Shown here: in pieces, positions 1-64,000 of the stretch
Layout of the letters: each line of letters opens with the position of its first letter
Position numbering within the stretch: position 1 is the stretch's first letter
NCBI GenBank assembly: GCA_964644965.1
Contig: CAZXYN010000002.1
Coordinates: 3,075-67,074, forward strand
Source: an uncultured Candidatus Saccharibacteria bacterium
GTDB taxonomy: Bacteria > Patescibacteriota > Saccharimonadia > Saccharimonadales > JACDBH01
DNA length: 64,000 bases
Direction of reading: 5' to 3'
Notes under the pieces: model-generated
Seen by the model: only the letters and a program-made list of their open reading frames with translations
Database searches by the model: none
Told to the model about the DNA's origin: nothing
Made by a program: the position numbers and the translations under genes

Positions 1-175
1 TAGAACAAGCGCTGGCTAAAGAACATACGCCACCTCGGTAGTTACGCCAGCCCTAACTTTACCGATGCAGCGCTGCATATCATTCCAGCCAACCGCTATA
101 TCTGCTAGGATATCTTCAAGTGGACGGGTTTCAAGTAAGCTTACCCAATCTCCACCAAAAACTCAGCAGGTGACT

Positions 176-628
176 TTAAGCAGAAGGCTCTTCCCAGCGA
201 AAACTTCTGCCGTCTTCGTTTCGGACCAATATACGCTGTCTGCGAATACGTCGGCGCTCGCGCTCGCTCATGCCGCCCCAAATACCAAATTTCTCTCCGT
301 TCGTAAGAGCATACTCTAGACACTCCATACGTACTACGCAGCCTCTGCAAATTTCTTTAGCTGCCTTTGTTGATTCACCTTGAGTAGGGAAGAATAGGTC
401 GGGATCGACACCGTCGCAGTTACCGAAATCATTCCAATTTGTTTTATCAATCAGAACGGGCTTTGCATCTCTTGCTGCATAACTACCGGCAATCCTAGCA
501 GCGTCTTCAGCGCTTTTTCTCTTGGCGTTTTCATCAAATATCTCTCTTTGCTCCTCAAGATATGCCATATGCTCTTGCTGGCTGCTCACAGTGTTAGTAG
601 TAATTATTAGATGATTTTCCGGGCGCAT
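176..628 (-). CDS. WhiB-like (Wbl) Fe-S transcription factor with N-terminal extension
   Basis: C-terminal half shows the Wbl pattern: C-DGVDPDLFFP, C-RG-C-VVRME-C, GIWGG turn and a basic RRRIRRQR tail. An alternative start exists at Met21 (568). Confidence 0.8.
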   Translation of the reverse strand: MRPENHLIITTNTVSSQQEHMAYLEEQREIFDENAKRKSAEDAARIAGSYAARDAKPVLIDKTNWNDFGNCDGVDPDLFFPTQGESTKAAKEICRGCVVRMECLEYALTNGEKFGIWGGMSERERRRIRRQRILVRNEDGRSFRWEEPSA

Positions 629-752
629 AGTCTATATTCCCTTACATTTACTATTAGCCTATGCCTAAATCAGGCAAATTAAAATTGTAATTTTTGCTAT
701 AGTTAGCTAACAAAAGCTTATGTTTGCAAAAAGCGGTATAATAGTTAGGTAA

Positions 753-1196
753 ATGCTAGAAAAAATAAAAAAACTACCAAAAAAGTCATACATAGACTGG
801 CTGAGCGACGTCCGTAACGTCGGTCTGGTGGTGTTTGTAATCGCCTCACTACTGGTGACCTGGAGTGGAATCAGGGTAGTGCAGACCAACTATGATTTGC
901 AAAAGCAGATCTCTGTTATGCGCCAGGAGAATGACCTTAAGAAGCTAGCTAATTCTAACCTATCGCTCAAGAATCAATACCTCGGCACAGATCAATACCT
1001 TGAGCTGACAGCTAGGCGGCAGTACAACAAGGCATTGCCTGGTGAAAAGCTTCTGATTGTACCTAGGGAAGTGGCGTTAGCGCATACCGTAGAGCCAACT
1101 GTACGCAATACCGAAGACGCACCGACTGTTGAGGATGAGGGTCCATGGTATGAGCGGAACTTTAATGCTTGGGTAGACTTCTTGTTTCGCAACTAG
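753..1196 (+). CDS. FtsB/DivIC-like septum formation initiator (single TM plus coiled coil)
   Basis: N-terminal TM segment (LVVFVIASLLVTW) followed by a heptad-like region (YDLQKQISVMRQENDLKKLANSNLSLKNQ). TATAAT lies about 10 nt upstream. Confidence 0.6.
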   Translation: MLEKIKKLPKKSYIDWLSDVRNVGLVVFVIASLLVTWSGIRVVQTNYDLQKQISVMRQENDLKKLANSNLSLKNQYLGTDQYLELTARRQYNKALPGEKLLIVPREVALAHTVEPTVRNTEDAPTVEDEGPWYERNFNAWVDFLFRN

Positions 1197-1261
1197 CCTC
1201 CCCTGCCCCCAAGTAGTACAAAAAGCGAACTGAGTTCAGTCTGGAAGCTGCTGGTTGACAA

Positions 1262-1621
1262 ATGGCTTATGTCGGATTAACATTTAACCATATGGTTGAA
1301 TATACTTCTGAACTAGATACAATCTTCGGCTCGCTAGCAGATCCGACTAGGAGAGATATCATGGCAAGGGTTGCCCGCTGCGAATTGTCTGTCGGTGAGC
1401 TGGTTAGCCAGTACGACTTTAGCTTTGCGGCTATATCTAAGCATCTGAAAATTCTGCAGCAAGCAAACTTAATCACCAAACGAAGGGAGGGCAAAAAACA
1501 GATGATTTCACTGGCTCCAGGCGCGCTCGTGAGTGCCGACGAATATCTGGAGCAGTATCGGCTGATGTGGCAGAGCCGTTTCGATAAGCTAGAGAGTGTA
1601 TTGTCGCAAGATGAGAACTAA
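1262..1621 (+). CDS. ArsR/SmtB-family winged-helix transcriptional regulator
   Basis: LADPTRRDIMARV...LSVGELVSQYDFSFAAISKHLKILQQANLI matches the ArsR HTH pattern. It is paired with a downstream SRPBCC gene, a common operon arrangement. Confidence 0.8.
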   Translation: MAYVGLTFNHMVEYTSELDTIFGSLADPTRRDIMARVARCELSVGELVSQYDFSFAAISKHLKILQQANLITKRREGKKQMISLAPGALVSADEYLEQYRLMWQSRFDKLESVLSQDEN

Positions 1622-1653
1622 CGATAACTAACTGCGCGCATAGAGGAGATCAT

Positions 1654-2160
1654 ATGGCAGAAGTAAAAGTAACTAAAGATCTAGACAACAAAACACTCGT
1701 TATCGAGTATTTAGCAGACGGACCGAAGGAAAAGGTCTGGCGGGCTTATACTGATAAGGAATGGTTTGAAAAATGGTGGGGACCAGAGGGCTGGCAGACA
1801 ACTACCAAGGAATTTGACTTCCGTGAGGGTGGACGAATCCATTACGACATGCACTGCGTCGACAAAAACCAGGGCGAATGGTTTGACCAGCACTCCTGGG
1901 GCTTGATGGAGGTTCAAAACATAGATGAGGGCAATAGCTTTGTGTACAAAGACTCCTTCTCTGACGAGACAGGAACAGTTAATCAAGAAATGCCCTCAAT
2001 GGTAGTAACGAACGAATTTACAGAGGAAAACGGCAAGACAAGGATTGTCAGCCGCAGCGTCGCCGACAGTGTAGAACAAATAGAAGAGCTCATCAAAATG
2101 GGCATAGAAGAGGGCTACTCAAGCCAACTCAATCGCCTGGAGTTGCTGCTGCGAGCTTAG
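1654..2160 (+). CDS. SRPBCC / AHSA1 (Aha1-like) domain protein
   Basis: VWRAYTDKEWFEKWWGPEGW...FREGGRIHYDM is typical of AHSA1/SRPBCC proteins encoded next to ArsR regulators. Confidence 0.7.
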   Translation: MAEVKVTKDLDNKTLVIEYLADGPKEKVWRAYTDKEWFEKWWGPEGWQTTTKEFDFREGGRIHYDMHCVDKNQGEWFDQHSWGLMEVQNIDEGNSFVYKDSFSDETGTVNQEMPSMVVTNEFTEENGKTRIVSRSVADSVEQIEELIKMGIEEGYSSQLNRLELLLRA

Positions 2161-3371
2161 TGAGTAACGAACGTCAGGGCGTAGCCGACTTGACCGGCAC
2201 GTCCAGCACGTCCAATACGGTGGATGTAATCATCGTACTGCTGTGGAATCGAGTAGTTAATCACATGGGTGATATCAGACACGTCAATACCGCGGGCAGC
2301 AACGTCGGTTGCAACCAGGATGGTAATCTCGTTTTTCTTGAACTTGTTTAGAGCGCGTTGGCGTTGACCCTGGGTCTTGCCACCGTGGATTGCGTCGGCT
2401 ACAAAACCTCGGGCAATCAGCTCGTTGCTCAGACGTTCTACACTTCGTTGGGTCTCATCAAACAATATGACTTTGGCGACTTCTTCTTTGTTGAGAATGT
2501 CGTGGAGTTTCTCCATCTTGTCAGTATTGGTCTGGTAGCGGACTACGTCCTGGTGGACACTGTCGCTGGTTGTGCTTGGCTTGAGTGAAACAGTAAAAGG
2601 GTCGCTACTGAAATTGTCAATAAGCTTGCGGATGCGGGCATCCATAGTAGCAGAGAAGAATAGTGACTGACGGTTCTCATTAACATGGCTTAGTATGGTC
2701 GTGACATCATCAACAAAGCCCATATCTAGCATGCGATCGACTTCATCAAGCGCAATCATGTTAAAGTTTTCCAGCCTAAGCGAGCCGCGCTCGATATGGT
2801 CTTTGATGCGTCCTGGTGTACCGATAACTATACGTGGACGATGCTTAAGGTCGCGCAGTTGGTTGGTCATGCTTGTGCCGCCGATAAGTACAGCGCCAAA
2901 TACGCCACTGCCCTTGCCAAGCTGTCTGCACTCGGCTTCGATTTGCTGAGCCAGCTCGCGGGTAGGTGCTACGACTAAAGCCGCAGAATTTGCATCTGCC
3001 ATCAAACGTTCTAGCATAGGTAGGGCAAAAGCAGCTGTCTTACCAGTACCAGTGCTGGCAATACCAATAACATCCTGGCCAGCAAGTGCTGCAGGGATAG
3101 CCTGGTCCTGAATTGGGGATGGCGTGACGAAGCCCTTGGCCATCAGGTTAGCTTGCAGGGTTGGATTTAAGGCAAAATCAGTGAAGGCGTGCTGAGGTGT
3201 GTAGACCTCTGCCTCTGCCACAGATGCTTTTTGTACAAAACGGCTCGGGTCAATATATTGGCCTCGGCGTTGTTTGTTGCGGGGTTGGCTGCTTCGGCGC
3301 TGTCCCGTATTTGTACGGGCATAACGGCTAGCAACAGAGGAGCTACGGCTCCCACGATAAGAATAAGACAT
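2157..3371 (-). CDS. DEAD-box ATP-dependent RNA helicase
   Basis: Q motif (FTDF...PSPIQ), Walker A STGTGKTAAF, DEVD box, SAT, and HRIGRAGRAG motif VI. The N-terminus is R/S-rich. Confidence 0.95.
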   Translation of the reverse strand: MSYSYRGSRSSSVASRYARTNTGQRRSSQPRNKQRRGQYIDPSRFVQKASVAEAEVYTPQHAFTDFALNPTLQANLMAKGFVTPSPIQDQAIPAALAGQDVIGIASTGTGKTAAFALPMLERLMADANSAALVVAPTRELAQQIEAECRQLGKGSGVFGAVLIGGTSMTNQLRDLKHRPRIVIGTPGRIKDHIERGSLRLENFNMIALDEVDRMLDMGFVDDVTTILSHVNENRQSLFFSATMDARIRKLIDNFSSDPFTVSLKPSTTSDSVHQDVVRYQTNTDKMEKLHDILNKEEVAKVILFDETQRSVERLSNELIARGFVADAIHGGKTQGQRQRALNKFKKNEITILVATDVAARGIDVSDITHVINYSIPQQYDDYIHRIGRAGRAGQVGYALTFVTH

Positions 3372-3788
3372 AAAAATAGATCCTTGTAGTTATAGATTTA
3401 CGAATCCTGCATCGGCAAACCTGCTATCCAGCAAAGCTGGCTACCTGCTTGCCTCTTGGCTGTTTTTGGCTTGAATCTTTACGGTACGCGGCAACAGTAT
3501 TTAAATACAGTTAGCCTTGCGTTCCGCAGATTCGCACCAAAACTAGCTCAAGTGCAGAATCCGTTTATTACTTTGGCTTCTTGTGTAGTGAAGCCTTAGT
3601 AGTTCGCCTAACAAAACCAGGATCCAATAAACAATTAGCTACATATTAGCATGGTTTTTGCAAATAGTCAATAGCTAGCTTAGAAAATGGTTGCCTCTAC
3701 TTCTGCCTGAAAACGTGTAGCCAGCAGTGTTTCGTAGTATGATTCTTGCAGCATAGTAAAATCATCATTCCAAGTTCAAGGAGAGAAA

Positions 3789-4757
3789 ATGTGGACCAAA
3801 AATATTAGCTGGAACTGGCGTTATGCTGGTTTTGGTGCGGTTATGGCGCTACTGGCGCTTATCTTGATTATTAAAGGTGAAGTTCTGACTGGTACTTCTT
3901 TGTTGATCGGATCAATTCCAGCGGCAATAGTCGGTTTGCCACCCAAACGCAAGGAAAGAAAAGCGGTTTTAGTTGTCGGACTGCTTTTTAGTGCTTCTAT
4001 ACTTGTTGGCTCGATTCTGGCGGTTTGGCCGCCTCTGGCTGTTGTGGGGATGTTCCTTATGTCCTACATATCAGTACAAGTGGCAGCAGAGAAGCCACTC
4101 GGGGTTCTGGCTCTGAGTGTCATTATGCCGCTCACCGCAATTGGTCTGACTTATGTCGGTATCGGTGAGTCAGCAAAAATTGCCGGGCTGTTTGCCCTTA
4201 GCTCGATCGGTTCCTACATCTGGGCTCTTGTTTTGCCTGAGTACAAGGGCAAGATTGTTCGCAAAGGTTGGCTAACCAAAGACCAGGCAAAACAGTATGG
4301 TCTGACGCTCGGTATCGCGGCTGCAGTGTCTACGGCAGTGGGATTTGCACTGGACGTGCAGTTCGTTGGCTGGCTGGTTGGATCTACTTTATTGGTCATG
4401 CGGCCTAATTGGGATGCACTCAAATTAAGAAGTGCTGGCCGTGCTATTTCGGTTTTCGTGGGTGCTACCTCGTCTGCCTTGTTACTGCTTCTTGACCCAT
4501 CTTATGTGACGATTGCCATTGTTCTATGGCTGGTGCTTGTGATGATGGCTGCAACTTCAGAGAGCCGTTGGTACACAACGCCAATATTTACATCTTTCCT
4601 CATACTGTGGGCGTTACTCTACGGCGAGTCCACACGTAATAACGTAGCTTTTCACTTTAGCGAACGAGTTATTGATACGCTGATTGGCGTTAGCATCGCC
4701 TTTGTTGTTGGAGCTGTAGTACCAAGAATTCTTGCTCGCAGAAATGCTCAAAGGTGA
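3789..4757 (+). CDS. Polytopic membrane protein (FUSC/ArAE-like, weak)
   Basis: About 9 hydrophobic segments and a C-terminal ...RVIDTLIGVSIAFVVG motif reminiscent of FUSC_2. A strong AAGGAGAG RBS precedes it. Confidence 0.4.
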   Translation: MWTKNISWNWRYAGFGAVMALLALILIIKGEVLTGTSLLIGSIPAAIVGLPPKRKERKAVLVVGLLFSASILVGSILAVWPPLAVVGMFLMSYISVQVAAEKPLGVLALSVIMPLTAIGLTYVGIGESAKIAGLFALSSIGSYIWALVLPEYKGKIVRKGWLTKDQAKQYGLTLGIAAAVSTAVGFALDVQFVGWLVGSTLLVMRPNWDALKLRSAGRAISVFVGATSSALLLLLDPSYVTIAIVLWLVLVMMAATSESRWYTTPIFTSFLILWALLYGESTRNNVAFHFSERVIDTLIGVSIAFVVGAVVPRILARRNAQR

Positions 4758-4932
4758 TAGTCATCCTTCCCGAAGTATTGCAATTTTCATTAACGTATTG
4801 TATAGTTATATAACATACATTTTCCTCTTACGTAAAAAAGACGTTTAGGTCTGGTATCACAAAAACCATAGTAACCGAAGCTCACTTGCTTCTTATGAGC
4901 AGCGCTCCTTGATGCTGAGAAAGACCTAAATT

Positions 4933-6015
4933 ATGAAAATTTCCTCCATTACGGGCCGGCTTGTCCGTCCGTCCGGTTTCAAAAAAACGCGCGCTTATAT
5001 CGAAATCGTCGGATCTACTAACCCACGATTGAACGCTATGGCAGAAGATTCAAGACTCAGCATACTCGCTACTTTGCGCAAGCGATATACCAAAGTCCGC
5101 ATTACGATTGTCAATGACATGGCTGATCTAGATCGTTTGGTTGCCAAGAATCCAGATCTGGTGATACTCGGCATGAAGCTCGTCCTGACCGAGCCCGAGA
5201 AAGGCTATGAGGATAGTCAGAAGGTATGGCTTTCGGATTATCTTGAGCAGCATGACATCAGCTTCACTGGCTCCGGAACAGAAGCGCTAACGCTTGAATT
5301 TGACAAACAAGATGCAAAACAGCAGGTAACTGAGGCTGGACTAGAGAGTTCAGCATATTTCATATCACCTCTAGATCGTCCTCGATTCCAGCATTCACTG
5401 ACATTCCCCCTGTTTGTAAAGCCAAGCAACCGTGGTGACAGTAAGGGGATCGACGAATTCTCGGTTGTCTCCACGAGCTCTGAACTGAATGCAAAGATAC
5501 GTTCTATACACCGCGATTGCGGATCGGACGCACTTATAGAGGAATATCTGCCTGGGCGGGAATTCAGTGTTGCAGTTATAAGACAGTCCGGATCGGGCGA
5601 ACTCCTTGCAATGCCGGTCGAAATACTGGCTGAAGCCGATCGGAAGGGTAACCGGTTCTTGAGCGCGGCAATAAAAGAGGCAGATTCTGAGCGGGTCTTG
5701 CCTGTCCATGACCAAGAGTTAAAAAACAATCTAAATGAGCTTGCAGTGGGCGTCTTCACTGCTCTAGGATCACGTGATTATGGCAGAATTGATTTGCGTT
5801 TGAATAGCTCGGGCAAGCCCAGCTTTATTGAAGCCAATCTTATGCCCGGTCTTTCCAATCATGGCTATCTGTCAAAGTGTTTTGCCTTAAATAAGGGCAT
5901 TGGTTATGAGGATATGATTTCTGCAATTACTTCTTTGGGGTTTGGGCGGGTCGTCATGCGCAAAGAACTAGCGCAGACTCTAGAAGACCCTATTCACGGA
6001 ACCGTTGGCGTCTAA
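4933..6015 (+). CDS. ATP-grasp ligase, D-Ala-D-Ala-ligase-like family
   Basis: FPLFVKPSNRGDSKGI, EEYLPGREFSVAV and DYGRIDLRL..FIEANLMPGL match Ddl-type ATP-grasp blocks. The N-terminal region is atypical. Confidence 0.7.
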   Translation: MKISSITGRLVRPSGFKKTRAYIEIVGSTNPRLNAMAEDSRLSILATLRKRYTKVRITIVNDMADLDRLVAKNPDLVILGMKLVLTEPEKGYEDSQKVWLSDYLEQHDISFTGSGTEALTLEFDKQDAKQQVTEAGLESSAYFISPLDRPRFQHSLTFPLFVKPSNRGDSKGIDEFSVVSTSSELNAKIRSIHRDCGSDALIEEYLPGREFSVAVIRQSGSGELLAMPVEILAEADRKGNRFLSAAIKEADSERVLPVHDQELKNNLNELAVGVFTALGSRDYGRIDLRLNSSGKPSFIEANLMPGLSNHGYLSKCFALNKGIGYEDMISAITSLGFGRVVMRKELAQTLEDPIHGTVGV

Positions 6016-6086
6016 GCAATTCAATTTGTCATGCAAAAACTTTGAATCTGCTTATGTGCAATAGAAATACCCCACCGAAAAATGGG

Positions 6087-6103
6087 GTAGGGGCAGGACT
6101 TGA
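6087..6103. repeat. tRNA 3'-end-like direct repeat, copy 1 (gtaggggcaggact...)
   Basis: The reverse complement GGTCAAGTCCTGCCCCTACC resembles the T-arm/acceptor 3' end of tRNA-Met at 7129-7203. It shares 14 identical nt with 6890-6903. Confidence 0.6.
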
Positions 6104-6176
6104 CCTAATTGCTCGCGGAAAGCTGGTCTAACAGTAGGTATTGTAAAATATTATAAAAAGTGCATAATACTAAATT

Positions 6177-6839
6177 ATGGATTTATTCGGAAGAGCACAA
6201 ACTGAGCGCAGAGAGCGTCTGGAAAGAGAAGCCATACCTGACGCTACCCAATTGGGAATAGACACTCTATCTAAAAGATTTGCTAGCCTACATCCGAATA
6301 TACAAGAAGTACGAAATAGGCTAGTAGCCAAAGGAATAGAACCTCCGGTCACAGTGACAGAATGGCAAAGTACGCCAAAGCTTTTTAACAAACATGCAGG
6401 AAAGTATATGCCCATAGCTAAGGGTTGGAGAATCTTTAGCACTAAGTACACTAGTCATTCAGAGCCTAGCTACGGATCTTTTGGTTCGTCAACTATATCT
6501 CACTTTAGTATAATTATGTTAGAAAATGGTGAGCTAGTTCAAAGCGATGGCTATGGAGAGATTGAAGATACTAAGGCATCGAATGGTCCTGTATGGAATA
6601 TAAGAGCTGGTGAACTTCCACAGCTCGTATGTACCTCTCCAACTGCCGCGATTGAGTTTAGTATTCTGTACAAGTACAATCGTGCTGACGAAGCTATGGC
6701 AAGCATGTTGCCACACCAAAACCACAGAGGTCATTTCTCTGATTCAGTGTTGCGTACCGCAGCCTTCACACAATACTTTGAGCAGCAACTTGTCGATTTT
6801 ATCCAAGAAAATAGACTTATTGACACTACTACTAGGTAA
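6177..6839 (+). CDS. Hypothetical protein (orphan, AT-richer than neighbours)
   Basis: Long ORF with no recognisable motif. It is bracketed by the direct repeats at 6087 and 6890. Confidence 0.5.
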   Translation: MDLFGRAQTERRERLEREAIPDATQLGIDTLSKRFASLHPNIQEVRNRLVAKGIEPPVTVTEWQSTPKLFNKHAGKYMPIAKGWRIFSTKYTSHSEPSYGSFGSSTISHFSIIMLENGELVQSDGYGEIEDTKASNGPVWNIRAGELPQLVCTSPTAAIEFSILYKYNRADEAMASMLPHQNHRGHFSDSVLRTAAFTQYFEQQLVDFIQENRLIDTTTR

Positions 6840-6889
6840 TTTTGCATACTCAAGGGCACCCCACGGGTTATAAGTTCGCTCAGTGTTTA

Positions 6890-7057
6890 GTAGGGGCAGG
6901 ACTCTCCCACCGATATTTTTCCTGACGGAAAAATTCGTCGGGCCCTCCTCGCCGTCTTCGCCTTTCGCTTTGCTCAAACTCAGACAAGGCTCCGGCCTTG
7001 CGAGCCTACAAAAGTGAAGCAATTCACTTTTGCTTTACGGCTCTCACCTGCGACCTC
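6890..7057 (-). pseudogene. Interrupted tRNA-fMet-like relic
   Basis: 7046-7057 (acctgcgacctc) is identical to 7151-7162 of the intact tRNA. 6890-6903 matches its T-stem/acceptor 3' part. The two pieces are collinear but separated by ~140 nt containing three perfect hairpins. Confidence 0.5.
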
Positions 7058-7090
7058 TTTAGCGTCACAAATTCAAATCTGACTCAGTAC

Positions 7091-7119
7091 CAAAACAAAA
7101 ACCCCATCTTTCGATGAGG
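7091..7119 (-). terminator. Rho-independent terminator of tRNA-Met(CAU)
   Basis: On the minus strand: CCUCAUC-GAAA-GAUGGGG stem-loop followed by UUUUUGUUUUG. Confidence 0.75.
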
Positions 7120-7128
7120 TTCTTATTT

Positions 7129-7203
7129 TGGTAGCGGGGGCAGGACTTGAACCTGCGACCTCGTGGTTATGAGCCACGCGAGCTGCCACTGCTCCACCCC
7201 GCG
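7129..7203 (-). tRNA. tRNA-Met (anticodon CAU), initiator-like
   Basis: 75-nt cloverleaf CGCGGGG..GAGC AGTGGCA GCTC..CGTGG CTCATAA CCACG AGGTC GCAGG TTCAAGT CCTGC CCCCGCT A CCA. It has a C1-U72 mismatch and A11:U24 (initiator hallmarks), and CCA is encoded. Confidence 0.9.
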
Positions 7204-7306
7204 TCATCAAAGTGTAAGGCTTGGATTGCCAAACTGCAGACTGTGCGAATGCAGGTTTTATACTAACCTAAGAAGTAAAACTTGTCAATGCTGCTATCAT
7301 GCATGT

Positions 7307-7912
7307 ATGAATTACAATCTCGAGGCTGCAGAGAAACATCTTGCACAAGTTGACCCGGTTTTGGGTGAGCTAATCTCTAACCAAAAACTAATCCGCCGTG
7401 AACCTCGAACAGATTATTTTGTTTCGCTTTGTCGCAGTATTATTGGTCAGCAAGTGTCAGTAGCAGCTGCTACGGCTATTTTTGCCCGATTTGAAGCAGC
7501 AACAAGACTCGAGCCAAAAGGAGTGCTTGAGTTGAGTAACGAGGAAATTCGCGCTGTTGGTTTGTCTCGCCAGAAGACTGGCTATATTCGTGATATCGCT
7601 GCTCACTTTGTTGAGGATCCAGCCGTTTATAATCATCTGGATCAGCAGGCAGACGAGCAGGTAATCCAGGAGCTGGTAGAAATAAAGGGCATTGGTGTCT
7701 GGACGGCACAGATGTTTTTGATGTTCACACTAGGTCGCCCTGATGTGTTTGCACCAGATGATGTAGGCTTGCAGCGTGCCATGATGAATCTCTATGGTTG
7801 GGAAGTATTGCCGCCAAAGAAAGAACTAGAAGTATTGGCGGCCAAATGGTCGCCTTATCGCACTGTAGCCAGTCTGCACCTGTGGCAGTCCCTCAACAAC
7901 TCTCCAGTTTAA
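7307..7912 (+). CDS. HhH-GPD DNA glycosylase (AlkA / 3-methyladenine glycosylase II-like)
   Basis: SIIGQQVSVAAATAI, a helix-hairpin-helix (IKGIGVWTAQMFLMF), PDVFAPDD..L and WSPYRTVASLHLW. The start is moved to Met49 because the track ORF start (7163) overlaps the tRNA. Confidence 0.8.
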   Translation: MNYNLEAAEKHLAQVDPVLGELISNQKLIRREPRTDYFVSLCRSIIGQQVSVAAATAIFARFEAATRLEPKGVLELSNEEIRAVGLSRQKTGYIRDIAAHFVEDPAVYNHLDQQADEQVIQELVEIKGIGVWTAQMFLMFTLGRPDVFAPDDVGLQRAMMNLYGWEVLPPKKELEVLAAKWSPYRTVASLHLWQSLNNSPV

Positions 7913-7926
7913 AACTCCTAATAAAA

Positions 7927-7951
7927 TCACCCCGCTTGTATCGCGGGGTGA
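7927..7951 (-). terminator. Rho-independent terminator (minus strand; hairpin also follows the plus-strand glycosylase gene)
   Basis: TCACCCCGC / GCGGGGTGA 9-bp stem. On the minus strand it is followed by UUUUAUU. Confidence 0.7.
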
Positions 7952-7960
7952 ATCAGTGGC

Positions 7961-8014
7961 TTACTTGTCTTTTTTGGGTTTTTTAACTTCTTTGCGACCA
8001 CGATCTTTTGACAT
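7961..8014 (-). CDS. 17-aa highly basic micro-ORF (MSKDRGRKEVKKPKKDK)
   Basis: ATG preceded by GAAAGGTAGG 7 nt upstream, with a TATACT box further upstream. The stop is followed directly by the terminator at 7927-7951. It is too short for the ORF track. Confidence 0.4.
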   Translation of the reverse strand: MSKDRGRKEVKKPKKDK

Positions 8015-8123
8015 ACAGACCTACCTTTCTTGTTCTGTCTTAACTAGCTATGGATACTAGATAGTCTTCATCGGTCTGGTCTCCTTGGACGCTTATGTTT
8101 GTACTTCTAGTATACACCTAAAC

Positions 8124-10679
8124 TCAGGCGGCTTTTTTGTCGAGCTTGAGCCGTCTAATGCGCAATCTTTCAGATATGATTTTGTGCATATCGCTGACTA
8201 CTAGAGCTACTGCTGCTGGGAAGAATATTGCCAGCAGCGCATCGGTACTTTCTAGGACTTCTAGGCCAAAGAACTTGCGGATTGGTGTATTGAACACGAC
8301 GATGTTGATAGCGATAGAAATACCAATCGCCAGCATCAGTTTGTAGTTAGGGCGAATGAAGTTATGTACCCATGATTTGAACTCAAAGTTCATGTTTAGA
8401 GCATTTGCCCATTGGACGACAATTAAGCCTAAGAAAGCAGCTGTTTGGGCATAGGCCTCGCCCTTACTGAGGTTGAGCTTGAATATGAGCAGGGTACAAG
8501 CGGCGATAGCGACTGCTAGCAGTACGGCGCGGCTCAACAGCACATTGTCTAGTAGCGGAGCTCGTGGATGTCTAGGTGGCTGCTGCATATGATGTGACTC
8601 GGCCGGGCTGAGTCCTAGCGGGATGACAGAAATACCATCTGTTACTAAGTTTACCCATAGAACCATCACAGCAGTAATTGGCAGCGGGATTCCTAGTATT
8701 AGAGCGACCAGCATAGTCAGCACTTCACCACCGCTGGTTGCTAGCAGGTATACAACCATTTTTCTGATGTTGGCCAGCACCGTTCGGCCGGCACGCACGG
8801 CGCTTACGATAGTGTGGAAGTTGCTGTTTGTCAGCACAATATCACTGGCGTCTTTAGCGGCATCGGTACCAGAGCCCATAGCTAAACCAGCATCAGCTTC
8901 GACAAGCGCCGGAATGTCATTGACACCATCGCCTGTCATGGCGGTAATTTCATGACCCTTTACGGCTTTGAGCAGGGCGTATTTATGCTTTGGTAGTACG
9001 CGGCCAAATACCTTGATATTCTCGAGTGATTTCCAGATTTTTTCTGGATTCTTGCTATCTAGAATTGAGCTGTCCGATATTTCTGAGCTCTGACTGGCAA
9101 TACCTACCTGAGAAGCAATATAGCCAGCCGTTTGGACATGATCGCCGGTCAACATGACTACCTTGATGCCGGCTGCTTGAGCCTCGGCGATAGATTGCTT
9201 GACCTTTGGTCGCAGCTGATCGCTGAGCCCAACAAAGCCATTGAATGTCATCTTGCTTAGCACTGTGTGGTCGAGCCGAGTCGGTTCTTTGTCTAGGTGT
9301 TTTTGGGCAAAAGCGATGGTACGGTAGCCCTTGGTTGTGAATTTTTCTAGATGATCTTTGGCTCTCCTGAGGGTTTCCTTAGTTTCGCTGCCAGAGTGGA
9401 ACATTATCTGTTCTGGCGCTCCTTTAATATGCAAAAAATACCCACTAGGGTGTTTCCACAGAATTCCGCTGAGTCGCAACTGTTGGTTGAACGGGAACTC
9501 TTTTACCTTTTTCCAGTTTTTGGGCACTGGAATATGTTCGACTGCTTTGAATAGAATCTGGTCTAGTGGATCGTCGGAGTGTTCGCCGTCGCCATTCAGG
9601 GTGGCGCGCATGCCCTCGTGGAAGATCCGCGTCTCTTCGTGGGCGCTGTAAGTATCGGCGATAGACAGCTTGTTCTTGGTAATCGTGCCGGTTTTGTCGG
9701 TGGCAATCATAGTAATCGCACCCATAGTTTCCATGGCAGATATTTTGCGCACCAGGGCCTTTTGTTTGGCCATCTTACGGGCACTAATTAGCAAGACCAA
9801 AGTCATGGCTACCGGCAGGCCCTCTGGTACTGCTGACACAGCTAAGGCAATTGTGAACTTCAATGCATCGGCAATTTCTAGCCCGCGGTAGATAGCTAGT
9901 CCAAATACCACAACTGTCACTGAGCCAATACCAATTAGAAGCTTCTTGGTCAGGTCATCAATCTTGCGCTGAATTGGTGTTTTGCCGGTGTCGGCTTCTG
10001 AGGCCATGGTGTTGATGGCACCGAGCTGAGTTTCGTTACCGGTATGTGACAAAACCATCAATCCACTGCCGCCGTGCACATATGTACCTTTGAACAGCAT
10101 ATTTTCTTGATCATAAATCTGCTTGGTGCCGCTTATTGCTGCAGCATGTTTATGTACCGGCAATGATTCGCCAGTCAGCATCGATTCGTCAATCTGTATA
10201 TGATTGGCGTCGATTACGCGGCCATCGGCTGGAATCTTCATGCCCTCATGCACTCGCACCACATCACCTGGCACCAGCTCCTCTATATATACAAGGTCAT
10301 CTTTGCCTTTTGGACGTAGTACCGAAACCTTCTGCCTGTCCTGTGACATTAGTGCTTTGACAGCTCGGCTAGCGGAGATCTGCTGGAAGTAGTAAATCAG
10401 CGCGTTGATAACAACTATAATGCTGATAATAATTGCTTCGAACCATTCTTTTTTGAACAAGCTCAATATGGCTGCAAATATAATGACAATCACAAAATAG
10501 CTGGTAAATGGTTCGATTAGGCGCTTGAACAGAGAAGTCTTCTGGACAGACAGCTCGTTGCGGCCATGAATTTTGAGCCGTTTTACAGATTCCGCATCGC
10601 TAATACCCTCGTGATGAGAGCCTAGTCTCAGCAGAGTATCTTCTACTTCTAAGTTGTATATGTGTTTTTGATTGCCCAC
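8124..10679 (-). CDS. P-type (P2-like) cation-transporting ATPase, probably Ca2+/Mg2+ type
   Basis: DKTGTIT phosphorylation site, TGES, PEGLPV in TM4, MLTGDH, TGDGVNDIPAL, and ~10 TM segments. Confidence 0.9.
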   Translation of the reverse strand: MGNQKHIYNLEVEDTLLRLGSHHEGISDAESVKRLKIHGRNELSVQKTSLFKRLIEPFTSYFVIVIIFAAILSLFKKEWFEAIIISIIVVINALIYYFQQISASRAVKALMSQDRQKVSVLRPKGKDDLVYIEELVPGDVVRVHEGMKIPADGRVIDANHIQIDESMLTGESLPVHKHAAAISGTKQIYDQENMLFKGTYVHGGSGLMVLSHTGNETQLGAINTMASEADTGKTPIQRKIDDLTKKLLIGIGSVTVVVFGLAIYRGLEIADALKFTIALAVSAVPEGLPVAMTLVLLISARKMAKQKALVRKISAMETMGAITMIATDKTGTITKNKLSIADTYSAHEETRIFHEGMRATLNGDGEHSDDPLDQILFKAVEHIPVPKNWKKVKEFPFNQQLRLSGILWKHPSGYFLHIKGAPEQIMFHSGSETKETLRRAKDHLEKFTTKGYRTIAFAQKHLDKEPTRLDHTVLSKMTFNGFVGLSDQLRPKVKQSIAEAQAAGIKVVMLTGDHVQTAGYIASQVGIASQSSEISDSSILDSKNPEKIWKSLENIKVFGRVLPKHKYALLKAVKGHEITAMTGDGVNDIPALVEADAGLAMGSGTDAAKDASDIVLTNSNFHTIVSAVRAGRTVLANIRKMVVYLLATSGGEVLTMLVALILGIPLPITAVMVLWVNLVTDGISVIPLGLSPAESHHMQQPPRHPRAPLLDNVLLSRAVLLAVAIAACTLLIFKLNLSKGEAYAQTAAFLGLIVVQWANALNMNFEFKSWVHNFIRPNYKLMLAIGISIAINIVVFNTPIRKFFGLEVLESTDALLAIFFPAAVALVVSDMHKIISERLRIRRLKLDKKAA

Positions 10680-10740
10680 CGCTGTCCTGACGTTACGCTT
10701 TTATTACCTACAAGTTTAACATATGCGGTATTTGGGTATA

Positions 10741-10771
10741 AAAAAACACCCCTGATTAGAGGGGTGTTTTA
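10741..10771 (-). terminator. Bidirectional-type intrinsic terminator downstream of the RRM protein gene
   Basis: ACACCCCT / AGGGGTGT stem flanked by an A-tract and a T-tract. Confidence 0.75.
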
Positions 10772-10787
10772 GGCTTTTGGTAATAAA

Positions 10788-11090
10788 TTACCAGCTGCGG
10801 TTGCCGCCACCACCGCCACCATTGAAATCGCGGCGAGGGCGCTCTTCGCGTGGACGAGCTTCGTTCACGGTAATTGAGCGACCACCGAGGTCAGAGCCGT
10901 TTAGGGCCTTCTCGGCAGCTTTGCCTTCGTCGTCACTTTCGAACTCGACGAAGCCAAAACCTTTGCTGCGACCAGTGTCGCGGTCTTTGACGACGATTGC
11001 TGATGCAACGTTACCGTGAGCAGCGAATACATCGCGAAGCTCATCTTCGGTAGTTGAAAAAGGCAAACCGCCTACAAATAATTTGTACAT
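10788..11090 (-). CDS. RRM-type RNA-binding protein with Gly/Arg-rich tail
   Basis: RNP2 KLFVGGL and RNP1 KGFGFVEF. The C-terminus is RPRRDFNGGGGGGNRSW. The start is set at the MYKLFVGG Met, with the coordinate derived from the ORF-track frame. Confidence 0.9.
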   Translation of the reverse strand: MYKLFVGGLPFSTTEDELRDVFAAHGNVASAIVVKDRDTGRSKGFGFVEFESDDEGKAAEKALNGSDLGGRSITVNEARPREERPRRDFNGGGGGGNRSW

Positions 11091-11310
11091 TTGAATCCTT
11101 GTAGGATTTTGGGTTGTTAAACGCAAGTTTTCGACCTATCTTCTCCGTCTTGCTAGTCGCTTGCCGAACTCTTCCTGCGTTTAAAAACTGAGGCGAACAT
11201 TCATTGATCTACTAGTTAAACAGATTTACCTGCAACTAAAGTAAAGCATGCATTGCAATAAATAGCAAGTAAATTAACAGAGGCGAAGGGCAGATTAAGC
11301 ATAAACATTA

Positions 11311-11339
11311 TTGACAAAATTGCAAAACTACGCTACAAT
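11311..11339 (+). promoter_or_regulatory. Near-consensus sigma-70 promoter
   Basis: TTGACA (11311-11316), a 17-nt spacer, then TACAAT (11334-11339). Confidence 0.7.
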
Positions 11340-11386
11340 GTAGCTATTGACTGACAAACAAACACTAAAAACAAAAGGACAAAACA

Positions 11387-11467
11387 ATGAAAAGTTTCGA
11401 CTACGAACTTCTTCCTACCAGCGACGCAAGTCTACTTGCACTCGATGTTGAGCTAAGAAGTCTTTAA
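11387..11467 (+). CDS. 26-aa small ORF (MKSFDYELLPTSDASLLALDVELRSL)
   Basis: AAGGA lies 9 nt upstream of the ATG. The ORF sits between the consensus promoter and a strong terminator, opposite in orientation to both neighbours. Confidence 0.45.
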   Translation: MKSFDYELLPTSDASLLALDVELRSL

Positions 11468-11481
11468 TATTTACAAAGCAT

Positions 11482-11540
11482 ATCGGTGCCCTGCGACATC
11501 TGAACTTTGGTTTAGATATTCTAAGAGGCACCGATTTTTT
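11482..11540 (+). terminator. Extended hairpin terminator
   Basis: ATCGGTGCC / GGCACCGAT outer stem enclosing an inner ATCTGAAC/GTTTAGAT hairpin, followed by TTTTTT. Confidence 0.65.
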
Positions 11541-12594
11541 ATAGACCGAGAATTTGTTTTTTCTTAGCGTCGAATTCTTCTTGGCTAAGGATTCCCTTGT
11601 CGTAGAGCTTGGCAAGTTTTTCGATTTCGTCGACACCGTCGCCGAATTTTTCTAGTTCATCAATACGAACTGTCTTGGTATCTTTGAATTTGCCTTTTTT
11701 AGGCTGCATTGCTTGTACTTTGAGGATTGCATCGGCAAAGGCTAGGCGATCTGCTTGTTTTACCACCATGACCACTCGTTTGCCTTCAACAGTTTCGATG
11801 ATAACTCCAGTTCCGCCGTAGCGAAGCTTGACCCAAGCGATTTTCTCGATAGGAAGAACATTTTTACCGAAGCTACCACTGTATTCAACCCGGTTAACAA
11901 ACACTCGTGATTTGAAGTTCATGTGGGTTGCGACATAGAGTGGCACGGTGCCGTTGAGCTTGCGCTGAGAGGCAAGGGCGGTTAGTGCGGCGCGCTCACG
12001 AGCATAGATGGCTTTCTTGGTAGGATCAATAAATTTCCCTGGAGCGACATCTACGATTCCAATTGGCTTGCCTGCAACAGGCGACTTATCGGATTTTTTC
12101 TCTGTAGCTTTTTCGTCCCCTGATTTTTTGGAACTTTCGTCCTTGGCTTTTGTATTTGCGGTCTTCTCGGAGTCTTTTTTGTAAGAGGGTACATATGACT
12201 TGGCCAGGCGTTCCTTGGCGGCCTGCTTGGCTTTGGCTTGTCGCTTCTCTTTTTCGGCCTTTTCGTGATCGGCCTTTGAAACCTCTGTGACCTTTGATTT
12301 GCGAGTGCTTGGTTTGACCTCTTCTTTTGCTTCTGGTTCAGCGGGGGCATCCTCTAGTGGAGGAGTCTCTTCTGTAGACCCGTCAATAAAGGCTGGTTCT
12401 TCTAGAGCTACTTCGGTAGTTTCTTCAGTAGCTGGAGCGACTGTTGCTTCGTTTGCGGTCGTTGTATCTGTTGTCTCATCTGTAGGCGTGACGAACTGCT
12501 GAGACTGATAGTCTTCGTCATATTCACGCGTCGACTCAAGAGCCTTCATACTTAGGTCCCGAGCGTTGTCCTTGATTTTGTCAAACAGTCCCAT
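11539..12594 (-). CDS. SHOCT-domain protein with acidic/lysine-rich disordered N-terminal half
   Basis: C-terminal IEKLAKLYDKGILSQEEFDAKKKQIL matches the SHOCT motif. The central part looks like a PH-like beta region and the N-terminal ~170 aa are low complexity. Confidence 0.65.
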   Translation of the reverse strand: MGLFDKIKDNARDLSMKALESTREYDEDYQSQQFVTPTDETTDTTTANEATVAPATEETTEVALEEPAFIDGSTEETPPLEDAPAEPEAKEEVKPSTRKSKVTEVSKADHEKAEKEKRQAKAKQAAKERLAKSYVPSYKKDSEKTANTKAKDESSKKSGDEKATEKKSDKSPVAGKPIGIVDVAPGKFIDPTKKAIYARERAALTALASQRKLNGTVPLYVATHMNFKSRVFVNRVEYSGSFGKNVLPIEKIAWVKLRYGGTGVIIETVEGKRVVMVVKQADRLAFADAILKVQAMQPKKGKFKDTKTVRIDELEKFGDGVDEIEKLAKLYDKGILSQEEFDAKKKQILGL

Positions 12595-12753
12595 GGTTTG
12601 CTTAAATTCCCTCTGGTAGGTGCGGTTATTCTGAATGAACCACTCTCTTATCTAGATGTACTGTACTTGATTATAGAAGGTCTACGCAACATTTTAAAGT
12701 ATTTTTGTCTACAATAAGCTCAAAATACGAACGCTACCCCTTATACTAGACTC

Positions 12754-13287
12754 ATGCCACATATACATTCCGAGCCCGGACAACACGATTTGACAATAGG
12801 TGCGTATGTATTCCGTACGGATTTTGATCAGCCAAAACTGCTCATGCATATGCACAAAAAACTGAACAAGTGGCTGCAGTTTGGTGGACATGTCGAGCTG
12901 GACGAGACACCATGGCAAGCGGTTTCGCACGAATTAACAGAGGAGTCTGGCTATGAGCTATCGCAGTTAAAGCTGTTGCAGCCTAGCGACAGAATGCAGA
13001 AGGTTACACTAGCAAACCTGCACCCGCAGCCTGTGAATGTGAATACGCATCCTTTTAATGACAAGCATTTCCATACGGTGTTGGAATATGCATTTGTGAC
13101 CACTCAGGAGCCAAACCAGGCGATTGGCGAAGGCGAATCACAGCAGCTACAATTATTTACCAGAGAAGAAATCTTAAGATTGCCCGATAACGAAATCTAC
13201 CCCGGCACAAAAGATATCTGTTTGTATATGTTTGATACCTGCCTACCAAACTGGGAGCGGGTCAATCCACTGGACTACCAGCTATAG
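12754..13287 (+). CDS. NUDIX hydrolase
   Basis: Nudix box GGHVELDETPWQAVSHELTEESGY. TATACT lies 6 nt upstream of the ATG. Confidence 0.85.
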   Translation: MPHIHSEPGQHDLTIGAYVFRTDFDQPKLLMHMHKKLNKWLQFGGHVELDETPWQAVSHELTEESGYELSQLKLLQPSDRMQKVTLANLHPQPVNVNTHPFNDKHFHTVLEYAFVTTQEPNQAIGEGESQQLQLFTREEILRLPDNEIYPGTKDICLYMFDTCLPNWERVNPLDYQL

Positions 13288-13322
13288 CTGCACTAGCCGA
13301 ATAGTTTATAATATAGAGTCCT

Positions 13323-14003
13323 ATGTCAGAAGCCTTTCAAGCTACTCAGCCAGAAAATCCAGAAGACGACCAAATTGACCGGTTGGTGCAACAGGTTCGT
13401 GAATACTGGATCGCCGAGCAATCTGCAATAGAGGTAAACGAGGGCAATGAATCCTCTTTGAGTCAAAGCTATCGTGATGACGCTAGAAAGACTTTTGATA
13501 ATCTGGTAGAGCTGACGTACAAGGACGTGTACACGCTCGCCTACCGGATGACTGGTAGAGAGCACGATGCTGAGGATGTCACCCAAGAAGCCTATCGTCG
13601 TGCGTGGGGCGGCCTGTCAAAATTCAAGGGTGATGCACAGTTTACAACCTGGATGCACCGCATCGTTGTCAATGCCTCGAACACCCATATGGGGCGCCGC
13701 AAGCGTCACGAGCACGCGGATTATGAGGATATTCCTGAGAGATCATTAGTAGTGTCTGGTGGACAGGAAGAATCAGCTGCCAACAGGGAACTCAGCCAGG
13801 AATTACAACGGGTGCTTGGAAGTCTGCCAACCAAACTCCGGGCTGTTATAGTTCTGCGCGATATTTATGACCTGCCGCACGCCGAAATCGCCGAACAGCT
13901 TGGAATATCAGAAACCGCAGCCAAAGTACGCCTGCACCGCGCCCGCAGAAAGCTCCGCGAAGAACTCTATCTCCGCAGTGACGAGCTATATCCAAAGCAG
14001 TAG
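13323..14003 (+). CDS. Sigma-70 family (ECF-like) RNA polymerase sigma factor
   Basis: Region 2 (DAEDVTQEAYRRAW...FTTWMHRIVVNA) and region 4 HTH (LPHAEIAEQLGISETAAKVRLHRARRKLRE). Confidence 0.9.
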   Translation: MSEAFQATQPENPEDDQIDRLVQQVREYWIAEQSAIEVNEGNESSLSQSYRDDARKTFDNLVELTYKDVYTLAYRMTGREHDAEDVTQEAYRRAWGGLSKFKGDAQFTTWMHRIVVNASNTHMGRRKRHEHADYEDIPERSLVVSGGQEESAANRELSQELQRVLGSLPTKLRAVIVLRDIYDLPHAEIAEQLGISETAAKVRLHRARRKLREELYLRSDELYPKQ

Positions 14004-14007
14004 GCAA

Positions 14008-14041
14008 AATAAAAACCCGGAGTATATCCGGGTACTTATTT
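14008..14041. terminator. Bidirectional intrinsic terminator
   Basis: ACCCGGA-GTATA-TCCGGGT hairpin (14015-14033) between A- and T-tracts. It ends both the sigma gene (+) and the tRNA array (-). Confidence 0.75.
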
Positions 14042-14074
14042 TGGTAGCAAGGGCGGGACTTGAACCCGCGACCC
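14042..14074 (-). pseudogene. 3' half of a split/disrupted tRNA-like gene (variable loop, T-arm, acceptor 3' strand, CCA)
   Basis: Minus strand reads GGGTC GCGGG TTCAAGT CCCGC CCTTGCT A CCA. No D-arm or anticodon arm lies immediately upstream. Confidence 0.7.
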
Positions 14075-14289
14075 GAAGAAGCTCGGGGAGCTTCTGAGTT
14101 CACGCTAGATGTGCGTCTCCGACTGTTTAGTGATTTGTGGTTGCAAAAGCTTTTCTGATTGTATAGCGCTGAGCGCCGAAGGCGCGACAGGCTTATATAG
14201 CTTCACGCCAGGGAATCTATTTCTTTTCCAAGGAAGGATTCCTTGGGTTCGGCATATATTCTCGCTAATCGCTCGAATATGAGTCTTGC
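14075..14289 (-). other. Hairpin-rich 215-nt spacer inside the tRNA transcription unit
   Basis: Perfect hairpins AGAAGCTC-CCC-GAGCTTCT, CCAAGGAA-TCC-TTCCTTGG and GCGCC-TTC-GGCGC, plus a degenerate CAU anticodon-arm-like piece (AAGACTCATATTCG). No ORF is present. Confidence 0.4.
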
Positions 14290-14306
14290 TTGAAAATTTA
14301 TTTTGG
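14290..14306. repeat. 17-nt inverted repeat, arm 1 (includes the CCA end of tRNA-Met)
   Basis: ttgaaaatttattttgg is the exact reverse complement of 14382-14398. Confidence 0.9.
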
Positions 14307-14380
14307 TAGCGGCGACTGGACTTGAACCAGTGACCCCAGGCTTATGAGTCCTGTGCTCTAACCAACTGAGCTACGCCGCC
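14304..14380 (-). tRNA. tRNA with CAU anticodon: elongator Met or Ile2 (lysidine)
   Basis: 77-nt cloverleaf GGCGGCG TA GCTC AGTTGGTTA GAGC A CAGGA CTCATAA GCCTG GGGTC ACTGG TTCAAGT CCAGT CGCCGCT A CCA. C11:G24 is the elongator type. tilS is present in the window. Confidence 0.9.
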
Positions 14381-14381
14381 C

Positions 14382-14398
14382 CCAAAATAAATTTTCAA
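14382..14398. repeat. 17-nt inverted repeat, arm 2 (5' leader of tRNA-Met)
   Basis: ccaaaataaattttcaa is the reverse complement of 14290-14306. Confidence 0.9.
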
Positions 14399-14400
14399 AT

Positions 14401-14432
14401 CACTGTGCTCTAACCAACTGAGCTACCTTGCC
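14401..14432 (-). pseudogene. 5' half of a split/disrupted tRNA-like gene (acceptor 5' strand, D-arm, anticodon-stem 5' strand)
   Basis: Minus strand reads GGCAAGG TA GCTC AGTTGGTTA GAGC A CAGTG. The acceptor strand is complementary (G-U plus 6 Watson-Crick pairs) to CCTTGCT at 14046-14052. No 3' anticodon strand follows. Confidence 0.7.
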
Positions 14433-14483
14433 TCGTCGAAGTGTAAGAGTAGTAGAGTTCTTACAGATAAAGCGACAGGGGTG

Positions 14484-14512
14484 AGTATAACATCTTTGAC
14501 TATCTTTGACCA
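14484..14512 (-). promoter_or_regulatory. Putative promoter of the tRNA array
   Basis: Minus strand reads TGGTCA-17 nt-TATACT, followed by the discriminator-like ACCCCTGT also seen after the tRNA-Lys promoter. Confidence 0.5.
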
Positions 14513-14516
14513 GAGT

Positions 14517-14876
14517 CTAACAATCCTCGTGGTAGTATTTGTGGGCCCAATTTTTGAGCTCTGTCAGGGCTCTTTTGAGGTCATGTGCCTTCTGGGTGGG
14601 GCTGTAGACAGTGCGTGGCGGGAATTCGTTGAACTTTTGGCGGGTGATGAGTCCGGCTTCCTCGAGCGTTCTGAGACGCTTGGACAGGGTGCGTGGATTT
14701 AGCTTGGGTAGAGATTTCTCGATATCTTTGAATCGGCTGTCGCCATTGAACAGGCAAATCAGTATCAGGCTAGACCAACGATCACCAATAATTTTGAGTG
14801 CACTTTTCATCTCCAGAAAAGGGCCTGGTTCGGCTTGGAGTTTGTCTAATATTTCTTGGGGATTATGCATATTCAT
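14517..14876 (-). CDS. HxlR-family winged-helix transcriptional regulator
   Basis: IIGDRWSSLILICLFNGDSRFKDIEKSLPKLNPRTLSKRLRTLEEAGLITR. It is divergent from an MFS efflux gene. Confidence 0.85.
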   Translation of the reverse strand: MNMHNPQEILDKLQAEPGPFLEMKSALKIIGDRWSSLILICLFNGDSRFKDIEKSLPKLNPRTLSKRLRTLEEAGLITRQKFNEFPPRTVYSPTQKAHDLKRALTELKNWAHKYYHEDC

Positions 14877-14975
14877 ACTTTACTTTGTATAGCATAGTGT
14901 GTAATACTTGAATACATCAATACTATACTAAATATAGTATAACACAAGAATATCTCTTATAAAAGAAAGGCAAAC

Positions 14976-16571
14976 ATGGAATTTCTACGTTCAAAATTAA
15001 AGATGGTCAAGCGCCGTGACTATATACCGGAGAAAGTATATGCTCGTCGCTGGTACACGCTTGGTGTACTCTGTCTGTCACTGATAGTGGTGATGGTGGG
15101 GAACACGGCGCTCAATGTTGCGTTGCCGGTACTTGCGCGTGATTTGTCGGCGACCAACTCGCAGTTGCAGTGGATGGTGGATTCCTATTCGTTGGTGTTT
15201 GCGGGCTTTTTGTTCACGGCCGGCGCCATAGGCGACCGTTTTGGGCGCAAGGGAATACTGCAGGCAGGACTGGTTCTGTTTGGCGCGGCTTCGCTCTATG
15301 CTGGGACTCTGGCAGAAACAGCTACGGCGCTAATTGTGGCAAGGGCTTTCATGGGTCTAGCTGGCGCTATGATTATGCCGGCTACGCTGTCTATTCTGAC
15401 AAATATTTTCCCTACGAAAGAACGTGCCCGAGCTGTTGGTATTTGGGCGGGTGTTAGTGGCGCCGGTGTGGCGCTGGGACCACTGCTAACAGGCTTCGTT
15501 TTAGAGCACTTCAGCTGGCACGCAGTGTTCCTGATAAATATTCCACTGATTGTAATCACGCTGCTGACCGGTGTATTTCTGGTGCCGCGGACAGCTGATC
15601 CTGAACATACGCATCTGGATCCAGTCGGGGCCGGGCTGTCTATTGTCGGACTAGTGTCACTGGTTTACGCAATTATCGAAGGTCCGCATCACGGCTGGAC
15701 ATCGGCGATGACGCTAGGAATCGGTGCGCTTGGTCTGCTGGCGCTTGGCCTGTTTGTTCTGTGGGAACTTCACCACAAGAATCCGATGCTCGATGTACGG
15801 CTATTCAAAATACCGGCCTTTGGTATCAGCTCGTTGACGTTGACATTAGTGTTCTTTGCGCTGATGGGCATTTTCTTCAATATGAGCCAGCTGTTGCAGC
15901 TGGTGTTTGGCTATTCGCCGCTTGAATCCGCCGTACGCATGTTGCCAGTGGCCTTTACGATCATGATTGCTGCGCCATTGTCACCTAGGCTGGTTGAAAA
16001 GTTCGGCAAAAGAAGAGTAGTAGCGGCTGGTATGTTGCTGGTGGCAATCGGCACCTTCAGTTTGTCTCTGATTGGTCTGGATTCGCCGTTCATCGCACTA
16101 GCTGGCTGTATGGTACTGGTGGCCATGGGTATGGGTACAGCAATGTCGCCAACGACTGATCTGCTGATGTCGGCTGTGCCAAAAAACCGCGCCGGTATGG
16201 GTTCTGCTATGAACGATACTACACGCGAACTGGGGGGAGCGTTAGGTATCGCTGTGCTCGGGAGTATTCTCGCGTCACAGTATTCGAACAGAATTGCGCC
16301 AGTTGTGGCTCAGGTTCCTGAATCTGCCAAATCTTTCGTGGAACAATCTCTAGCCGGTGCGTTGGCTGTTGCCGAGCAAGCTGGTGCTGCTGGCGAACCA
16401 CTGGTTCGGGCTTCTAAAGAAGCTTGGTTGGGTGGCTATCGCTACTCACTAATTATTGGTGCGATAATGATTGCCATTGCTGCCATCATTGCCTACAGAG
16501 GTCTACCTGATTCGGCCGCCGACGAAGAAATCCCAGAAGAGGGTAATTTCGAAGCCTCAGAGCTGAAGTAG
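14976..16571 (+). CDS. MFS transporter, DHA2 (EmrB/QacA-like, 14-TMS) drug:H+ antiporter
   Basis: Motif A-like GAIGDRFGRKG, ~14 hydrophobic segments, and length typical of DHA2. Confidence 0.85.
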   Translation: MEFLRSKLKMVKRRDYIPEKVYARRWYTLGVLCLSLIVVMVGNTALNVALPVLARDLSATNSQLQWMVDSYSLVFAGFLFTAGAIGDRFGRKGILQAGLVLFGAASLYAGTLAETATALIVARAFMGLAGAMIMPATLSILTNIFPTKERARAVGIWAGVSGAGVALGPLLTGFVLEHFSWHAVFLINIPLIVITLLTGVFLVPRTADPEHTHLDPVGAGLSIVGLVSLVYAIIEGPHHGWTSAMTLGIGALGLLALGLFVLWELHHKNPMLDVRLFKIPAFGISSLTLTLVFFALMGIFFNMSQLLQLVFGYSPLESAVRMLPVAFTIMIAAPLSPRLVEKFGKRRVVAAGMLLVAIGTFSLSLIGLDSPFIALAGCMVLVAMGMGTAMSPTTDLLMSAVPKNRAGMGSAMNDTTRELGGALGIAVLGSILASQYSNRIAPVVAQVPESAKSFVEQSLAGALAVAEQAGAAGEPLVRASKEAWLGGYRYSLIIGAIMIAIAAIIAYRGLPDSAADEEIPEEGNFEASELK

Positions 16572-16630
16572 CTGATCTATAAATCTAAAACATAAGCCTA
16601 ATCTTAGGGTTTTGGATTATGATGTAAGTA

Positions 16631-17554
16631 ATGAATATTGAGAAAATAATTAGACTTGAGCCTGGTCACTACGTGATTGCTGTTAGTGGTGGCGTCGATT
16701 CGATGGTGCTGATGCACCTACTGGCTCAAAAACACAATGACAAATCCAGCGGGCTGCGGTTCACGGCGGCGCATTTTGACCATGGAATCCGTGATGATTC
16801 GCACATGGATAGGCAGCTGGTTAGCGAGATTGCTCATAATCTAGGATTGCCATTTGTTTATGAAGAAGGCGGGTTGGGCGTTGATGCCAGCGAAGACTCA
16901 GCTCGTCAGGCGCGCTATGAGTTCTTGCACAAAGTACAGGCAAGTAGCGGGGCAAAGGCGGTTGTGACGGCGCATCATCATGATGACGTCGTAGAGACGG
17001 CGATTTTGAATCTGCTTCGCGGCACTGGCCGCAAGGGCATGTCATCGCTCAAATCTCGTGACGGCGTGGTTCGACCATTACTGCATGTACCAAAGAAACA
17101 CATCAGGTCTTACGCCGAAGCCAATGGGCTTACTTGGCACGAGGACAGTACCAACACCGACCAAAAATATCGTCGTAATTACATCCGCCATAGTGTGATT
17201 AAAAGAGCCAAGCAGAAATCACCGCGTGATTATCACCAGCTGATAACCTTGCTTCGCCGCCAGCGCGAGCTCAACGCGGCAATTGATCAGCAACTAGAAA
17301 CCGTTCTGCACGTGCAGCCAAAACGTACGCAACTACGGCGGAGTGATGTGGTGCATCTGCCTTACAAAGTAGCCACCGAATTGGTGGCCGAGTGGCTTCG
17401 TAGTAATGGCAAACGCGGCTTTAACCGCTGGCTGGTAGATAGATTAACGGTTGCAATCCGTACGGCTCAACCGCAGACCGAACTTCTGCTGGATTCAAGC
17501 TCTAAGGTTAAATTCAGCAAAAACAACGTAGAATTCATCAAGATTACACAGTAG
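16631..17554 (+). CDS. tilS: tRNA(Ile)-lysidine synthase
   Basis: PP-loop VAVSGGVDSMVL and AHHHDDVVET. It lies immediately upstream of ftsH, a conserved synteny. Confidence 0.9.
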   Translation: MNIEKIIRLEPGHYVIAVSGGVDSMVLMHLLAQKHNDKSSGLRFTAAHFDHGIRDDSHMDRQLVSEIAHNLGLPFVYEEGGLGVDASEDSARQARYEFLHKVQASSGAKAVVTAHHHDDVVETAILNLLRGTGRKGMSSLKSRDGVVRPLLHVPKKHIRSYAEANGLTWHEDSTNTDQKYRRNYIRHSVIKRAKQKSPRDYHQLITLLRRQRELNAAIDQQLETVLHVQPKRTQLRRSDVVHLPYKVATELVAEWLRSNGKRGFNRWLVDRLTVAIRTAQPQTELLLDSSSKVKFSKNNVEFIKITQ

Positions 17555-17588
17555 TCACGAACCAATTACATCTGTATAATGGAGCCAT

Positions 17589-19463
17589 ATGGAGAAAAAA
17601 CCGTTTAGTCCTAAAAATAATTCTAGTGGAGGAAATAACAAACGAAGCCTAAAGAATGCTGGCTTTATTGCCATGCTAGTTCTTATCGCCGCCGTGGTAT
17701 TTGCTGCTTATAATCAACCAACCAAACTAGAGGAAAAGCCTTATAGTCAGGTTGTCTCAGAGGCCAACGAAGGCAAGTACGAAAAGCTAACTATCTCTGG
17801 TAGTCAGGTAGAAGTCACTGAAAAGGGCGAGGAAGAGGCAACAATTATCTCGCAGAAGGATCCGAACTCAACTATCGCTGATGATGGTATCGATACCGAA
17901 AAGGTGCAGGTAGAGTACGAAAAACCAGATGACGGTGGCGGAATGCTGGCTCAGCTTGGTATCGCGCTGTTACCAGTCATCTTAATTGGTTTCATCCTAT
18001 TCTATATGCTGCGTAGCGCTCAGGGGCAAGGCAACCAGGCAATGAGTTTCGGCAAAAGCCGGGCAAAACTCTATGGCAATGAAAAGAACAAGGTATTATT
18101 CAAGGACATTGCTGGTTCTGAAGAGCCAAAGCAAGACCTAGAAGAGATTGTAGAATTCCTGAAATACCCTAAGAAATTCGAAGGCGTTGGTGCCAAGATT
18201 CCAAAAGGTGTCTTGCTAGTAGGGCCTCCTGGTACTGGTAAAACAATGTTGGCGCGAGCAGTCGCTGGCGAGGCAAATACGCCGTTCTTTAGTATCAGTG
18301 GTTCCGAATTCGTAGAAATGTTTGTAGGTGTTGGTGCAAGTCGTGTTCGTGATTTGTTTGCTAAAGCAAAAAAGAATGCTCCTTGCATTATATTCGTCGA
18401 CGAAATCGATGCTGTTGGCCGCCGTCGTGGCTCTGGTATGGGTGGTGGTCATGATGAGCGCGAACAGACCCTCAATCAGATTTTGGTAGAAATGGATGGA
18501 TTCGAACAAGGCGCTAACGTGATTGTGCTAGCTGCAACCAACCGTGCCGATGTGCTTGATCCTGCCCTGCTTCGTCCTGGACGTTTTGACCGGCGCGTAA
18601 ATATAGGACTACCTGACCGCAAAGACCGCGAAGCTATTCTAAAGATTCACTTCAACAAAAAGCCACTCGGCAAAAAAGTTGATCTAGACGCACTAGCCGC
18701 CAAGACAGCTGGTAGTAGCGGTGCTGACCTAGGAAACATCGCCAACGAAGCAGCAATTCTAGCGGCACGCGATAACCGCAAAGAAATCACTCAGGCCGAT
18801 GTAACTGGCGCTTTTGAGAGGGTCGCAATTGGGCCAGAGCGCAAGAGCAAGATTATGTCAGACAAGGACAAGGAAATGACAGCCTATCACGAGGCTGGAC
18901 ACGCGATTGTTGGCCATGTGCTACCAGACAGTGACATGGTACACAAAGTCACCATAATTCCGCGTGGTGGCACTGGCGGTGTGACGTGGTTTATTCCACC
19001 AGAGGACAAGAGCTACCACAGTATTATTGAATATAAAGATATATTGGCCCGCATGCTCGGTGGGCGTATTGCAGAAGAAGTCATCTACGGGTCAGACCGC
19101 GTGACAACTGGTGCTGGTTCTGACCTGCAGAAGGCGGCTGAACTTGCCCGCGAGATGGTTGTGAACCAGGGTATGGGTAGCGGCAAGCTGCGCAACCAAG
19201 TCTTCCATGTCGAAGAAGGCATGATGATGGAGCGCATGGTGCACGAAAAGCAATTCTCTGAAGATACTGCCAAGCTGATTGATGACGAGGTAGAAACTCT
19301 GATTACCGAGGCAGCCACGCGTGCCCGCCAGGTCATTGAATCAAATCCTAAGGAACTAGAAGCTCTCAAGGATGCTCTGATTAAGAAAGAAACTGTCGAA
19401 GCCGAAGAAGTCATTGAGATTCTAAAAGACAGCAAGATGCCAAAAACCGCTGCGCTTTACTAA
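17589..19463 (+). CDS. ftsH: ATP-dependent zinc metalloprotease FtsH
   Basis: GPPGTGKT Walker A, IIFVDEID Walker B, SRH region, HEAGHA zinc site, and N-terminal TM segments. Confidence 0.97.
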
Positions 19464-19892
19464 TACTCTTAACTTCTTCGGATGAAGAAGCAAATCGTTA
19501 CCTTTTTGTGTCGACAAAAAGGTAACCCAAAAAACTCGGCCAAAAATGTCTCTTGGCTTAGCCAGTTGTCAAAAGACACAACGCCTCGGACGACTCCTTA
19601 CAGTCGACCCAGCAAGTTTCATAGTTGAGTTGCTGGGCTAAGTCCTCGGCAATTGTTGTGCTTTTGAGCAACGCCTAAACCAGGAGCCATTTTCATGGCC
19701 AATAAGCCCAAGGACAATCCGCTGTACAGCGGATGACCACAAGAACATAAGCATAACTCCAAAAAAGATAAACGAGTTATCTGCTTTGGAGAGCGCGGGA
19801 GTCGGGGTTTTGTACTGGGGTTGTTTTGATGAACAGCGTGAGCCGTTCCAACCTGTTCCAAAGTCCCCTCTCCCGCTTGTTGCTCTCTGCTT

Positions 19893-20279
19893 CTACATGA
19901 AGTCTCCTGGGTACAGCGATGCTGCTTCGCGAGCAAGCTCGTCATTGCCGAAGTGCCGACGGGCGCGATTGTACACCTCGGTCGTCGAAAGGTAGTCATC
20001 CTCCTCATCGAAGTCGTCGTAGTCGGCCTCAGCCTTCTTGGGATCGCACTGGAAGCAGGACTTGAAGGGTCTCGTCGAAACGGCGACTCCGTGGCAGGTG
20101 CTGCAGCGATGCAGAACACCTCGGCGGATGAGCTCGTCGTAGAAGAGCTGCATCTGCTCGGGCTTGACGTCAATGCCGGTGCCGTAGAGGCTTGTGCTCT
20201 GGCGGGAAGTGCTGAAATGCCGAACGAAGTGCTCGACGATTTCGGACTCTTCTTGAGTGAGTTCAGTAGCGGTGGTCAT
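19893..20279 (-). CDS. Hypothetical 128-aa CxxC...CxxC (zinc-ribbon-like) protein on a GC-rich island
   Basis: ATG preceded by AAGGAG 6 nt upstream. Motifs are C-ST-C and C-FQ-C with an acidic DYDDFDEEDDY stretch. Codons are strongly G/C-ending, unlike neighbouring genes. Confidence 0.6.
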   Translation of the reverse strand: MTTATELTQEESEIVEHFVRHFSTSRQSTSLYGTGIDVKPEQMQLFYDELIRRGVLHRCSTCHGVAVSTRPFKSCFQCDPKKAEADYDDFDEEDDYLSTTEVYNRARRHFGNDELAREAASLYPGDFM

Positions 20280-20510
20280 GGATTGCTCCTTGGGTTGTGA
20301 TCTTTTGATCGGGTGAGTCCCAGAGTTCGTAACTGGAGTAGAGACCACGATTATTCGTGAGCTTTATTCCAGCTACAAATAGGAAGCAACAGGGAGCAAT
20401 GCCTCTATATCTTTACAGATACAGGGGTCTGACAGAGAGCTTTTAAGTTTCGTGCTAAGGGTAAACCTTGGCACAATACACATTGTAGCATAAGCTTGAT
20501 AAAAAGTCAA

Positions 20511-20593
20511 CCTCGTAGTGAGCTTTCTAGACTCCGCCCTTGGTGGACTAGGGCTGCCCTTGAGGGCAGCCAACTCGAAAGTCTACTACGGGG
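20511..20593 (+). repeat. Family-2 structured hairpin element, copy X (83 nt)
   Basis: Basal stem CCTCGTAGTGAGCTTTC / GAAAGTCTACTACGGGG with a central G-U/A-C/G-U. Apical hairpins are CCGCC-CTT-GGTGG and GGCTGCCC-TTGA-GGGCAGCC. It is flanked by GTCAA on both sides. Confidence 0.7.
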
Positions 20594-20773
20594 TCAATAT
20601 GTTGGCTACTCTTCTATCATCTTGTGCTGGCAATCATGGCAACGGTCAGCCATAATAGTAGTGAATGAATCCCGTAAGTAAGCAACAGATCGGTACTGTA
20701 TATTATGCGCATGAATATGCGGTAAGTGTTAGTGCGTCTCATTTATGTTGGCTAGAAGGTAACTACTAACGGT

Positions 20774-22405
20774 ATGAAAAGCCGTATTCTTAGCCGTGCC
20801 AATAAGAAAGTGTCCTTTGGTGGCGCAGCTACATTATTAGTTGTAACTGCCATGATTGGCCAGGTCTTAGGGTTTTTGCGTGTAAAGTTCATCAATGCCA
20901 ACTTTGATGCGCTTGGTCCGCACAGTACCGACGCTTTTTTTGCGGCCTTTAAGATTCCTGATTTCTTCTTCTATACAGTTGCTGCCGGTGCACTTGGTGT
21001 TGCCTTTATCCCTGTTCTGGCCGATCGGCTAGAAGAAAAAGATCGCAAGGGTGCCTGGGAATTATCTTCTAGCCTATTGAACTTGCTAGCTATAGTAATG
21101 TCGGTAGTAGGTGTGCTGCTATTTGTGTTTGCCGAACCGCTGATTCACTACGTCGTTGCGCCAGACATGAGCCCTCAGCAGTTGCACAACGCGGTGTTGA
21201 TTATGCGGCTGATTTCATTCAACCCACTGCTGTTCACGATTGGTGGTATTTTGACGGCGGCTCAACAGACTATGGGGCGGTTCTTTTATTTTGCGGTGGC
21301 TCCCTTGTTCTACAACATCAGTATTATTATTTCGGCAATTGTATTTAGTAATGTTGGGTCGAATGACGGTGGGCCGAACAATCTAGGACTAGTTGGTCTA
21401 GGAGTTGGTGCGCTGATTGGTGCGATTTTGCAGCTGGTGGTCATAATTGTTGGTATGGGTGGACTGAAGTATCGTTGGCACCCAAAGATAAACTTCCGGT
21501 CCAGGCACTTCCTGATGGTGCTGCGTCAGCTGCCGGCACGTTCGATTGACCAAGGTATTGATTCGATCAACTCAATTGTAGAGACCAACTTTGCTCGTAG
21601 ACTTGGCACAGGCTATCTGAGTTACTACGAAAATGCCTACACGCTGCATACAGCACCGATTTTGCTTATTGGTTCGGCAATATCAACAGCTGCTTTTCCA
21701 CGTATGAGCGAGCGGTTGGCGCAAGGGCGGCGTGATCTTTTCCGTAAGGAATTCTTACAAATACTGCGAATTATGATCTGGATTACGGTGCCAGTAGTAG
21801 TGGTGTCATTCTTTGCACGAGGCTATCTGGCGCGCGTTATCTTTAGTCGTGACGCGCCGGAGATTGCGGCTATTTTTGGCTTTTTGTGTGCGGCAATATT
21901 CTTCCGAGTCATTTACTCAATTGTGTCGCGCTATTTCTACGCCCAGAAGGACACCTTGACACCACTATTCGTGTCTATATTTGCTATTGGATTGAACATT
22001 TTCCTGGCCTGGCATTTATCAAGGCCATGGAATTATGGCGTGGCTGGGCTGGCGATGGCACAATCTATTGTTGCAGCTGCGGAAGTATTTATCCTGTCGG
22101 CAATCATGGTTTATTACGATCACAAGCTATTTGATAAGGAGTTCTGGAGTGGTATTTGGCGAATTATGTCAGTAACTGGCTTTAGCGTCGTAGCAGCTTA
22201 TACGATGGTGCAAATATTCCCACTGCAATCAGGAGATGTTGGATTTGTGACGCTTGGCTTTAAGCTCATGCTGATTACAATCGTTACCGGCGTCACCCAT
22301 GTTGGACTGTCTTATCTATTTGGGCTAGAAGAAGCCGAACCGGTCATTCGCAAGCTCAAGCAATTGATGCGCATTGTCCTAAGGCCAGTACACATCGACT
22401 GGTAA
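20774..22405 (+). CDS. murJ: Lipid II flippase MurJ/MviN
   Basis: 543 aa with ~14 TM segments. The N-terminal region (SRxLGFxRxxxIA-like: GQVLGFLRVKFINANFD) and overall architecture match MurJ. Confidence 0.85.
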   Translation: MKSRILSRANKKVSFGGAATLLVVTAMIGQVLGFLRVKFINANFDALGPHSTDAFFAAFKIPDFFFYTVAAGALGVAFIPVLADRLEEKDRKGAWELSSSLLNLLAIVMSVVGVLLFVFAEPLIHYVVAPDMSPQQLHNAVLIMRLISFNPLLFTIGGILTAAQQTMGRFFYFAVAPLFYNISIIISAIVFSNVGSNDGGPNNLGLVGLGVGALIGAILQLVVIIVGMGGLKYRWHPKINFRSRHFLMVLRQLPARSIDQGIDSINSIVETNFARRLGTGYLSYYENAYTLHTAPILLIGSAISTAAFPRMSERLAQGRRDLFRKEFLQILRIMIWITVPVVVVSFFARGYLARVIFSRDAPEIAAIFGFLCAAIFFRVIYSIVSRYFYAQKDTLTPLFVSIFAIGLNIFLAWHLSRPWNYGVAGLAMAQSIVAAAEVFILSAIMVYYDHKLFDKEFWSGIWRIMSVTGFSVVAAYTMVQIFPLQSGDVGFVTLGFKLMLITIVTGVTHVGLSYLFGLEEAEPVIRKLKQLMRIVLRPVHIDW

Positions 22406-22437
22406 CAGAGGTAGAAATCTGTTAGACTTGTGGATAA

Positions 22438-22560
22438 ATGAAACAGGACCACATCCGGAACTTCTGCAAACTTGAGACACCCATTCTGGGTTTCTCAACG
22501 CGCCAGCAAAATGGAATACATTTTGTCGGGCTGTTCTTCCCAGCTGGTGGTAAGTCGTGA
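22438..22560 (+). CDS. 40-codon leader ORF: relic lepA N-terminus read through repeat copy B
   Basis: ATG AAA CAG GAC CAC ATC CGG AAC TTC TGC (MKQDHIRNFC) parallels the lepA start VNQSHIRNFC. The frame stays open through the repeat and ends at a TGA overlapping the lepA GTG (GTGA). Confidence 0.4.
   Translation: MKQDHIRNFCKLETPILGFSTRQQNGIHFVGLFFPAGGKS
22471..22541 (-). repeat. Family-1 two-hairpin repeat, copy B (inverted orientation)
   Basis: Reverse complement reads GGGAAGAACAGCC CGACAAAATG TATTC CATTTTGCTG GCGC GTTGAGAAACCCAGAATGGGTGTCTCAAG. Confidence 0.8.
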
Positions 22561-24338
22561 ATCAGTCGCATATCCGGAACTTCTGTATTATTGCGCATAT
22601 AGATCACGGCAAATCTACGCTAGCTGATCGCTTGCTGGAACTAACCGATACCGTGCAGAAGCGAGACATGAAAGCGCAGCTGCTGGACAAGATGGACCTA
22701 GAGCGCGAAAAGGGAATTACTATCAAGCTGACCCCTGTTCAGATGGAATACAAGGGCTATCAGCTAAATCTAATCGATACACCAGGGCATGTCGACTTTA
22801 GCTACGAAGTATCGCGTAGTCTTGAGGCTTGCGAAGGCGCAATCTTAGTCGTAGATGCCAGTCAGGGCATTCAGGCGCAGACACTCGCCAATGTCTACTT
22901 GGCAATGGCAGCCGATCTGAAAATTATTCCAGTATTGAATAAGATTGATTTACCGGCGGCTGACGTGCCTAGAGTATCGGCAGAGGTTGTTAGTCTACTT
23001 GGTTGTGACGAAAGTGAAATACTCCACATCTCTGCCAAGACCGGCGAAGGTGTGCCGGCGGTGTTAGATGCTGTAGTAGAACAAATTGACTCGCCAAAAG
23101 GAAGTGGTGATACAGAAACACGGGCTCTAATATTCGATAGTTACTACGATGATTACCGAGGGGTTGTACTATATGTCCGCATTGTAGACGGTGAAATTAC
23201 CAAAGCCTCTGACATCACCATGATGGGAACACAGAGTCACGGTTTGGCTTTAGAAGTTGGAAAACTTAGTCCTGGTATGACACCAACCTCATCACTCAGA
23301 ACAGGAGAGATTGGCTACATTGTGACCAATCTCAAATCTACCCGCGAGGCAAAAGTTGGTGATACGGTGACGCTCAGTAAATCCCAAGCAGCCGAGGCAC
23401 TACCCGGCTACAAAGAAGTGAAGCCGTTTGTTTATGCCGGTATATTTCCAGAAAGCAATGAGTACTACAATGAGCTCAAAGAAGCTGTCGAAAAGCTGTC
23501 GCTCAGTGATTCAGCGTTGCAGTACGAGCCAGAAAATTCACCAGTTCTAGGATTTGGTGTGCGGGTTGGCTTCTTGGGGCTACTGCACATGGAGATTGTC
23601 CGCGAGCGTCTGGAACGTGAATACTCTTTGAGCTTAATTATTACTAATCCAAGCACCGACTATCACGTCAAACTTCTGAACGGCGAGCAAGTGGACATAA
23701 AATCTGCTAGCAGCTTGCCCGATCCTGCTAAGATTGCATCTATTGCCGAGCCGTGGATAAAAGGCGAAATCGTCGTGCCGAAGGAATATGTAGGTGCGGT
23801 CATTCAGCTAATATCGCAAAAGCGTGGACTACAAAAAGGGCTAAGCTTTGTCGATGCACAGTTGGCTCTAGTTAACTTCGAAGCACCACTAGCTAACTTA
23901 CTAACAGACTTTTATGATCAGCTCAAAAGCGTGACCAGTGGCTACGGATCGTTCAATTACGAACTGGGCGAATACCGCGAGGAAGATTTGGTGCGCGTAG
24001 ATTTCTATGTTGCCAGCGAGATTGTCGGTGCGCTTTCTGTGATGGCTCACAAAACAGAAGCTGATGCACTTGGGCGCGAGACCGTTGCCAAGCTTAAGGA
24101 AGTCATACCACGGCAGAACTTCAAGGTAGCCTTGCAGGCAGCAATCGGCGGTAGATTTATTGCCCGCGAAGATATTTCGGCTTATCGCAAGGACGTAACT
24201 AGTGGGCTCTACGGTGGTGATGTATCACGTAAGAAGAAGGTGCTAGCCAAGCAAAAGAAGGGCAAGGAACGTCTAAAACGCTTTGGCAAGGTAGATATCC
24301 CAGCCGAAGCCTTCACAGTAATGCTGAAACGAGATTAA
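22557..24338 (+). CDS. lepA: Elongation factor 4 (LepA)
   Basis: IRNFCIIAHIDHGKSTLADR G1 motif, DTPGHVDF, NKIDL, and the LepA-specific C-terminal domain. GTG start. Confidence 0.97.
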   Translation: MNQSHIRNFCIIAHIDHGKSTLADRLLELTDTVQKRDMKAQLLDKMDLEREKGITIKLTPVQMEYKGYQLNLIDTPGHVDFSYEVSRSLEACEGAILVVDASQGIQAQTLANVYLAMAADLKIIPVLNKIDLPAADVPRVSAEVVSLLGCDESEILHISAKTGEGVPAVLDAVVEQIDSPKGSGDTETRALIFDSYYDDYRGVVLYVRIVDGEITKASDITMMGTQSHGLALEVGKLSPGMTPTSSLRTGEIGYIVTNLKSTREAKVGDTVTLSKSQAAEALPGYKEVKPFVYAGIFPESNEYYNELKEAVEKLSLSDSALQYEPENSPVLGFGVRVGFLGLLHMEIVRERLEREYSLSLIITNPSTDYHVKLLNGEQVDIKSASSLPDPAKIASIAEPWIKGEIVVPKEYVGAVIQLISQKRGLQKGLSFVDAQLALVNFEAPLANLLTDFYDQLKSVTSGYGSFNYELGEYREEDLVRVDFYVASEIVGALSVMAHKTEADALGRETVAKLKEVIPRQNFKVALQAAIGGRFIAREDISAYRKDVTSGLYGGDVSRKKKVLAKQKKGKERLKRFGKVDIPAEAFTVMLKRD

Positions 24339-24345
24339 TCTCCTC

Positions 24346-24418
24346 GGGAAGAGCAGCCAGAGCACCAGGCTTTGCCTGTGCCCTGCGTGATGAGAAACCC
24401 CGAAGGGGTGTCTCATTA
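24346..24418 (+). repeat. Family-1 two-hairpin repeat, copy A
   Basis: GGGAAGAGCAGCC AGAGCACCAGG CTTTG CCTGTGCCCT GCGT GATGAGAAACCCCGAAGGGGTGTCTCATTA, beginning 7 nt after the lepA stop. Confidence 0.8.
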
Positions 24419-24424
24419 GGTCCC

Positions 24425-24457
24425 AAGCCTTCACAGTAATGCTGAAACGAGATTAAT
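24425..24457 (+). repeat. Exact 33-nt duplicate of the lepA 3' end
   Basis: aagccttcacagtaatgctgaaacgagattaat is identical to 24307-24339 (last 10 codons plus stop). The two copies flank an 85-nt segment containing repeat copy A. Confidence 0.9.
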
Positions 24458-24582
24458 ACAGGGCACATTGCGGCGATTTCAGATGTGCTCCGCGTCAACA
24501 GTATTCAGATACAGTTGACTTGCGGTGCTCCTGTAAATCACCACACTGCACTCCTGTATTACTCTCGATTTCGAGCAGACCT

Positions 24583-24635
24583 CGGAAGATCAGCCGAGTG
24601 CCCCGGCTTTACAAGAACCTCGAGGGGGGTCTCAT
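24583..24635 (+). repeat. Family-1 repeat, degenerate/truncated copy A'
   Basis: CGGAAGATCAGCC GAGTGCCCCGGCTTTACAAG AACCTCGAGGGGGGTCTCAT parallels the 5' box and terminal hairpin of copies A and C. Confidence 0.5.
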
Positions 24636-24700
24636 CCTCATCGGACTAAAACCTCCATCGTCGCCTAACCCCTGTAAAATAAAAACTTGTAAAAATCACC

Positions 24701-24733
24701 CCTGTAAAAGGCCTGGCCTTTTACAGGTTGTTC
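24701..24733 (+). terminator. Strong hairpin plus T-rich tract (likely terminator of the lepA unit)
   Basis: CCTGTAAAAGGCC-T-GGCCTTTTACAGG 13-bp stem followed by TTGTTCTTT. Confidence 0.6.
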
Positions 24734-24814
24734 TTTGACAATTTTGTAAGCATAACTGACTTATCCCTAGATTGCTTATGTTTTTTTGTCTGTCCTGCTA
24801 CAATTATTCTAGAT

Positions 24815-25501
24815 ATGGACAAACAGACAGCAATCGCTCGCGTTGAGGGGCTTCAAGCCAATTATCAAGCAAACGACCAAGTACAGGGGCAGCTATCGCA
24901 TGTGAACTTGATTGCGGTTGTCGGTCCAACTGGTGCTGGCAAGTCTACAGTTGTTCGTCAATCTGGTCTGCCATTTGTAATCGGCGATACTACTCGCCCG
25001 CCTCGTGAGGGCGAAATCCAGGGCAGGGATTATAATTTTCGATCAGATTTTAACAATGTTGTAGAAGAGATTGAAAGAGGTGAATTTGTGCAATTCGTCG
25101 TACAGCGTGCCAGCGAGATTTACGGCACCAAAGCGAGCTCTTTTCCGTCTAGTGGTGCCTGCGCAATGTCGATTCTTGCTAGTGCCTTGCCTAGTTTCAG
25201 AAAGCTTGGATTCGCCAGTGTTGTGCCAGTATATATCGTGCCGCCAAATCATACCGAATGGATGCACCGAATCAGTGCTCATCGTGACAAAGACCTAGAA
25301 TCTCGACTGCTAGAAGCCAAAGAATCTCTCCGGGTAGCATTGAGCGATCCGACATATGTTTTTGTGCTAAATGATCAGCTAGATGCTGCGGTAGAATCAC
25401 TGCGGGCAGTGGTACGCGGAACGGTAGACCAGACGGCTTCAGCTCGAGCTCGCTCGTCCGCAAATACGTTGTACGAGCACATACAACGCGTGATTCGCTA
25501 G
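24815..25501 (+). CDS. Guanylate-kinase-like P-loop kinase
   Basis: VGPTGAGKST P-loop and GDTTRPPREGEIQGRDYNF (Gmk signature TTR.PR.GE..G.DY.F). The start is moved to the MDKQT Met, with TACAAT 10 nt upstream. Confidence 0.7.
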   Translation: MDKQTAIARVEGLQANYQANDQVQGQLSHVNLIAVVGPTGAGKSTVVRQSGLPFVIGDTTRPPREGEIQGRDYNFRSDFNNVVEEIERGEFVQFVVQRASEIYGTKASSFPSSGACAMSILASALPSFRKLGFASVVPVYIVPPNHTEWMHRISAHRDKDLESRLLEAKESLRVALSDPTYVFVLNDQLDAAVESLRAVVRGTVDQTASARARSSANTLYEHIQRVIR

Positions 25502-26115
25502 CTTAAGTCAGCGAATGCGTGAATTTTTTCAATTATGTCACGGGTGACTTGTAGCTCTGGCTGCATACTATCAATCTCAATAAGTAGATCTTTGTCACGC
25601 CAGTAATCTATGACCGGAGATGTTTTTTTGTCAAATTCAGAGAAACGAGTCTCTAGTATCTTATGATCAGTATCATCTTCGCGACCACGCTCAGCAAGTT
25701 GCCAGCGCCTATGGGCTTCTTCTAATGTAACATTCAGAAACAATACGCATTTTATTGGGTGACCCGATTCTCGGGCTCCAGCTTCAATCGCCTCTTCCTC
25801 GCCATGCCAACGACCGACACTGCTGAGTACCAAAGGATGGCCAGCAAACATGTCCTGGCTAAGATAAGGAAGAATCAGCGCCAGATATTTGTCAGTTGGT
25901 GCTAAGAAACCGGCTGCAATGGTGTCTTTGACCTCTTGGTTGCCTTGGCTATTTCGTATAATATCGCCACCACCGATGAGCGGTGCGTCAAAAAAACGTG
26001 ATAATTCTTTGCCGTGGGTGTCCTTGCCGGCGAACGGCAGTCCAAAAATATTTATCGAACCCGAGCCTAGCCAGCTACCAATCTCTTCAAGCTTTTTCTC
26101 TAACTCTGCATCCAT
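25498..26115 (-). CDS. Adenylate-kinase-family nucleoside monophosphate kinase-like protein
   Basis: P-loop-like FGLPFAGKDTHGKEL, GGGDIIRN and FLAPTDKYLALIL resemble Adk blocks. The start is set at MDAELEKK. Confidence 0.55.
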   Translation of the reverse strand: MDAELEKKLEEIGSWLGSGSINIFGLPFAGKDTHGKELSRFFDAPLIGGGDIIRNSQGNQEVKDTIAAGFLAPTDKYLALILPYLSQDMFAGHPLVLSSVGRWHGEEEAIEAGARESGHPIKCVLFLNVTLEEAHRRWQLAERGREDDTDHKILETRFSEFDKKTSPVIDYWRDKDLLIEIDSMQPELQVTRDIIEKIHAFADLS

Positions 26116-26222
26116 GTGTTTAAGTATACGATAGACACCGATTAAGCACTCCATCGATATTCGCTATAGTTAGGAAATGATTGCAGGCAATAATTTTGCT
26201 TGGCTCATAGTACAATAGGCTT

Positions 26223-26552
26223 ATGGCAATACTAAACCGCGGCAATAAAACACGCCGCGATAAACACAAGCCAGCTGTCATAACTGGCGAGTTCGAACTC
26301 CATTACGAAGATGTTATTAACAAAAATCGCTACACGCTGGTAGCGCTATTTGCTAGTGGCCTTGTGTTGCTGGCAGTCTTTGTGCCTTCGGCTGTTTATG
26401 AATCAATGGCCGGGAGTGAAAGGGTATCGATAGAGGCCGAGAGCGGCCTGATAGTAAATCCCGAACTTGTAACAAAAGTGCAGGGTGATGCTTCGGCAAG
26501 CGAGGGTAGTTTTATAGAGTTTAGCTTGCAGCCAGCCCAAGGAGAAAATTAG
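26223..26552 (+). CDS. Small membrane-anchored protein consisting of a TM segment plus the shared LEAE-G module
   Basis: TM segment LVALFASGLVLLAVFVPSAV followed by SIEAESGLIV...GDASASEGSFIEF. Confidence 0.55.
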   Translation: MAILNRGNKTRRDKHKPAVITGEFELHYEDVINKNRYTLVALFASGLVLLAVFVPSAVYESMAGSERVSIEAESGLIVNPELVTKVQGDASASEGSFIEFSLQPAQGEN

Positions 26553-27328
26553 TGACAAAATCAAACCAAAAACTAAGTACATTGTTGATCCTGATGATTG
26601 TTACGGCAGCTTTATTCGCGGGTGTAGTTTTTGCTGCCCCTGAACTATCACTCGAGGCAGAGGATGGCTCAATAACAGGTAATGCTCGTGTGATTTCTAA
26701 TGCCCAAGCATCGAGAGGCTCAGCTATTGCCTATGGCTCTGGTGTAACCAATCCAAACCCAACCTATGCTAACGACAAATGGCTATTTATAGGTGATTCC
26801 ATAACCGTCATGTCGGTATCTGCAACAACTCTTGAAAATCTAGTAAAAGCAGATGACTCATCGCGAAATCCAGATGTTACCAATATTGCCATCGGTGGAA
26901 GCTCCGCCGGAAGTTGGGGCGATTCAAACCCAGCGCTGGGTGATATAAACACGGCACTTGCCTCGACAGATGCCGAATTTGTGCCACTAGCACTTGGTAC
27001 AAATGACTACCATGTAACGTTTGAGCAAAACTACGAGGTTCTCGTTCAACGGGTGATTGCAGCCGGAAAAACTCCCGTACTACCTTACATTCCATGGACA
27101 AATAACTGGCCAGCAGGACATGCCGAGAATTACATTAACCCCGCCATCGAGAGAATACTCGCCAAATATCCAGAGGCACTGCGTGGACCTAATTTATTTG
27201 CGATTACTGAGAATCGACCCAATCTGTTTAAAGGATCACAAGATGTGCATCCAAACGATGCTGGTCAGGCTCTGCTTCGGCAGGCTTGGGCTAATATGAT
27301 GTTGACTGTTGGCCCTGGTTTACCATAA
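26552..27328 (+). CDS. Secreted/anchored SGNH (GDSL) hydrolase
   Basis: Block I FIGDSIT, block III LGTNDY and block V DVHPND. The N-terminus has a signal anchor plus the LEAE-G module. Its start overlaps the previous stop (TAGTG). Confidence 0.8.
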   Translation: MTKSNQKLSTLLILMIVTAALFAGVVFAAPELSLEAEDGSITGNARVISNAQASRGSAIAYGSGVTNPNPTYANDKWLFIGDSITVMSVSATTLENLVKADDSSRNPDVTNIAIGGSSAGSWGDSNPALGDINTALASTDAEFVPLALGTNDYHVTFEQNYEVLVQRVIAAGKTPVLPYIPWTNNWPAGHAENYINPAIERILAKYPEALRGPNLFAITENRPNLFKGSQDVHPNDAGQALLRQAWANMMLTVGPGLP

Positions 27329-27375
27329 GCTATAAGGTATACGAGCTTTCTAAAAGTAGGGGATTTAGAATATTT

Positions 27376-28560
27376 ATGACAATGAAACTCAAGAAGCCTT
27401 TGGTTTTACCAGCCGTGGTTATTTTGCTTTCTGTACTAACTCTTGGTGTTATTGCTCAAGGAACAGCAGCTGACAGGTCACTAGAAGCGGAAGCCGGCAC
27501 ACTTAGTGGCTCGGTAGAGAGATTTAGTAGTGCACAAGCTTCCGGTGGAAATGCAGTTAGATTTGGCACCGTGCCTACTGGCGGTGGACCAAATCTCAAT
27601 AATGGTGCATTACCGAATGTTGCATCGGGTGTGAATCAATCAAGTTGGATTCATACGCCAAATTGGCTTGTCTGGCCACGTGCTTCAGAAAATTATCCAG
27701 CTTTCCGTACGTTCTGTGAGTTCTCACACCTAGCGTGGGACGACCCAATTGTCTACCCAGGTCAGACAAATGCCGCTCACCTTCACGTTTTCTTTGGTAA
27801 CACTATCATAGACGAGAATTCAACCTACCAGTCCCTCCGTACCACAGGTAACTCTACCTGTGAGGGTGGCCCACTGAACAGGACAGCCTACTGGATGCCT
27901 GCACTGTTCGATGGTGCTGGTAATGTAGTAGCCCCGAGCGACATTGAGCTTTATTACAAAGCAGAGAATCTTCAGAGCCCAGGGCGTAGTATTACAGAGG
28001 TACAAGAATTTCCGAACGGACTTCGTATGATTGCCGGTGCAAGTGGCACAACGACTGCTGGCTCTGGCTTAACGTGGGGGTGGAACTGTGACGGTGGCTC
28101 GAATAGTTCAACAATACCTAATTGCAATAATGCATCAAGGTTAGAGGCCTGGGTGCGTTTTCCGTACTGCTGGGATGGGGTAAATCTTGATAGTCCAGAT
28201 CACCGTTCGCACATGGCATATGGTACGAATAACACATGGGGCACATGTCCGTCGTCACACCCTGTTCATGTACCGGAGATTACTGAGAAATTTCACTGGT
28301 ATAACACCGGTGATTCTAGTAGCTGGTATATATCTTCAGATCGGGCTGGACGCGAGAGCAATCCTGCACCTGACGGTTCAACACTTCATGCCGACTGGTT
28401 TGGAGCTTGGGAAGATTCTATAGAAACGACCTGGGTGAGCCAATGTCTTAGAAAAGGATACAGTGTTTCTCTCGGCGACTTATGTAATGGAACTATGCTT
28501 AAGCCAATACCAAATTACACTGGTTCACGGCTAATACCTGGTTGGACACCAAGTCCATAG
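27376..28560 (+). CDS. Secreted DUF1996-like protein
   Basis: Signal anchor, LEAE-G module, then AHLHVFFGN and multiple conserved Cys/Trp in the DUF1996 style. Confidence 0.6.
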   Translation: MTMKLKKPLVLPAVVILLSVLTLGVIAQGTAADRSLEAEAGTLSGSVERFSSAQASGGNAVRFGTVPTGGGPNLNNGALPNVASGVNQSSWIHTPNWLVWPRASENYPAFRTFCEFSHLAWDDPIVYPGQTNAAHLHVFFGNTIIDENSTYQSLRTTGNSTCEGGPLNRTAYWMPALFDGAGNVVAPSDIELYYKAENLQSPGRSITEVQEFPNGLRMIAGASGTTTAGSGLTWGWNCDGGSNSSTIPNCNNASRLEAWVRFPYCWDGVNLDSPDHRSHMAYGTNNTWGTCPSSHPVHVPEITEKFHWYNTGDSSSWYISSDRAGRESNPAPDGSTLHADWFGAWEDSIETTWVSQCLRKGYSVSLGDLCNGTMLKPIPNYTGSRLIPGWTPSP

Positions 28561-28567
28561 GTTGTAC

Positions 28568-28594
28568 TTGGCAGTCTTGCCTTTTGAGTGCCAG
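28568..28594 (+). promoter_or_regulatory. CIRCE-like operator upstream of hrcA
   Basis: TTGGCAGTC-N9-GAGTGCCAG (consensus TTAGCACTC-N9-GAGTGCTAA). TACAAT follows at 28600-28605. Confidence 0.65.
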
Positions 28595-28611
28595 AAGCGT
28601 ACAATTAGATC

Positions 28612-29313
28612 ATGATTTCAGAGCGGCAACAGACTATCTTGCTAGCCATTGTGGAGCAATACGCTGAAGTAGCCAGCCCGGTTGGTAGTAGCCTCATGGC
28701 CAAGGTTTTTGGTGTATCTAGCGCAACGATTCGTGCCGAGATGGCCGAGTTAGAGCGACTGGGCTATATCAAGCAGCCACATACCAGCGCCGGCCGTGTT
28801 CCTACCGACAAAGGCTATAGGTTCTACGTAAATAATTTGAGTGAACAAGAGGGACCAGTGGCGATTGCACGTGGTGAAAAAGCCATGGCTACTCGTATTC
28901 AGCATGGTGGTATGCCAGAGCGTACTATTCGTAATGCTGTAGATACGCTCGTAGAGCTGACCCACAACTTAGGCTTAGCTACAATCGGCGATCAGCTTTA
29001 CATGAGCGGTCTGTCTAATTTATTCGGTCAGCCAGAGTTCATGCACCCAGGCCAGGTGCAAGAGGTAGCAAGACTGCTAGATAACCTCGAGCCTTGGTTA
29101 CGCGAAGCAGCACCAAATGATCCGCTGAGTGTTTATATTGGCCGAGAGAACCCAATTGGTCGTGGTGCTGGCTGTTCACTAATTATTAGTCGATTCCGCA
29201 GCCCGTATTCTGATCGCAGCTATATTGGTGTGCTTGGTCCAACCCGGCAGAGTTATCGCGATGTTACTAGCCTAGTGGCTCGCGCTGGCCGCGCGCTAGA
29301 GGAGGCACTCTAA
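28612..29313 (+). CDS. hrcA: Heat-inducible transcription repressor HrcA (short form, 233 aa)
   Basis: N-terminal winged helix ERQQTILLAIVEQY...VGS..L......SSATIR.EMAELE.LGY...PHTSAGRVPTDKGYRFYV. It heads the hrcA-grpE-dnaK order. Confidence 0.9.
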   Translation: MISERQQTILLAIVEQYAEVASPVGSSLMAKVFGVSSATIRAEMAELERLGYIKQPHTSAGRVPTDKGYRFYVNNLSEQEGPVAIARGEKAMATRIQHGGMPERTIRNAVDTLVELTHNLGLATIGDQLYMSGLSNLFGQPEFMHPGQVQEVARLLDNLEPWLREAAPNDPLSVYIGRENPIGRGAGCSLIISRFRSPYSDRSYIGVLGPTRQSYRDVTSLVARAGRALEEAL

Positions 29314-29774
29314 TGGCAAAAAAGCCAAAAGCAGAAGAATTCGAGCAACAGATTGCCGAATTAACAGAAGCACTGCAACGCGAACGTGCCGATGCTATGA
29401 ATGTCCGCCGGCGCTCGGAAGAAGAGCGAGCTAAGCTCGGTTCATTCTATAAGGCAAACGTAGTTCGCGATTTACTACCTGTTATTGATAACTTTGAGCG
29501 CGCTCTCAAGCATGTACCCAAGGATTTAGATAGAAATGACTTTGTGAAAGGAGTTAAATCTGTTGTACAGCAGTTCGATGACACTCTCAAAAAACTTGGT
29601 GTAGAGCGTATTAAAACCGTCGGCGAAGTCTTTGATCCTAACTTGCACGAAGCGATCAGTATGGAAGAAGGCGAAGGTAGTAAAGAAGTTGTCAGCGAAG
29701 AGCTTCAATCCGGTTACTCTTTGGGTGATGAAGTAATCCGCCACGCCATGGTGAAAGTAAAGACCGAGAAATAA
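29313..29774 (+). CDS. grpE: Nucleotide exchange factor GrpE
   Basis: LLPVIDNFERAL, FDPNLHEAI, and its position between hrcA and dnaK. Confidence 0.93.
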   Translation: MAKKPKAEEFEQQIAELTEALQRERADAMNVRRRSEEERAKLGSFYKANVVRDLLPVIDNFERALKHVPKDLDRNDFVKGVKSVVQQFDDTLKKLGVERIKTVGEVFDPNLHEAISMEEGEGSKEVVSEELQSGYSLGDEVIRHAMVKVKTEK

Positions 29775-29776
29775 AA

Positions 29777-29803
29777 TTAGCACTCTAAGTACTTGAGTGC
29801 CAA
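29777..29803 (+). promoter_or_regulatory. CIRCE operator upstream of dnaK
   Basis: TTAGCACTC-taagtactt-GAGTGCCAA. Confidence 0.85.
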
Positions 29804-29825
29804 AATATTTTATGCTACCATATTT

Positions 29826-29852
29826 CTAGCACTCGTATTAGCTGGTTGCTAA
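29826..29852 (+). promoter_or_regulatory. Second, degenerate CIRCE-like element upstream of dnaK
   Basis: CTAGCACTC-gtattagct-GGTTGCTAA. Confidence 0.5.
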
Positions 29853-29891
29853 TAGCTAAAGACTAATCTAAGAAAGGGTATCTTTAAGACA

Positions 29892-31823
29892 ATGGGAAAG
29901 ATAATCGGAATTGACCTCGGAACTACTAACTCAGCTATGGCTGCGATGCAGTCAGGCAAGGCTGAGATTATTACAAACTCAGAGGGTGGACGTACAACCC
30001 CATCTGTTGTTGCTGTTAATAAAAACGGCGAACGGCTGGTCGGACAACTAGCCCGCCGCCAGCAGGTCACCAATCCAAAAAACACGATCTACGAAGTAAA
30101 GCGCCTGATTGGCCGCAAGTTTAGTGATAAAGAGGTCCAGCGTGATCTCAAGCTCATGGGTTACGAAATCGTCAAGAGCGGTAACGCTGTAAAGGTAAAG
30201 ATGGGCGACAAAGACTACAGTCCAGAAGAAGTCAGCGCTATGATTTTATCTAAGCTCAAGGCCGACGCCGAAAGCTACCTTGGCCAGCCAGTGACAGAAG
30301 CAGTCATCACTGTGCCTGCCTATTTTGACGACAGTCAACGTCAGGCAACCAAAGACGCTGGTAAGATCGCCGGGTTGGAAGTAAAGCGCATTATCAACGA
30401 ACCAACTGCAGCTGCACTAGCCTACGGACTAGATAAAGGCCAAAAGACAGATGAGAAAATCGCTGTCTACGACCTAGGTGGTGGTACGTTTGACGTATCT
30501 ATTCTAGAGCTCGGCGACGGTGTATTCGAGGTTAAGGCAACCAATGGCGATACGCACCTTGGTGGTGCGGATTTTGACCGAGTTGTCGTCAATTATTTTG
30601 CTGATGAGTTCAGACGAGAAAACGGTCTGGATATCAGCGATGACCGGGCAGCAATGCAGCGATTGCGTGACGAAGCTGAGAAGGCCAAGATTGAGCTTTC
30701 TACTGCTAACGAAGTCAATATCAACCTGCCATTCCTGACAGCTGATGCAGATGGTCCAAAGCACTTTGAACATAAGCTAACCCGCGCCAAACTAGAGAGT
30801 CTGGTCGGTGATCTTATCGTTAAGACTGGCGATCCTTGTGAGAAGGCTCTAAAAGACGCTGGCCTCAAGGCTAGTGATATCGACGCGGTCGTTCTAGTCG
30901 GTGGTATGACCCGTATGCCAGCCGTGCAGGAACAGGTCAAGAAAATCTTTGGCAAGGACCCGATGAAGGGTGTTAATCCTGATGAAGTTGTTGCTATTGG
31001 TGCTGCCATCCAAGGTGGTGTACTCCAAGGTGATGTCAAAGACGTACTGCTGCTAGACGTAACTCCACTATCCTTGGGTATTGAAACCATGGGTTCTGTC
31101 AGCACCAAACTGATTGAGCGAAACACCACTATTCCTACAAGCAAGTCAGAGGTATTCTCTACCGCGGCAGACAACCAAAATCAGGTAGAAATTCATGTAT
31201 TGCAGGGCGAGCGCGAGTTTGCCCAGGACAACAAATCACTCGGTCGTTTTGTGCTTGATGGTATTCCACCAGCTCCACGCGGTGTGCCGCAGATCGAGGT
31301 GACATTTAACATCGACGCCAACGGTATCTTGAATGTGACTGCCAAGGACAAAGGTTCTGGCAAAGAGCAAAGTATTACAATCCAGGGCTCATCAGGTCTA
31401 TCTAAAGACGAAGTTGAGAAGATGGCCAAAGACGCCGAAGCTCACGCCGAGGAAGACAAGAAACGTCGTGAATCAGTCGACGCCCGCAACGGTTTAGACA
31501 GCGCAATTTACAGTGCCGAAAAACTCAAGAGTGACAATGCTGACAAGATTAGCGATGACGACAAGAAGACACTCGACGAAGCACTCGAAGAAGCCAAGAA
31601 GGTTGCTGCTGACGACAAAGCCGACAAAGACACCCTGGAAGCAGCTGGCAAAGCGTTGAGTGACAAAATCATGCCAATCGGCGCCAAGCTGTATGAGTCG
31701 GCCGCTGCCGACGAGTCGAAAGACGAAAAAGACGAAAGTGAAAAGTCGGAAAGTGAAGACAAAAAGAAAGCCAAAGACGAACCTGTAGAAGGCGAAGTCG
31801 TCGACGAAGACAAGGAAAAATAG
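29892..31823 (+). CDS. dnaK: Chaperone DnaK (Hsp70)
   Basis: [27 protein letters not shown], and a Lys/Glu/Asp-rich tail. Confidence 0.98.
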
Positions 31824-31831
31824 TGGAAAAG

Positions 31832-31957
31832 ATGACAGGCGAGCAGCTAGAGCAGTATTTGCGGCAAGCCGAAGAGCGTCCGACAGACGATGAAACAGCT
31901 CGCCCGTCACCATTGCCACCCGACTTAGACGATGCTCCAGAAGAGGAGACAAAGTAG
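31832..31957 (+). CDS. 41-aa acidic small ORF
   Basis: The ATG lies 9 nt after the dnaK stop. Its TAG overlaps the GTG of the next ORF (TAGTG). The RBS is weak. Confidence 0.3.
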   Translation: MTGEQLEQYLRQAEERPTDDETARPSPLPPDLDDAPEEETK

Positions 31958-32295
31958 TGTCACAGGAACGGTTCGACGAACTTTGGCATCACGCAGTTCG
32001 TTCGCTTGATTTGCACCCGGAAGATGTTGATGCCCATCCAGTCAGACTACATGTTGATAATATTATCGATGAACCAGCAGATTTAATTGATGCAATTGAC
32101 TGCAATCAGGCTAGACGGCAGATAACAGCAGAGGAAGCTGAAAGAGCGAGAGAAATTTTTGGCGTCATATACAAAGTAGATAATCTCAGATTTACCAATG
32201 CTTTTATCGCTGAGCTACCTTATGAAGAGGGAAGCGAAGGCTTGGAATTAGTCATGCGCTTACCCCCGAGTGATGATTCTCGTTCTGAGGACTAG
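31957..32295 (+). CDS. Hypothetical acidic protein (112 aa)
   Basis: ORF with a GTG start coupled to the preceding small ORF. No motif recognised. Confidence 0.45.
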   Translation: MSQERFDELWHHAVRSLDLHPEDVDAHPVRLHVDNIIDEPADLIDAIDCNQARRQITAEEAERAREIFGVIYKVDNLRFTNAFIAELPYEEGSEGLELVMRLPPSDDSRSED

Positions 32296-32891
32296 TTTTC
32301 TGGGGAGTAGACCAGGGCGTCGATAGTCTTTTGGCGGTCAGAGAAGTAAACACTGTAATGTTCGACAAGGCTTGGAATTAGCTCTGGCTGCTCTGAACCA
32401 ATGTAGGAATGAGCCTCGTTATAGTAGTCATTTCCGGTGAATGATTTGAACTTTTCGTATAAATCGTCCGAAATTAGGTCGATTTGCTCGTCTAAGGCAG
32501 TTTTTAGCCCTTCTAGCTGGCTTTCTTCCAAACGACTGTAGGACACATGTAGCATTTCATGAGAGGCTGTAACGATAGAACGGTTGTACTGTCTAGGTGT
32601 AAAATCATTCAGAATATAGATATTGCGACCTACCGTGCAGCCCAATGCATCAGACCCACACTCTTCATTAATAGTTTTTCTATCAACAAACTGTGGGTCT
32701 AGCCGGTAGAACAGCTTGCGACCGTAGTCGCTCATTCCGGCATCAGTCGCAATCTGGGAGACTTCCTCAGATGGCTGGTAACTCCTAAAAAACCACCAGT
32801 CACCAATCGCTGTAGCATTTTGAACAGCAAAAAACCCAAGTATCAGTACGGCTACCAGGAGGATCAAATCTATAATAGTGCGTTTCTTCAT
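32292..32891 (-). CDS. Membrane-anchored putative zinc metallopeptidase (HExxH)
   Basis: N-terminal TM segment and an HEMLH motif. No family recognised otherwise. Confidence 0.45.
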   Translation of the reverse strand: MKKRTIIDLILLVAVLILGFFAVQNATAIGDWWFFRSYQPSEEVSQIATDAGMSDYGRKLFYRLDPQFVDRKTINEECGSDALGCTVGRNIYILNDFTPRQYNRSIVTASHEMLHVSYSRLEESQLEGLKTALDEQIDLISDDLYEKFKSFTGNDYYNEAHSYIGSEQPELIPSLVEHYSVYFSDRQKTIDALVYSPEN

Positions 32892-32930
32892 AAGCGATTA
32901 GATTAATAATAACAGACACCTCAGAAGGGA

Positions 32931-32958
32931 CTAGCACTCTAGGGGTACAGAGTGCTAA
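32931..32958 (+). promoter_or_regulatory. CIRCE operator upstream of dnaJ
   Basis: CTAGCACTC-N10-GAGTGCTAA, with arms TAGCACTCT/AGAGTGCTA. It overlaps a TAAAAT box. Confidence 0.8.
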
Positions 32959-32972
32959 AATACGGGTAGAAT

Positions 32973-34097
32973 ATGAGCGATAAGAGAGATTATTACGAAG
33001 TACTCGGTGTTAACAAAGGCGCCAGTGACGATGAGATAAAAAAAGCCTTCCGCAAAAAGGCTATTGAGTTTCATCCAGACAAAGCTGGTGGTGACGAAAG
33101 CAAGTTCAAAGAAGTAAACGAAGCTTACGAAGTGCTCAAGGACGAGCGTAAACGTCAGCGCTATGACCAGTTTGGCCATGCCGGTGTTGGCGGTGCGTCT
33201 GGCGGCGGCGATCCATTCGGTGGATTTGGTGGTGCAGGCGGAGCGCAGAACATCAACTTTGATTTCGGCGATTTAGGCCTTGGTGATATCTTTGGTAGTT
33301 TCTTTGGCGGCGCTTCTGGTCAGCATGAAAGACGCGCCAAGCGCGGCCGAGATGTTGAGACAGATGTGGTTATAAGTTTTGAACAAGCAGTCTTTGGCAC
33401 AGAGGTAGAGCTCAATCTTGTCATGGAAGACGTCTGCGAACATTGCAAAGGCACCACAGCCGAGCCTGGTCATGACTTAAAAACCTGTCCAGACTGTAAA
33501 GGTTCAGGGCAGGTGGTCAGCGTCACCCGCACGATATTTGGGAATATTCAGCAGGCAACTGTCTGCCCAACCTGTCATGGCAGCGGCAAAATCCCAGAGA
33601 AAACCTGCAGTGTCTGTAAGGGTAAGGGGACTAAGAGCAAGAATCAAGAAATCAAGCTTAAGATTCCAGCCGGTATCGATGACGGTGCAACTATTCGCTT
33701 GCGCGAGCATGGTGAGGCTATGGCTTTCGCTGGACAGCGAAGCCCACGCGGTGATCTGTATGTAAATTTGCGGGTCAAAGCTCACAAACATTTCACGCGT
33801 GAAGGTGACCTGATTTTGTCAGAAGAATCGGTATCAATGATAGACGCGGCACTTGGTGCTGAGGTAGAGGTAGAGACCGTAGATGGCCCAATAAATATGA
33901 AAGTCCCAGCTGGCACTCAGAGCGGCACAGACTTCAAGCTATCTGGCCATGGTGTGCCACACTTGCGCGGCAGTTCGCGCGGTGCCCACATCGTAACCGT
34001 ACTAGTGGAGACACCTCAAAACTTGTCAAAAACACAGAAAGAACTACTAGAACAATTCAAATCTGCATCCAAGGGCAAAAAAGGCTTTTTCAAGTAA
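32973..34097 (+). CDS. dnaJ: Co-chaperone DnaJ
   Basis: J domain with HPD (EFHPDK), G/F-rich linker, and four CxxCxGxG zinc-finger repeats. Confidence 0.97.
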
Positions 34098-34136
34098 GTT
34101 TTATTTCTTATGCTTATCTGGCATAATGAAGGAAAT

Positions 34137-34253
34137 ATGAACAAAAAAGATCAAGACCAAAATGGCTTCATCACGATGATTGTCGTGATGATAATTATAA
34201 TTGTCTCTATCATAGTACTGGCCTACATGAGAGTCTCTAGCGTAGCCAAATAG
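34137..34253 (+). CDS. 38-aa small membrane protein (MNKKDQDQNGFITMIVVMIIIIVSIIVLAYMRVSSVAK)
   Basis: GAAGGA RBS 6 nt upstream and one clear TM helix. It is below the ORF-track length cutoff. Confidence 0.45.
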   Translation: MNKKDQDQNGFITMIVVMIIIIVSIIVLAYMRVSSVAK

Positions 34254-34285
34254 TATTGACAAAGTACTATAAAATGTGCTAAAAT

Positions 34286-35215
34286 ATGTACATGAACACT
34301 AAAAAACCCCGTATACTTATACTTTCGTCTGCAGAAGATATCAATGAAAGCATTCCTCTCAATGATCATTTTGTTGCTGAGCTAAAAAAGCGTATTGGTA
34401 ACGAAGTCTCGATTGAGTGGCATAACTATCACAATATAAAGATCGAATATAAAAGTGATGAGCTACAGGTATCGCTACTAAGAGAAAACAAATCGCTAAA
34501 GGACTTTGATTTTGTGTATATTAAGTCGTTTTTTAGGTACAGCGAAATAGCTGGGATTATCGCGGAATATTTATATGTAAATAACGTGCGTTTTGTAAGT
34601 AGTGAGCTAAAAGACCATATCGCTGCAACTAAGCTAACTCAGCTTGCACGTCTTGCGATGAATAAACTTCCTATCCCGCAAACAATTTTCATGTTGCCAG
34701 AACAGTTTTCTAAGCGCTACCAAGAAGTTAGTGATGCGCTGGGAGTACCTTTTATTTTTAAATCAATTGATGGTGCCGGTGGTGAAGAAAATTACCTCAT
34801 AAAGAGCGAAGAAAAACTACAAGCGGCACTAAAAGAATTCCCAGAACACAAGTTTATTGCACAGAAATTCATTGAAAACGACAGCGATTATAGGCTGCTA
34901 GTAGTTGATGGCAAAGTCCAGCTTATCATTAAGCGTCAACGCGCTGGGGGTGATACACACCTGAATAACACTTCTCAAGGAGCCCAAGCTACCTTAACCG
35001 CTATCGATAAATTTCCTCATGAATGCATAGATATGTCACTACAGGCGGCAAAAATCATGAAGCGAGAAATCGCTGGTGTTGATCTGCTTTTCGAAACAGG
35101 TACAAATAATCCTTATATTCTTGAGGTCAATGCAAGTCCCCAGATTGCAAGCGGTGCATTCCAGGCAGAAAAAATTGACATATATAGTAAATATTTTAAA
35201 AATATGGTAAAATAG
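34286..35215 (+). CDS. RimK-like ATP-grasp ligase (second paralogue)
   Basis: ATP-grasp blocks FIFKSIDGAGGEENYLI, QKFIENDSDYRLLVV and GVDLLF...ILEVNASP. The promoter is TTGACA-18-TAAAAT, and the likely true start is ATG 34292. Confidence 0.7.
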   Translation: MYMNTKKPRILILSSAEDINESIPLNDHFVAELKKRIGNEVSIEWHNYHNIKIEYKSDELQVSLLRENKSLKDFDFVYIKSFFRYSEIAGIIAEYLYVNNVRFVSSELKDHIAATKLTQLARLAMNKLPIPQTIFMLPEQFSKRYQEVSDALGVPFIFKSIDGAGGEENYLIKSEEKLQAALKEFPEHKFIAQKFIENDSDYRLLVVDGKVQLIIKRQRAGGDTHLNNTSQGAQATLTAIDKFPHECIDMSLQAAKIMKREIAGVDLLFETGTNNPYILEVNASPQIASGAFQAEKIDIYSKYFKNMVK

Positions 35216-35237
35216 CCGCTTCAATAGGCAGTAAGTA

Positions 35238-35660
35238 ATGAAGAAGCAAATCACCACAATCGGGCAGTCAGAATTTGTCGAGTTTCCAGAACTGGGCTTG
35301 CTTAACGTGCCGGCGCGTATTGACACGGGTGCACGAACTTCAACTGTTTGGGCGTCAGGAATAAAAGAGTTGAATGGCGAGCTAAGCTTCGTTCTATTTG
35401 ATAAAACCAGTCCATTTTATAGCGGGGCTAAGCTTACCTTCAAAGACTATGAAATCAGGGAAGTAACAAGCTCCAATGGACACACAGAGGAAAGATACAT
35501 GGTCAGATTGCTAGTGTGTCTCGATGGACGTAAGATACGCGCACGCTTTACACTTGCCAACCGTTCAACGCAAACGTATCCTGTGTTAGTTGGGCGTAAT
35601 GTTCTGCGCGGTAAATTTGTTGTAGACATAAAGCACAACAGAGTGTTACCTAAAAAGTAA
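35238..35660 (+). CDS. RimB-like / 'ATP-dependent zinc protease' (DUF785, retropepsin-like) protein
   Basis: EFVEFPELGL..VPARIDTGARTS and LVGRNVLRG are typical of the small protein encoded next to rimK. Confidence 0.7.
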   Translation: MKKQITTIGQSEFVEFPELGLLNVPARIDTGARTSTVWASGIKELNGELSFVLFDKTSPFYSGAKLTFKDYEIREVTSSNGHTEERYMVRLLVCLDGRKIRARFTLANRSTQTYPVLVGRNVLRGKFVVDIKHNRVLPKK

Positions 35661-35670
35661 TGAGATCAAT

Positions 35671-36582
35671 ATGAAAATAGCTATTTTATCGAACGGTAAT
35701 GCAAACTATTCTACCAAGCGTCTTGTTGAAGAGGCTGTGAAACGTGGTCATGAAGTCAATGTGATAAAGTACAAGCACTGTCACGCTGCTATTGAACAGA
35801 GCAACCCGGTTGTACGTTACAGGGGCAAGGTACTGACTGGCTACGACGCAGTCATTCCGAGAATCGCCACAAATATGACGCGTTATGGTACGGCTATTGT
35901 CCGCCAATTCGAGATGCAAGGCGTCTACACTACGACCAGCTCAATCTCGATTGTGCGATCTCGTGACAAGCTACGCTCTATTCAGCTTTTAGCCCGCTCT
36001 GGGGTGGGTATTCCTAAGACTGTTTTTACCCGTTCTATCAACGATATTGATGACCAAATTGACGACATGGGTGGCTACCCAGTGATTATCAAGCTGGCTC
36101 GTGGCACACACGGCAACGGCGTCGTGTTGGCCGAAACTAAGAAGGCTGCCAAGTCCGTTATGCAGGCATTTTATGTCATGGATGATGATGGTACCAACAT
36201 CTTGCTGCAAGAGTTTGTTAAGGAATCGGCCGGCGAAGACATCCGCGCTTTTGTGGTTGGCGGCAAGGTAGTCGCTAGCATGAAGCGCCAGAGTCTAGAC
36301 GATGATTTTCGTTCTAATATTCACCAGGGTGGCGAAGGTACAGTTGTAAAGTTATCTGACGAAGAGAGGAAGACTGTTCAAAAGGCTGCCAAAGCCATGG
36401 GGCTTAGTATCTGTGGTGTCGATATTATGCGATCTGCTCGTGGACCATTAGTGCTAGAAGTAAACAGTAGCCCGGGTTTTGCCATAGAGACTGTGACTGG
36501 CCGAAACGTTGCCGAAAAAATTATCGAATATGTCGAGCAAAATGCCAAACGGCAGCCCCGCAAAGATCGTGTTGGTGCGTAA
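35671..36582 (+). CDS. rimK: Ribosomal protein S6 / alpha-L-glutamate ligase RimK
   Basis: MKIAILS..., RSRDKLRSIQLLAR.G...P.T, VIIKL..GT.G.GV.L, EDIRAFVVGGKVV, and GVDI......GPLVLEVNSSPG. Confidence 0.88.
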   Translation: MKIAILSNGNANYSTKRLVEEAVKRGHEVNVIKYKHCHAAIEQSNPVVRYRGKVLTGYDAVIPRIATNMTRYGTAIVRQFEMQGVYTTTSSISIVRSRDKLRSIQLLARSGVGIPKTVFTRSINDIDDQIDDMGGYPVIIKLARGTHGNGVVLAETKKAAKSVMQAFYVMDDDGTNILLQEFVKESAGEDIRAFVVGGKVVASMKRQSLDDDFRSNIHQGGEGTVVKLSDEERKTVQKAAKAMGLSICGVDIMRSARGPLVLEVNSSPGFAIETVTGRNVAEKIIEYVEQNAKRQPRKDRVGA

Positions 36583-37063
36583 GCTATTATTTGTAGTAAC
36601 GATTTTTGTAATTGGGTTTGCTGCTTTCTGGCTGTTTGTTAGACCAGATAGCGGGGAAAGTTCTTTTGGTCAAGAAACCCAGGCTAGTTGCTACACAAAC
36701 TACGACCTCGAAACAATTACGCTGAGTACCGACAACAAAAATATCTCGGCAGAAGTGGCCTCTGACGGAGATGACAAGGTTCTGGGACTATCAGGTCGCG
36801 ACTGCCTAAATCCTGATAGCGGTATGTTGTTTGCCTATGAACTGACGGGTGACTACTGCTTTTGGATGAAGGACATGAACTTCCCGATTGATATGATCTG
36901 GCTGGATGACGAAAAAAAGGTAGTTACTATCGAATCAGATGTCCGACCAGACAGCTACCCTCAGACCTTTTGCCCTACTAAGCCTGCCCAATATATTCTA
37001 GAAGTAGATACTGGTTACGCCGAAGACGTTGGCTGGCAAATCGGCACCGAATTCTCTTGGTAG
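36509..37063 (+). CDS. DUF192 domain protein with N-terminal TM segment
   Basis: GLSGR..L....GMLF.......FWMKDMNFPIDMIWLD matches DUF192. The true start is probably an internal GTG near 36567, because the 5' part overlaps rimK. Confidence 0.7.
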   Translation: MPKKLSNMSSKMPNGSPAKIVLVRKLLFVVTIFVIGFAAFWLFVRPDSGESSFGQETQASCYTNYDLETITLSTDNKNISAEVASDGDDKVLGLSGRDCLNPDSGMLFAYELTGDYCFWMKDMNFPIDMIWLDDEKKVVTIESDVRPDSYPQTFCPTKPAQYILEVDTGYAEDVGWQIGTEFSW

Positions 37064-37097
37064 CAAGCTCCTTACGGTTTTAGGCTATAATGACCTC

Positions 37098-37589
37098 ATG
37101 GTCGAATTTATGCCGCTGATTGTCGCGGCTGTACTTGCAGTACTAATTTTGTTCTTGCGCACTAATGTTGCGGTCTGTTTCTTGGCGCTTTGCGCGGGTA
37201 GCGTGCTGGTAGAATTTTCTGGTACAAATGTTGGGTTGATTGCTTCATCAGTCACCAGTGGTGCGGATTGGGCGCCGTATGTTGCTAAGATTGTTTTGCT
37301 ACTGACTCCGCTAGTTGTCTGTATATTTATGCTTAGAGGCCAAACACCAAAATCACATCTGTTACTGAATCTAATTCCGGCAATTGCAACCGCGTTGCTA
37401 GCGGTACTTTTTATCGTGCCGCTACTACCAGAAGCGCAGTACGAATCGATAACCAGTACAGAATCATGGACGGTACTGAGTCAGTATGAGGAGTTTATTG
37501 TGGGTGTCGGTGTAGTGATGTCGATAGTTTCTCTGATGTTCTTGTCAAAACGAGCGCATAGTGGTCACAAGAAGGGCCGGCACAAATAA
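37098..37589 (+). CDS. Hypothetical polytopic membrane protein
   Basis: About 5 hydrophobic segments and a basic tail HSGHKKGRHK. The start is set at MVEFMPLIV. Confidence 0.5.
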   Translation: MVEFMPLIVAAVLAVLILFLRTNVAVCFLALCAGSVLVEFSGTNVGLIASSVTSGADWAPYVAKIVLLLTPLVVCIFMLRGQTPKSHLLLNLIPAIATALLAVLFIVPLLPEAQYESITSTESWTVLSQYEEFIVGVGVVMSIVSLMFLSKRAHSGHKKGRHK

Positions 37590-37635
37590 CTCAAAATTTG
37601 CTACACTAGATATAAATAACAAATAGGAGGACCCA

Positions 37636-38061
37636 ATGAACCAGCAAAATAAAGTAGAGGTACCACCATATCTGAAGGTTTCGAAATGGGTGGTGTGGGC
37701 ACTGTACTTCTTTGTCGTTATTGGGATTATTTCATTGGTTCTAAGGGTGCTATTGCTGCTTTTTAACGCCAATTTGTCGGCTGGATTTGCACAGTTTATT
37801 GCGAACGTATCAAATGATTACATGCAGCCATTCCGTGGCCTTTTCCCTTCAAAAGAGTTCCCAAGTGGATCATACCTTGATGTATCAGCGATGTTTGCGA
37901 TAGTTGTGTATCTGTTTGTTCTCTGGGGTGTTTATAGCCTTATTAGCTATGTACAGAACAAAATTGATATATCTGTGGCTGAGCAAGAAAAGCAAATCGC
38001 AGAAATCAAGCGCCAGAAACAACTCGCAGCAGCAAAAACACAGCCAGCCCGAAAGGTTTAG
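37636..38061 (+). CDS. Hypothetical membrane protein with C-terminal coiled coil
   Basis: Two or three TM segments, a GGAGG RBS upstream, and no family recognised. Confidence 0.5.
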   Translation: MNQQNKVEVPPYLKVSKWVVWALYFFVVIGIISLVLRVLLLLFNANLSAGFAQFIANVSNDYMQPFRGLFPSKEFPSGSYLDVSAMFAIVVYLFVLWGVYSLISYVQNKIDISVAEQEKQIAEIKRQKQLAAAKTQPARKV

Positions 38062-38075
38062 GTAGCTAGAACCAG

Positions 38076-38104
38076 TTGACTTTTATCTGTAAATAACAGA
38101 TAAT
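38076..38104 (+). promoter_or_regulatory. Promoter of the tRNA-Lys unit
   Basis: TTGACT-17 nt-GATAAT followed by AACCCCTGTA. Confidence 0.65.
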
Positions 38105-38264
38105 AACCCCTGTATTTTGCTCCTGGTCTTAACCAAAATACCAAACCAGGCAACTTGTTTGCCGTTTGGGATTTTGAGAGGAGGCGGCTTGGTCTAATGA
38201 CTGAGCTTGTCGGGCAAATTCATTTTGCCGGCGGGCTAGTCATTAGACTATTACACGCCGACGA

Positions 38265-38341
38265 GGGCCCATAGCTCAGCCGGTTAGAGCATCTGCCTTT
38301 TAAGCAGAGTGTCGTGGGTTCGAGTCCCACTGGGCCCTCCA
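38265..38341 (+). tRNA. tRNA-Lys (anticodon UUU)
   Basis: GGGCCCA TA GCTC AGCCGGTTA GAGC A TCTGC CTTTTAA GCAGA GTGTC GTGGG TTCGAGT CCCAC TGGGCCC T CCA. Confidence 0.95.
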
Positions 38342-38350
38342 TACAAAATG

Positions 38351-38373
38351 CCTCAGCAAAGCTGGGGCTTTTT
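38351..38373 (+). terminator. Intrinsic terminator after tRNA-Lys
   Basis: CCTCAGC-AAA-GCTGGGG followed by CTTTTT. Confidence 0.7.
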
Positions 38374-38497
38374 GTATGGCAGGATTCAATGGAATTGAAT
38401 CCACGGCGCAGATTTGCTTTAGCAAAGATGCATGTCGTGAGGTTCGGTCATTAGTCTGTTGCCCGAGTTCTACTCGGCGCACAGATTAATGTGCGCT

Positions 38498-38515
38498 GTC
38501 CCACTGGGCCCTCCA
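38498..38515 (+). repeat. Direct repeat of the last 18 nt of tRNA-Lys (att-like)
   Basis: gtcccactgggccctcca is identical to 38324-38341. Confidence 0.85.
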
Positions 38516-38524
38516 AATTCAGTA

Positions 38525-38544
38525 CCCCTCGAAAGAGGGGTTTT
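38525..38544 (+). terminator. Terminator-like hairpin
   Basis: CCCCTC-GAAA-GAGGGG followed by TTTT. Confidence 0.6.
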
Positions 38545-38690
38545 GAATTTGGAAGATGTAGCGGACTCGAACCTGTGAGGGCGAGGGTGTCCGGTGGACA
38601 CCCGAGTTTTCCTTGCTTGGCCGCCTTGCGCGCTGCTTGCAGCTTGCGCAGGCGCAGAATAACTCGAGTCCCACCAGGTCAGCTAGGGAG

Positions 38691-38705
38691 GCGCTGTCCC
38701 ACTGG
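38691..38705 (+). repeat. Third, partial copy of the tRNA-Lys 3'-end repeat
   Basis: gcgctgtcccactgg is identical to 38493-38507. In addition, cgagtcccac at 38665-38674 equals 38321-38330 of the tRNA. Confidence 0.7.
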
Positions 38706-38805
38706 CCAACGAGCAAAGAGCTGTCTGCTGACCATCAGGGCAAAACCTCCGTTTACTCAACATTAGATTAGTGCTATAAGTATAAGCATAGTAACCTAGG
38801 TAATT

Positions 38806-39390
38806 TTGTCTATGTCGAAAAAATCAAAACCAACTAAGAAATCAGCCTCCACCTCTTTGTTTGATAAAAAAATACTCGGTATCTCTGTCGTATTGCTAAT
38901 CGTTACGGCTCTGGTAGTTGTCGGAGTTGGAGCATACTATTTCGTAGACAAGGAAAACAACACTAGTAGCAGTGAGACTAATAGCGAGTTAGTGCGTATG
39001 TACATGGCACCGGCTACTCCAGAAGTCTCTGATGGTAGTGTGTTCACACTAGAAATCTTGATTGATACGCAAGACCAGTCAATTAACGCAGCTCAAGCCA
39101 ATATCATTTATGATAATAACAGTCTAGAATTTGTCGGTATAGATTCTACTAACGGTGTGCTTGATATGAAGCTGATCGAGAAGGAAGAAGATGGCCAAAT
39201 AGAGATAGTACATGGTACAGCGCAGAGTTTTGGGGGAGAGGGTTTGCTCGCAAGGATTTCATTCCGAGCCAAAGCTGGATCAGGTAGCAGCGTAGTGTCA
39301 TTCTCGAACGGCACTGGTATGGCAAGTTCAGATACAAACGAAGACATCCTGCAGCAAAGTTTTGGTGCGACAATCAGTCTTAGCAAGTAA
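38806..39390 (+). CDS. Membrane-anchored cohesin-like domain protein
   Basis: N-terminal TM segment. The block VFTLEILIDTQDQSINAAQANIIYDNNSLEFVGID resembles cohesin-domain beta strands, but the match is weak. Confidence 0.4.
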   Translation: MSMSKKSKPTKKSASTSLFDKKILGISVVLLIVTALVVVGVGAYYFVDKENNTSSSETNSELVRMYMAPATPEVSDGSVFTLEILIDTQDQSINAAQANIIYDNNSLEFVGIDSTNGVLDMKLIEKEEDGQIEIVHGTAQSFGGEGLLARISFRAKAGSGSSVVSFSNGTGMASSDTNEDILQQSFGATISLSK

Positions 39391-39442
39391 AATCTAGCTG
39401 CTTGTGCTTGCAAATAGCTAAAACAGTCGTATAGTTCGAGTT

Positions 39443-40894
39443 ATGGAGAGGCGTACAGTCTATCGCCGCACCACACGCTACATACTGTGCGGTGCGGCTA
39501 TTCTTGTAGGGCTTGCTTGGGCGCGGTTTGGTGGTGAGATCAGTGGCTGGTGGCCAATTGTACTTGGATTCTTGGCGCTTACAAGTTTTCGACGGGGCAG
39601 GTTACTGTCGGTATATGCGGTTGTATTCTTTGGGTTCTCGCTTGGCTGGTGGCGTGGTGGAATCTACATGAACGAAGTCAACTTCTTGCAAACTATTAGC
39701 AAACAGAAGGTGACTCTGGTGGGACGTGTACTGAACGATAGCTTGTATGATGATCGTGGCGCTGTTTCGTTCGACATGGGATCTTTGCAGTTAGAATCGC
39801 CTGACGGAAATCAGAAGGTAATTGGCAAGGTAGGTGTGTCTGGCTATGGAGAGAGAATGATTTACAGAGGTGACGAAGTACGAGTTACCGGCAAATTTTA
39901 TCCAGGCAGAGGCTCCTACGTCGCCTGGCTTAGTTACGCAGAATTGCAGGTGGTTAGCCGGTCTCAGTCAGCTGTTTTTGGAGTTACACGCAATTTTGCA
40001 GCTGGGATACAAACAGCTCTTCCAGAGCCTCAAGCATCTTTTGGATTAGGGCTACTAATTGGTCAGCGGAATACCCTACCCGAAAGCACCAGTGAAATTC
40101 TAGCTATGGTCGGCTTGACACACATCATTGCGGTGTCTGGTTATAACCTGACAATACTTGTACGAGCAACTCGTCGCATGTTCTCTAAGCGTTCAAAATT
40201 CCAGGCTATGTTTGCGGCATGTTTGCTGATATTTTCATTCTTGCTAGTGACTGGTGCGCAACCATCTATTGTCCGAGCTTCTATTATTAGTATTTTGTCG
40301 CTTGGCGCCTGGTACTTCGGCAGAACGATTCGCCCGATGACGATACTACTCATTACAGCGGCAGCTACGGCACTCTGGAACCCGCTGTATTTGTGGTCTG
40401 ACATTGGCTGGTATTTGTCATTCCTGGCGTTCTTTGGCGTATTAATGGTGGCGCCGGTTGTCAAAAAACGTCTTTATAAAGACAGAAAACCAAGAGTCAT
40501 GGGCGAACTAATGATAGAAAGCTTCTCTGCTCAGCTGATGACGCTGCCACTTATCTTGTATATATTCAACGAATCAAGCTATATGGTTCTGCTTGCCAAC
40601 TTGCTTGTTGTGCCGCTAATTCCATTGGCTATGATAGCTACGTTTGTTGCCGGTCTTGCTGGGATGTTCATACCGGTTATTGCTGGTTGGTTTGCCTGGC
40701 CAGCTAAATTAATCCTGACATATATGCTCGATGTAGCCGGGCTTGTGGCACGGATACCAAATATGCAGTTTACTGTTTCGCTAAGCGCTGGCACGATGGT
40801 ATTTATGTACGCCGCAATCCTACTGATTACGGTTATATGGTGGCAGAAGCTGCCAGAAAATGCTAAGATAACAGATACAAACTATTTGGAGTAG
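39443..40894 (+). CDS. comEC: DNA internalisation competence protein ComEC/Rec2 (no beta-lactamase domain)
   Basis: N-terminal DUF4131-like OB region followed by the competence domain LLIGQRNTLPES...GLTHIIAVSGYNLTIL and many TM segments. Confidence 0.85.
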   Translation: MERRTVYRRTTRYILCGAAILVGLAWARFGGEISGWWPIVLGFLALTSFRRGRLLSVYAVVFFGFSLGWWRGGIYMNEVNFLQTISKQKVTLVGRVLNDSLYDDRGAVSFDMGSLQLESPDGNQKVIGKVGVSGYGERMIYRGDEVRVTGKFYPGRGSYVAWLSYAELQVVSRSQSAVFGVTRNFAAGIQTALPEPQASFGLGLLIGQRNTLPESTSEILAMVGLTHIIAVSGYNLTILVRATRRMFSKRSKFQAMFAACLLIFSFLLVTGAQPSIVRASIISILSLGAWYFGRTIRPMTILLITAAATALWNPLYLWSDIGWYLSFLAFFGVLMVAPVVKKRLYKDRKPRVMGELMIESFSAQLMTLPLILYIFNESSYMVLLANLLVVPLIPLAMIATFVAGLAGMFIPVIAGWFAWPAKLILTYMLDVAGLVARIPNMQFTVSLSAGTMVFMYAAILLITVIWWQKLPENAKITDTNYLE

Positions 40895-40916
40895 AACTGT
40901 ACATAATCATTGTAAA

Positions 40917-41038
40917 GCAGCTTTTTTGAGCCAAGCGTCAGTTGCGGCAAGGCGAGGCATTCATTTCGGAGATGTATAGCATATACGGCGAAGAAATGTC
41001 CTCGATTTGGTGGAAGTGACGACTCTCAAAAAAACTGC
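40917..41038. repeat. 122-nt long imperfect palindrome upstream of yebC
   Basis: Nested complementary blocks: GCAGCTTTTTTGAG/CTCAAAAAAACTGC, CGTCA/TGACG, and GAGGCATTCATTTCG/CGAAGAAATGTCCTC (imperfect). Confidence 0.5.
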
Positions 41039-41055
41039 GCGCATCAAGGAGTAAT

Positions 41056-41769
41056 ATGGCGGGTCATAATAAATGGAGCAAAATCAAACGCGGTAAAGCT
41101 GTAGAAGACGCTAAGCGCGGTGCCGTATTTACCAAAATCGGCAACCAAATTGCCATAGCAGCACGCTCTGGTTCTGATCCTAATATGAACCCATCACTAG
41201 CTATGGCAATCGAAAAAGCCAAATCTGCCAACATGCCGCTGAGTAACATTGAGCGCGCCATTGCCCGCGTGTCTGACAAGTCTGCTGCGCAGTTGCAGGA
41301 GGTCATGTACGAAGGTTATGGTCCGGGTGGTGTAGCGACACTTGTCGAATGCGCTACAGATAACGTCAATCGTACCTACCCAGAAGTTAAGAATGCTTTT
41401 AACAAGCACGGTGGCAGTATTGCCGAAAAGGGCGCTGTGGCGTTTCAGTTTACGCGCAAGGGCGTGATTGTTGCCGAGGGTGGCGGTGATGATCTCATGA
41501 TGGCGGCACTTGATGCTGGCGCAGAAGATGTTCAGGAAGAAGACGGCGAGACAATTATTTACACAGCTCAGACAGATCTAGCCAAAGTTAGAGACGCACT
41601 CAAAGCAGCTAGTATTGAAATCAAGGAAGCTGAATTATCTTATGAACCAAACAACACAATTATAATTGAAGACGAAACTACGGCTGGCAAAATAATGCGT
41701 CTGATGGACGCGCTCGATGAGCTTGATGATGTTAGCAACACCTATACCAACTTTGATATCAAGGATTAA
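41056..41769 (+). CDS. yebC: YebC/PmpR-family transcriptional regulator
   Basis: MAGHNKWSKIKRGKA..D.KRG..F.K, and its position upstream of ruvC. Confidence 0.93.
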   Translation: MAGHNKWSKIKRGKAVEDAKRGAVFTKIGNQIAIAARSGSDPNMNPSLAMAIEKAKSANMPLSNIERAIARVSDKSAAQLQEVMYEGYGPGGVATLVECATDNVNRTYPEVKNAFNKHGGSIAEKGAVAFQFTRKGVIVAEGGGDDLMMAALDAGAEDVQEEDGETIIYTAQTDLAKVRDALKAASIEIKEAELSYEPNNTIIIEDETTAGKIMRLMDALDELDDVSNTYTNFDIKD

Positions 41770-41772
41770 TCA

Positions 41773-42246
41773 ATGAGAATCATAGGCATTGATCCGGGCA
41801 CCGGAATACTTGGTTTTGGTATCATTGAAGTCACTAAGGGCAAGCCGCAACTGGTTGACGGTGGGATAATACGCACTCCTATCAAAGAAGACGATGCCAT
41901 TAGGCTGCTTACAATTTATGAGGAATTAACAGATATTATTGCTGCTACAAAGCCGCAGGAAATGGCTGTGGAGAAGCTTTTCTTTGCCAAAAACGTTACT
42001 ACAGCTATGACTGTAGCGCAGGCTAGGGGAGTGGTGTTACTAACGGGCATGCAGGCGGAGCTCAAGATTAGCGAATACACACCAATGCAAATAAAACAGG
42101 CTGTAACAGGTTACGGCCGAGCCGAAAAGAAGCAGATTCAGGAAATGGTTAGAGTAATATTGAACCTTAAGGAAGTGCCGCGGCCGGATGATTGTGCTGA
42201 TGCGCTTGCCTGCGCCATTACTCATGCCCAAACTATCAGGGTCTGA
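41773..42246 (+). CDS. ruvC: Holliday junction resolvase RuvC
   Basis: MRIIGIDPG...GFGII, EKLFF, and DDCADALACAITH. Confidence 0.93.
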   Translation: MRIIGIDPGTGILGFGIIEVTKGKPQLVDGGIIRTPIKEDDAIRLLTIYEELTDIIAATKPQEMAVEKLFFAKNVTTAMTVAQARGVVLLTGMQAELKISEYTPMQIKQAVTGYGRAEKKQIQEMVRVILNLKEVPRPDDCADALACAITHAQTIRV

Positions 42247-42277
42247 ATATTTTTTGGTCGGTCGCTAGTATGAGATA

Positions 42278-42868
42278 ATGGAACCAATGATTGCAACACT
42301 TTCTGGGACTCTAAGCGAAAAACTGTCGGATGTAGTAGTTCTAGAAGTTGCTGGAGTTGGCTATGGACTGTATATAACAGTCGAAGATTATAGCTCGATT
42401 CACATTGGCGAAGATATAAAGTTCTATGTTTACGAACACATTCGTGAGCAAGCCCATGACCTGTTCGGTTTCTCGAATCTTGATGGCAAAAAACTCTTTG
42501 AGCAACTGCTCGGTGTCAAAAACGTTGGTCCAAAGGTAGCCATGGCAGTGCTTGATATTGGTACGACAGATACTGTTCGATCGGCAATTGCAAACGGCGA
42601 TGTGAAGATGTTGCAAGCTGCAAAGGGCGTTGGAAAACGAGCAGCCGAACAGATTGTGGTTGAGCTTCGCGACAAGGTCGGCATATCAGCATCCGAATCA
42701 GCCGAAGATATCGTTAATCGTCCAGGCATGAACGGACAAGACGAAGCAACAGAAGCTTTGGTTGCGCTTGGCTACAGCCCACAGGATGCAAGCTTGGCTC
42801 TGAAGCGAGTAGACAAGGCCCTACCTGTCGAAGAACGTGTTAGGCAGGCGCTGAAGGGTAGTTTCTAG
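42278..42868 (+). CDS. ruvA: Holliday junction DNA helicase RuvA
   Basis: MIATLSG.L, L.GV.GVGPK.A..L, and a C-terminal domain III. Confidence 0.92.
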
Positions 42869-42870
42869 CC

Positions 42871-43908
42871 ATGGCGGTTGAGCGAATAGTACATACAGTT
42901 GCTGGCGATGATGATCAGCAAGAAGTCGAATTAGAAATTACATTACGGCCTAAGGATTTTGCGAACTACATCGGTCAGGAGAGGCTTAAGAAAAACCTAC
43001 AGCTTGCGATTGACGCTGCCAAGAAGCGTGGTGAACCACTTGATCATATTTTGTTATATGGCCCCCCGGGACTCGGTAAGACCACCATGGCTAGCGTTAT
43101 TGCTAAAGAGATGGGTGCGCAGATTCGCGTTACAAGTGGTCCGGCAATTGAGCGCGCTGGTGATTTGGCAAGCCTGCTCACCAATCTACAAGACGGCGAC
43201 ATTCTGTTTATTGATGAAATTCACCGTTTGCACCGAAGTGTTGAAGAGGTGCTCTACAGTGCCATGGAAGATTACAAGATAGATATCATGCTCGGCAAAG
43301 GTCCAAGTGCACGCAGTATGCGTCTGGATGTGCCTAAATTTACGCTAATTGGCGCGACTACTAGGACTGGAGCCCTGGCTGCTCCACTACGTGATAGGTT
43401 TGGTATTATTCACAGGCTCGAATTTTATTCACCAGATGAAATTGCCCAGATTATTATACGTGCAGCCGATATCTTAGATAGCAATATTAAGCCAGAGTCT
43501 GCAGCGTTACTATCTACTCGATCAAGACTGACTCCGCGTATTGCCAACAGGCTGCTAAAGCGAGTCCGAGATTACGCCGATGTCAACGGTGATGGGATCA
43601 TTGACACAGAGATTACTCATGCTGCGTTAGGATTACTCGAGATTGATGAGCTTGGCCTAGACCCAGCAGATAGGCATTTGCTGGAGAGAATTATTGAAAA
43701 CTATGGTGATAGCCCAGTAGGCTTAAATACGCTTGCTGCGTTAACAGGTGACGAGGCTACCACTATCGAAGATTTTTATGAGCCTTATCTCATGCAGATT
43801 GGACTGCTCGAACGGACACCGAGGGGTAGAAAAGTTACCGTCAAGGCTTACGCTCATCTTGGCGGAGATCAGAAAAGAAAACCATCAGATCAGGCAAAGC
43901 TACTCTAA
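42871..43908 (+). CDS. ruvB: Holliday junction DNA helicase RuvB
   Basis: [29 protein letters not shown], and GATTR.G.L..PLRDRFG. Confidence 0.97.
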
Positions 43909-43949
43909 TCTAGAGCAGAACTAAGCAAAAAGGTATACTAAAGAAGAAT

Positions 43950-44564
43950 ATGAACGAATCAGAAAAAGACATCCATCACAGGCGGCAGACCGAAACTAGA
44001 TTGTCTACCGAAGGTCGTAAATACTTTAGATACATAGAGTTTGATGCTGACGAAGAGCTTGTCACCGAAATTAGAAAGCATCCTGTAGGTCTAGCTATCA
44101 TCATACTAACTGGTGGGTTTGTTATGCTGGCACTAGCTATAGTTGGTATCTTTGCTTCTGTTACTGACTTCGTAGGTATAACTGGGGCTCAAGAAACATC
44201 TCAAGTCGGGGCATTAATAACCATAGTCTGCATATTGCTAATTATAGGTGCGGCAGTCATGACCTTTATTGCGGCGTTCTTATACAACAGTAACGTAATA
44301 TTCGTTACTAGTGAAAAGATTGCCCAAGTTGTTTATAAGAGTCTATTCAATAGAAAGATATCTCAGCTTTCAATTGGTGATGTGCAAGATACGACTGTTA
44401 CTCAAAAGGGCGTAATTGCTCACATGTTCAACTATGGAACTCTGGTGATTGAGACAGCCGGTGAACAGCAGAACTATACATTCACCTACGTCCCCGATCC
44501 ATATCAAGTATCAAAAATGATTGTTGGATCACACGAACGGAACCTAAAGGATTTTGGCAACTAG
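43950..44564 (+). CDS. bPH_2 (DUF304, YdbS/YdbT-like) membrane protein
   Basis: Two TM segments followed by a PH-like region (IFVTSEKIAQVVYKSLFNRKISQLSIGDVQD...GTLVIETAG). Confidence 0.7.
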   Translation: MNESEKDIHHRRQTETRLSTEGRKYFRYIEFDADEELVTEIRKHPVGLAIIILTGGFVMLALAIVGIFASVTDFVGITGAQETSQVGALITIVCILLIIGAAVMTFIAAFLYNSNVIFVTSEKIAQVVYKSLFNRKISQLSIGDVQDTTVTQKGVIAHMFNYGTLVIETAGEQQNYTFTYVPDPYQVSKMIVGSHERNLKDFGN

Positions 44565-45145
44565 TAACTCTCCGCTGGGGCAGTCAGTGGGTCGTCGCAA
44601 CTAAGACAATAGCCCGGGTAGGTTGCTGGTTGGTGTGGATGAGCCTGGCAGGGACCCTCTAAACAGAAATAAACACTACTATTGATGCCAAAATCTTCTG
44701 CCCAATCAGTCCTAGGGAACTTACAAGTTTCAGGTTGTCCAATTTCACAGTATCGAATACTAATCTGAAAAGCCCATTCGCTACCAACCTGGAAGGCATC
44801 ATAATCATAGACACTTCCGGGCCACGGTGCATGCGGCCATGCGTCAGAATCATTGCCCTGTACAAACTCCTCGATGCCGGGTGGAATGTTTCTATCAACA
44901 TCCGCTGGGTAGTCACCGTATTTCAAGATAAATAGGTTTATTGCTGAGCGCATTGTGTTCATCTCGGCTCCGGCTCGAGCAAGATAGGCGCGCTCTCGGC
45001 CGCTAAAAAGATTCGGTATGGTAATGGCCGCTAAAATACCTAGGATCACCATAACGACGAGCACTTCAATAATCGTAAAACCCTGTTCGCTCAGTGGGCT
45101 GATTTTAAGTTTTGACAAGAGTCTCCTCACTCGAGCGTCAGGCAT
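44561..45145 (-). CDS. Type IV pilin-like protein with Cys-rich C-terminal domain
   Basis: Prepilin motif EQG-FTIIEVLVVMVILGILAAI after a 21-aa leader. The globular part has 8 Cys. Confidence 0.75.
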   Translation of the reverse strand: MPDARVRRLLSKLKISPLSEQGFTIIEVLVVMVILGILAAITIPNLFSGRERAYLARAGAEMNTMRSAINLFILKYGDYPADVDRNIPPGIEEFVQGNDSDAWPHAPWPGSVYDYDAFQVGSEWAFQISIRYCEIGQPETCKFPRTDWAEDFGINSSVYFCLEGPCQAHPHQPATYPGYCLSCDDPLTAPAESY

Positions 45146-45153
45146 ATTATGAC

Positions 45154-45444
45154 CTACTCCGTGAAAGGATTATTTCGCGACTCTTCGAACAATGCCTTAA
45201 CTTCAATATTTTGGTCTTCAAGTTCTAGTAGTGTTCGAGCTGCATCCTCATCTAGATTGGGTCTTTCTGTACTACTGACTTGGTCAAGTACGCTTCCCTT
45301 TGATGGCTCGCGTAGTACCTGCTGACTGCTGGTCCAGAGTATTACTCCGCACAGACCTGCAAAAATAGCGACAGCAATTACAAATCTGTATTTTTGTAAT
45401 TTTTCAATCAGTAGTCTGGATTGTTTTTTTAAATCATTCATCAT
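45154..45444 (-). CDS. Small TM protein in the pilus cluster
   Basis: One TM segment. It is translationally coupled (ATGA overlap) to the upstream pilO-like gene. Confidence 0.5.
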   Translation of the reverse strand: MMNDLKKQSRLLIEKLQKYRFVIAVAIFAGLCGVILWTSSQQVLREPSKGSVLDQVSSTERPNLDEDAARTLLELEDQNIEVKALFEESRNNPFTE

Positions 45445-46079
45445 GGTTTCACAAAACTTTTTAGATTAAGGCTAAAGGAAACGTAGTCAGGATTTCCTAC
45501 GTTTGGAGTGATTGATATATTGCTCACCTGAGCCGTTCTACGGTTATTCTCAAGTCGTCGCAAGTAGTCTAGTAGCTGGTCATAGGTAATATTTTGTTCA
45601 GGGTCTGCGGTGATAGTTATAGTCATTTCGTAGACGCCCTTCAGGCCTTCTACTTCTGTTAGCTGAGTTAGGCCTGAGGTGCTGGACGACCCTCCTCTTG
45701 CAAGACTAGGACCAGAAGAAGCCTTTGATTTCTTTGTTACTTGACCTAGTTCGGATGCCGGAAACTGAACACTCTGGATGTTTATACCTGATTTCTTGGC
45801 AAGCTCCACAATTTCCAAAACGGTTTTTGCTTGATCTTTTTCCTGGGGCACTATTGCTTTTGTGATGAGTTCGAGATCTTTATACTCAGCTATGTCTTTT
45901 ATCGCCTGATCCAGTAATTTTTGCTTTTCATCTGCTACTTTGGACTCGAGCTTGGCTTTTTCTAACTCATCACCTTGTTTAATAACCATCTTGTAACCAC
46001 CATAAGTTACACCTAAGCCAAGTATAACAAGCAGGCTCACAACTCCAACCATACCTAGAAATGCTTTCTTGGCGTTCAT
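45441..46079 (-). CDS. pilO: PilO-like pilus assembly protein
   Basis: N-terminal TM segment plus coiled coil, its position after pilN, and overlapping stop/start codons. Confidence 0.6.
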   Translation of the reverse strand: MNAKKAFLGMVGVVSLLVILGLGVTYGGYKMVIKQGDELEKAKLESKVADEKQKLLDQAIKDIAEYKDLELITKAIVPQEKDQAKTVLEIVELAKKSGINIQSVQFPASELGQVTKKSKASSGPSLARGGSSSTSGLTQLTEVEGLKGVYEMTITITADPEQNITYDQLLDYLRRLENNRRTAQVSNISITPNVGNPDYVSFSLNLKSFVKP

Positions 46080-46675
46080 CCTTCCGGCTCCTTATACAAT
46101 TTTAAGAATGAGTCATTGTCTTCGGCAAAAAGGGCACGAATTGAAGATGTGCAAGGGTATGTCGAGTTAGAATCGGTTCCCGCGCACTTAACTTCGCCAA
46201 TATCTGCTTTGTCGAATATTCGGTCTTCACCGGTAGTAAGATTGACCTGGGCTTTTACACCAGACTCATAGTCCACCGACAAGATAGTGAGATCAAGCGC
46301 ACCGGTAAGATCACTGTTTAGAGAAAGTGACGTTAGAACGGTGTCTGGCGGCATGACCTTGCCGATTTCGGTAAGAAGCTTCGAGAAAAGCACTTCATTT
46401 GATAGAACATCGAGCGTAAGTTTTAGATTGCCGCTTAGTTCGTTTACTCGCGCAATTACTTCTTCTTGGTTGCGTTCCTCTAGCGATTGGTTCATCTTAT
46501 CGGCTGCACTTACGTGTTGGTTTGTGTCTTGTTTGAGATAAAATAAACTTCCGCCAGTAAACACCATAAGTCCCAAGACAGCGATACCTACCCCAATAAC
46601 CCAACCAATAAGTTGGCTATTGAGCCTTGAATAAGAAATTGATTTCTTATTGGTGTCTGGCATCAAGTTGATCAT
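46076..46675 (-). CDS. pilN: PilN-like pilus assembly protein
   Basis: MINLMPD (INLLP-type) N-terminus, a TM segment, and its position after pilM. Confidence 0.7.
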   Translation of the reverse strand: MINLMPDTNKKSISYSRLNSQLIGWVIGVGIAVLGLMVFTGGSLFYLKQDTNQHVSAADKMNQSLEERNQEEVIARVNELSGNLKLTLDVLSNEVLFSKLLTEIGKVMPPDTVLTSLSLNSDLTGALDLTILSVDYESGVKAQVNLTTGEDRIFDKADIGEVKCAGTDSNSTYPCTSSIRALFAEDNDSFLKLYKEPEG

Positions 46676-47751
46676 TTCCAGATCTCCTCAGGCTTTGTGA
46701 TCGCCGTGCCGGCTACGGTGACATAAAGGGACTTTTCGGCCTCTGATGGAGGCTGTAAATCATCAGTTTGAAAGCTGCTCCAGAAATTGCACATGCGAGT
46801 TGCTATACGTAGATTGTCGGTCATGTAGTCAACAAGCCCTGGCATATTAGAGCCGCCACCCATAGTTATAATCTGACCAATGGTTGACTTACCATCGGTA
46901 CGCTCTTCGTAGTAGCGGACAACACGGCGGATTTCTTTGACGAGCGAATCAAGCTGTGGCTTGAGGGCCTCTCTGATTTCTGTCTGGTGCTTACTAACGC
47001 CTAGACCGTATTTCGTCTTAATGCTGTTGGCTTCAGCCTTGCTGACGCCGAGCTTTTCAGAGATTCGATTGGAAAAATCATCACCACCACCTGGAATTGT
47101 TCCATTGACCACTAGGTTTTTGTCAAACACGGTCAAGTCAACGGATAATGAACCAAGGTCAATCAGAATGGTTGGAGTATCCTGGCTGTTCTCGACTTTT
47201 GAGATGATACGGCTGGCTGCAGAGATGGTTGTTTCGAGCGCACAGACTTCTAGGCCAATCAGCTCGAAAAACTTCATGTAGGAGTCCACAATCGTTCTAG
47301 GAGCACCTACGATCAGTACTTCTACTTGGTCGTCATGCCGATTTACGATTTCGTGATCCAAGTAGAGCTCTTCTATAGGGATTGGAATGTACTGGGCGGC
47401 TTCAAGTTTGACGGCTTCATCGAGCTCTTTCTTTTTGAGCTTGGCGGGCAAGGTTATGACTCGAGAGTAGGCCTTGGATGCTGGCACTGTAGCAACTACG
47501 CGTCTAGTAGTAATGTTGCCAATGACATTTTTCTTAAATAACTCGGTAGCTGATTTTGCGATTGACTCGTAGTCTACAATTACACCGTCTTTTATGGCTT
47601 TTTCGTCAAACTTGGAAACGCCGTAGCCGATAACAGTAGTAGATTTTTTGTCGTCCTCAAGCTGCATGACTTTAATCGTGTTAAAGCCAATATCAAGCCC
47701 GAAAAGTGGCTTGTCCTTGTAAAAAAGTGTTTGGGAGTTATTTGTGCCCAC
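46672..47751 (-). CDS. pilM: Type IV pilus assembly ATPase-like protein PilM
   Basis: Actin-like fold blocks FGLDIG...IKV and IDLGS..VDLTVF. Confidence 0.85.
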   Translation of the reverse strand: MGTNNSQTLFYKDKPLFGLDIGFNTIKVMQLEDDKKSTTVIGYGVSKFDEKAIKDGVIVDYESIAKSATELFKKNVIGNITTRRVVATVPASKAYSRVITLPAKLKKKELDEAVKLEAAQYIPIPIEELYLDHEIVNRHDDQVEVLIVGAPRTIVDSYMKFFELIGLEVCALETTISAASRIISKVENSQDTPTILIDLGSLSVDLTVFDKNLVVNGTIPGGGDDFSNRISEKLGVSKAEANSIKTKYGLGVSKHQTEIREALKPQLDSLVKEIRRVVRYYEERTDGKSTIGQIITMGGGSNMPGLVDYMTDNLRIATRMCNFWSSFQTDDLQPPSEAEKSLYVTVAGTAITKPEEIWK

Positions 47752-47820
47752 GATAATCCAGCGGTGCCCTCGGTTTTCTTTAACCTTTAGTATATCAAAC
47801 TGCTTACGCTTCGAACAGGG

Positions 47821-49278
47821 CTATTCGAAGTCATACTGGTAGCTTCGTATGCTCCAGCCTGAACTTCCAGTGGCGAGTCCAGTGCCAAAATTAATCGTTC
47901 CGCTTCCACTCATACGTACACTTTGCCCAAGGGCAGATCCTACATTTCCAGAACCAGTAATGTGAACTCGTCCCCAGTACGATTGGAATATCGCAGAGTT
48001 TAGATTACCTGAGCTACCGCCGATGGTTACCGTTTCAAAGCTTTGCGAGCTGCTAAGCTGAGATCCCGTCAAAGTCGTACAATTTGGATTGCAAGCCGCA
48101 TTAGATCTGAAGCTTATAAATCTAACCCCTGTTCCACTTGAATTGGGTATGACTGTAGATGAGTTAGTTGTTATAGCGCCATCGACTAACACGATTGGCG
48201 CTGTCGTGCCTACAGAATCTGAAACTCTGATTCTGCCTGACGCGGCAAAGCTAAAATTACCGGTTATGTAGACATTGCCATTTATAGTTAAATCACAGTT
48301 GTTTGAATTGAAATTGCCATCTAGTCTTATATTTGCTGGCCATGTTCGGACAAAGCCATGTGGATTTTGCCACTGGCTGCAATCGTAGGTAATATTGTTG
48401 CTTGCGGTGGTAGTTGTCATGGAGGCAATATGAGCGACTCGGTCATAGGTAGGCATTGTAGTTACAGGTGCGACACAGCCAGGAACCAATCCTGCACCAG
48501 TGCTCCCGCCTGTAATTTGGGTATTTGCTCCACCAATCGGAAACTTGGTCTGGGTTTGATGCGTCGCGCAAATGGTGCCAACTATCATGTTATTACCGCC
48601 ATTGTTCGTAATTGTGATAGCTTCTCCTGAGGTACATTGCGTTGGATAAGCGTTGCCAGTACCACAGTTGGCATTTGCGACCGATATATTAAGCGGTTGT
48701 GCAACCGTGCCAATTCCAACACTTCCGGAGTTGGACATAGTAATCTTTCCATTTACATGCACATTTGCCGCGTTGAGGATTCTTCCATTATCCATTATTA
48801 GACCACCCGGTCCTGCATGTACAGCATATCCAGGTGATGAGGTAGGTACGATAGTTACTCTTACTCGGCGTTCTTTTTCAAGGCTCCCTGATTTATTATA
48901 TGCACGTCCAATTGAGATGATGACTTTTTCGTTAGGCCCTGTACCATCTTCGACAATAGTCTCGTACGTGCCACGCCCCTGATCGGCATTGTCATAAAAT
49001 TCCCCATCTTCTTCTGGGTAACCAAGAAATGTACTGTCGGAAGTTATTGCCTTGACCGACCTCTCAATACCGGCCTCAGCAGTAAGTAATGCATTGCTAA
49101 CATAAACGTTTTGAGTAGTACGTCGAAGTTGCACAATCGCTACTTGTGCTATGGATATACCCACAAAAGTAAGAAGCAATCCAGCGAGTAATACGGTAAT
49201 GAAGACAATGCCTTTTTGGTTTTTATGAAGCTTATAATTTGCAAATGTTGGAAAGTATTTGCGTAGAATCTTACTCAT
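47821..49278 (-). CDS. Large (485 aa) pilus-cluster protein, N-terminal hydrophobic anchor, Gly/Thr/Asn-rich repetitive body
   Basis: The N-terminal segment IVFITVLLAGLLLTFVGISIAQVAIVQL is PilX-like but has no G-F-T-x-x-E site. The rest looks like beta-rich repeats with conserved Cys. Confidence 0.55.
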   Translation of the reverse strand: MSKILRKYFPTFANYKLHKNQKGIVFITVLLAGLLLTFVGISIAQVAIVQLRRTTQNVYVSNALLTAEAGIERSVKAITSDSTFLGYPEEDGEFYDNADQGRGTYETIVEDGTGPNEKVIISIGRAYNKSGSLEKERRVRVTIVPTSSPGYAVHAGPGGLIMDNGRILNAANVHVNGKITMSNSGSVGIGTVAQPLNISVANANCGTGNAYPTQCTSGEAITITNNGGNNMIVGTICATHQTQTKFPIGGANTQITGGSTGAGLVPGCVAPVTTMPTYDRVAHIASMTTTTASNNITYDCSQWQNPHGFVRTWPANIRLDGNFNSNNCDLTINGNVYITGNFSFAASGRIRVSDSVGTTAPIVLVDGAITTNSSTVIPNSSGTGVRFISFRSNAACNPNCTTLTGSQLSSSQSFETVTIGGSSGNLNSAIFQSYWGRVHITGSGNVGSALGQSVRMSGSGTINFGTGLATGSSGWSIRSYQYDFE

Positions 49279-49960
49279 TTCTAAATACAGTCCTTGTGCT
49301 ATAGTTTACATCTACTTCTCTCCCATATTTTTGGGTACGAAGATTCAGCGATACTTCAACAGCTCTAGCGTTTTCTGGCTCAACTTCATCTCCCAAGCCA
49401 TCATAGTAGCGAAACTGCAGTGAATAGACATTCTTGACGGACAATCTGTCGCTCGGACAATCATCTGTAGCATCTTCAGGGGGGCAAGTGGTATTCGATG
49501 AATTACCAGGAACTTCGTTAGCCAAAGTTCTCTTGTAGAGGGTGCCATTCTCTACATAGTAAATAATATTGTCTTTCTCCGATATGTAGTGAGATGCATC
49601 GGCGAAAATAATTTCATTACTCTCATTAGTCGCCGCAGTATTCAACACTAGCGTGTCGACATCGGATTCCCAGCCATAACCATTGGTTGCAGCAGCGTCT
49701 GGCGAGTAAATATCTTCCACAGAGTTGTTTGCTGCTGATGATGCACTGAGTCGGATATCTTTTACCATGACATCAAGTGACAGTTGGGCTTCGCGCAATA
49801 AATCAGCGCGAGCTGATCTGATACTGTTATTTACAAGCGACGTAACAAGAAAAGTCATTATTCCTATAAATAAAAGTGATGATATTGAAATGGCTACCAG
49901 TAGCTCAATGAGAGTAAATCCTTTCTCGCCTTTATGGGGTGTATATCTTTTCTGAATCAC
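49271..49960 (-). CDS. Minor (PilW-like) pseudopilin
   Basis: EKG-FTLIELLVAISISS prepilin motif. Confidence 0.75.
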   Translation of the reverse strand: MIQKRYTPHKGEKGFTLIELLVAISISSLLFIGIMTFLVTSLVNNSIRSARADLLREAQLSLDVMVKDIRLSASSAANNSVEDIYSPDAAATNGYGWESDVDTLVLNTAATNESNEIIFADASHYISEKDNIIYYVENGTLYKRTLANEVPGNSSNTTCPPEDATDDCPSDRLSVKNVYSLQFRYYDGLGDEVEPENARAVEVSLNLRTQKYGREVDVNYSTRTVFRNE

Positions 49961-50370
49961 TGGCCTATTCCTACCACCCCAATTAATGAGCTTTGTTTTA
50001 CGGTCTTGGTATTACTACCATCTTTGTATGTAATAGTTACATCAACTCTTCTTAAATCGTCTTCTGGCTCAGAAATTGCAACTGTACCAGATCTAGGAGA
50101 GGGAAGCTGTGCTGGCAGGTCGCTTGTAAAATCTAACGTTGTCTCAGGCTCGAGGCTGCCGTACTGGAGGTTGCGCAGTGACTCAATCTGGCTTTCACCG
50201 GCCCGGGTGGCAATCTCTAGATGGTAGCTCCTTCTTTGAGCTTCCTCAATCGCGATGTAGAGATTCACAATGCCAATTATCAACAACCCTGACAGTGCAG
50301 AAGTAACAATTAGTTCGATGAGTGTAAACCCAGACTCGCTTTTTCGCATCATAATCTTTAGCATAAGCAT
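49957..50370 (-). CDS. Minor (PilV-like) pseudopilin
   Basis: ESG-FTLIELIVTSALSG prepilin motif. Confidence 0.75.
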   Translation of the reverse strand: MLMLKIMMRKSESGFTLIELIVTSALSGLLIIGIVNLYIAIEEAQRRSYHLEIATRAGESQIESLRNLQYGSLEPETTLDFTSDLPAQLPSPRSGTVAISEPEDDLRRVDVTITYKDGSNTKTVKQSSLIGVVGIGQ

Positions 50371-50372
50371 AA

Positions 50373-50406
50373 CAAAAACCGGCTACCAGGGGCAACCGGT
50401 TTTTTG
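50373..50406 (-). terminator. Intrinsic terminator/attenuator between pilA and the minor pilin genes
   Basis: AACCGG...CCGGTT stem with a 13-nt loop between A- and T-tracts. Confidence 0.6.
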
Positions 50407-50423
50407 TGGCTCGAAGTGTTGAA

Positions 50424-50822
50424 CTATTGGTTTACGCTCTCTAGGACGTAACGGTGTTGATCACCTTCAGTTACACCGTCTGGATCATTTTCGTTCTCCA
50501 GAACTGCGTAGATTTCGTATGATTCGCCATCGCTGGTGTATACATAGTCATCATTCGCTGCGCCTTTAGGGCCATACATTTCTTCTGCGGTCACATCAGC
50601 ATCATCTAGAGCATCCTCATCAGCTGGGTAGCTACCGTTGTCGTTGAAGTATGTCTCAAGCTTCGTCTGAACGTTCTTGAGTTCGTTCTTGCGGTCTGTA
50701 TCACGGCCACGAGCCTGTGCGCTAAACAAGTTAGGCAAGGTCAGGGCAACCAAGATACCAATAATTACGATTACAACCAACAATTCGATGATGGTGAAAC
50801 CTTTTTGATTCATTTTTCGCAT
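50424..50822 (-). CDS. pilA: Major type IV pilin
   Basis: QKG-FTIIELLVVIVIIGILVAL, small size, and a strong terminator downstream. The likely start is Met4 (MNQKG leader). Confidence 0.85.
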   Translation of the reverse strand: MRKMNQKGFTIIELLVVIVIIGILVALTLPNLFSAQARGRDTDRKNELKNVQTKLETYFNDNGSYPADEDALDDADVTAEEMYGPKGAANDDYVYTSDGESYEIYAVLENENDPDGVTEGDQHRYVLESVNQ

Positions 50823-50930
50823 TTTAAGTCCACTCCTTTAGAATGCATATTTTTTAGTAATATCTTGAGATTATACCGCTTAAGCTAAGATGTCAACAAT
50901 TTGTTTTCTATATTTAGCTAAAAAATGTGT

Positions 50931-52142
50931 CTAAACAGCGCCCTGAATATTCATAATTGGACCCAGCACACTGAGTACGATTAAGCCAACAATACCACCA
51001 AGCCCAACAATAAGTATAGGCTCGATAATAGATGCAATACTGCTGGTAATCTGATTGACTTCTTCTTCGTAGAATTCGGCAACTTTGTCCAGAACTTCGC
51101 CCAGCTGACCGGTCTCCTCACCAACGGCTGTCATCTGGATAATAATTGCCGGCAACACTTGGCTATCCGCCAGCGAATCAGCGATGTTGGCGCCGTTTTT
51201 GATACCCTGTATGGCATCTTGTAAGCCCTTCTGAATGACGACATTGGTCAACGCCTTGCTCGTCACATCTAGGGCATCAATCACCGTCACACCGGCTGAG
51301 AGTAGCGAGCTAAAGGTTCGCGAGAATCTGGCTACATTGACCTTCATAATAATATTTCCAAAGATAGGAAGCCTTAGTAGGAATTTATGGTAAGCGTATT
51401 TACCCTTTGGATTGCCAGTGAATCTCTTGAATGCAAACACCGATAGGATGATAGCGGCAATGATGATGTACCACTGATTGGTCATAAAGTTACTTATACC
51501 TAAGACAATTTTTGTCTGAATCGGAAGCTCACCGCCAGCGCCCTCCAAGATGCTGGCAAGTTTTGGAATCACACCCACCATCAGGAAGCCCACAGCACCA
51601 ATCGCAACTAGCGTTACGACAACCGGGTAAACCATGGCGCTCTTGAATTTACCTTTGATTTCACTGTCCTTTTCGACCTGGTTAGCAAGTCGGTTCATGA
51701 TTTGATCCAAGATACCACCGGCTTCTCCGGCACGAACCATGTTAATGTAGACGCTCGAAAATACCTTGGGGTGCTTGGCTAGTGAATCTGATAATTGCAT
51801 ACCGCCCTCTACGTCGGCGATAACAACAGCAAGAGTTGTCTTAAGTCCTGCAGAATCCGTCTGCTCTTGCAGCGTGGTTAAAGCTCGCAGCATTGGCACA
51901 CCGGCGCTGACCATAGTGCTGAATTGCCTAGTGAAAACAACTAGTGATTTTGGTTTGACCTTATTCCCACCGGGCAGTTTGATGTTCATCTGCATGCCGC
52001 CTTTTTTGGCGGGCTTTACGGTTTGAGGAGTCAAACCTCTTTTGACGAGCATACTGACAGCATCCTCCCGCGTACCAGCGCTGATCGTACCGTTTACAGA
52101 TTTGTCACCTTTGTCTTTGGCGGTGTAGTTAAAATCAGCCAT
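50931..52142 (-). CDS. pilC: Type IV pilus platform protein PilC
   Basis: Two GspF repeats (FTRQFSTMVSAGVPMLRAL and FSRTFSSLLSAGVTVIDAL) and 3 TM segments. Confidence 0.93.
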   Translation of the reverse strand: MADFNYTAKDKGDKSVNGTISAGTREDAVSMLVKRGLTPQTVKPAKKGGMQMNIKLPGGNKVKPKSLVVFTRQFSTMVSAGVPMLRALTTLQEQTDSAGLKTTLAVVIADVEGGMQLSDSLAKHPKVFSSVYINMVRAGEAGGILDQIMNRLANQVEKDSEIKGKFKSAMVYPVVVTLVAIGAVGFLMVGVIPKLASILEGAGGELPIQTKIVLGISNFMTNQWYIIIAAIILSVFAFKRFTGNPKGKYAYHKFLLRLPIFGNIIMKVNVARFSRTFSSLLSAGVTVIDALDVTSKALTNVVIQKGLQDAIQGIKNGANIADSLADSQVLPAIIIQMTAVGEETGQLGEVLDKVAEFYEEEVNQITSSIASIIEPILIVGLGGIVGLIVLSVLGPIMNIQGAV

Positions 52143-52310
52143 TGAGTCTTAATCCCCGTCTTTTTTCTGTTAAGCGAAAGATATTCTGGCAGTACCAGGA
52201 GTTCATTCTTACGATGAAGTATATACGATTATATATTGACGATAAAAATGGAATCATGGCACTGCCAGAATAGCTTGAGGCTGGAAAGAAGGCAGGGATA
52301 AGACTCATAA

Positions 52311-54119
52311 TTAGTCCTCGCTCGTGGCTGTTACGCGCAGTATTTCTTCGATTGTGGACTGGCCACGGAGCGCTTTGATAAATCCATCTAACTGCATGGT
52401 GACCATGCCTTCCTTGATCGCTTGCTGGTTAATGACTTCTGATGTTGAGTTACTAACAATTAGCTTCTGGACAGCGTCTGAATTATGGAGAACTTCGTAT
52501 ATACCGATTCTACCTTTGTAACCGGTCTTATTACAGGCCGGACAGCCACCGGCATGAGCCTTCCAGATACGGTTAATTTTGGTTTCTGTTGTACTGAGCG
52601 AATCACTGGATTGCTTACCTTGATTACTCTTGCCAATACCACCTTCTAGAGCCTTTTGTTCGAGCCCGTGAAGGTATTTCATCATCGGGGTGTCAATATG
52701 AAATGTTTCGGTGATGCGTTTGAGCGTTGGCGCGTCTGGCTCTACTTCTTCGCGGCATTCCGTACAAAGTCTTCGAATCAGCCGTTGGCCAACAACAGCA
52801 CGGACAGTACTGGCAATTAAAAACGGTTCGATACCCATATCGAGCAGACGCGGCAGGCAGGTTGCAGCGTTGTTGGTATGTAGCGTGCTGAATACAAGGT
52901 GACCCGTCAGTGCCGCTTGGACACCAAGACTAGCAGTTTCGCCATCACGAATCTCACCGACCATAATGACATTTGGATCCTGACGCAGCAGGGCTCGCAG
53001 ACCGTTGACGAATGTCATGCCGGCAACAGGGTTAACCTGAGTCTGGTTGGTACCGGGTACCCGGTATTCCACTGGGTCTTCTACTGTAGAAATGTTCACG
53101 GTCGGACTGTTTATCATCGATAGAACACTGAACAAGCTAGTACTCTTACCAGAGCCGGTTGGACCAGTAACTAGTACCATGCCGTGCGGCTGAACAATCG
53201 CGTCCTTGATATCGTTTAGCGATTTGCCCCAGTAACCAAGCTCCTCTAGAGTCAGCGCCTTACTGGATTCATTCAAAATACGCATGACGACCTTTTCGCC
53301 ATCGACAATAGGTAGTGTCGAGACACGCAGAGCATAAATAGCACCATTGGCAGAAATCTTGAATCTTCCATCCTGTGGAGCGCGGCGTTCATCAATCTTT
53401 AGGTTACTAAGGATTTTGATACGAGACACTAGTGCAGACATGACTTTCTTGGGTAACTTGTTGGTCTCCTTTAGAATACCGTCAATACGATAGCGTACAG
53501 ATACAAAGTTCTCGCGCGGCTCGATATGAATATCACTAGCACCAGCTTTGACAGCGTATTCAATCAATAAGTTTACGGTCTGGGCAATCGGTGAATCCTC
53601 GGCCACATCTTCTTCTGAAACATTTTCATCGATGTCTTCGGCCAGTTCTTCTGGTGTCATGACTTTTGTTAGCTCGGTGCCGATTTCGCCTCGATATTGG
53701 TCTAGGCAGGCGGCAATGTTTTGCTTGGTCGCCATGGCTACCCGGATGTCCTCGCCGAGCTGTTTCTTGAGGAAGTTTACGGCCTCAACATCATCAGGGT
53801 TTTCGGTGGCAAGGAGCTTAGCACCTGTCTCGTCAACACCGTACAGTACGACATTGTACTGGTTGGCAATGCGCTCTGGAATGAGCTTAAGAATCTCTAG
53901 TTTGATAGCCTTTGGATCGAGCTCTACAAATGGAACTTCGATTTCATCGGCATACAATTTCGTCAGATCTTTTTCGCTGACCACATTTGATTTGATGACA
54001 ATGTCTTGGAGCGCAGCTTTAGCATTGCCCGATTGTTCTCGAACTGTGGCCAATTGTTCTTCAGTTGCCTTGCCACCTTTTATCAGCAACTCTTTTACTA
54101 ATGCATCAGAAATACGCAT
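52311..54119 (-). CDS. pilB: Type IV pilus extension ATPase PilB (GspE family)
   Basis: GPTGSGKST Walker A, Asp box, IMVGEIRD Walker B, His box, and tetracysteine CTEC...CPAC. Confidence 0.95.
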   Translation of the reverse strand: MRISDALVKELLIKGGKATEEQLATVREQSGNAKAALQDIVIKSNVVSEKDLTKLYADEIEVPFVELDPKAIKLEILKLIPERIANQYNVVLYGVDETGAKLLATENPDDVEAVNFLKKQLGEDIRVAMATKQNIAACLDQYRGEIGTELTKVMTPEELAEDIDENVSEEDVAEDSPIAQTVNLLIEYAVKAGASDIHIEPRENFVSVRYRIDGILKETNKLPKKVMSALVSRIKILSNLKIDERRAPQDGRFKISANGAIYALRVSTLPIVDGEKVVMRILNESSKALTLEELGYWGKSLNDIKDAIVQPHGMVLVTGPTGSGKSTSLFSVLSMINSPTVNISTVEDPVEYRVPGTNQTQVNPVAGMTFVNGLRALLRQDPNVIMVGEIRDGETASLGVQAALTGHLVFSTLHTNNAATCLPRLLDMGIEPFLIASTVRAVVGQRLIRRLCTECREEVEPDAPTLKRITETFHIDTPMMKYLHGLEQKALEGGIGKSNQGKQSSDSLSTTETKINRIWKAHAGGCPACNKTGYKGRIGIYEVLHNSDAVQKLIVSNSTSEVINQQAIKEGMVTMQLDGFIKALRGQSTIEEILRVTATSED

Positions 54120-54223
54120 ATTATTAACGGTTAGTATACCTTAAAAAGCGTAAGCAATATACAGCCACTACAAAAAACTTGACGGCCTTGTATTGGCGCG
54201 GTAAGCTATCGTGTTCATGCTTG

Positions 54224-54307
54224 CCCGGAAGTAGATCTTCGTGCGGCTCGTCATGGACGAGCCAGGCATCCGCTTAGAGCAGATGCACACGAAGGCTCAC
54301 TTCCGGG
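54224..54307 (-). repeat. Family-2 structured hairpin element, copy Y1 (inverted relative to Y2)
   Basis: Arms are CCCGGAAGTAGATCTTCGTG / CACGAAGGCTCACTTCCGGG. The apical region contains two 8-bp hairpins (GGCTCGTC.GACGAGCC and GCATCCGC.GCAGATGC on the plus strand). Confidence 0.7.
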
Positions 54308-54311
54308 CTTG

Positions 54312-54396
54312 CCCAGTAGTGAGCTTTCGTGAACATTTTACAAGGTAAAATGTCTGGTCTCGCTAAGGCGATACCGCACGAAAGTCTACTACTGGG
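54312..54396 (+). repeat. Family-2 structured hairpin element, copy Y2
   Basis: Arms are CCCAGTAGTGAGCTTTCGTG / CACGAAAGTCTACTACTGGG. Apical hairpins are ACATTTTAC-AAG-GTAAAATGT and GGTCTCGC-TAAG-GCGATACC. Confidence 0.7.
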
Positions 54397-54491
54397 CTTG
54401 CACAGACAATTGGAACTCCAATGCGGCTATGCTTGCACTAGTCAAACCAATACAATATAAAGTAAGTACAAAGATAAGAGAGGGAAATACG

Positions 54492-55529
54492 ATGGCAAAA
54501 GCACAGTCTGACACACCAAAAAAAGAATTAGCACCAAAAGAGGTAAAAGAAGATGGCAAGACCAAAGCATTAGGTTTAGCTGTCGATCATATCGAAAAAC
54601 AGTTCGGCAAGGGCACAATCATGCGCCTCGGTGAGAGCACGCACCAGAATGTTGAATGTTACCCAACCGGCAGCGTCTCTCTAGACCTCGCCCTTGGCGG
54701 CGGCATTCCAAAAGGCCGTATTATAGAAGTATACGGGCCAGAAAGCTCTGGTAAGACAACCCTCACTCTCCACGCAATTGCAGAGGTTCAGAGAGCAGGC
54801 GGTGTGGCGGCATTTATCGATGCCGAGCACGCACTCGATCCGCAGTACGCTCAGCGAATCGGTGTAAACCTAGACAATCTACTGGTATCTCAGCCAGACA
54901 ACGGCGAGCAGGCACTAGAGATTGTCGAATCACTGGTACGCAGTAATGCAGTTGACCTGATTGTTGTCGACTCTGTTGCGGCGCTCGTACCACAGGCGGA
55001 AATCGAAGGCGATATGGGTGACAGCCATATGGGTCTGCAGGCTCGTCTGATGAGCCAAGCGCTACGCAAGCTGACGGCAATTATTTCTAAGTCTAAGAGC
55101 ACAGTGATTTTCATCAATCAGCTTCGCATGAAGATCGGCGTTATGTTTGGCAACCCAGAGACAACCACTGGTGGTAACGCGCTCAAATTCTACGCTAGCC
55201 TGCGTATGGACATCCGCCGTACATCACAGATCAAACAGGGTGACCAAGTAATCGGCAACCGCACCCGGGTAAAGGTGGTCAAGAACAAAATCGCACCGCC
55301 ATTCCGCGAGGCCGAGTTTGACATCATGTACAACGAAGGTATTAGCCGCGAGGGCGATGTGCTCGACCTAGCTGTAAATAAAGAGATTGTCGAAAAAGCT
55401 GGCGCCTGGTTCAGCTACGAAGGCGAAAAAATAGGGCAGGGACGTGAGGCATCCAAGTCTTATCTGAAAGAAAATCCAAAAGTCCTCGAAAAAATAGCCA
55501 AGCAAGTCATGGAAGCCAACAAGGTTTAA
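54492..55529 (+). CDS. recA: Recombinase RecA
   Basis: [28 protein letters not shown], and [28 protein letters not shown]. The start is set at MAKAQ with a GAGAGGGA RBS. Confidence 0.97.
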
Positions 55530-55533
55530 ACGC

Positions 55534-55884
55534 ATGCAAGGTCCCAATGAACGTTTCTATAACTGGATGAAAGAAGAAGACGAACTAAAACTTCGCCAGT
55601 CAATTGAAGCATCCAGTAGGGAACAGGCTAAATTTATGGGAGATATATTTAAATACCTGTCAATGGTTTCAGGGGCTTTATCTGTTAACATGCTTGTTTT
55701 AGCTAAACAAGCCGATTTCGATTATAGTTTGGGCGAAACTTCGGTCGTTGAACTGGCAACCCAGAGTCCCGGCGGCTGCCTGGCTTTAGGGTCTTTTGCC
55801 GTAACATCTGCTTTTTTTGTGGAGGGCTTGTCTTTGTATCGCCAAGCACGCAATCGAGAAGCTGAACTTGGCACAGTGGAGTAG
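55534..55884 (+). CDS. Hypothetical membrane protein
   Basis: Two hydrophobic segments and no motif recognised. Confidence 0.45.
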   Translation: MQGPNERFYNWMKEEDELKLRQSIEASSREQAKFMGDIFKYLSMVSGALSVNMLVLAKQADFDYSLGETSVVELATQSPGGCLALGSFAVTSAFFVEGLSLYRQARNREAELGTVE

Positions 55885-55893
55885 AATTTCTCT

Positions 55894-56346
55894 ATGACGG
55901 CAACGAATCACGGGCTAGCAGGGGCGGCAATTGCGATTGTGCTACAAAAGCACCCAGCCATCGCTATTGCCATGTCTCCATTCAGCCACTTTTTGCTAGA
56001 TATGATTCCGCATTATGCAGACAACAATCTAGGCATAAAAGATCGCAAGTTTGTTCGCAATTTGTTTATAGACATGACACTAGCAGTAGCGTCCACGCTA
56101 GCTGTAGCGTGGTTTTGGCCAGATATAGCGCTACTGGTAGTGGCATGTGCATTCCTAGCGGCAAGCCCTGATCTGATGTGGCTGTATTATAGATATCTCA
56201 AACCAACCAAACCAAAGGACTGGAATTGGCTTGCCAGATTTCATAGCCGTATCCAGTGGTCAGAGACCAAACCTGGCATCATCACCGAAGTCCTCTGGTT
56301 CGCCATCCTCTTCCCATCCCTCATCCTAATAAGCACAGGCTCCTAG
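55894..56346 (+). CDS. YdjM/DUF457-like membrane-bound metal-dependent hydrolase
   Basis: TNHGLAGAAIAI, HFLLDMIPH, and 4 TM segments. This family often belongs to DNA-damage regulons. Confidence 0.55.
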   Translation: MTATNHGLAGAAIAIVLQKHPAIAIAMSPFSHFLLDMIPHYADNNLGIKDRKFVRNLFIDMTLAVASTLAVAWFWPDIALLVVACAFLAASPDLMWLYYRYLKPTKPKDWNWLARFHSRIQWSETKPGIITEVLWFAILFPSLILISTGS

Positions 56347-56379
56347 CTTGCAAGGCCAGGCCTTGCAATATGGTGTGAT

Positions 56380-56979
56380 ATGAAAATTACTTCTATAAAA
56401 CAGCAGATAAAGAGTCCGGAGCGGGCGAGTACTTTTATTGACGGCAAGTACTCGTTTTCGCTAAGCCTTAATGAGCTGGTTGCAGAAAGGCTCAAAATTG
56501 GCCAGGAGCTTGATGAACCGGAACTAAAGCGGCTCAAAAAAATGTCAGAGGATGGCAAGCTGCGGGCACGAGCCATGGAATGGGTAATGAACCGGCCACG
56601 AAGCATTCGTGAATTCCGCGACTACATGTACCGAAAAAAGGCTGACCCAGAGATGGTAGACAAACTACTCGATGAGTTCACGGAACGCGGCTACATAAAC
56701 GAAGAATCCTTCACAAACTGGCTGGCAGATATGCGTAGGCGAGGTGGCAAGAGCGAGCGGGCAATCCGTGCAGAGCTCGCCCGCAAGGGCATACCGCGAG
56801 AGACAGTGGACGAAGTGCTGGATGATGATGGCGATGAGATTGTCAGACTGCGCGAGCTGGTGGCCAAAAAGCAGAAACTTCCCCGCTACCGGAGCGATCC
56901 GCAAAAACTAATGGCCTATCTTGCCCGCCAAGGTTTCAATTATGATGACATAAAGACTGTACTGTCGGAGAATACCTAA
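56380..56979 (+). CDS. recX: RecA regulator RecX
   Basis: Three-helix repeat architecture (ARAMEWVMNRPRSIREFRDYMYRK.., ERAIRAELARKGI, LMAYLARQGFNYDDI) close to recA. Confidence 0.8.
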   Translation: MKITSIKQQIKSPERASTFIDGKYSFSLSLNELVAERLKIGQELDEPELKRLKKMSEDGKLRARAMEWVMNRPRSIREFRDYMYRKKADPEMVDKLLDEFTERGYINEESFTNWLADMRRRGGKSERAIRAELARKGIPRETVDEVLDDDGDEIVRLRELVAKKQKLPRYRSDPQKLMAYLARQGFNYDDIKTVLSENT

Positions 56980-57503
56980 GATATTGCCTGCATGATTGCC
57001 GGCAGTGTTTCTTTGACCTTTATATCGGTGTCACGAACGACAATTTTTGTATGAGTAATTTCTATGATCTGTGATCGGTCGATTGTAAGTTGGCCTTCGG
57101 TCAGGCTCTTGTAGACGGGGCGGCTGACATAAAGTTTTTGAACCTTCATAGTCAGCGGATCAAGTGCATAATCACTGACCTTGCCAAGCTTACGGCGGTG
57201 ATTGGTGACTACAGATTTGCCTATGATCTCAAACTTGAGTTCTAGGACTTCTTTGAGCCTTACGAGCTCCTCCGGTTCTGCTAATACCTCGTGATCGTCT
57301 ATCGCAATGCCTTGTGGTACAAAATCACGCACGTCTTGTTTGAGTAAGATTAATTGGGATTTACTAAATTGATCATCACACATCCAGCCCTCTATCTGAA
57401 GGTTGTTTGGATTAATGATTGGTACAGTGGCAGTGGCAACCCTGCCACCAGTACGAAGACTCATGACTGGTAAATCTAGGATGTGCTCGCTTAACTTCAA
57501 CAT
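56976..57503 (-). CDS. PRC-barrel domain protein (two barrels)
   Basis: LDLPVMSLRTGGRVATA and GKSVVTNHRRKLGKVSDYALD are PRC-barrel-like. The start is set at MLKLSEH. Confidence 0.6.
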   Translation of the reverse strand: MLKLSEHILDLPVMSLRTGGRVATATVPIINPNNLQIEGWMCDDQFSKSQLILLKQDVRDFVPQGIAIDDHEVLAEPEELVRLKEVLELKFEIIGKSVVTNHRRKLGKVSDYALDPLTMKVQKLYVSRPVYKSLTEGQLTIDRSQIIEITHTKIVVRDTDIKVKETLPAIMQAIS

Positions 57504-57625
57504 GCTTATATTATACGCCGAAAACCAAGTCCTGGGTCGTCTTAGTATTGTTGTAAAAATTATGTTTTTGTTTTGCTCATGCTTGCTAAGTGCCCACAAG
57601 AAGACAACAATATCGCCCAAAGCTT

Positions 57626-59014
57626 ATGAAACAGGTAAAACTCCAACTCGGAGCGGTGGGATTCATACTAGCCAGTCTGCTAGCCGTGATTTTACCTGTT
57701 ATTAGTGTCACTGCGCAGCCCTTAGCAACACCAGATATTTCTATCAGTCGATTTCGAGTTAGTACAGACGGGCAATTTTTTGAGCTCCACAACAATAGCC
57801 CTAATGAAGTTGAAAAATCGGTGCTCAGCCGGGTACAGCTGGCTTACTACAATCATTACGACATCACTAAAGCTACCAGTAGCAAGTTTGTTTCTCTCGG
57901 TGGTAGCCTGCCTGCCAATGGATATTACTTAATCAACGACAGCAATCTTGCACTCTGCTATCAGATGACAGTGGCCTCGGCATCACTTGGTTTCAGCTCT
58001 ACCAATGGTATGGTCCAACTTTTGCATGTAGAACAGGAATATATTGGAGGTCCTTTTGTGAGCAAGGTGCTCGATAGCGTGGCTTGGTCTAGAACTGCAG
58101 TGACATCATCGCCAGAGGTTCAGATTTTGCCAAAATTGCATGACCAATCTTTCCTACAAAAAGAAGCTAATAGCTGGCGTGAGTACTGGCCAAGTGACGC
58201 AAACCCATGCGAATACGTGTGGGCTGGTGACCCCACAAAGGTGGCAGTCACGGATGTTAGCTACGTTTTCTTGGGTAGTGCCTTTCCGCCAGTGCGTCAT
58301 GTGGCAGCAGTGAGCAAATCGTCAAGCAAAATTAATCGCAATGTTGGCAAGATGGCTCCGGTTGTAAATGAGCTTTTGCCAAATCCAGCTAGTCCGCAGA
58401 CCGATGCTGACGATGAATTTATAGAACTGTATAATCCAAATGATTCTAATTTTGACCTCAGCGGATTCAAGCTTGCGTTTGGTAGTAAAAGTCCTCGCAA
58501 ATATACATTTCCAGAAGGTACAGTACTAAAACCAAAACAATTCAGAGCTTTTACGTCTGGTGATACCAGCATAAGTCTGTCGAATACAGAGGCACAAGTC
58601 TGGCTACTAGATCCAAATGAGCAGGTGATATCGCAGAGCGAACCATATGCCAAGGCCAAGGATGGCCAGGCTTGGGCGCTAGATAACGGTAAATGGGTCT
58701 GGACCAGTAATCCATCACCAAATGAGATGAACACTATAAGTCCTACTGGCGGCAGCACTGGCGATGGTAAATCAGCCGCAGCCGTGCTTGGTATTACAGA
58801 TAGTAAAAGCGGCGGTTCGGGTGGTGGTACAACCGGCACAGGAAGTGCAAATCAGCTCGATGACGCTGCTCCGCTACACCCCTCTGTGCTTGCAGTGGTA
58901 GGCATGGCCGCGGTAGCATATGCCCTGTATGAGTACCGACATGACATTGGAAATCGAATCTTCCAGTTCCGAAGATACCTTCGACACCGCCGAACGCTTG
59001 GGCAAGAACTGTAA
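57626..59014 (+). CDS. Surface protein with two lamin-tail (LTD) domains and a C-terminal TM anchor
   Basis: INELLPNP-type block (VNELLPNPASPQTDADDEFIELYNP), an earlier ISRFRVSTDGQFFELHNN block, a signal peptide, and a Gly-rich linker plus TM segment at the C-terminus. Confidence 0.7.
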   Translation: MKQVKLQLGAVGFILASLLAVILPVISVTAQPLATPDISISRFRVSTDGQFFELHNNSPNEVEKSVLSRVQLAYYNHYDITKATSSKFVSLGGSLPANGYYLINDSNLALCYQMTVASASLGFSSTNGMVQLLHVEQEYIGGPFVSKVLDSVAWSRTAVTSSPEVQILPKLHDQSFLQKEANSWREYWPSDANPCEYVWAGDPTKVAVTDVSYVFLGSAFPPVRHVAAVSKSSSKINRNVGKMAPVVNELLPNPASPQTDADDEFIELYNPNDSNFDLSGFKLAFGSKSPRKYTFPEGTVLKPKQFRAFTSGDTSISLSNTEAQVWLLDPNEQVISQSEPYAKAKDGQAWALDNGKWVWTSNPSPNEMNTISPTGGSTGDGKSAAAVLGITDSKSGGSGGGTTGTGSANQLDDAAPLHPSVLAVVGMAAVAYALYEYRHDIGNRIFQFRRYLRHRRTLGQEL

Positions 59015-59402
59015 AGGTGGCGAGTTCTTTTTGCTGTCGAGTGACCTTGGTGGCGGCAAAACAACCTTTACCAAGGGTCTAGCAAAGGGCTTAGGAAGCA
59101 AAGATATTGTCAACAGTCCAACTTTTACTGTTAGTCGCGTTTATGATTGCCGGGATGGAATCGAGCTTCATCATTTTGATTTTTACCGGTTAAATGAAGG
59201 CGGGATGGTGGCGCATGAGCTTGCGGAAGTGGTTGAAAATCCAAAAGCTATTGTTGTTGTCGAATGGGGCGATGTTGTCAGCGATGTTTTGCCAAAAAAC
59301 CGCATTACTGTTCAGTTTGACAGAGTTGCCTCAGGTGAAGAAAATCGTAGAATAAAAATAACTTATCCTACCGAACTCAAATATATTGCAGGGGTGATCT
59401 AA
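58941..59402 (+). CDS. tsaE: tRNA t6A37 biosynthesis ATPase TsaE
   Basis: LSSDLGGGKTTFTKGLAKGLG, SPTFT, and HFDFYRL. Its 5' end overlaps the LTD gene by ~70 nt and the start is uncertain. Confidence 0.85.
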   Translation: MTLEIESSSSEDTFDTAERLGKNCKGGEFFLLSSDLGGGKTTFTKGLAKGLGSKDIVNSPTFTVSRVYDCRDGIELHHFDFYRLNEGGMVAHELAEVVENPKAIVVVEWGDVVSDVLPKNRITVQFDRVASGEENRRIKITYPTELKYIAGVI

Positions 59403-59798
59403 ATGATGATTCTTACACTGCGTACAGATAAGCCAGAGGCTGAAGTTGGGCTTTATGATGACGACAAACAAATCGCCTACGAGGTCTGGCCAGCGCACAG
59501 GCAGCTAGCCGAAACAATTCATCAGAAGATTGCTGAACTACTCAAGGACAAATCAAAACAATTATCAGATGTACAGGCAATAGTTTGCTACAAAGGTCCG
59601 GGTAGTTTCACGGGTCTAAGAATTGGTCTGAGTGTTGCCAATGCGCTGGCCAGCGGACTAAATGTTCCGATTGTAGGTGTTGAAGGCGAAGAAAACTGGC
59701 TGCAAAAGGGAATAGGATCAATAATGTCAGGCAAGAATGATCAAGCCGTCATGCCGGAGTACGGCGCGCCAGTCCATATAACTCGGCCAAAACACTAA
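59403..59798 (+). CDS. tsaB: TsaB-like protein (short, N-terminal domain only)
   Basis: GPGSFTGLRIGLSVANALA. It is 131 aa versus ~230 aa in typical TsaB. Confidence 0.75.
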   Translation: MMILTLRTDKPEAEVGLYDDDKQIAYEVWPAHRQLAETIHQKIAELLKDKSKQLSDVQAIVCYKGPGSFTGLRIGLSVANALASGLNVPIVGVEGEENWLQKGIGSIMSGKNDQAVMPEYGAPVHITRPKH

Positions 59799-59983
59799 AA
59801 ACTTTATAAAATGTTTCGCAAAAAGTGCTATTCTATTTTCAGGATTATTCGTTCTTGGGAAGTCCTAACAGAGTTTTAAGATATTTTTATTTATTTAGAT
59901 TTCTTGCCTAGAGTTTGTACGGCTAATGAAGTGATAGTGATGCCACTCGCAAACTCGGCGAGGTACAAGAGAAGGAGACAGTT

Positions 59984-61495
59984 ATGTTGCCAGCCATCAT
60001 ACTAGGTTTAATTGGCATAGCTGCTGGATTTGGCGCCAGCACAGTTGTGACAAAGAAAAAGCTAGGTTCTGTAGAGGCAGCCGCCGAAAAAGAACTGAAA
60101 AAAGCCAAAAAAGAAGCCGACGAATCACTACGCAAAGCCCGTGAAGAGGCTGCCGAAATCGCTGACAAAGCTCGCAAAGATGAGCAGCAGCGCCGCAAGG
60201 AAGTAAAAGAGATTGAACTTCGTTTGCGTGACCGCGAAGAGTCACTAGACAAGAAACTCGATACAATCGACAAGCGCGCCGAAGCTCTACGCAAGAGCGA
60301 GGATGAAGTTGAAGCGCTCAAAGATGAGATTCGAGTGATTCGTACCAAGCAACAAGAAAAGCTAGAAAAAGTCGCCAAGCTAAGCAAGGCAGATGCTACC
60401 GAAAAGCTCATGCAGATGACCGAACGTGATATCAAGAACGATCTCACTGGCCTCATCAGTAAGATGCAAAACGAAGCCAAGGAACAAGCCGAGGAACAGG
60501 CTGCACTCATTATTACAACTGCCATGGAACGCATGGCTAGTGAGGTTACCGCTGAGCGAACAGTTACGGCTGTAAAGCTAGAAGACGAGGAAATGAAGGG
60601 TCGAATTATCGGCAAAGAGGGTCGCAACATTCAGGCCTTGCAGCGCGCTACCGGTGTCGACATCATGGTAGATGATACTCCAGGTATGATTATTCTTAGC
60701 AGCTTTGATCCTGTTCGCCGTGAGGTTGCTCGCATCGCTCTAGAATCACTACTCAAGGACGGCCGTGTACATCCAGGTCGTATTGAAGAAGTCGTCGAGA
60801 AAGCTCAGAAGCAAGTTCAGAAAGACGTTATGCACGCTGCCGAGGATGCAGCCCGCGAAGTTGGTGTGATCGGTATTCCAAAAGAAATCATGCAGCTACT
60901 TGGTGAACTCAAATACCGGACTAGCTATGGTCAGAACGTGCTCAAACATTCTACAGAAATGTCTCACATCGCAGGACTTATCGCCGAGCAAGTTGGCGCA
61001 GATGTAAAAACCGCCAAATACGCAGCACTAGTACATGATCTAGGCAAAGCCCTGACTCACAAAATGGAAGGCAAGCACCATCATATTAGTGGTGAAATGC
61101 TCCGAAAATACGGAGCACCAGAAGAAATCGCTCTAGCTGCTGAGCAACATCATGATGATGTCGAAGCCACGACCGTCGAGGCTCTAATTGTCCGTGTAGT
61201 TGACGCAATCAGCGCGTCTCGCCCTGGTGCTAGAAATATCAGTGCAGAAAACTTCGGCGAACGTATGCGCGATCTAGAAAACACGGCTCTCGGATTTAAG
61301 GGTATCGACAAGGCCTACGCAATTAGCGCTGGTCGTGAAGTCCGTGTGTTTGTACAACCACAGCAGGTAGACGACCTTACAGCTATCAAGCTGGCTCGTG
61401 ATATTGCAACCAAGATCGAATCAACCATGCAGTACCCAGGTACAATCAAGGTAAACGTTATTCGCGAAACCCGCGCCGTCGAATTCGCGAAGTAG
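59984..61495 (+). CDS. rny: Ribonuclease Y
   Basis: N-terminal TM segment, Lys/Glu coiled coil, KH domain (GRIIGKEGRNI), and HD domain (LKHS.E...IA..., HD.GKA, HH). Confidence 0.95.
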   Translation: MLPAIILGLIGIAAGFGASTVVTKKKLGSVEAAAEKELKKAKKEADESLRKAREEAAEIADKARKDEQQRRKEVKEIELRLRDREESLDKKLDTIDKRAEALRKSEDEVEALKDEIRVIRTKQQEKLEKVAKLSKADATEKLMQMTERDIKNDLTGLISKMQNEAKEQAEEQAALIITTAMERMASEVTAERTVTAVKLEDEEMKGRIIGKEGRNIQALQRATGVDIMVDDTPGMIILSSFDPVRREVARIALESLLKDGRVHPGRIEEVVEKAQKQVQKDVMHAAEDAAREVGVIGIPKEIMQLLGELKYRTSYGQNVLKHSTEMSHIAGLIAEQVGADVKTAKYAALVHDLGKALTHKMEGKHHHISGEMLRKYGAPEEIALAAEQHHDDVEATTVEALIVRVVDAISASRPGARNISAENFGERMRDLENTALGFKGIDKAYAISAGREVRVFVQPQQVDDLTAIKLARDIATKIESTMQYPGTIKVNVIRETRAVEFAK

Positions 61496-61501
61496 GGTGA
61501 C

Positions 61502-62095
61502 ATGCAGACAGAGATTGAATCAAAATTCCTTGATGTAAACCATGAAGAAATCAGATCTAAGCTTAAAAGCCTAGGTTCTGAGTGTGTTTGCAAGGAACGA
61601 CTTATGCGTCGAAAGAATTTTGATTTCCCAGACAGAAGACTCGAAAATGACAGAAACGGATGGGTACGTGTTCGTGATGAAGGGGATAAAGCAACACTCG
61701 CATACAAGCAGCTAGATAACAGAGACCTAGACGGTACAAAGGAAGTCTCGGTTACTGTGAGTAATTTTGATGATACTTGTAGGCTACTAGAGAGTATAGG
61801 TCTTAAAGTAAAATCTTATCAAGAAACAAAACGAGAGAGCTGGGTTCTTGATGGAGCAGAGATAGAGCTCGATGAATGGCCTTGGGCAAAACCTTTTATA
61901 GAGATAGAAGCAAATACAGAAGAAGTGATGTTTGAGACGATAAAAAAGCTTGGATTAGAGAAATCTGATGCAGTTCACGGAAGTGTTGAGATTGTATATA
62001 CTTCGGAATTCGATGTAACAGATGAAGACGTTGATTCCTGGGAAGAGATAGTATTCGTCAGTATACCAGAATGGCTAGAGAAGCGAAGAAAATGA
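61502..62095 (+). CDS. CYTH-domain (triphosphate tunnel metalloenzyme / CyaB-like) protein
   Basis: N-terminal EIESKF (ExExK) motif, alternating charged beta strands, and length ~190 aa. Confidence 0.7.
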   Translation: MQTEIESKFLDVNHEEIRSKLKSLGSECVCKERLMRRKNFDFPDRRLENDRNGWVRVRDEGDKATLAYKQLDNRDLDGTKEVSVTVSNFDDTCRLLESIGLKVKSYQETKRESWVLDGAEIELDEWPWAKPFIEIEANTEEVMFETIKKLGLEKSDAVHGSVEIVYTSEFDVTDEDVDSWEEIVFVSIPEWLEKRRK

Positions 62096-62883
62096 ACATT
62101 CTATATGTCGGAGACATCATGGGAGAGGTTGGGATTGAGACTGTTGAAAGAGTCTTGCCTGATCTGCTAGCAGAAAAGTCGGTGGACTTAGTAATTGCTC
62201 AGGCCGAGAACGTGAGCGAGGGCAAGGGAATGATGCCGGCTGACATGAAGAGACTACAATCAGTTGGAATTAACTTTTTTTCTGGTGGAAACCACACTCC
62301 AAGCAAATCAGAACTAACACCGCTACTAGAGGATGAGAACGCACCGGTCATTGGCCCGGCAAATTTAGAAGATTGCCCCGGAAGAGGCTGGAAGTATATC
62401 GAAACAGTGAAGGGCAAAGTTCTTGTGATCTCACTTATGGGTGACAAAGTCGGGACACCGATTGAGTTCGGCAATCCGCTAAAAGCTATTGACGAAATTC
62501 TGATCCAAAACCAAAACGTTGATCGGCAAGCGACAATTGTAAATTTCCACGGTGATTTTAGTAGCGAAAAGGTCATTATTGGTCACTATCTGGACGGGCG
62601 AGTAAGTGCGGTAATCGGCGATCACTGGCATGTGCCAACAGCAGATGCGCGTGTTTTGCCAAGTGGGACTGCCCACATGACAGATGTCGGCATGTGTGGC
62701 GTGCTTAATAGTAGCTTGGGTGTCACCTTCGATAGTGTCATTCCGCGTTGGCGTGATGGTATCCAGACCAAAAACGAGCTGGAAACAAAAGGACCACGTC
62801 AGTTTAACGCGGTTCTAATTGATGTTGATGAATCTACCGGCAGGGCAAATTCCATCGAACAGATTCAAATAATAAAAGGCTAA
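62092..62883 (+). CDS. ymdB: YmdB-family metallophosphoesterase (2',3'-cNMP phosphodiesterase)
   Basis: MNILYVGDIMG, AQAENVSEGKG, GNH, and NFHGD. The rny-ymdB neighbourhood is conserved. Confidence 0.88.
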   Translation: MNILYVGDIMGEVGIETVERVLPDLLAEKSVDLVIAQAENVSEGKGMMPADMKRLQSVGINFFSGGNHTPSKSELTPLLEDENAPVIGPANLEDCPGRGWKYIETVKGKVLVISLMGDKVGTPIEFGNPLKAIDEILIQNQNVDRQATIVNFHGDFSSEKVIIGHYLDGRVSAVIGDHWHVPTADARVLPSGTAHMTDVGMCGVLNSSLGVTFDSVIPRWRDGIQTKNELETKGPRQFNAVLIDVDESTGRANSIEQIQIIKG

Positions 62884-62908
62884 ATTCTCTCTTCGTTCTT
62901 CGTTTATC

Positions 62909-62980
62909 GGGAAGAGCAGCCAGACAAAATGTATTCCATTTTGCCTACGCGATGAGAAACCCCGAAGGGGTGTCTCATTA
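62909..62980 (+). repeat. Family-1 two-hairpin repeat, copy C
   Basis: GGGAAGAGCAGCC AGACAAAATG TATTC CATTTTGCCT ACGC GATGAGAAACCCCGAAGGGGTGTCTCATTA. It abuts the stop codon of the convergent small ORF. Confidence 0.8.
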
Positions 62981-63169
62981 CTAAAGCTCGCTCTTGCCAC
63001 GAAAACCAAAACCAGCTATGACTATGCTTGCGATCATATTGACGATCACAATGCTGACTAGCGAAAGCTCTGGGTCAATTGCCAGCAGCGCTGCGCTACC
63101 CAACCATATAATGCCGATGGCACCAGCTGTGTACGGGTATTTGATGAACAGTACAAATTCCTTAAGCAT
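62981..63169 (-). CDS. 62-aa two-TM small membrane protein
   Basis: Two hydrophobic helices. Its start overlaps the upstream ABC1-kinase gene end. Confidence 0.5.
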   Translation of the reverse strand: MLKEFVLFIKYPYTAGAIGIIWLGSAALLAIDPELSLVSIVIVNMIASIVIAGFGFRGKSEL

Positions 63170-64000
63170 CTTCTTCTCCTTCTTTTTCCTCTTCTTTAGT
63201 TAATTCTACTACTTCGGCCGGCTGTGTACGAATTTTATCTGCCAGCTGTCTAAAAAGCATTGGATCACGATCGGCAACACGCTCTAACCAATTAGCAATT
63301 GTTTCGAGTGCAGAGGCGATGTCCATCGAATCTTTGTTGTCGGTCACGACTTCAGGGAAGTTCTGGCGAATGTGCTCGTTTGCCGCAGATAGAGTAGGCG
63401 GCATAACTTTATCATAGAGACCAAGACTGCTGAGTAACATCGTGTAGGTTTGAATAGCACGTAGCATTTCGGTCGCCTCTAGTTTCATGACTAGTCCAAA
63501 GCGGTTACCTTTGTTAACTAGTTTGTTTAAAACAACCAAAATATTGGAATCTTGCTTTGCGTCCATGTTTATAATGTCGCTACCAGTTGCATCAGAGAAG
63601 ATTTTGCCAGCAATTTTGCTGACTTCGTTTACGTAATCCTTGTCACCATTTTTGTCTAGATATTCACTAATTTTTTTGAGTGCGCGGTAGAGGTCACTAA
63701 CAAAAAACTTCAGACCGTGTTCGAACATATCGATTACAGACTGCGACCCCTGCATCATCTTGTCGTAGCTGTCTAGCAAACCGTACAGACCGTGTTTGTC
63801 AGCTGGTGGAGTTGCGCTGATACCAAAGTCGATCAGACCAAGTTTGTTATCACGCATGATTCGCAGGTTGCCAGGATGCGGGTCGCCCTGGATTCGTGGC
63901 ATCTCGAATATTCCAATCAATGACTCGTAGCCGAAAGACTGTAGTACATAGATTAAATCGGTACCAAGCATGTCATTTGTGTACTGAACTGGATCGACGC
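63162..64000 (-). CDS. ABC1/UbiB-family atypical kinase (C-terminal part; the gene continues past the window end)
   Basis: GDPHPGNLRIMRDNKLGLIDFG catalytic/Mg-binding block. The frame stays open upstream of the track Met (63971) to position 64000. Confidence 0.8.
   Translation of the reverse strand, partial: VDPVQYTNDMLGTDLIYVLQSFGYESLIGIFEMPRIQGDPHPGNLRIMRDNKLGLIDFGISATPPADKHGLYGLLDSYDKMMQGSQSVIDMFEHGLKFFVSDLYRALKKISEYLDKNGDKDYVNEVSKIAGKIFSDATGSDIINMDAKQDSNILVVLNKLVNKGNRFGLVMKLEATEMLRAIQTYTMLLSSLGLYDKVMPPTLSAANEHIRQNFPEVVTDNKDSMDIASALETIANWLERVADRDPMLFRQLADKIRTQPAEVVELTKEEEKEGEEDA

Follow-up and report, generated by a model that had tools for sequence, protein, structure and literature searches.

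Small fold-back elements of Saccharibacteria as a previously undescribed and very probably transposon-derived family

Bacterial MITEs with a stable fold-back include Correia/NEMIS in Neisseria, ERIC/IRU in enterobacteria, RUP and BOX in Streptococcus pneumoniae, and Nezha in cyanobacteria. They are small (70-160 nt) and non-coding, carry terminal inverted repeats, form long hairpins, and lie mainly between genes in many copies, where they are present or absent at orthologous sites and often sit beside promoters or the ends of genes; several of the families have no known transposase. Saccharibacteria and other CPR bacteria, with genomes of ~0.8-1 Mb, are generally regarded as having little mobile DNA, and a search of the literature on MITEs and repeats in Saccharibacteria, which included the arm sequences reported here, returned no relevant paper.

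The window analyzed here, by which we mean the whole 64-kb stretch of DNA, contains three copies of an element, Y1, Y2, and X, that resembles these MITEs in its size, lack of coding capacity, inverted repeats, dispersal, fold-back, and variable presence. We consider it very probable that the three are copies of a non-autonomous DNA transposon (MITE) specific to Saccharibacteria (TM7, Patescibacteria); the family is previously undescribed, and MITEs as a kind of element are already known. The element has no sequence similarity to the Correia, ERIC, RUP, BOX, or Nezha families, resides in a different host phylum (Patescibacteria/CPR), and duplicates 4 bp of the form YWWR, as opposed to the TA of Correia and RUP. 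Unlike those families, it has an interior that is unrelated between copies although two hairpins form in every one, ends that differ invariably at three bases, and a measured excess of insertions at -35 hexamers. The features of the window are as follows, with the strand given where the feature has one:

20507-20510: TCAA, the left target-site duplication of X
20511-20593, plus strand: X, a short-form element of 83 nt, between a minus-strand ORF and murJ
20594-20597: TCAA, the right target-site duplication of X
54220-54223: CTTG, the left 4-bp target-site duplication of Y1
54224-54307, minus strand: Y1, a short-form element of 84 nt, with the GAG arm first in the sense reading of the minus strand
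54308-54311: CTTG, common to Y1 (right duplication) and Y2 (left duplication)
54312-54396, plus strand: Y2, a short-form element of 85 nt, with the consensus arms CCCAGTAGTGAGCTTTCG ... CGAAAGTCTACTACTGGG
54397-54400: CTTG, the right target-site duplication of Y2
54401-54431: 31 nt between the third CTTG and a fourth (54432-54435), absent from relatives
54433-54461, plus strand: predicted recA promoter, by consensus only (TTGCAC at 54433-54438, 17 nt, TATAAA at 54456-54461)

A preliminary description of this DNA had located Y1, Y2, and X at these coordinates, which we confirmed from the sequence. A covariance model made from family members finds exactly these three copies in the 64-kb window and no fourth place, with scores (77.3 bits for Y2, 75.5 bits for Y1, and 66.1 bits for X) that are not independent evidence, because all three are part of the model's training set. 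Each copy consists of two apical hairpins on a basal stem of ~20 bp, and the stem has the central non-Watson-Crick triplet G.U/A.C/G.U in all three, as originally reported. The folds have z-scores of -5.1 to -9.7 for the sense-strand RNA (X, -5.1; Y2, -8.1; Y1, -9.7 at -54.2 kcal/mol) and -3.9 to -10.0 for the DNA, the latter value being that of Y1. Y1, whose arms are of the GAGCC/GATCT sub-family, and Y2 lie in opposite orientations, and the genes neighboring X encode FtsH and MurJ (Pfam). Arm identity between the three copies is 75-89%, and interior identity is 43-59%, near the ~39% of shuffled interiors; the apical sequences are, as had been claimed, unrelated and yet folded into two hairpins in every copy.

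For the family as a whole, 141 non-redundant copies were recovered from 33 species-level assemblies and many metagenome contigs, labeled in nearly every case as Saccharibacteria, Saccharimonadales, or Patescibacteria, with the exception of a few MAGs given only as unclassified "bacterium" and one labeled Binatia. Genome-scan matches in Pelagibacteraceae and other non-Patescibacteria were dropped, as they have neither the CCC...GGG ends nor the stem. Three IMG/VR contigs each carry a copy of the element, and no match came from the phage and plasmid collections searched. The copies fall into two size classes, a short form of 71-93 nt (78 copies) and a long form of ~156 nt (154-160 nt; 63 copies), the latter with additional internal inverted-repeat blocks and the former with an interior reduced to two small hairpins. 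The element has no coding capacity, and no ORF fits inside it.

The terminal inverted repeats are 18-20 bp long and imperfect, with arms that match at 15 of 18 positions and ends of the form CCCNG...CNGGG. One end reads CCCNGTAGT-GAG-CTTTCG, and the other is the same with AGA. This three-base difference is invariant in 143 of 143 arm pairs, in which ~70 of the partner arms were not conditioned by the search, and pairing of the two ends therefore produces the G.U/A.C/G.U triplet. Arm invariance extends over at least 33 species. A single contig of 776 kb (JBEKOJ010000001.1) holds at least 12 copies, made up of 11 paired copies and a nested outer long form, and within one genome, the interiors are 45% identical (39% when shuffled) and the arms 87% identical. 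We also found a nested insertion (L076), decayed copies (L185 and L182), and two copies on the same contig that are paralogues (L084 and L102); the orthologous copy pairs for a divergence test of in-place selection come from nearly identical strains with mosaic flanks.

Mobility is seen at the borders of the element. An exact 4-bp direct repeat flanks 76 of the 141 copies (41 of 78 short and 35 of 63 long), against ~7 expected by permutation of the flanks (means of 3.4 for the short and 3.7 for the long form; maximum of 10 in 1000 permutations). The duplicated sequence varies from site to site (CTTG/CAAG, TAAA, TCAA/TTGA, CTTA, CATA, and others), which makes it a true duplication rather than a segment of the element. 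The consensus of the target is G|YWWR|C, where the duplicated YWWR is 4 bp long, with 5 bp duplicated in seven cases.

Relatives with RecA 92-95% identical (L115, L117, and L118) have an empty site in the pilB-recA spacer, with a single CTTG in gttcATGCTTGCA, at the place where the window reads CTTG[Y1]CTTG[Y2]CTTG; the bases cacag after the CTTG at 54397-54400 continue as in the L115 empty site. The second of the two insertions entered the CTTG duplicated by the first. In a further genome (L116), a different MITE occupies the same CTTG of the spacer. Close relatives differ in site occupancy, which shows that transposition is ongoing in these epibionts.

This comparison of relatives had been proposed in the preliminary description, and it also settles which border repeats belong to the elements. 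The CTTG borders of Y1 and Y2 noted there are real, and such short bordering repeats do matter. The 8-nt repeat ATGCTTGC, thought to mark a duplication of the whole Y1+Y2 block, is indeed present (54217-54224 and 54429-54436) but is not the elements' duplication, because related genomes show a 4-bp CTTG per unit. The repeat bordering X is likewise real, although it reads TCAA where GTCAA had been given. The 31 nt at 54401-54431 have no significant structure (z -0.9); they may be what is left of another insertion, or ATGCTTGCAC may have been duplicated locally.

The element is enriched at promoter-like sites. Among 75 reconstructed target sites, the duplication falls on the -35 hexamer of such a site in 15, compared with 2.56 expected from tetramer-matched controls, and the overlaps are in register 0 to -2, such that the element abuts an intact -35 box. 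At the recA gene of relatives, the CTTG target overlaps the same -35 box (TTGCAx, 18 nt, TATAAC/TATAAA) as in the window, where the predicted promoter was absent from the list of a simple scan. The left TCAA of X is the minus-strand TTGA of a -35-like TTGACT (20510-20505), 17 nt from TACAAT (20487-20482), and is one of the -35 hits. Insertion into -10 boxes was also considered, in that several TATA-type duplications lie in TATAAT, but none of the 75 sites overlaps a -10 box under full-promoter criteria. Across the family, copies are enriched in divergent intergenic regions (29 versus 19 expected) and depleted in convergent ones (7 versus 13; p = 0.02), many lie within tens of bases of gene ends, and two promoter regions, in the pilB-recA spacer and upstream of fpg, were struck repeatedly in different species.

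Such placement, together with arms that stay invariant over so many species, would fit elements of MITE origin that the host later co-opted near its promoters, where the DNA could form a cruciform or three-way structure, offer a binding site, block read-through, or act as a modulator sensitive to supercoiling. We regard this as unlikely. Which end faces the promoter varies (the GAG arm in eight cases and the AGA arm in five), 80% of the sites lie off any predicted -35 box, and close relatives have no elements at recA, so a copy is not needed there. The enrichment can also be caused by target preference combined with survival of harmless insertions, and the -35 excess in particular could partly reflect such survival or a longer sequence preference, such as TTGAC.

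The internal pairing of the element raises a second alternative. Across 50 family members, the covariation score is 0.286, versus 0.109 in shuffles (0 of 500 reach 0.286) and 0.05-0.10 in slid controls, and covariation is strong in every helix. The compensatory stem differences first noted among the window copies are borne out on these members by changes on both sides in 21 of 32 pairs, and the combination of conserved stem, free apical sequence, and retained apical pairing extends to the family, with a three-way junction in 68 of 74 members. The long form has a 10-bp helix in which seven of ten pairs covary, and its helices interleave (columns 22-30 with 112-120, and columns 48-58 with 142-151) as they would in a pseudoknot. 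Binding sites for a protein would not by themselves give rise to pairing that covaries copy by copy, and a purely selfish element does not obviously explain this covariation or the invariant asymmetry of the ends.

A structured non-coding RNA family, with a three-way junction in the short form and a pseudoknot in the long form, would account for these helices if the host selected it, for example, for mRNA stabilization, processing, or UTR regulation, and if it were dispersed like a repeat. The strands are asymmetric, in that the fixed triplet contributes two G.U pairs to just one of them and the sense strand is the more stable as RNA by ~2.9 kcal/mol (in 60 of 78 short and 45 of 63 long copies), and the many copies near gene ends are probably transcribed. 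On the other hand, both DNA strands fold about equally well, and G.U pairs, the triplet aside, show no strand bias (80 versus 57 in the short form and 246 versus 230 in the long form). The orientation toward genes that had been noted, as weak evidence, in the three window copies is not borne out at the level of the family, where 30 copies lie on the same strand as co-directional flanking genes and 20 on the opposite strand (p = 0.2). With neither a gene-orientation bias nor a wobble bias between strands outside the triplet, the pairing looks like a property of the DNA level.

The interior of the short sub-family, moreover, occurs in both orientations relative to the arms (L016-type versus L024/L036-type), and no Rfam family matches the element: at the gathering threshold, Rfam 15 reports three tRNAs only in the window, at E up to 10 it gives nothing meaningful on the region, and the long form has no match. 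The preliminary description had suggested a selected RNA or DNA structure as something unusual for a plain MITE, and the RNA reading finds no support in the target duplications, empty sites, nested and decayed copies, and absence of strand bias; by the target duplications and empty sites, the copies arrive through transposition. We therefore hold an RNA family to be quite unlikely.

REP/REPIN-like or IS200/IS605-derived palindromes, whose tyrosine HUH transposase (RAYT/TnpA) mobilizes hairpins of single-stranded DNA and recognizes those that are imperfect and mismatched, are a very unlikely source: they resemble the element as short intergenic palindromes in which pairing is kept rather than sequence, its imperfect stem with an invariant mismatch triplet recalls the irregular hairpins read by HUH enzymes, and its arms contain GTAG, the REP head motif, but the element has true terminal inverted repeats, a variable 4-bp sequence duplicated on both sides with one copy at the empty site, and no uniform local orientation (Y1 and Y2 are opposed), whereas the REP/REPIN and IS200/IS605-derived families are not known to have such inverted repeats or to duplicate the target, and they insert beside one fixed tetra- or pentanucleotide.

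Two further known structures were considered and rejected. Integron attC sites, like the element, combine a conserved stem, in which one strand has fixed irregularities, with a variable, possibly branched terminal structure, but the arms have no R''/R' core sites (RYYYAAC/GTTRRRY), and there are no cassette arrays, the copies being scattered in both orientations and flanked by target duplications. No intrinsic (Rho-independent) terminator was found in 53900-54700, where the elements are followed by the YWWR duplication and not by a T run.

Returning to the transposon reading, the ends and the duplication point to a candidate enzyme class. IS1380 members have 4-5-bp duplications and CC ends. 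The eukaryotic counterpart of IS1380 among DDE transposases is piggyBac (PMC5718144), which makes a 4-bp duplication of TTAA type (variants TAAA, TCAA, and CTAA) and has repeats that begin with CCC (PMC10813416). The element is similar in its CC(C)...GGG ends, its 4-bp A/T-centered duplication, and its unequal ends, and from these features, we infer that its enzyme may be IS1380/piggyBac-like; its repeat is unlike that of ISEcp1 or piggyBac, and its target is looser than TTAA.

Neither the neighborhood of the elements nor the window yielded a transposase of any family. An autonomous element was sought in 1.37 Mb of loci by way of arms left unpaired or paired across more than 400 nt; no gene there is bracketed by element ends, and no unpaired good arms are left away from contig ends. 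Two apparent arm pairs spaced 3.5 kb apart (L142 and L181) proved to be, in each case, two separate long-form copies flanking ordinary genes. No transposase-like protein recurs in the loci, the recurrent proteins being ABC ATPases, Fpg, TruB, and PilB-like proteins; no IS1380/piggyBac-family DDE/DDD transposase was seen in the fetched loci; and window ORFs of at least 280 aa include no transposase, belonging to housekeeping or pilus families or having no Pfam match that suggests one. The possibility raised at the outset that the copies belong to a known MITE or REP family with a transposase elsewhere thus finds nothing in its favor, the family being undescribed and the transposase not found.

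We propose the following course of events. A transposase, presumably supplied in trans, would bind the invariant ends and cut the target at G|YWWR|C with a 4-nt stagger, leaving the element flanked by a 4-bp duplication. Y1 and Y2 are successive insertions into one CTTG that forms part of the predicted recA -35 box, and X lies on the TTGA of another -35-like box; the duplication would restore the hexamer, so that the promoter survives with the element directly upstream. The ends would be conserved because only intact-ended copies continue moving, while the interior may drift freely, provided that its self-complementarity stays. We infer that the pairing is kept either because a fold-back (hairpin) DNA state aids transposition or through template-switch correction between the halves of the palindrome.

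A more specific version of this enzyme can be imagined, namely a bacterial piggyBac/IS1380 relative with precise excision that reads folded DNA, recognizing the triple-wobble stem together with the three-way junction or pseudoknot, and that is directed to -35 boxes, for instance, through melted or RNA-polymerase-bound DNA. The covariation, the invariant end asymmetry, the interleaved long-form helices, and the 6-fold -35 excess are compatible with such an enzyme, and none of them proves it; we think it improbable.

The family has several implications:

(i) Dozens of species carry it, with twelve or more copies per genome, and it is a possible marker for strain typing and for assembly breaks.

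(ii) Its invariant ends (CCCNGTAGTGAGC... and ...GTCTACTACNGGG) offer a specific bait in the hunt for the transposase.

(iii) Saccharibacteria have only recently become genetically tractable (PMC10633639), and the element ends are a possible genetic tool.

(iv) A transposon without an RNA function can yield a conserved stem with a variable but paired tip.

(v) Since the element favors -35 boxes, among them the one of recA beside type IV pilus and competence genes, it could alter the expression of neighboring genes. If a structure-reading, -35-directed transposase does exist, it would provide ultra-small CPR genomes with a reversible promoter-proximal switch.

The hairpin family to which Y1, Y2 and X belong is real and statistically solid, and its three copies are best explained as a new family of MITEs (small non-autonomous transposable elements with terminal inverted repeats) in Saccharibacteria, an element of a kind already known, rather than as a novel RNA. 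Direct reading of the sequence places the copies exactly where the preliminary description had put them:

54224-54307, sense orientation on the minus strand: Y1
54312-54396, plus strand: Y2
20511-20593, plus strand: X

Each is predicted to fold, as originally described, into a basal stem of ~20 bp carrying two apical hairpins, with sense-strand RNA energies of -54.2, -44.1 and -45.8 kcal/mol (z-scores -9.7, -8.1 and -5.1); as single-stranded DNA, both strands of the window copies fold about equally well. No other place in the window has the arm motifs, and the family covariance model finds no fourth copy in its 64 kb. Gene identification, including Pfam, also upholds the neighbours first assigned: the Y1/Y2 pair has PilB (T2SSE) and PilC to one side and RecA and RecX to the other, and X lies between FtsH with a 184-aa ORF of no known function and MurJ. 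Between recA and recX, at 55534-56346, are two ORFs, 116 and 150 aa long, without a Pfam match, whose position is kept in relatives.

Many metagenomic RecA proteins share 84-95% identity with that of the window, and those with a name come from Candidatus Saccharibacteria or Saccharimonadales. A scan of one genome per species with the pattern AGTGAGCNTTC N{35,65} GAANNTCTACT matched at least 112 loci, and we took as true matches those with CCC...GGG ends and the full stem. Among those listed, the true matches come from at least 33 assemblies labelled Saccharibacteria, Saccharimonadales or Patescibacteria, the exceptions being a few unclassified 'bacterium' MAGs and one MAG labelled Binatia; the others (Pelagibacteraceae and others) lack these ends and the full stem and are chance matches inside genes. 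A metagenome scan conditioned on one arm and its adjoining block uncovered a second size class, so that elements are either 71-93 nt (short form) or 154-160 nt (long form), and at least 141 non-redundant copies were recovered once duplicates were removed. Neither form is matched in Rfam, the element has no match in phage and plasmid collections, and our literature search found neither the arm sequences nor a description of such repeats in Saccharibacteria. Three IMG/VR contigs classified as viral (L193, L194, L195) each carry a short-form element; these may be Saccharibacteria phages or wrongly classified pieces of chromosome.

The arms read CCCNGTAGT-GAG-CTTTCG at one end and CGAAAG-TCT-ACTACNGGG at the other, with a sub-family that includes Y1 reading GAGCC...GATCT. 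GAG on one arm faces AGA on the other in 143/143 arm pairs, giving a fixed G.U/A.C/G.U triplet; this is not an ascertainment artefact, since in ~70 long forms the partner arm lay outside the search pattern. Around the invariant core, AGTGAGCTTTC/GAAAGTCTACT, the pairs covary, both on the outside (CCCAG/CTGGG, CCCGG/CCGGG, CCCCG/CGGGG; GTAG/CTAC, GCAG/CTGC, GAAG/CTTC) and on the inside (CGAG/CTCG, CGCG/CGCG, CGTG/CACG, CGAT/ATCG, CCAG/CTGG). The compensatory changes first noticed in the stem hold across 50 short forms: two-sided changes occur in 21 of 32 pairs, with a covariation score of 0.286, where shuffles score 0.109 (0/500 reach 0.286) and slid partners 0.05-0.10. Preservation of apical pairing holds as well, since short-form interiors alone beat their shuffles (median z -3.2), and the three-way junction is predicted in 68/74 short forms.

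The long form adds four blocks, in order ATTATTCGAC, TCAGCTCGTC, GTCGAATAA and GACGAGCTGA. Blocks TCAGCTCGTC and GACGAGCTGA pair into a helix that stacks on the basal stem (97% paired, 7/10 pairs covarying), ATTATTCGAC and GTCGAATAA are 95.5% complementary, and because the four interleave, a pseudoknot or alternative pairings are implied. The short form appears to derive from the long one by deletion, each pair of blocks having been reduced to a small hairpin. In one short sub-family the interior can face either way with respect to the arm triplet (L016 versus L024 and L036), and copies within one genome have essentially unrelated interiors (45% identical, shuffled 39%) between arms that are 87% identical.

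The decisive evidence for mobility, read from sequence comparison, is an empty orthologous site. In three relatives whose RecA is 92-95% identical (L115, L117, L118), the recA/pilB spacers, whose comparison had been proposed earlier, lack the element and read gttcATGCTTGCA..., with a single CTTG each, whereas the window reads gttcatgCTTG[Y1]CTTG[Y2]CTTGcacag; Y1 and Y2 therefore arose by separate insertions into one and the same tetranucleotide, both of which duplicated CTTG. The 8-nt direct repeat ATGCTTGC reported around the pair exists, because 31 extra bases (54401-54431) and then a fourth CTTG stand after Y2, but it is not the duplication from insertion of Y1+Y2, as each unit duplicates its own 4 bp. 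In another Saccharibacteria genome, the very same CTTG of the pilB-recA spacer is occupied by a different element with ends TCCCGTTAT...ATAACGGGA:

L116 3345-3445 (GCA_964641015.1): unrelated ~100-nt element

The site is a hot spot, and the CCCG/CGGG ends common to this element and the Y1/Y2/X family suggest a related transposase. Several metagenome assemblies of the window's organism end near the Y1/Y2 pair, one ~460 nt upstream of pilB (L198 1-461; L002), so short-read assemblies may break at this repeat.

Across the family, an exact 4-bp direct repeat flanks 41/78 short and 35/63 long copies (sense orientation), against permutation means of 3.4 and 3.7 matches and a maximum of 10 when flanks were exchanged among copies in 1000 trials. 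The tetramers vary (CTTG/CAAG, TAAA, TCAA/TTGA, CTTA, CATA and others) around a consensus G|YWWR|C. One long form has a short form nested inside it (L076), the right arm is decayed or deleted in others (L185, L182), and a 38-nt remnant consists of arms only (L072).

Copies are mostly intergenic. Measured against the intergenic DNA that these loci offer, they are over-represented between divergent genes (29 versus 19 expected) and under-represented between convergent ones (7 versus 13; p = 0.02). In 75 empty sites rebuilt from copies with exact duplications, the duplication overlaps a predicted -35 hexamer in 15, in register 0 to -2, where 2.56 are expected from intergenic controls with the same tetramers (Poisson p about 1e-7; sigma-70-like promoters with both hexamers, 16-18-nt spacing and at most 3 mismatches); the 15 include two duplicates of orthologous sites. 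X is one of the 15 (minus strand TTGACT at 20510-20505, 17 nt, TACAAT at 20487-20482), and the CTTG of Y1/Y2 shares bases with the predicted -35 box of recA (in relatives TTGCAx, then 18 nt and TATAAC/TATAAA). Since the duplication restores the hexamer, an insertion can leave a usable promoter with the element immediately upstream. The excess may come from targeting, from a preference for a longer sequence (TTGAC, for example) or from harmless insertions having survived; the promoter-facing arm is not fixed (8 versus 5). In two different species an element lies 19-33 nt upstream of fpg (formamidopyrimidine-DNA glycosylase), one long and the other short with an unrelated interior (L010 2806-2962 and L088 1197-1281), a recurrent use of the same promoter region.

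Elements also abut tRNA genes (L009 3177-3260, L084 277-354, L102 5340-5419), their terminal GGG forming the first tRNA bases (GGGCCCATAGCTCAG...); L084 and L102 lie 40 kb apart on one contig and have 25 nt of upstream flank in common, indicating that element and tRNA were duplicated as one segment. Two window tRNA genes have other repeats nearby. For the gene at 14307-14380 (minus strand), 24 interior nucleotides (14351-14374) recur exactly at 14403-14426 and 25-nt inverted arms (14290-14314, 14374-14398) bracket it, which could be a trace of integration or duplication. The tRNA at 38265-38338 has a second copy of its 3' end (GTCCCACTGGGCCCTCCA) 174 nt downstream (38324-38366 and 38498-38540), and a terminator-like hairpin follows each copy, a pattern reminiscent of a duplicated attachment site or of a leftover tRNA fragment. 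A second non-coding repeat family occupies 24300-24700 and 62920-62985, without an Rfam match at the gathering threshold: a 37-nt hairpin unit, CCTGCGTGATGAGAAACCCCGAAGGGGTGTCTCATTA, at 24382-24418 recurs at 62944-62980 (95% identity), GGGAAGAGCAGCCAGA stands 26-40 nt upstream of both copies, and 24304-24339 is repeated at 24422-24457 (97% identity).

The preliminary description had suggested a selected RNA or DNA structure; for an RNA one expects co-orientation with transcription and accumulation of G.U pairs on the sense strand. Neither appears: between co-directional genes, orientation is not significantly biased (30 same strand versus 20 opposite, p = 0.2), and G.U pairs outside the fixed triplet show no significant strand bias (sense versus antisense 80 versus 57 in short forms, 246 versus 230 in long). 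The sense-strand RNA advantage of ~2.9 kcal/mol comes from the triplet itself, and under DNA folding parameters the two strands are equivalent. From these results we attribute the pairing to the DNA. It may be kept as a fold-back state useful for transposition, or might instead be a by-product of template-switch correction between palindrome halves, a known mutational process. The simplest reading of the three-base difference is that the parent transposon already had unlike left and right ends, and we propose that the difference persists because it falls within the core bound by the transposase; of all features, its absolute constancy is the least well explained.

As to the enzyme, no gene bracketed by element ends was found, 1.37 Mb of loci held no unpaired intact arms away from contig edges, and no transposase occurs among the recurrent proteins of the fetched loci, which are housekeeping, or the large ORFs of the window. 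The only arm pairs 3.5 kb apart, considered as an autonomous element, proved in each case to be two independent copies with ordinary genes between them. A staggered duplication of 4 bp points to a DDE-type transposase, and members of the IS1380 family have CC ends and 4-5-bp duplications. IS1380 comprises the bacterial relatives of piggyBac (PMC5718144), whose hallmarks are CCC...GGG ends, repeats starting CCCTT or CCCAT and a 4-bp A/T-centred duplication, TTAA (variants TAAA, TCAA, CTAA) (PMC10813416). The Saccharibacteria element is like piggyBac in its CCC...GGG ends and 4-bp A/T-centred duplication, and from its ends the enzyme would be IS1380/piggyBac-like.

Several traits of the family are unusual, namely its host in the CPR, a division into two discrete sizes, strong covariation inside the element, invariant end asymmetry and -35 excess, and because of them there is a modest chance of a mechanistically new feature, which may be a transposase that reads structure or is directed to promoters, or co-option of the element by its host.

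Follow-up and report, generated by a model that had tools for sequence, protein, structure and literature searches.

Insertion with long target duplication (ILTD) of restriction-modification genes was reportedly described by Nobusato et al. in 2000. Such genes lie between target duplications of 30–400 bp, which extend across start or stop codons, and most cases are from bacteria with natural competence (Furuta et al. 2010, PMC2853133). The inserts are unique gene cassettes of kilobase size. Several families of small repeats are also relevant. REP and REPIN elements are mobilised by RAYT, an IS200/IS605-like Y1 transposase with a linked single-copy gene, and are recognised as folded single strands; REPs combine a GTAG or CGTC tag with a single imperfect palindrome, occur in hundreds of copies and cause no target duplication, and REPINs are inverted doublets. 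PATEs of the IS200/IS605 type have similar subterminal hairpins at both ends and insert 3' of a fixed tetra- or pentanucleotide, also with no duplication. MITEs (Correia, RUP, ERIC) have terminal inverted repeats and fixed duplications of 2–10 bp, generated via a DDE transposase. Free-standing homing-endonuclease insertions, e.g. in Allomyces atp6, carry a replacement end for the gene that they enter and encode the endonuclease that drives them. Mitochondrial double-hairpin elements (DHEs), which are organellar and GC-cluster-like, are said to have been described by Paquin et al. in 2000. They consist of two hairpins, measure tens of bases, lie in intergenic DNA and in variable parts of rRNA and are kept in transcripts; identical copies across species suggested mobility, and flanking duplications are reportedly absent (PMC10085805; PMC2800124).

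Here we analyzed a stretch of 64 kb of DNA from a member of the Saccharibacteria (TM7), which we call the window. The genomes of Saccharibacteria and of other CPR bacteria have a size of ~1 Mb and are regarded as almost devoid of repeats and mobile DNA; the organisms depend on DNA uptake. A preliminary description of the window, based on the sequence alone, had reported four copies of a repeat with two hairpins, which is called E in the following. These copies were recovered with a covariance model of E, which was built from 94 distinct copies and run over the window with filters off. The search gave three strong copies (84–91 bits) and one decayed copy and nothing else that was convincing (Table 1). 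Pattern searches of the window resulted in three exact matches to the box of E and three matches to hairpin P2; shuffled sequences gave no P2 match. The decayed copy D does not fold better than shuffled sequences.

Table 1. Copies of element E in the window, with the flanking direct repeats (DR1, DR2) and neighbouring reading frames
Feature	Position	Strand	Remarks
Copy A of E	24342..24418	+	box GGGAAGAGCAG, P0, P1, P2; 90.3 bits; 3–6 nt past the lepA stop
DR1 of copy A	24304..24339	+	last 36 nt of working lepA, TAA stop (24336–24338) plus 1 nt; abuts the left end of copy A
DR2 of copy A	24422..24457	+	displaced duplicate of the lepA 3' end; begins 4 nt past copy A
Copy B of E	22470..22545	-	inverted; between old and new lepA 5' ends; 83.8 bits
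DR1 of copy B	22544..22587	+	Shine-Dalgarno region and first 10 codons of working lepA (GTG start 22557)
DR2 of copy B	22427..22468	+	displaced old lepA 5' end (ATG 22438, MKQDHIRNFC), native promoter region still attached
Upstream ORF created by the insertion	22438..22560	+	old ATG, through the reverse complement of copy B, to TGA
Copy C of E	62905..62980	+	91.1 bits (covariance model)
ymdB	62071..62883	+	neighbour of copy C
62-aa ORF	62981..63169	-	neighbour of copy C, at its stop codon
Copy D of E	24579..24637	+	old and decayed; downstream of DR2 of copy A; 14 bits, E-value 0.03

E is a DNA repeat of ~75 nt (about 72–90 nt), and ~105 loci with full copies were found in Candidatus Saccharibacteria MAGs, with a few to tens of copies per genome. 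It is composed of a purine-rich 5' box, a hairpin P0/P1 with a fixed mismatch and a bulge, a hairpin P2 and sometimes a mini-hairpin P3; it contains no ORF and no terminal inverted repeats. The ends of E are set by the abutting duplications described below; the left end reads YC-GGGAAGAG and the right end GTGTCTCAT(N0-5), with no complementarity between them. The bases of the left flank are weakly biased to TC, CT or CC.

The covariation that had been suspected from the few copies in the window is overwhelming with ~119 copies aligned. In this alignment 97.3% of the cells pair, compared with 31–58% in a control with slid partners; cells with double changes number 521 versus 148 in shuffles, and compensatory changes occur at 16 of the 21 pairs. 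The examples cited in the preliminary description are real. The P1 interior is exchanged between window copies (GCACCAGG/CCTGTGC versus CAAAATG/CATTTTG) with pairing maintained, and the double changes in P2 of copy B (ATGAGA/TCTCAT to TTGAGA/TCTCAA and ACCCC/GGGGT to ACCCA/TGGGT) are instances of a compensation that generalises to all 119 copies. The A-C mismatch of P1 turned out to be a 1x1 internal loop (A.C, C.C or C.U) that is conserved in the whole family, as are the A.G mismatch and the GAA loop of P2. The box is present as described, but it is not entirely single-stranded. Its last bases pair in P0, a covarying helix with a bulged C, in which the end of the box (..GC of CAGCC) pairs with GC of the linker GCGCGAU; the variants of P0 are GCAGCC/GCGC, GCAGUC/GCAC and GCAACC/GCGU. 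On the strand that runs from the box to P2, G.U pairs exceed A.C pairs (39 versus 22) and pyrimidine-pyrimidine mismatches exceed purine-purine mismatches (29 versus 13). The excess of G.U pairs is compatible with RNA and also with single-stranded DNA.

The copies within one genome are only 74% identical, which argues against a recent burst as in typical MITEs, and they are slightly closer to each other than copies from different genomes. Lineage-specific variants can be common to all copies of one MAG (DATIIC01: L020, L030, L060, L097). Sharing a site does not make copies from different genomes more similar than copies from different sites; this requires frequent replacement, or saturation, as an explanation.

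Copies A and B are located at the two ends of lepA, the ORF 22557–24338, which carries the LepA domain set. The duplication of the flanks that had been proposed for this gene was borne out, and such duplications characterise the family in general, with strong statistical support. At the 3' end the order is lepA, DR1, copy A, DR2 and copy D, with 35 of 36 positions identical between DR1 and DR2. The same layering occurs in L012 and in L009, where the array reads lepA-end/E/end/E/end. A simple tandem duplication of the gene end together with E is excluded by the unequal ages of the parts, with copy A intact, copy D decayed and DR2 nearly unchanged. The boundaries of the duplication at the lepA 3' end vary (23 to >62 nt). 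Logan contigs of the window's own strain break exactly at DR2 of copy A; a search for an empty site in this strain found only contigs of the same filled allele, broken at the repeat. At the 5' end, DR1 of copy B aligns over 44 nt to DR2. The TGA of the upstream ORF created by this insertion overlaps the new GTG start of lepA (GTGA), and the arrangement is the same in all ten 5'-end insertions examined.

Among close relatives, individual sites have acquired or lost E. Relatives with 89–93% identical LepA proteins differ at the same lepA sites, which are empty or carry intact or decayed copies. The 5' site is empty in L129 and L131/132; in L129 the promoter is followed directly by the ATG and lepA with no insert, and the 3' site is empty too. 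The segment that is duplicated at filled sites is present as a single copy at the empty 5' sites of L129 and L131. A further relative (L128) contains a decayed E and a decayed relic.

Copy C, as noted in the preliminary description, abuts the CTA (TAG) stop codon of the neighbouring ORF, and the minus strand reads TAG TAA TGA. The diverged duplicate that had been suggested on its left side was not significant: flank test and hand alignment gave a score of ~5.5 compared with a control mean of 6.7.

In the family as a whole, about one quarter of the copies are bracketed by direct repeats of 35–76 nt, which abut E and span a start or stop codon. Flank similarity was above the 99th percentile of mismatched-flank controls in 31 out of 108 copies and above the control maximum in 23. 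The repeats lie within 0–7 nt on the box side of E; on the far side they begin 0–4 nt after P2, or 12–15 nt after it when P3 is present. When E is inserted in the first or last 10–20 codons of a gene, the duplication forms a complete new gene end and the old end is left behind as a relic. With 5'-end insertions the old start codon then opens a short ORF, which runs through E and ends on the new start codon. The intact gene is on the box side of E in 11–12 of 13 duplicated sites.

The differences between paired repeats are concentrated in third codon positions (71, compared with 21 and 9 in first and second positions); at the codon level there are 64 synonymous and 19 non-synonymous differences. 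The bias in codon position excludes neutral decay of a duplicate as the source of these differences. It rather indicates that both ends evolved as parts of functional genes in different lineages, and this implies that the lineages have recombined. The excess of synonymous differences on its own does not discriminate between a duplication in place and an arrival with foreign DNA.

The preliminary description had left the choice between a novel small mobile element and a structured RNA. Both the novelty and this pair of options are supported, and between the two the evidence favours a mobile DNA element. The polymorphic lepA sites, the long abutting repeats and the occurrence of two E copies with opposite orientations in the apical loops (hairpin tips) of one 23S rRNA gene all argue for a mobile DNA insertion and against a fixed RNA gene. 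We consider it reasonably probable that E is a small non-autonomous mobile DNA element, which is specific to Saccharibacteria and which moves as follows. Because the stems of E covary, the recognised form would be its folded single strand; an enzyme with its gene elsewhere would recognise this strand through P2 and the invariant box. Insertion may occur at breaks with a wide stagger, or a small intermediate may be integrated by a single crossover; both routes would constitute ILTD. In these compact genomes probably only those insertions survive that spare the neighbouring gene. E copies could then spread and replace each other between lineages by DNA uptake and RecA recombination, with the conserved gene ends and E itself serving as homology arms. 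Such an exchange between lineages would account for the orthologue-like divergence of relic and working ends. Among the genes of the window are those for ComEC, type IV pilus proteins, RecA and RuvABC. Against this model weigh the 74% identity of copies within a genome, the lack of a closer similarity at shared sites and the fact that IS200/IS605 and integron attC, as systems of single-strand transposition, are not known to generate target duplications.

It is unlikely, but of the other readings it survives best, that E is mainly a structured RNA module with a benefit for the host, such as a stabiliser of transcript ends, a processing signal or a leader of stable RNAs. Selection would then keep many intergenic copies, and mobility and duplications would be side effects of gene exchange. 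This reading draws on the location of E outside the window. The claim that E is always at gene termini holds in the window; elsewhere E occurs not only at the ends of housekeeping genes, with remodelled ends in the core genes lepA, typA, alaS, ychF and msrA, but also in front of genes for tRNAs and 5S rRNA and within 23S rRNA. The distance to these tRNA and 5S rRNA genes is 3–14 nt and the orientation is fixed, in 11 of 11 and 7 of 7 cases, respectively, so that E is co-transcribed there. Among co-directional gene pairs, E is sense in 25 and antisense in 13. The fixed orientation next to tRNA and 5S rRNA genes, together with the position of the intact gene on the box side, could be a sign of a role at the RNA level. 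Compensatory pairing across a whole bacterial class with conserved mismatches and loop, the bias for G.U pairs and pyrimidine-pyrimidine mismatches and the low similarity within genomes, which suggests old and maintained copies, point in the same direction. The RNA reading is, however, difficult to reconcile with empty or decayed sites in close relatives, with the decayed copy D in the window and with the two orientations in a single 23S rRNA gene. Furthermore, in at least 13 cases E is antisense within an operon, and all copies at lepA 5' ends are among them. A consensus scan detected no promoter and no intrinsic terminator (GC-rich stem plus T run) at any copy; a reading of P2 by hand as a -35/-10 pair was dropped as weak. 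Finally, an RNA that acts in cis offers no reason for target duplications that abut both ends of E.

Rather improbable is a second alternative, namely that E represents a structured 'homing cassette', which would be the first in bacteria. It would consist of a folded RNA or single-stranded DNA of ~75 nt plus a replacement gene end, which is copied or joined into terminal codons of conserved genes by SINE-like target-primed synthesis or by self-primed recombination and which spreads through Saccharibacteria populations by natural transformation, as a parasite that is similar to a gene drive and exploits the DNA uptake of CPR bacteria. The idea that E is the scaffold of a guide RNA, with a guide derived from the flank and directed to empty sites, is excluded since both target copies are intact in the filled allele; in addition, 5' and 3' gene ends alike carry the repeat in direct orientation.

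It is also quite improbable that E is a SINE-like retroelement, with a reverse transcriptase that copies its folded RNA at a nick in the target. This process, target-primed reverse transcription, naturally yields long target duplications of variable length, and the duplications of E vary and abut both of its ends. The ends are defined and have no inverted repeats, the covarying stems show that a folded single strand is under selection, the bias of G.U over A.C on one strand is mild but present, and E is certainly transcribed within rRNA operons. Against this, a gene for a reverse transcriptase is neither present in the window nor recurrent in the E loci, and no bacterial target-primed non-LTR system is known. 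E has no A-rich or other 3' tail and we saw no excess of 5'-truncated copies. The orthologue-like difference between relic and working ends would in any case require DNA exchange between lineages. Template and variable repeats of a DGR are excluded by the short length of the repeats and by mismatches that do not fall on adenines.

Very improbable, finally, is an attC-like, structure-specific recombination site, at which a tyrosine recombinase inserts and excises circular 'cassettes' of gene end plus E at existing copies: the conserved structure with variable sequence, fixed bulge and mismatch is reminiscent of attC with its extrahelical bases and variable terminal structure, and L009, L012 and the window contain gene-end/E/gene-end/E arrays, but the R''/L''-L'/R' boxes (RYYYAAC...GTTRRRY) are absent from the E consensus, no integrase was found nearby, most duplicated copies have no second E beside the relic, and E has two dissimilar hairpins and a single-stranded box in place of one long imperfect hairpin.

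The mobile DNA element that we favour therefore has to be compared with the systems introduced above. Like ILTD, E is flanked by direct repeats of variable length, tens of bases or more and often over a start or stop codon, and no linked transposase or other mobility gene was found in the window; at the lepA 5' end the repeats, which exceed ~30 bp, match one copy of the segment in relatives with an empty site. In both cases the target gene is preserved because the repeats span its start or stop codon. In contrast to the large unique inserts of ILTD, E is a structured family of 75 nt at many sites in many genomes. With REPs and REPINs it has in common that it is a short, intergenic, non-autonomous hairpin repeat with lineage-specific variants and long persistence, which is presumably recognised as a folded single strand. 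It differs from them in its two dissimilar hairpins, the purine box, the small number of copies and the long duplications, and its consensus contains no GTAG/CGTC tag and no doublet plan. E is also similar to MITEs in being small, ORF-less, dispersed, intergenic or at gene ends and able to alter neighbouring transcripts; it has neither their complementary ends nor their duplications of fixed size. PATEs are different from E in that P1 and P2 of E are dissimilar and long duplications are present. E resembles the homing-endonuclease insertions of the Allomyces atp6 type in its position in the terminal codons of a conserved gene, which receives a new, foreign-looking end and keeps the native end as a downstream relic; it differs in having no ORF, and the variable inner limits of its duplications make one site of a site-specific endonuclease unlikely. 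The resemblance of E to the DHEs is confined to architecture and to the type of insertion site; their sequences are not similar, and E, which is bacterial and has long duplications, does not belong to this group.

A search of the whole window against Rfam 15 at the gathering threshold returned three tRNAs only and no family for E, and a permissive search of 24280–24700 gave chance-level matches only (<=16 bits); this excludes a known RNA family of Rfam, with ribozymes, HEARO and riboswitches included. Blastn searches of phage and plasmid collections gave no match to E. Four pattern matches in IMG/VR were P2-like strings in an unrelated low-GC contig, which codes for repeat proteins. Literature searches found no paper describing E. 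The earlier statement that E does not belong to a named family is hence consistent with Rfam, phage and plasmid records and literature, and E appears to be new to the literature. The 64-kb window contains no transposase (Y1 included), no integrase and no reverse transcriptase. An enzyme for E was identified neither in the window nor among the recurrent ORF families of the loci, of which only some are annotated, and in ~0.9 Mb of loci there was no autonomous E in which box and P2 are split by an ORF.

A structured repeat that, across a whole class, has again and again reshaped core-gene ends, tRNA leaders and the rRNA operon shows an active layer of genome dynamics in Saccharibacteria, few of which can be cultivated. 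If E depends on an enzyme guided by RNA or by a single strand, this enzyme would be new. It provides a concrete and countable marker of recombination between lineages, and it presents ILTD, the mechanism of which has been open since 2000, in a small and defined element. E also explains why short-read assemblies break at these genes. In the rRNA genes of Saccharibacteria, 64 of 66 insertions are short (250 bp or less) and without intron or endonuclease (PMC11270868). Part of these short insertions can be explained by E. Intervening sequences are defined by their position in the rRNA and by RNase III excision, while E is genome-wide and rRNA is one location among several. One copy of E sits in a 23S hairpin loop of the helix-45 type, which is a classical site of intervening sequences.

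The box of E has some resemblance to SRP RNA (GGAAGCAGCC). This was judged to be coincidental; the sequence that follows many copies is 5S rRNA and not SRP RNA. The lepA region of the window also contains a terminator-like hairpin at 24701–24727, which is located outside E.

All three full copies and the one degenerate copy of the repeat claimed in the preliminary description were found in the window (see the table). The box pattern has 3 exact matches there and the pattern of the second hairpin, P2, also has 3, compared with 0 in 100 shuffles. Every full copy forms the claimed two-hairpin fold, whichever strand is folded. A covariance model of the element (R1), built from 94 distinct copies and run across the window with filters off, recovered the three full copies at 83.8-91.1 bits; no further convincing R1 match beyond these four occurred in the window.

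Coordinates of element copies, flanking repeats and related genes in the window
Feature	Position	Strand	Remarks
Copy A	24342-24418	+	R1 90.3 bits
Copy B	22470-22545	-	R1 83.8 bits
Copy C	62905-62980	+	R1 91.1 bits
Copy D	24579-24637	+	R1 14 bits (E 0.03)
Repeats around copy A	24304-24339 and 24422-24457		35/36 identical
Repeats around copy B	22544-22587 and 22427-22468		
Upstream ORF at copy B	22438-22560		40 codons, MKQDHIRNFCKLETPILGFSTRQQNGIHFVGLFFPAGGKS; from displaced lepA ATG to TGA overlapping new GTG start
ComEC	39443-40894		Pfam
RuvC/RuvA/RuvB	41773-43908		Pfam
Type IV pilus cluster (pilins, PilM, PilC, PilB)	44561-54119		Pfam
RecA	54429-55529		Pfam

The P2 pattern GAGAAACCNNGAANNGGTGTCTC was scanned in one pass against 185,579 species-representative genomes. 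The scan resulted in 117 loci, about 105 of them with a complete element, and these loci are nearly all in Saccharibacteria/Saccharimonadales MAGs or in MAGs labeled only 'bacterium' or Patescibacteria. The few matches in other phyla lack the box and the first hairpin, P1, and are chance or unrelated. The LepA encoded in the window shares 76-80% identity with its counterparts in Candidatus Saccharibacteria MAGs, and the best database relatives of this protein carry the labels Saccharibacteria or Saccharimonadales. R1 added more diverged copies within the same 8-kb loci, often several each. The family extends beyond the search pattern, because one locus (L102 5457-5535, 5764-5843 and 6249-6329) contains a diverged subfamily with the box GGGAAAAGAGCAGCC and a different P2, GAGAAAAACCGCATGGTTTGTCTTG, in several copies inside 1 kb.

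The structural covariation, originally claimed from the few window copies, holds across the family. RNAalifold predicted 21 pairs from 94 copies, with compensatory changes in 14. The pairing statistics were obtained from a model-fitted alignment of 119 copies, in which the invariance of the P2 core is partly a product of the search pattern itself. Standard pairs occupy 97.3% of the cells, compared with 31-58% when the partners are slid by 1-3 columns; double changes occur at 16/21 pairs, and the double-change cells number 521 versus 148 ± 11 in shuffles. Statistically, the case for the element as a real family is very strong.

The 5' box is GGGAAGAGCA. Its earlier description as single-stranded is correct for the purine-rich 5' part; the GC of CAGCC is instead paired with the GC of GCGCGAU in a short helix, P0, which has a bulged C and covaries (GCAGUC/GCAC and GCAACC/GCGU). 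P1 has a conserved base, CCGA.../...CCGG, with a 1x1 loop that is always mismatched; its upper part varies freely and is at times expanded to an extra hairpin, so that such variants measure 79-108 nt. In P2 there is an A.G mismatch, and the loop is GAA. A subset of copies has a mini-hairpin, P3, after AUAA (GGC-GNA-GCC, covarying with GCG...CGC). Two mild biases hint that folding takes place in the box-to-P2 strand, as RNA or single-stranded DNA: on this strand G.U pairs exceed A.C pairs (39 vs 22) and pyrimidine-pyrimidine mismatches exceed purine-purine mismatches (29 vs 13).

The element matched nothing in Rfam 15 at gathering or permissive thresholds and nothing in phage and plasmid collections by blastn, and no earlier description was found in the literature; the initial reading, which recognised no named RNA family in it, is thus borne out. 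Pattern matches in IMG/VR are unrelated. Those in IMGVR_UViG_3300046018_000099, a viral contig of low GC content that codes for many proteins of WLSxNPNAIELLRENPDKI repeats, are P2-like and lie in coding sequence. The nearest paper reports that 64/66 rRNA insertions in Saccharibacteria are short, without introns or endonucleases; the repeat family is not recognised there (PMC11270868).

In these compact genomes the element always occupies non-coding positions beside gene ends, in every configuration. Recurrent sites are the 5' or 3' end of lepA (16 loci), the region downstream of mraZ (14 loci), positions 4-14 nt upstream of at least 7 different tRNA genes (11 loci), the 23S-5S spacer, with the element ending 3-4 nt before the 5S rRNA (at least 7 loci), the 3' ends of alaS and ychF, and the 5' ends of typA and msrA. 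Between rsmH and the element downstream of mraZ, at least 8 loci (including L110 1245-1565 and L050 4877-5150) contain a conserved non-coding stretch of ~300 nt starting with GAGGTTAGCTAATCG/GGTTAGCTATCTGGCAG; it has no match in Rfam and could represent a leader or an RNA of the dcw cluster not described before. The P2 side always points toward tRNA and 5S genes, and in copy C and about 19 others the P2 end touches or overlaps a convergent gene's stop codon. The rule 'always at gene termini' applies to the window copies; elsewhere the element also occurs before tRNA and 5S genes and within 23S rRNA. In L082, from a Saccharibacteria MAG, insertions of about 115 and 145 nt at hairpin tips (3700-3815 and 4920-5065) carry it: one (+) in the apical loop at LSU model position ~1218, a helix-45-type intervening-sequence site, and one (-) in the apical loop at position ~2238. 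The presence of both orientations in one 23S transcript argues that insertion is a DNA-level event. Some of the short insertions reported in rRNA genes of the phylum may be of this kind.

A tabulation of the flanks compared 90 nt on the left with 90 nt on the right of each copy, with mismatched left/right pairs as controls. Similarity was above the controls' 99th percentile in 31/108 copies and above the control maximum in 23; the duplicate proposed beside copy C was not significant. The repeats, with boundaries from permissive alignment, are 35-76 nt long and abut the element directly: they end 0-7 nt from the box and start 0-4 nt past P2, or 12-15 nt when P3 is present. They cover the start or stop codon and continue into the adjoining non-coding bases. 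Of 13 independent sites with duplications, 11-12 have the intact gene on the side of the box. This pattern is 'insertion with long target duplication'. It was described from restriction-modification genes, chiefly in naturally competent species, and the repeats flanking those genes likewise often include a start or stop codon (PMC2853133). The element is best filed as a family of small structured mobile repeats with this signature.

Presence and absence were compared at lepA, in contigs with LepA 89-93% identical to that of the window. They share the gene order murJ-lepA-gmk and differ in the spacers. In L129 only 42 nt separate murJ from lepA (promoter-like CACCTCTGTTATAAT, then ATG), and neither this nor the clean 3' spacer contains the element; the 5' site is also empty in L131/L132. 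The duplicated segment is single-copy at the empty site in L129 and L131. L128 has a decayed element (9.5 bits) with decayed relics of both lepA ends, and the window has intact copy B at the 5' site and intact copy A beside the old, decayed copy D at the 3' site. The locus hence goes through a cycle of gain, decay and re-invasion, and the element is no fixed feature of it. That the element is an RNA module beneficial to the host is consistent with its fixed orientation before stable RNA genes and its long-maintained pairing; the empty and decayed sites, antisense copies and duplications make this unlikely.

The displaced gene ends were compared with the working ends. The differences are distributed over codon positions 3:1:2 as 71:21:9, and 64 of the differing codons are synonymous versus 19 non-synonymous (10/10 synonymous in L067, 5/5 in L083). 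Where the extreme protein termini vary (L012, L071), the two copies differ as orthologues do. Neutral decay of a duplicate in place was rejected as the origin of these relics; it would give no codon-position bias, so the two ends evolved apart in separate lineages, each still functional at the time. Either a foreign gene end could come in with the element, or a diverged allele could later replace the working gene, with the conserved element as one homology arm.

At 5'-end insertions the native promoter and old start codon remain upstream. At 10/10 such insertions examined in other genomes, as in the window, a short ORF begins at the old start and runs across the element's reverse complement, and these ORFs stop on or a few bases from the new start codon (ATGA, GTGA, TAATG). 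Two of the three reverse frames are usually open (58% and 75% of copies vs 35-45% in shuffles). We read this arrangement as a filter on survival, in which an insertion persists only if the gene is still expressed.

Sharing a site brings no extra similarity between copies from different genomes (72.5% at one site vs 72.9% at different sites), and similarity within a genome is slightly higher than between genomes (74.3% vs 71.2%; 9/2000 permutations reach it). The copies of one MAG, DATIIC01, have lineage-specific variants in common. These similarities are consistent with frequent replacement and exchange of copies.

The data show that the element comes and goes at a given site, inserts in either orientation, is abutted by long duplications that vary in length, leaves orthologue-like relics and has covarying stems. 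The element has no terminal inverted repeats and no ORF. A putative trans-acting enzyme may recognise the folded strand via the invariant box and P2; insertion could occur at breaks with a wide stagger or through a single crossover of a small intermediate. Between lineages, the element would spread by DNA uptake and RecA recombination, and the window, with otherwise ordinary housekeeping genes by Pfam, carries the genes for both, a natural-transformation and recombination toolkit in one block (39443-55529: ComEC, RuvCAB, type IV pilus, RecA). This mechanism does not account for the low similarity among copies of one genome or for the polarity. A SINE-like retroelement would account for both the folded single strand and the variable duplications; it is improbable, as Pfam annotation of the window gave no reverse transcriptase, nor any transposase or integrase. 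An attC-like cassette site, which the bulge, mismatch and layered arrays resemble, is very improbable since its defining boxes and integrase are absent. The family occurs class-wide in a little-understood lineage, repeatedly rebuilds core-gene ends and renders the old, open mechanism of insertion with long target duplication testable.

Some further features were observed around lepA. In Saccharibacteria relatives the promoter-like motif CACCTCTGTTATAAT is conserved 15-25 nt upstream of the lepA start (L129 1470-1490; window 22405-22430) and also occurs beside displaced lepA 5' ends in L037, L081, L089 and L113. The otherwise empty lepA 3' spacer of L131 contains a lone P3-like mini-hairpin (3290-3325, AAGCGGCGTAGCCGC), which may be all that remains of a lost copy. 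In the window, a perfect 12-bp hairpin, CCTGTAAAAGGCC.GGCCTTTTACAGG (24701-24727), separates the lepA region from gmk; it has T-rich tails on both strands and resembles a bidirectional terminator. A partial arm copy, CCCCTGTAAAA, lies just upstream, around 24669-24680. Short-read Logan contigs of the window's strain (L001-L004, L126-L127) terminate precisely at the lepA stop codon and where the displaced repeat starts, so metagenome assemblies are fragmented at core genes by the element and its duplications.
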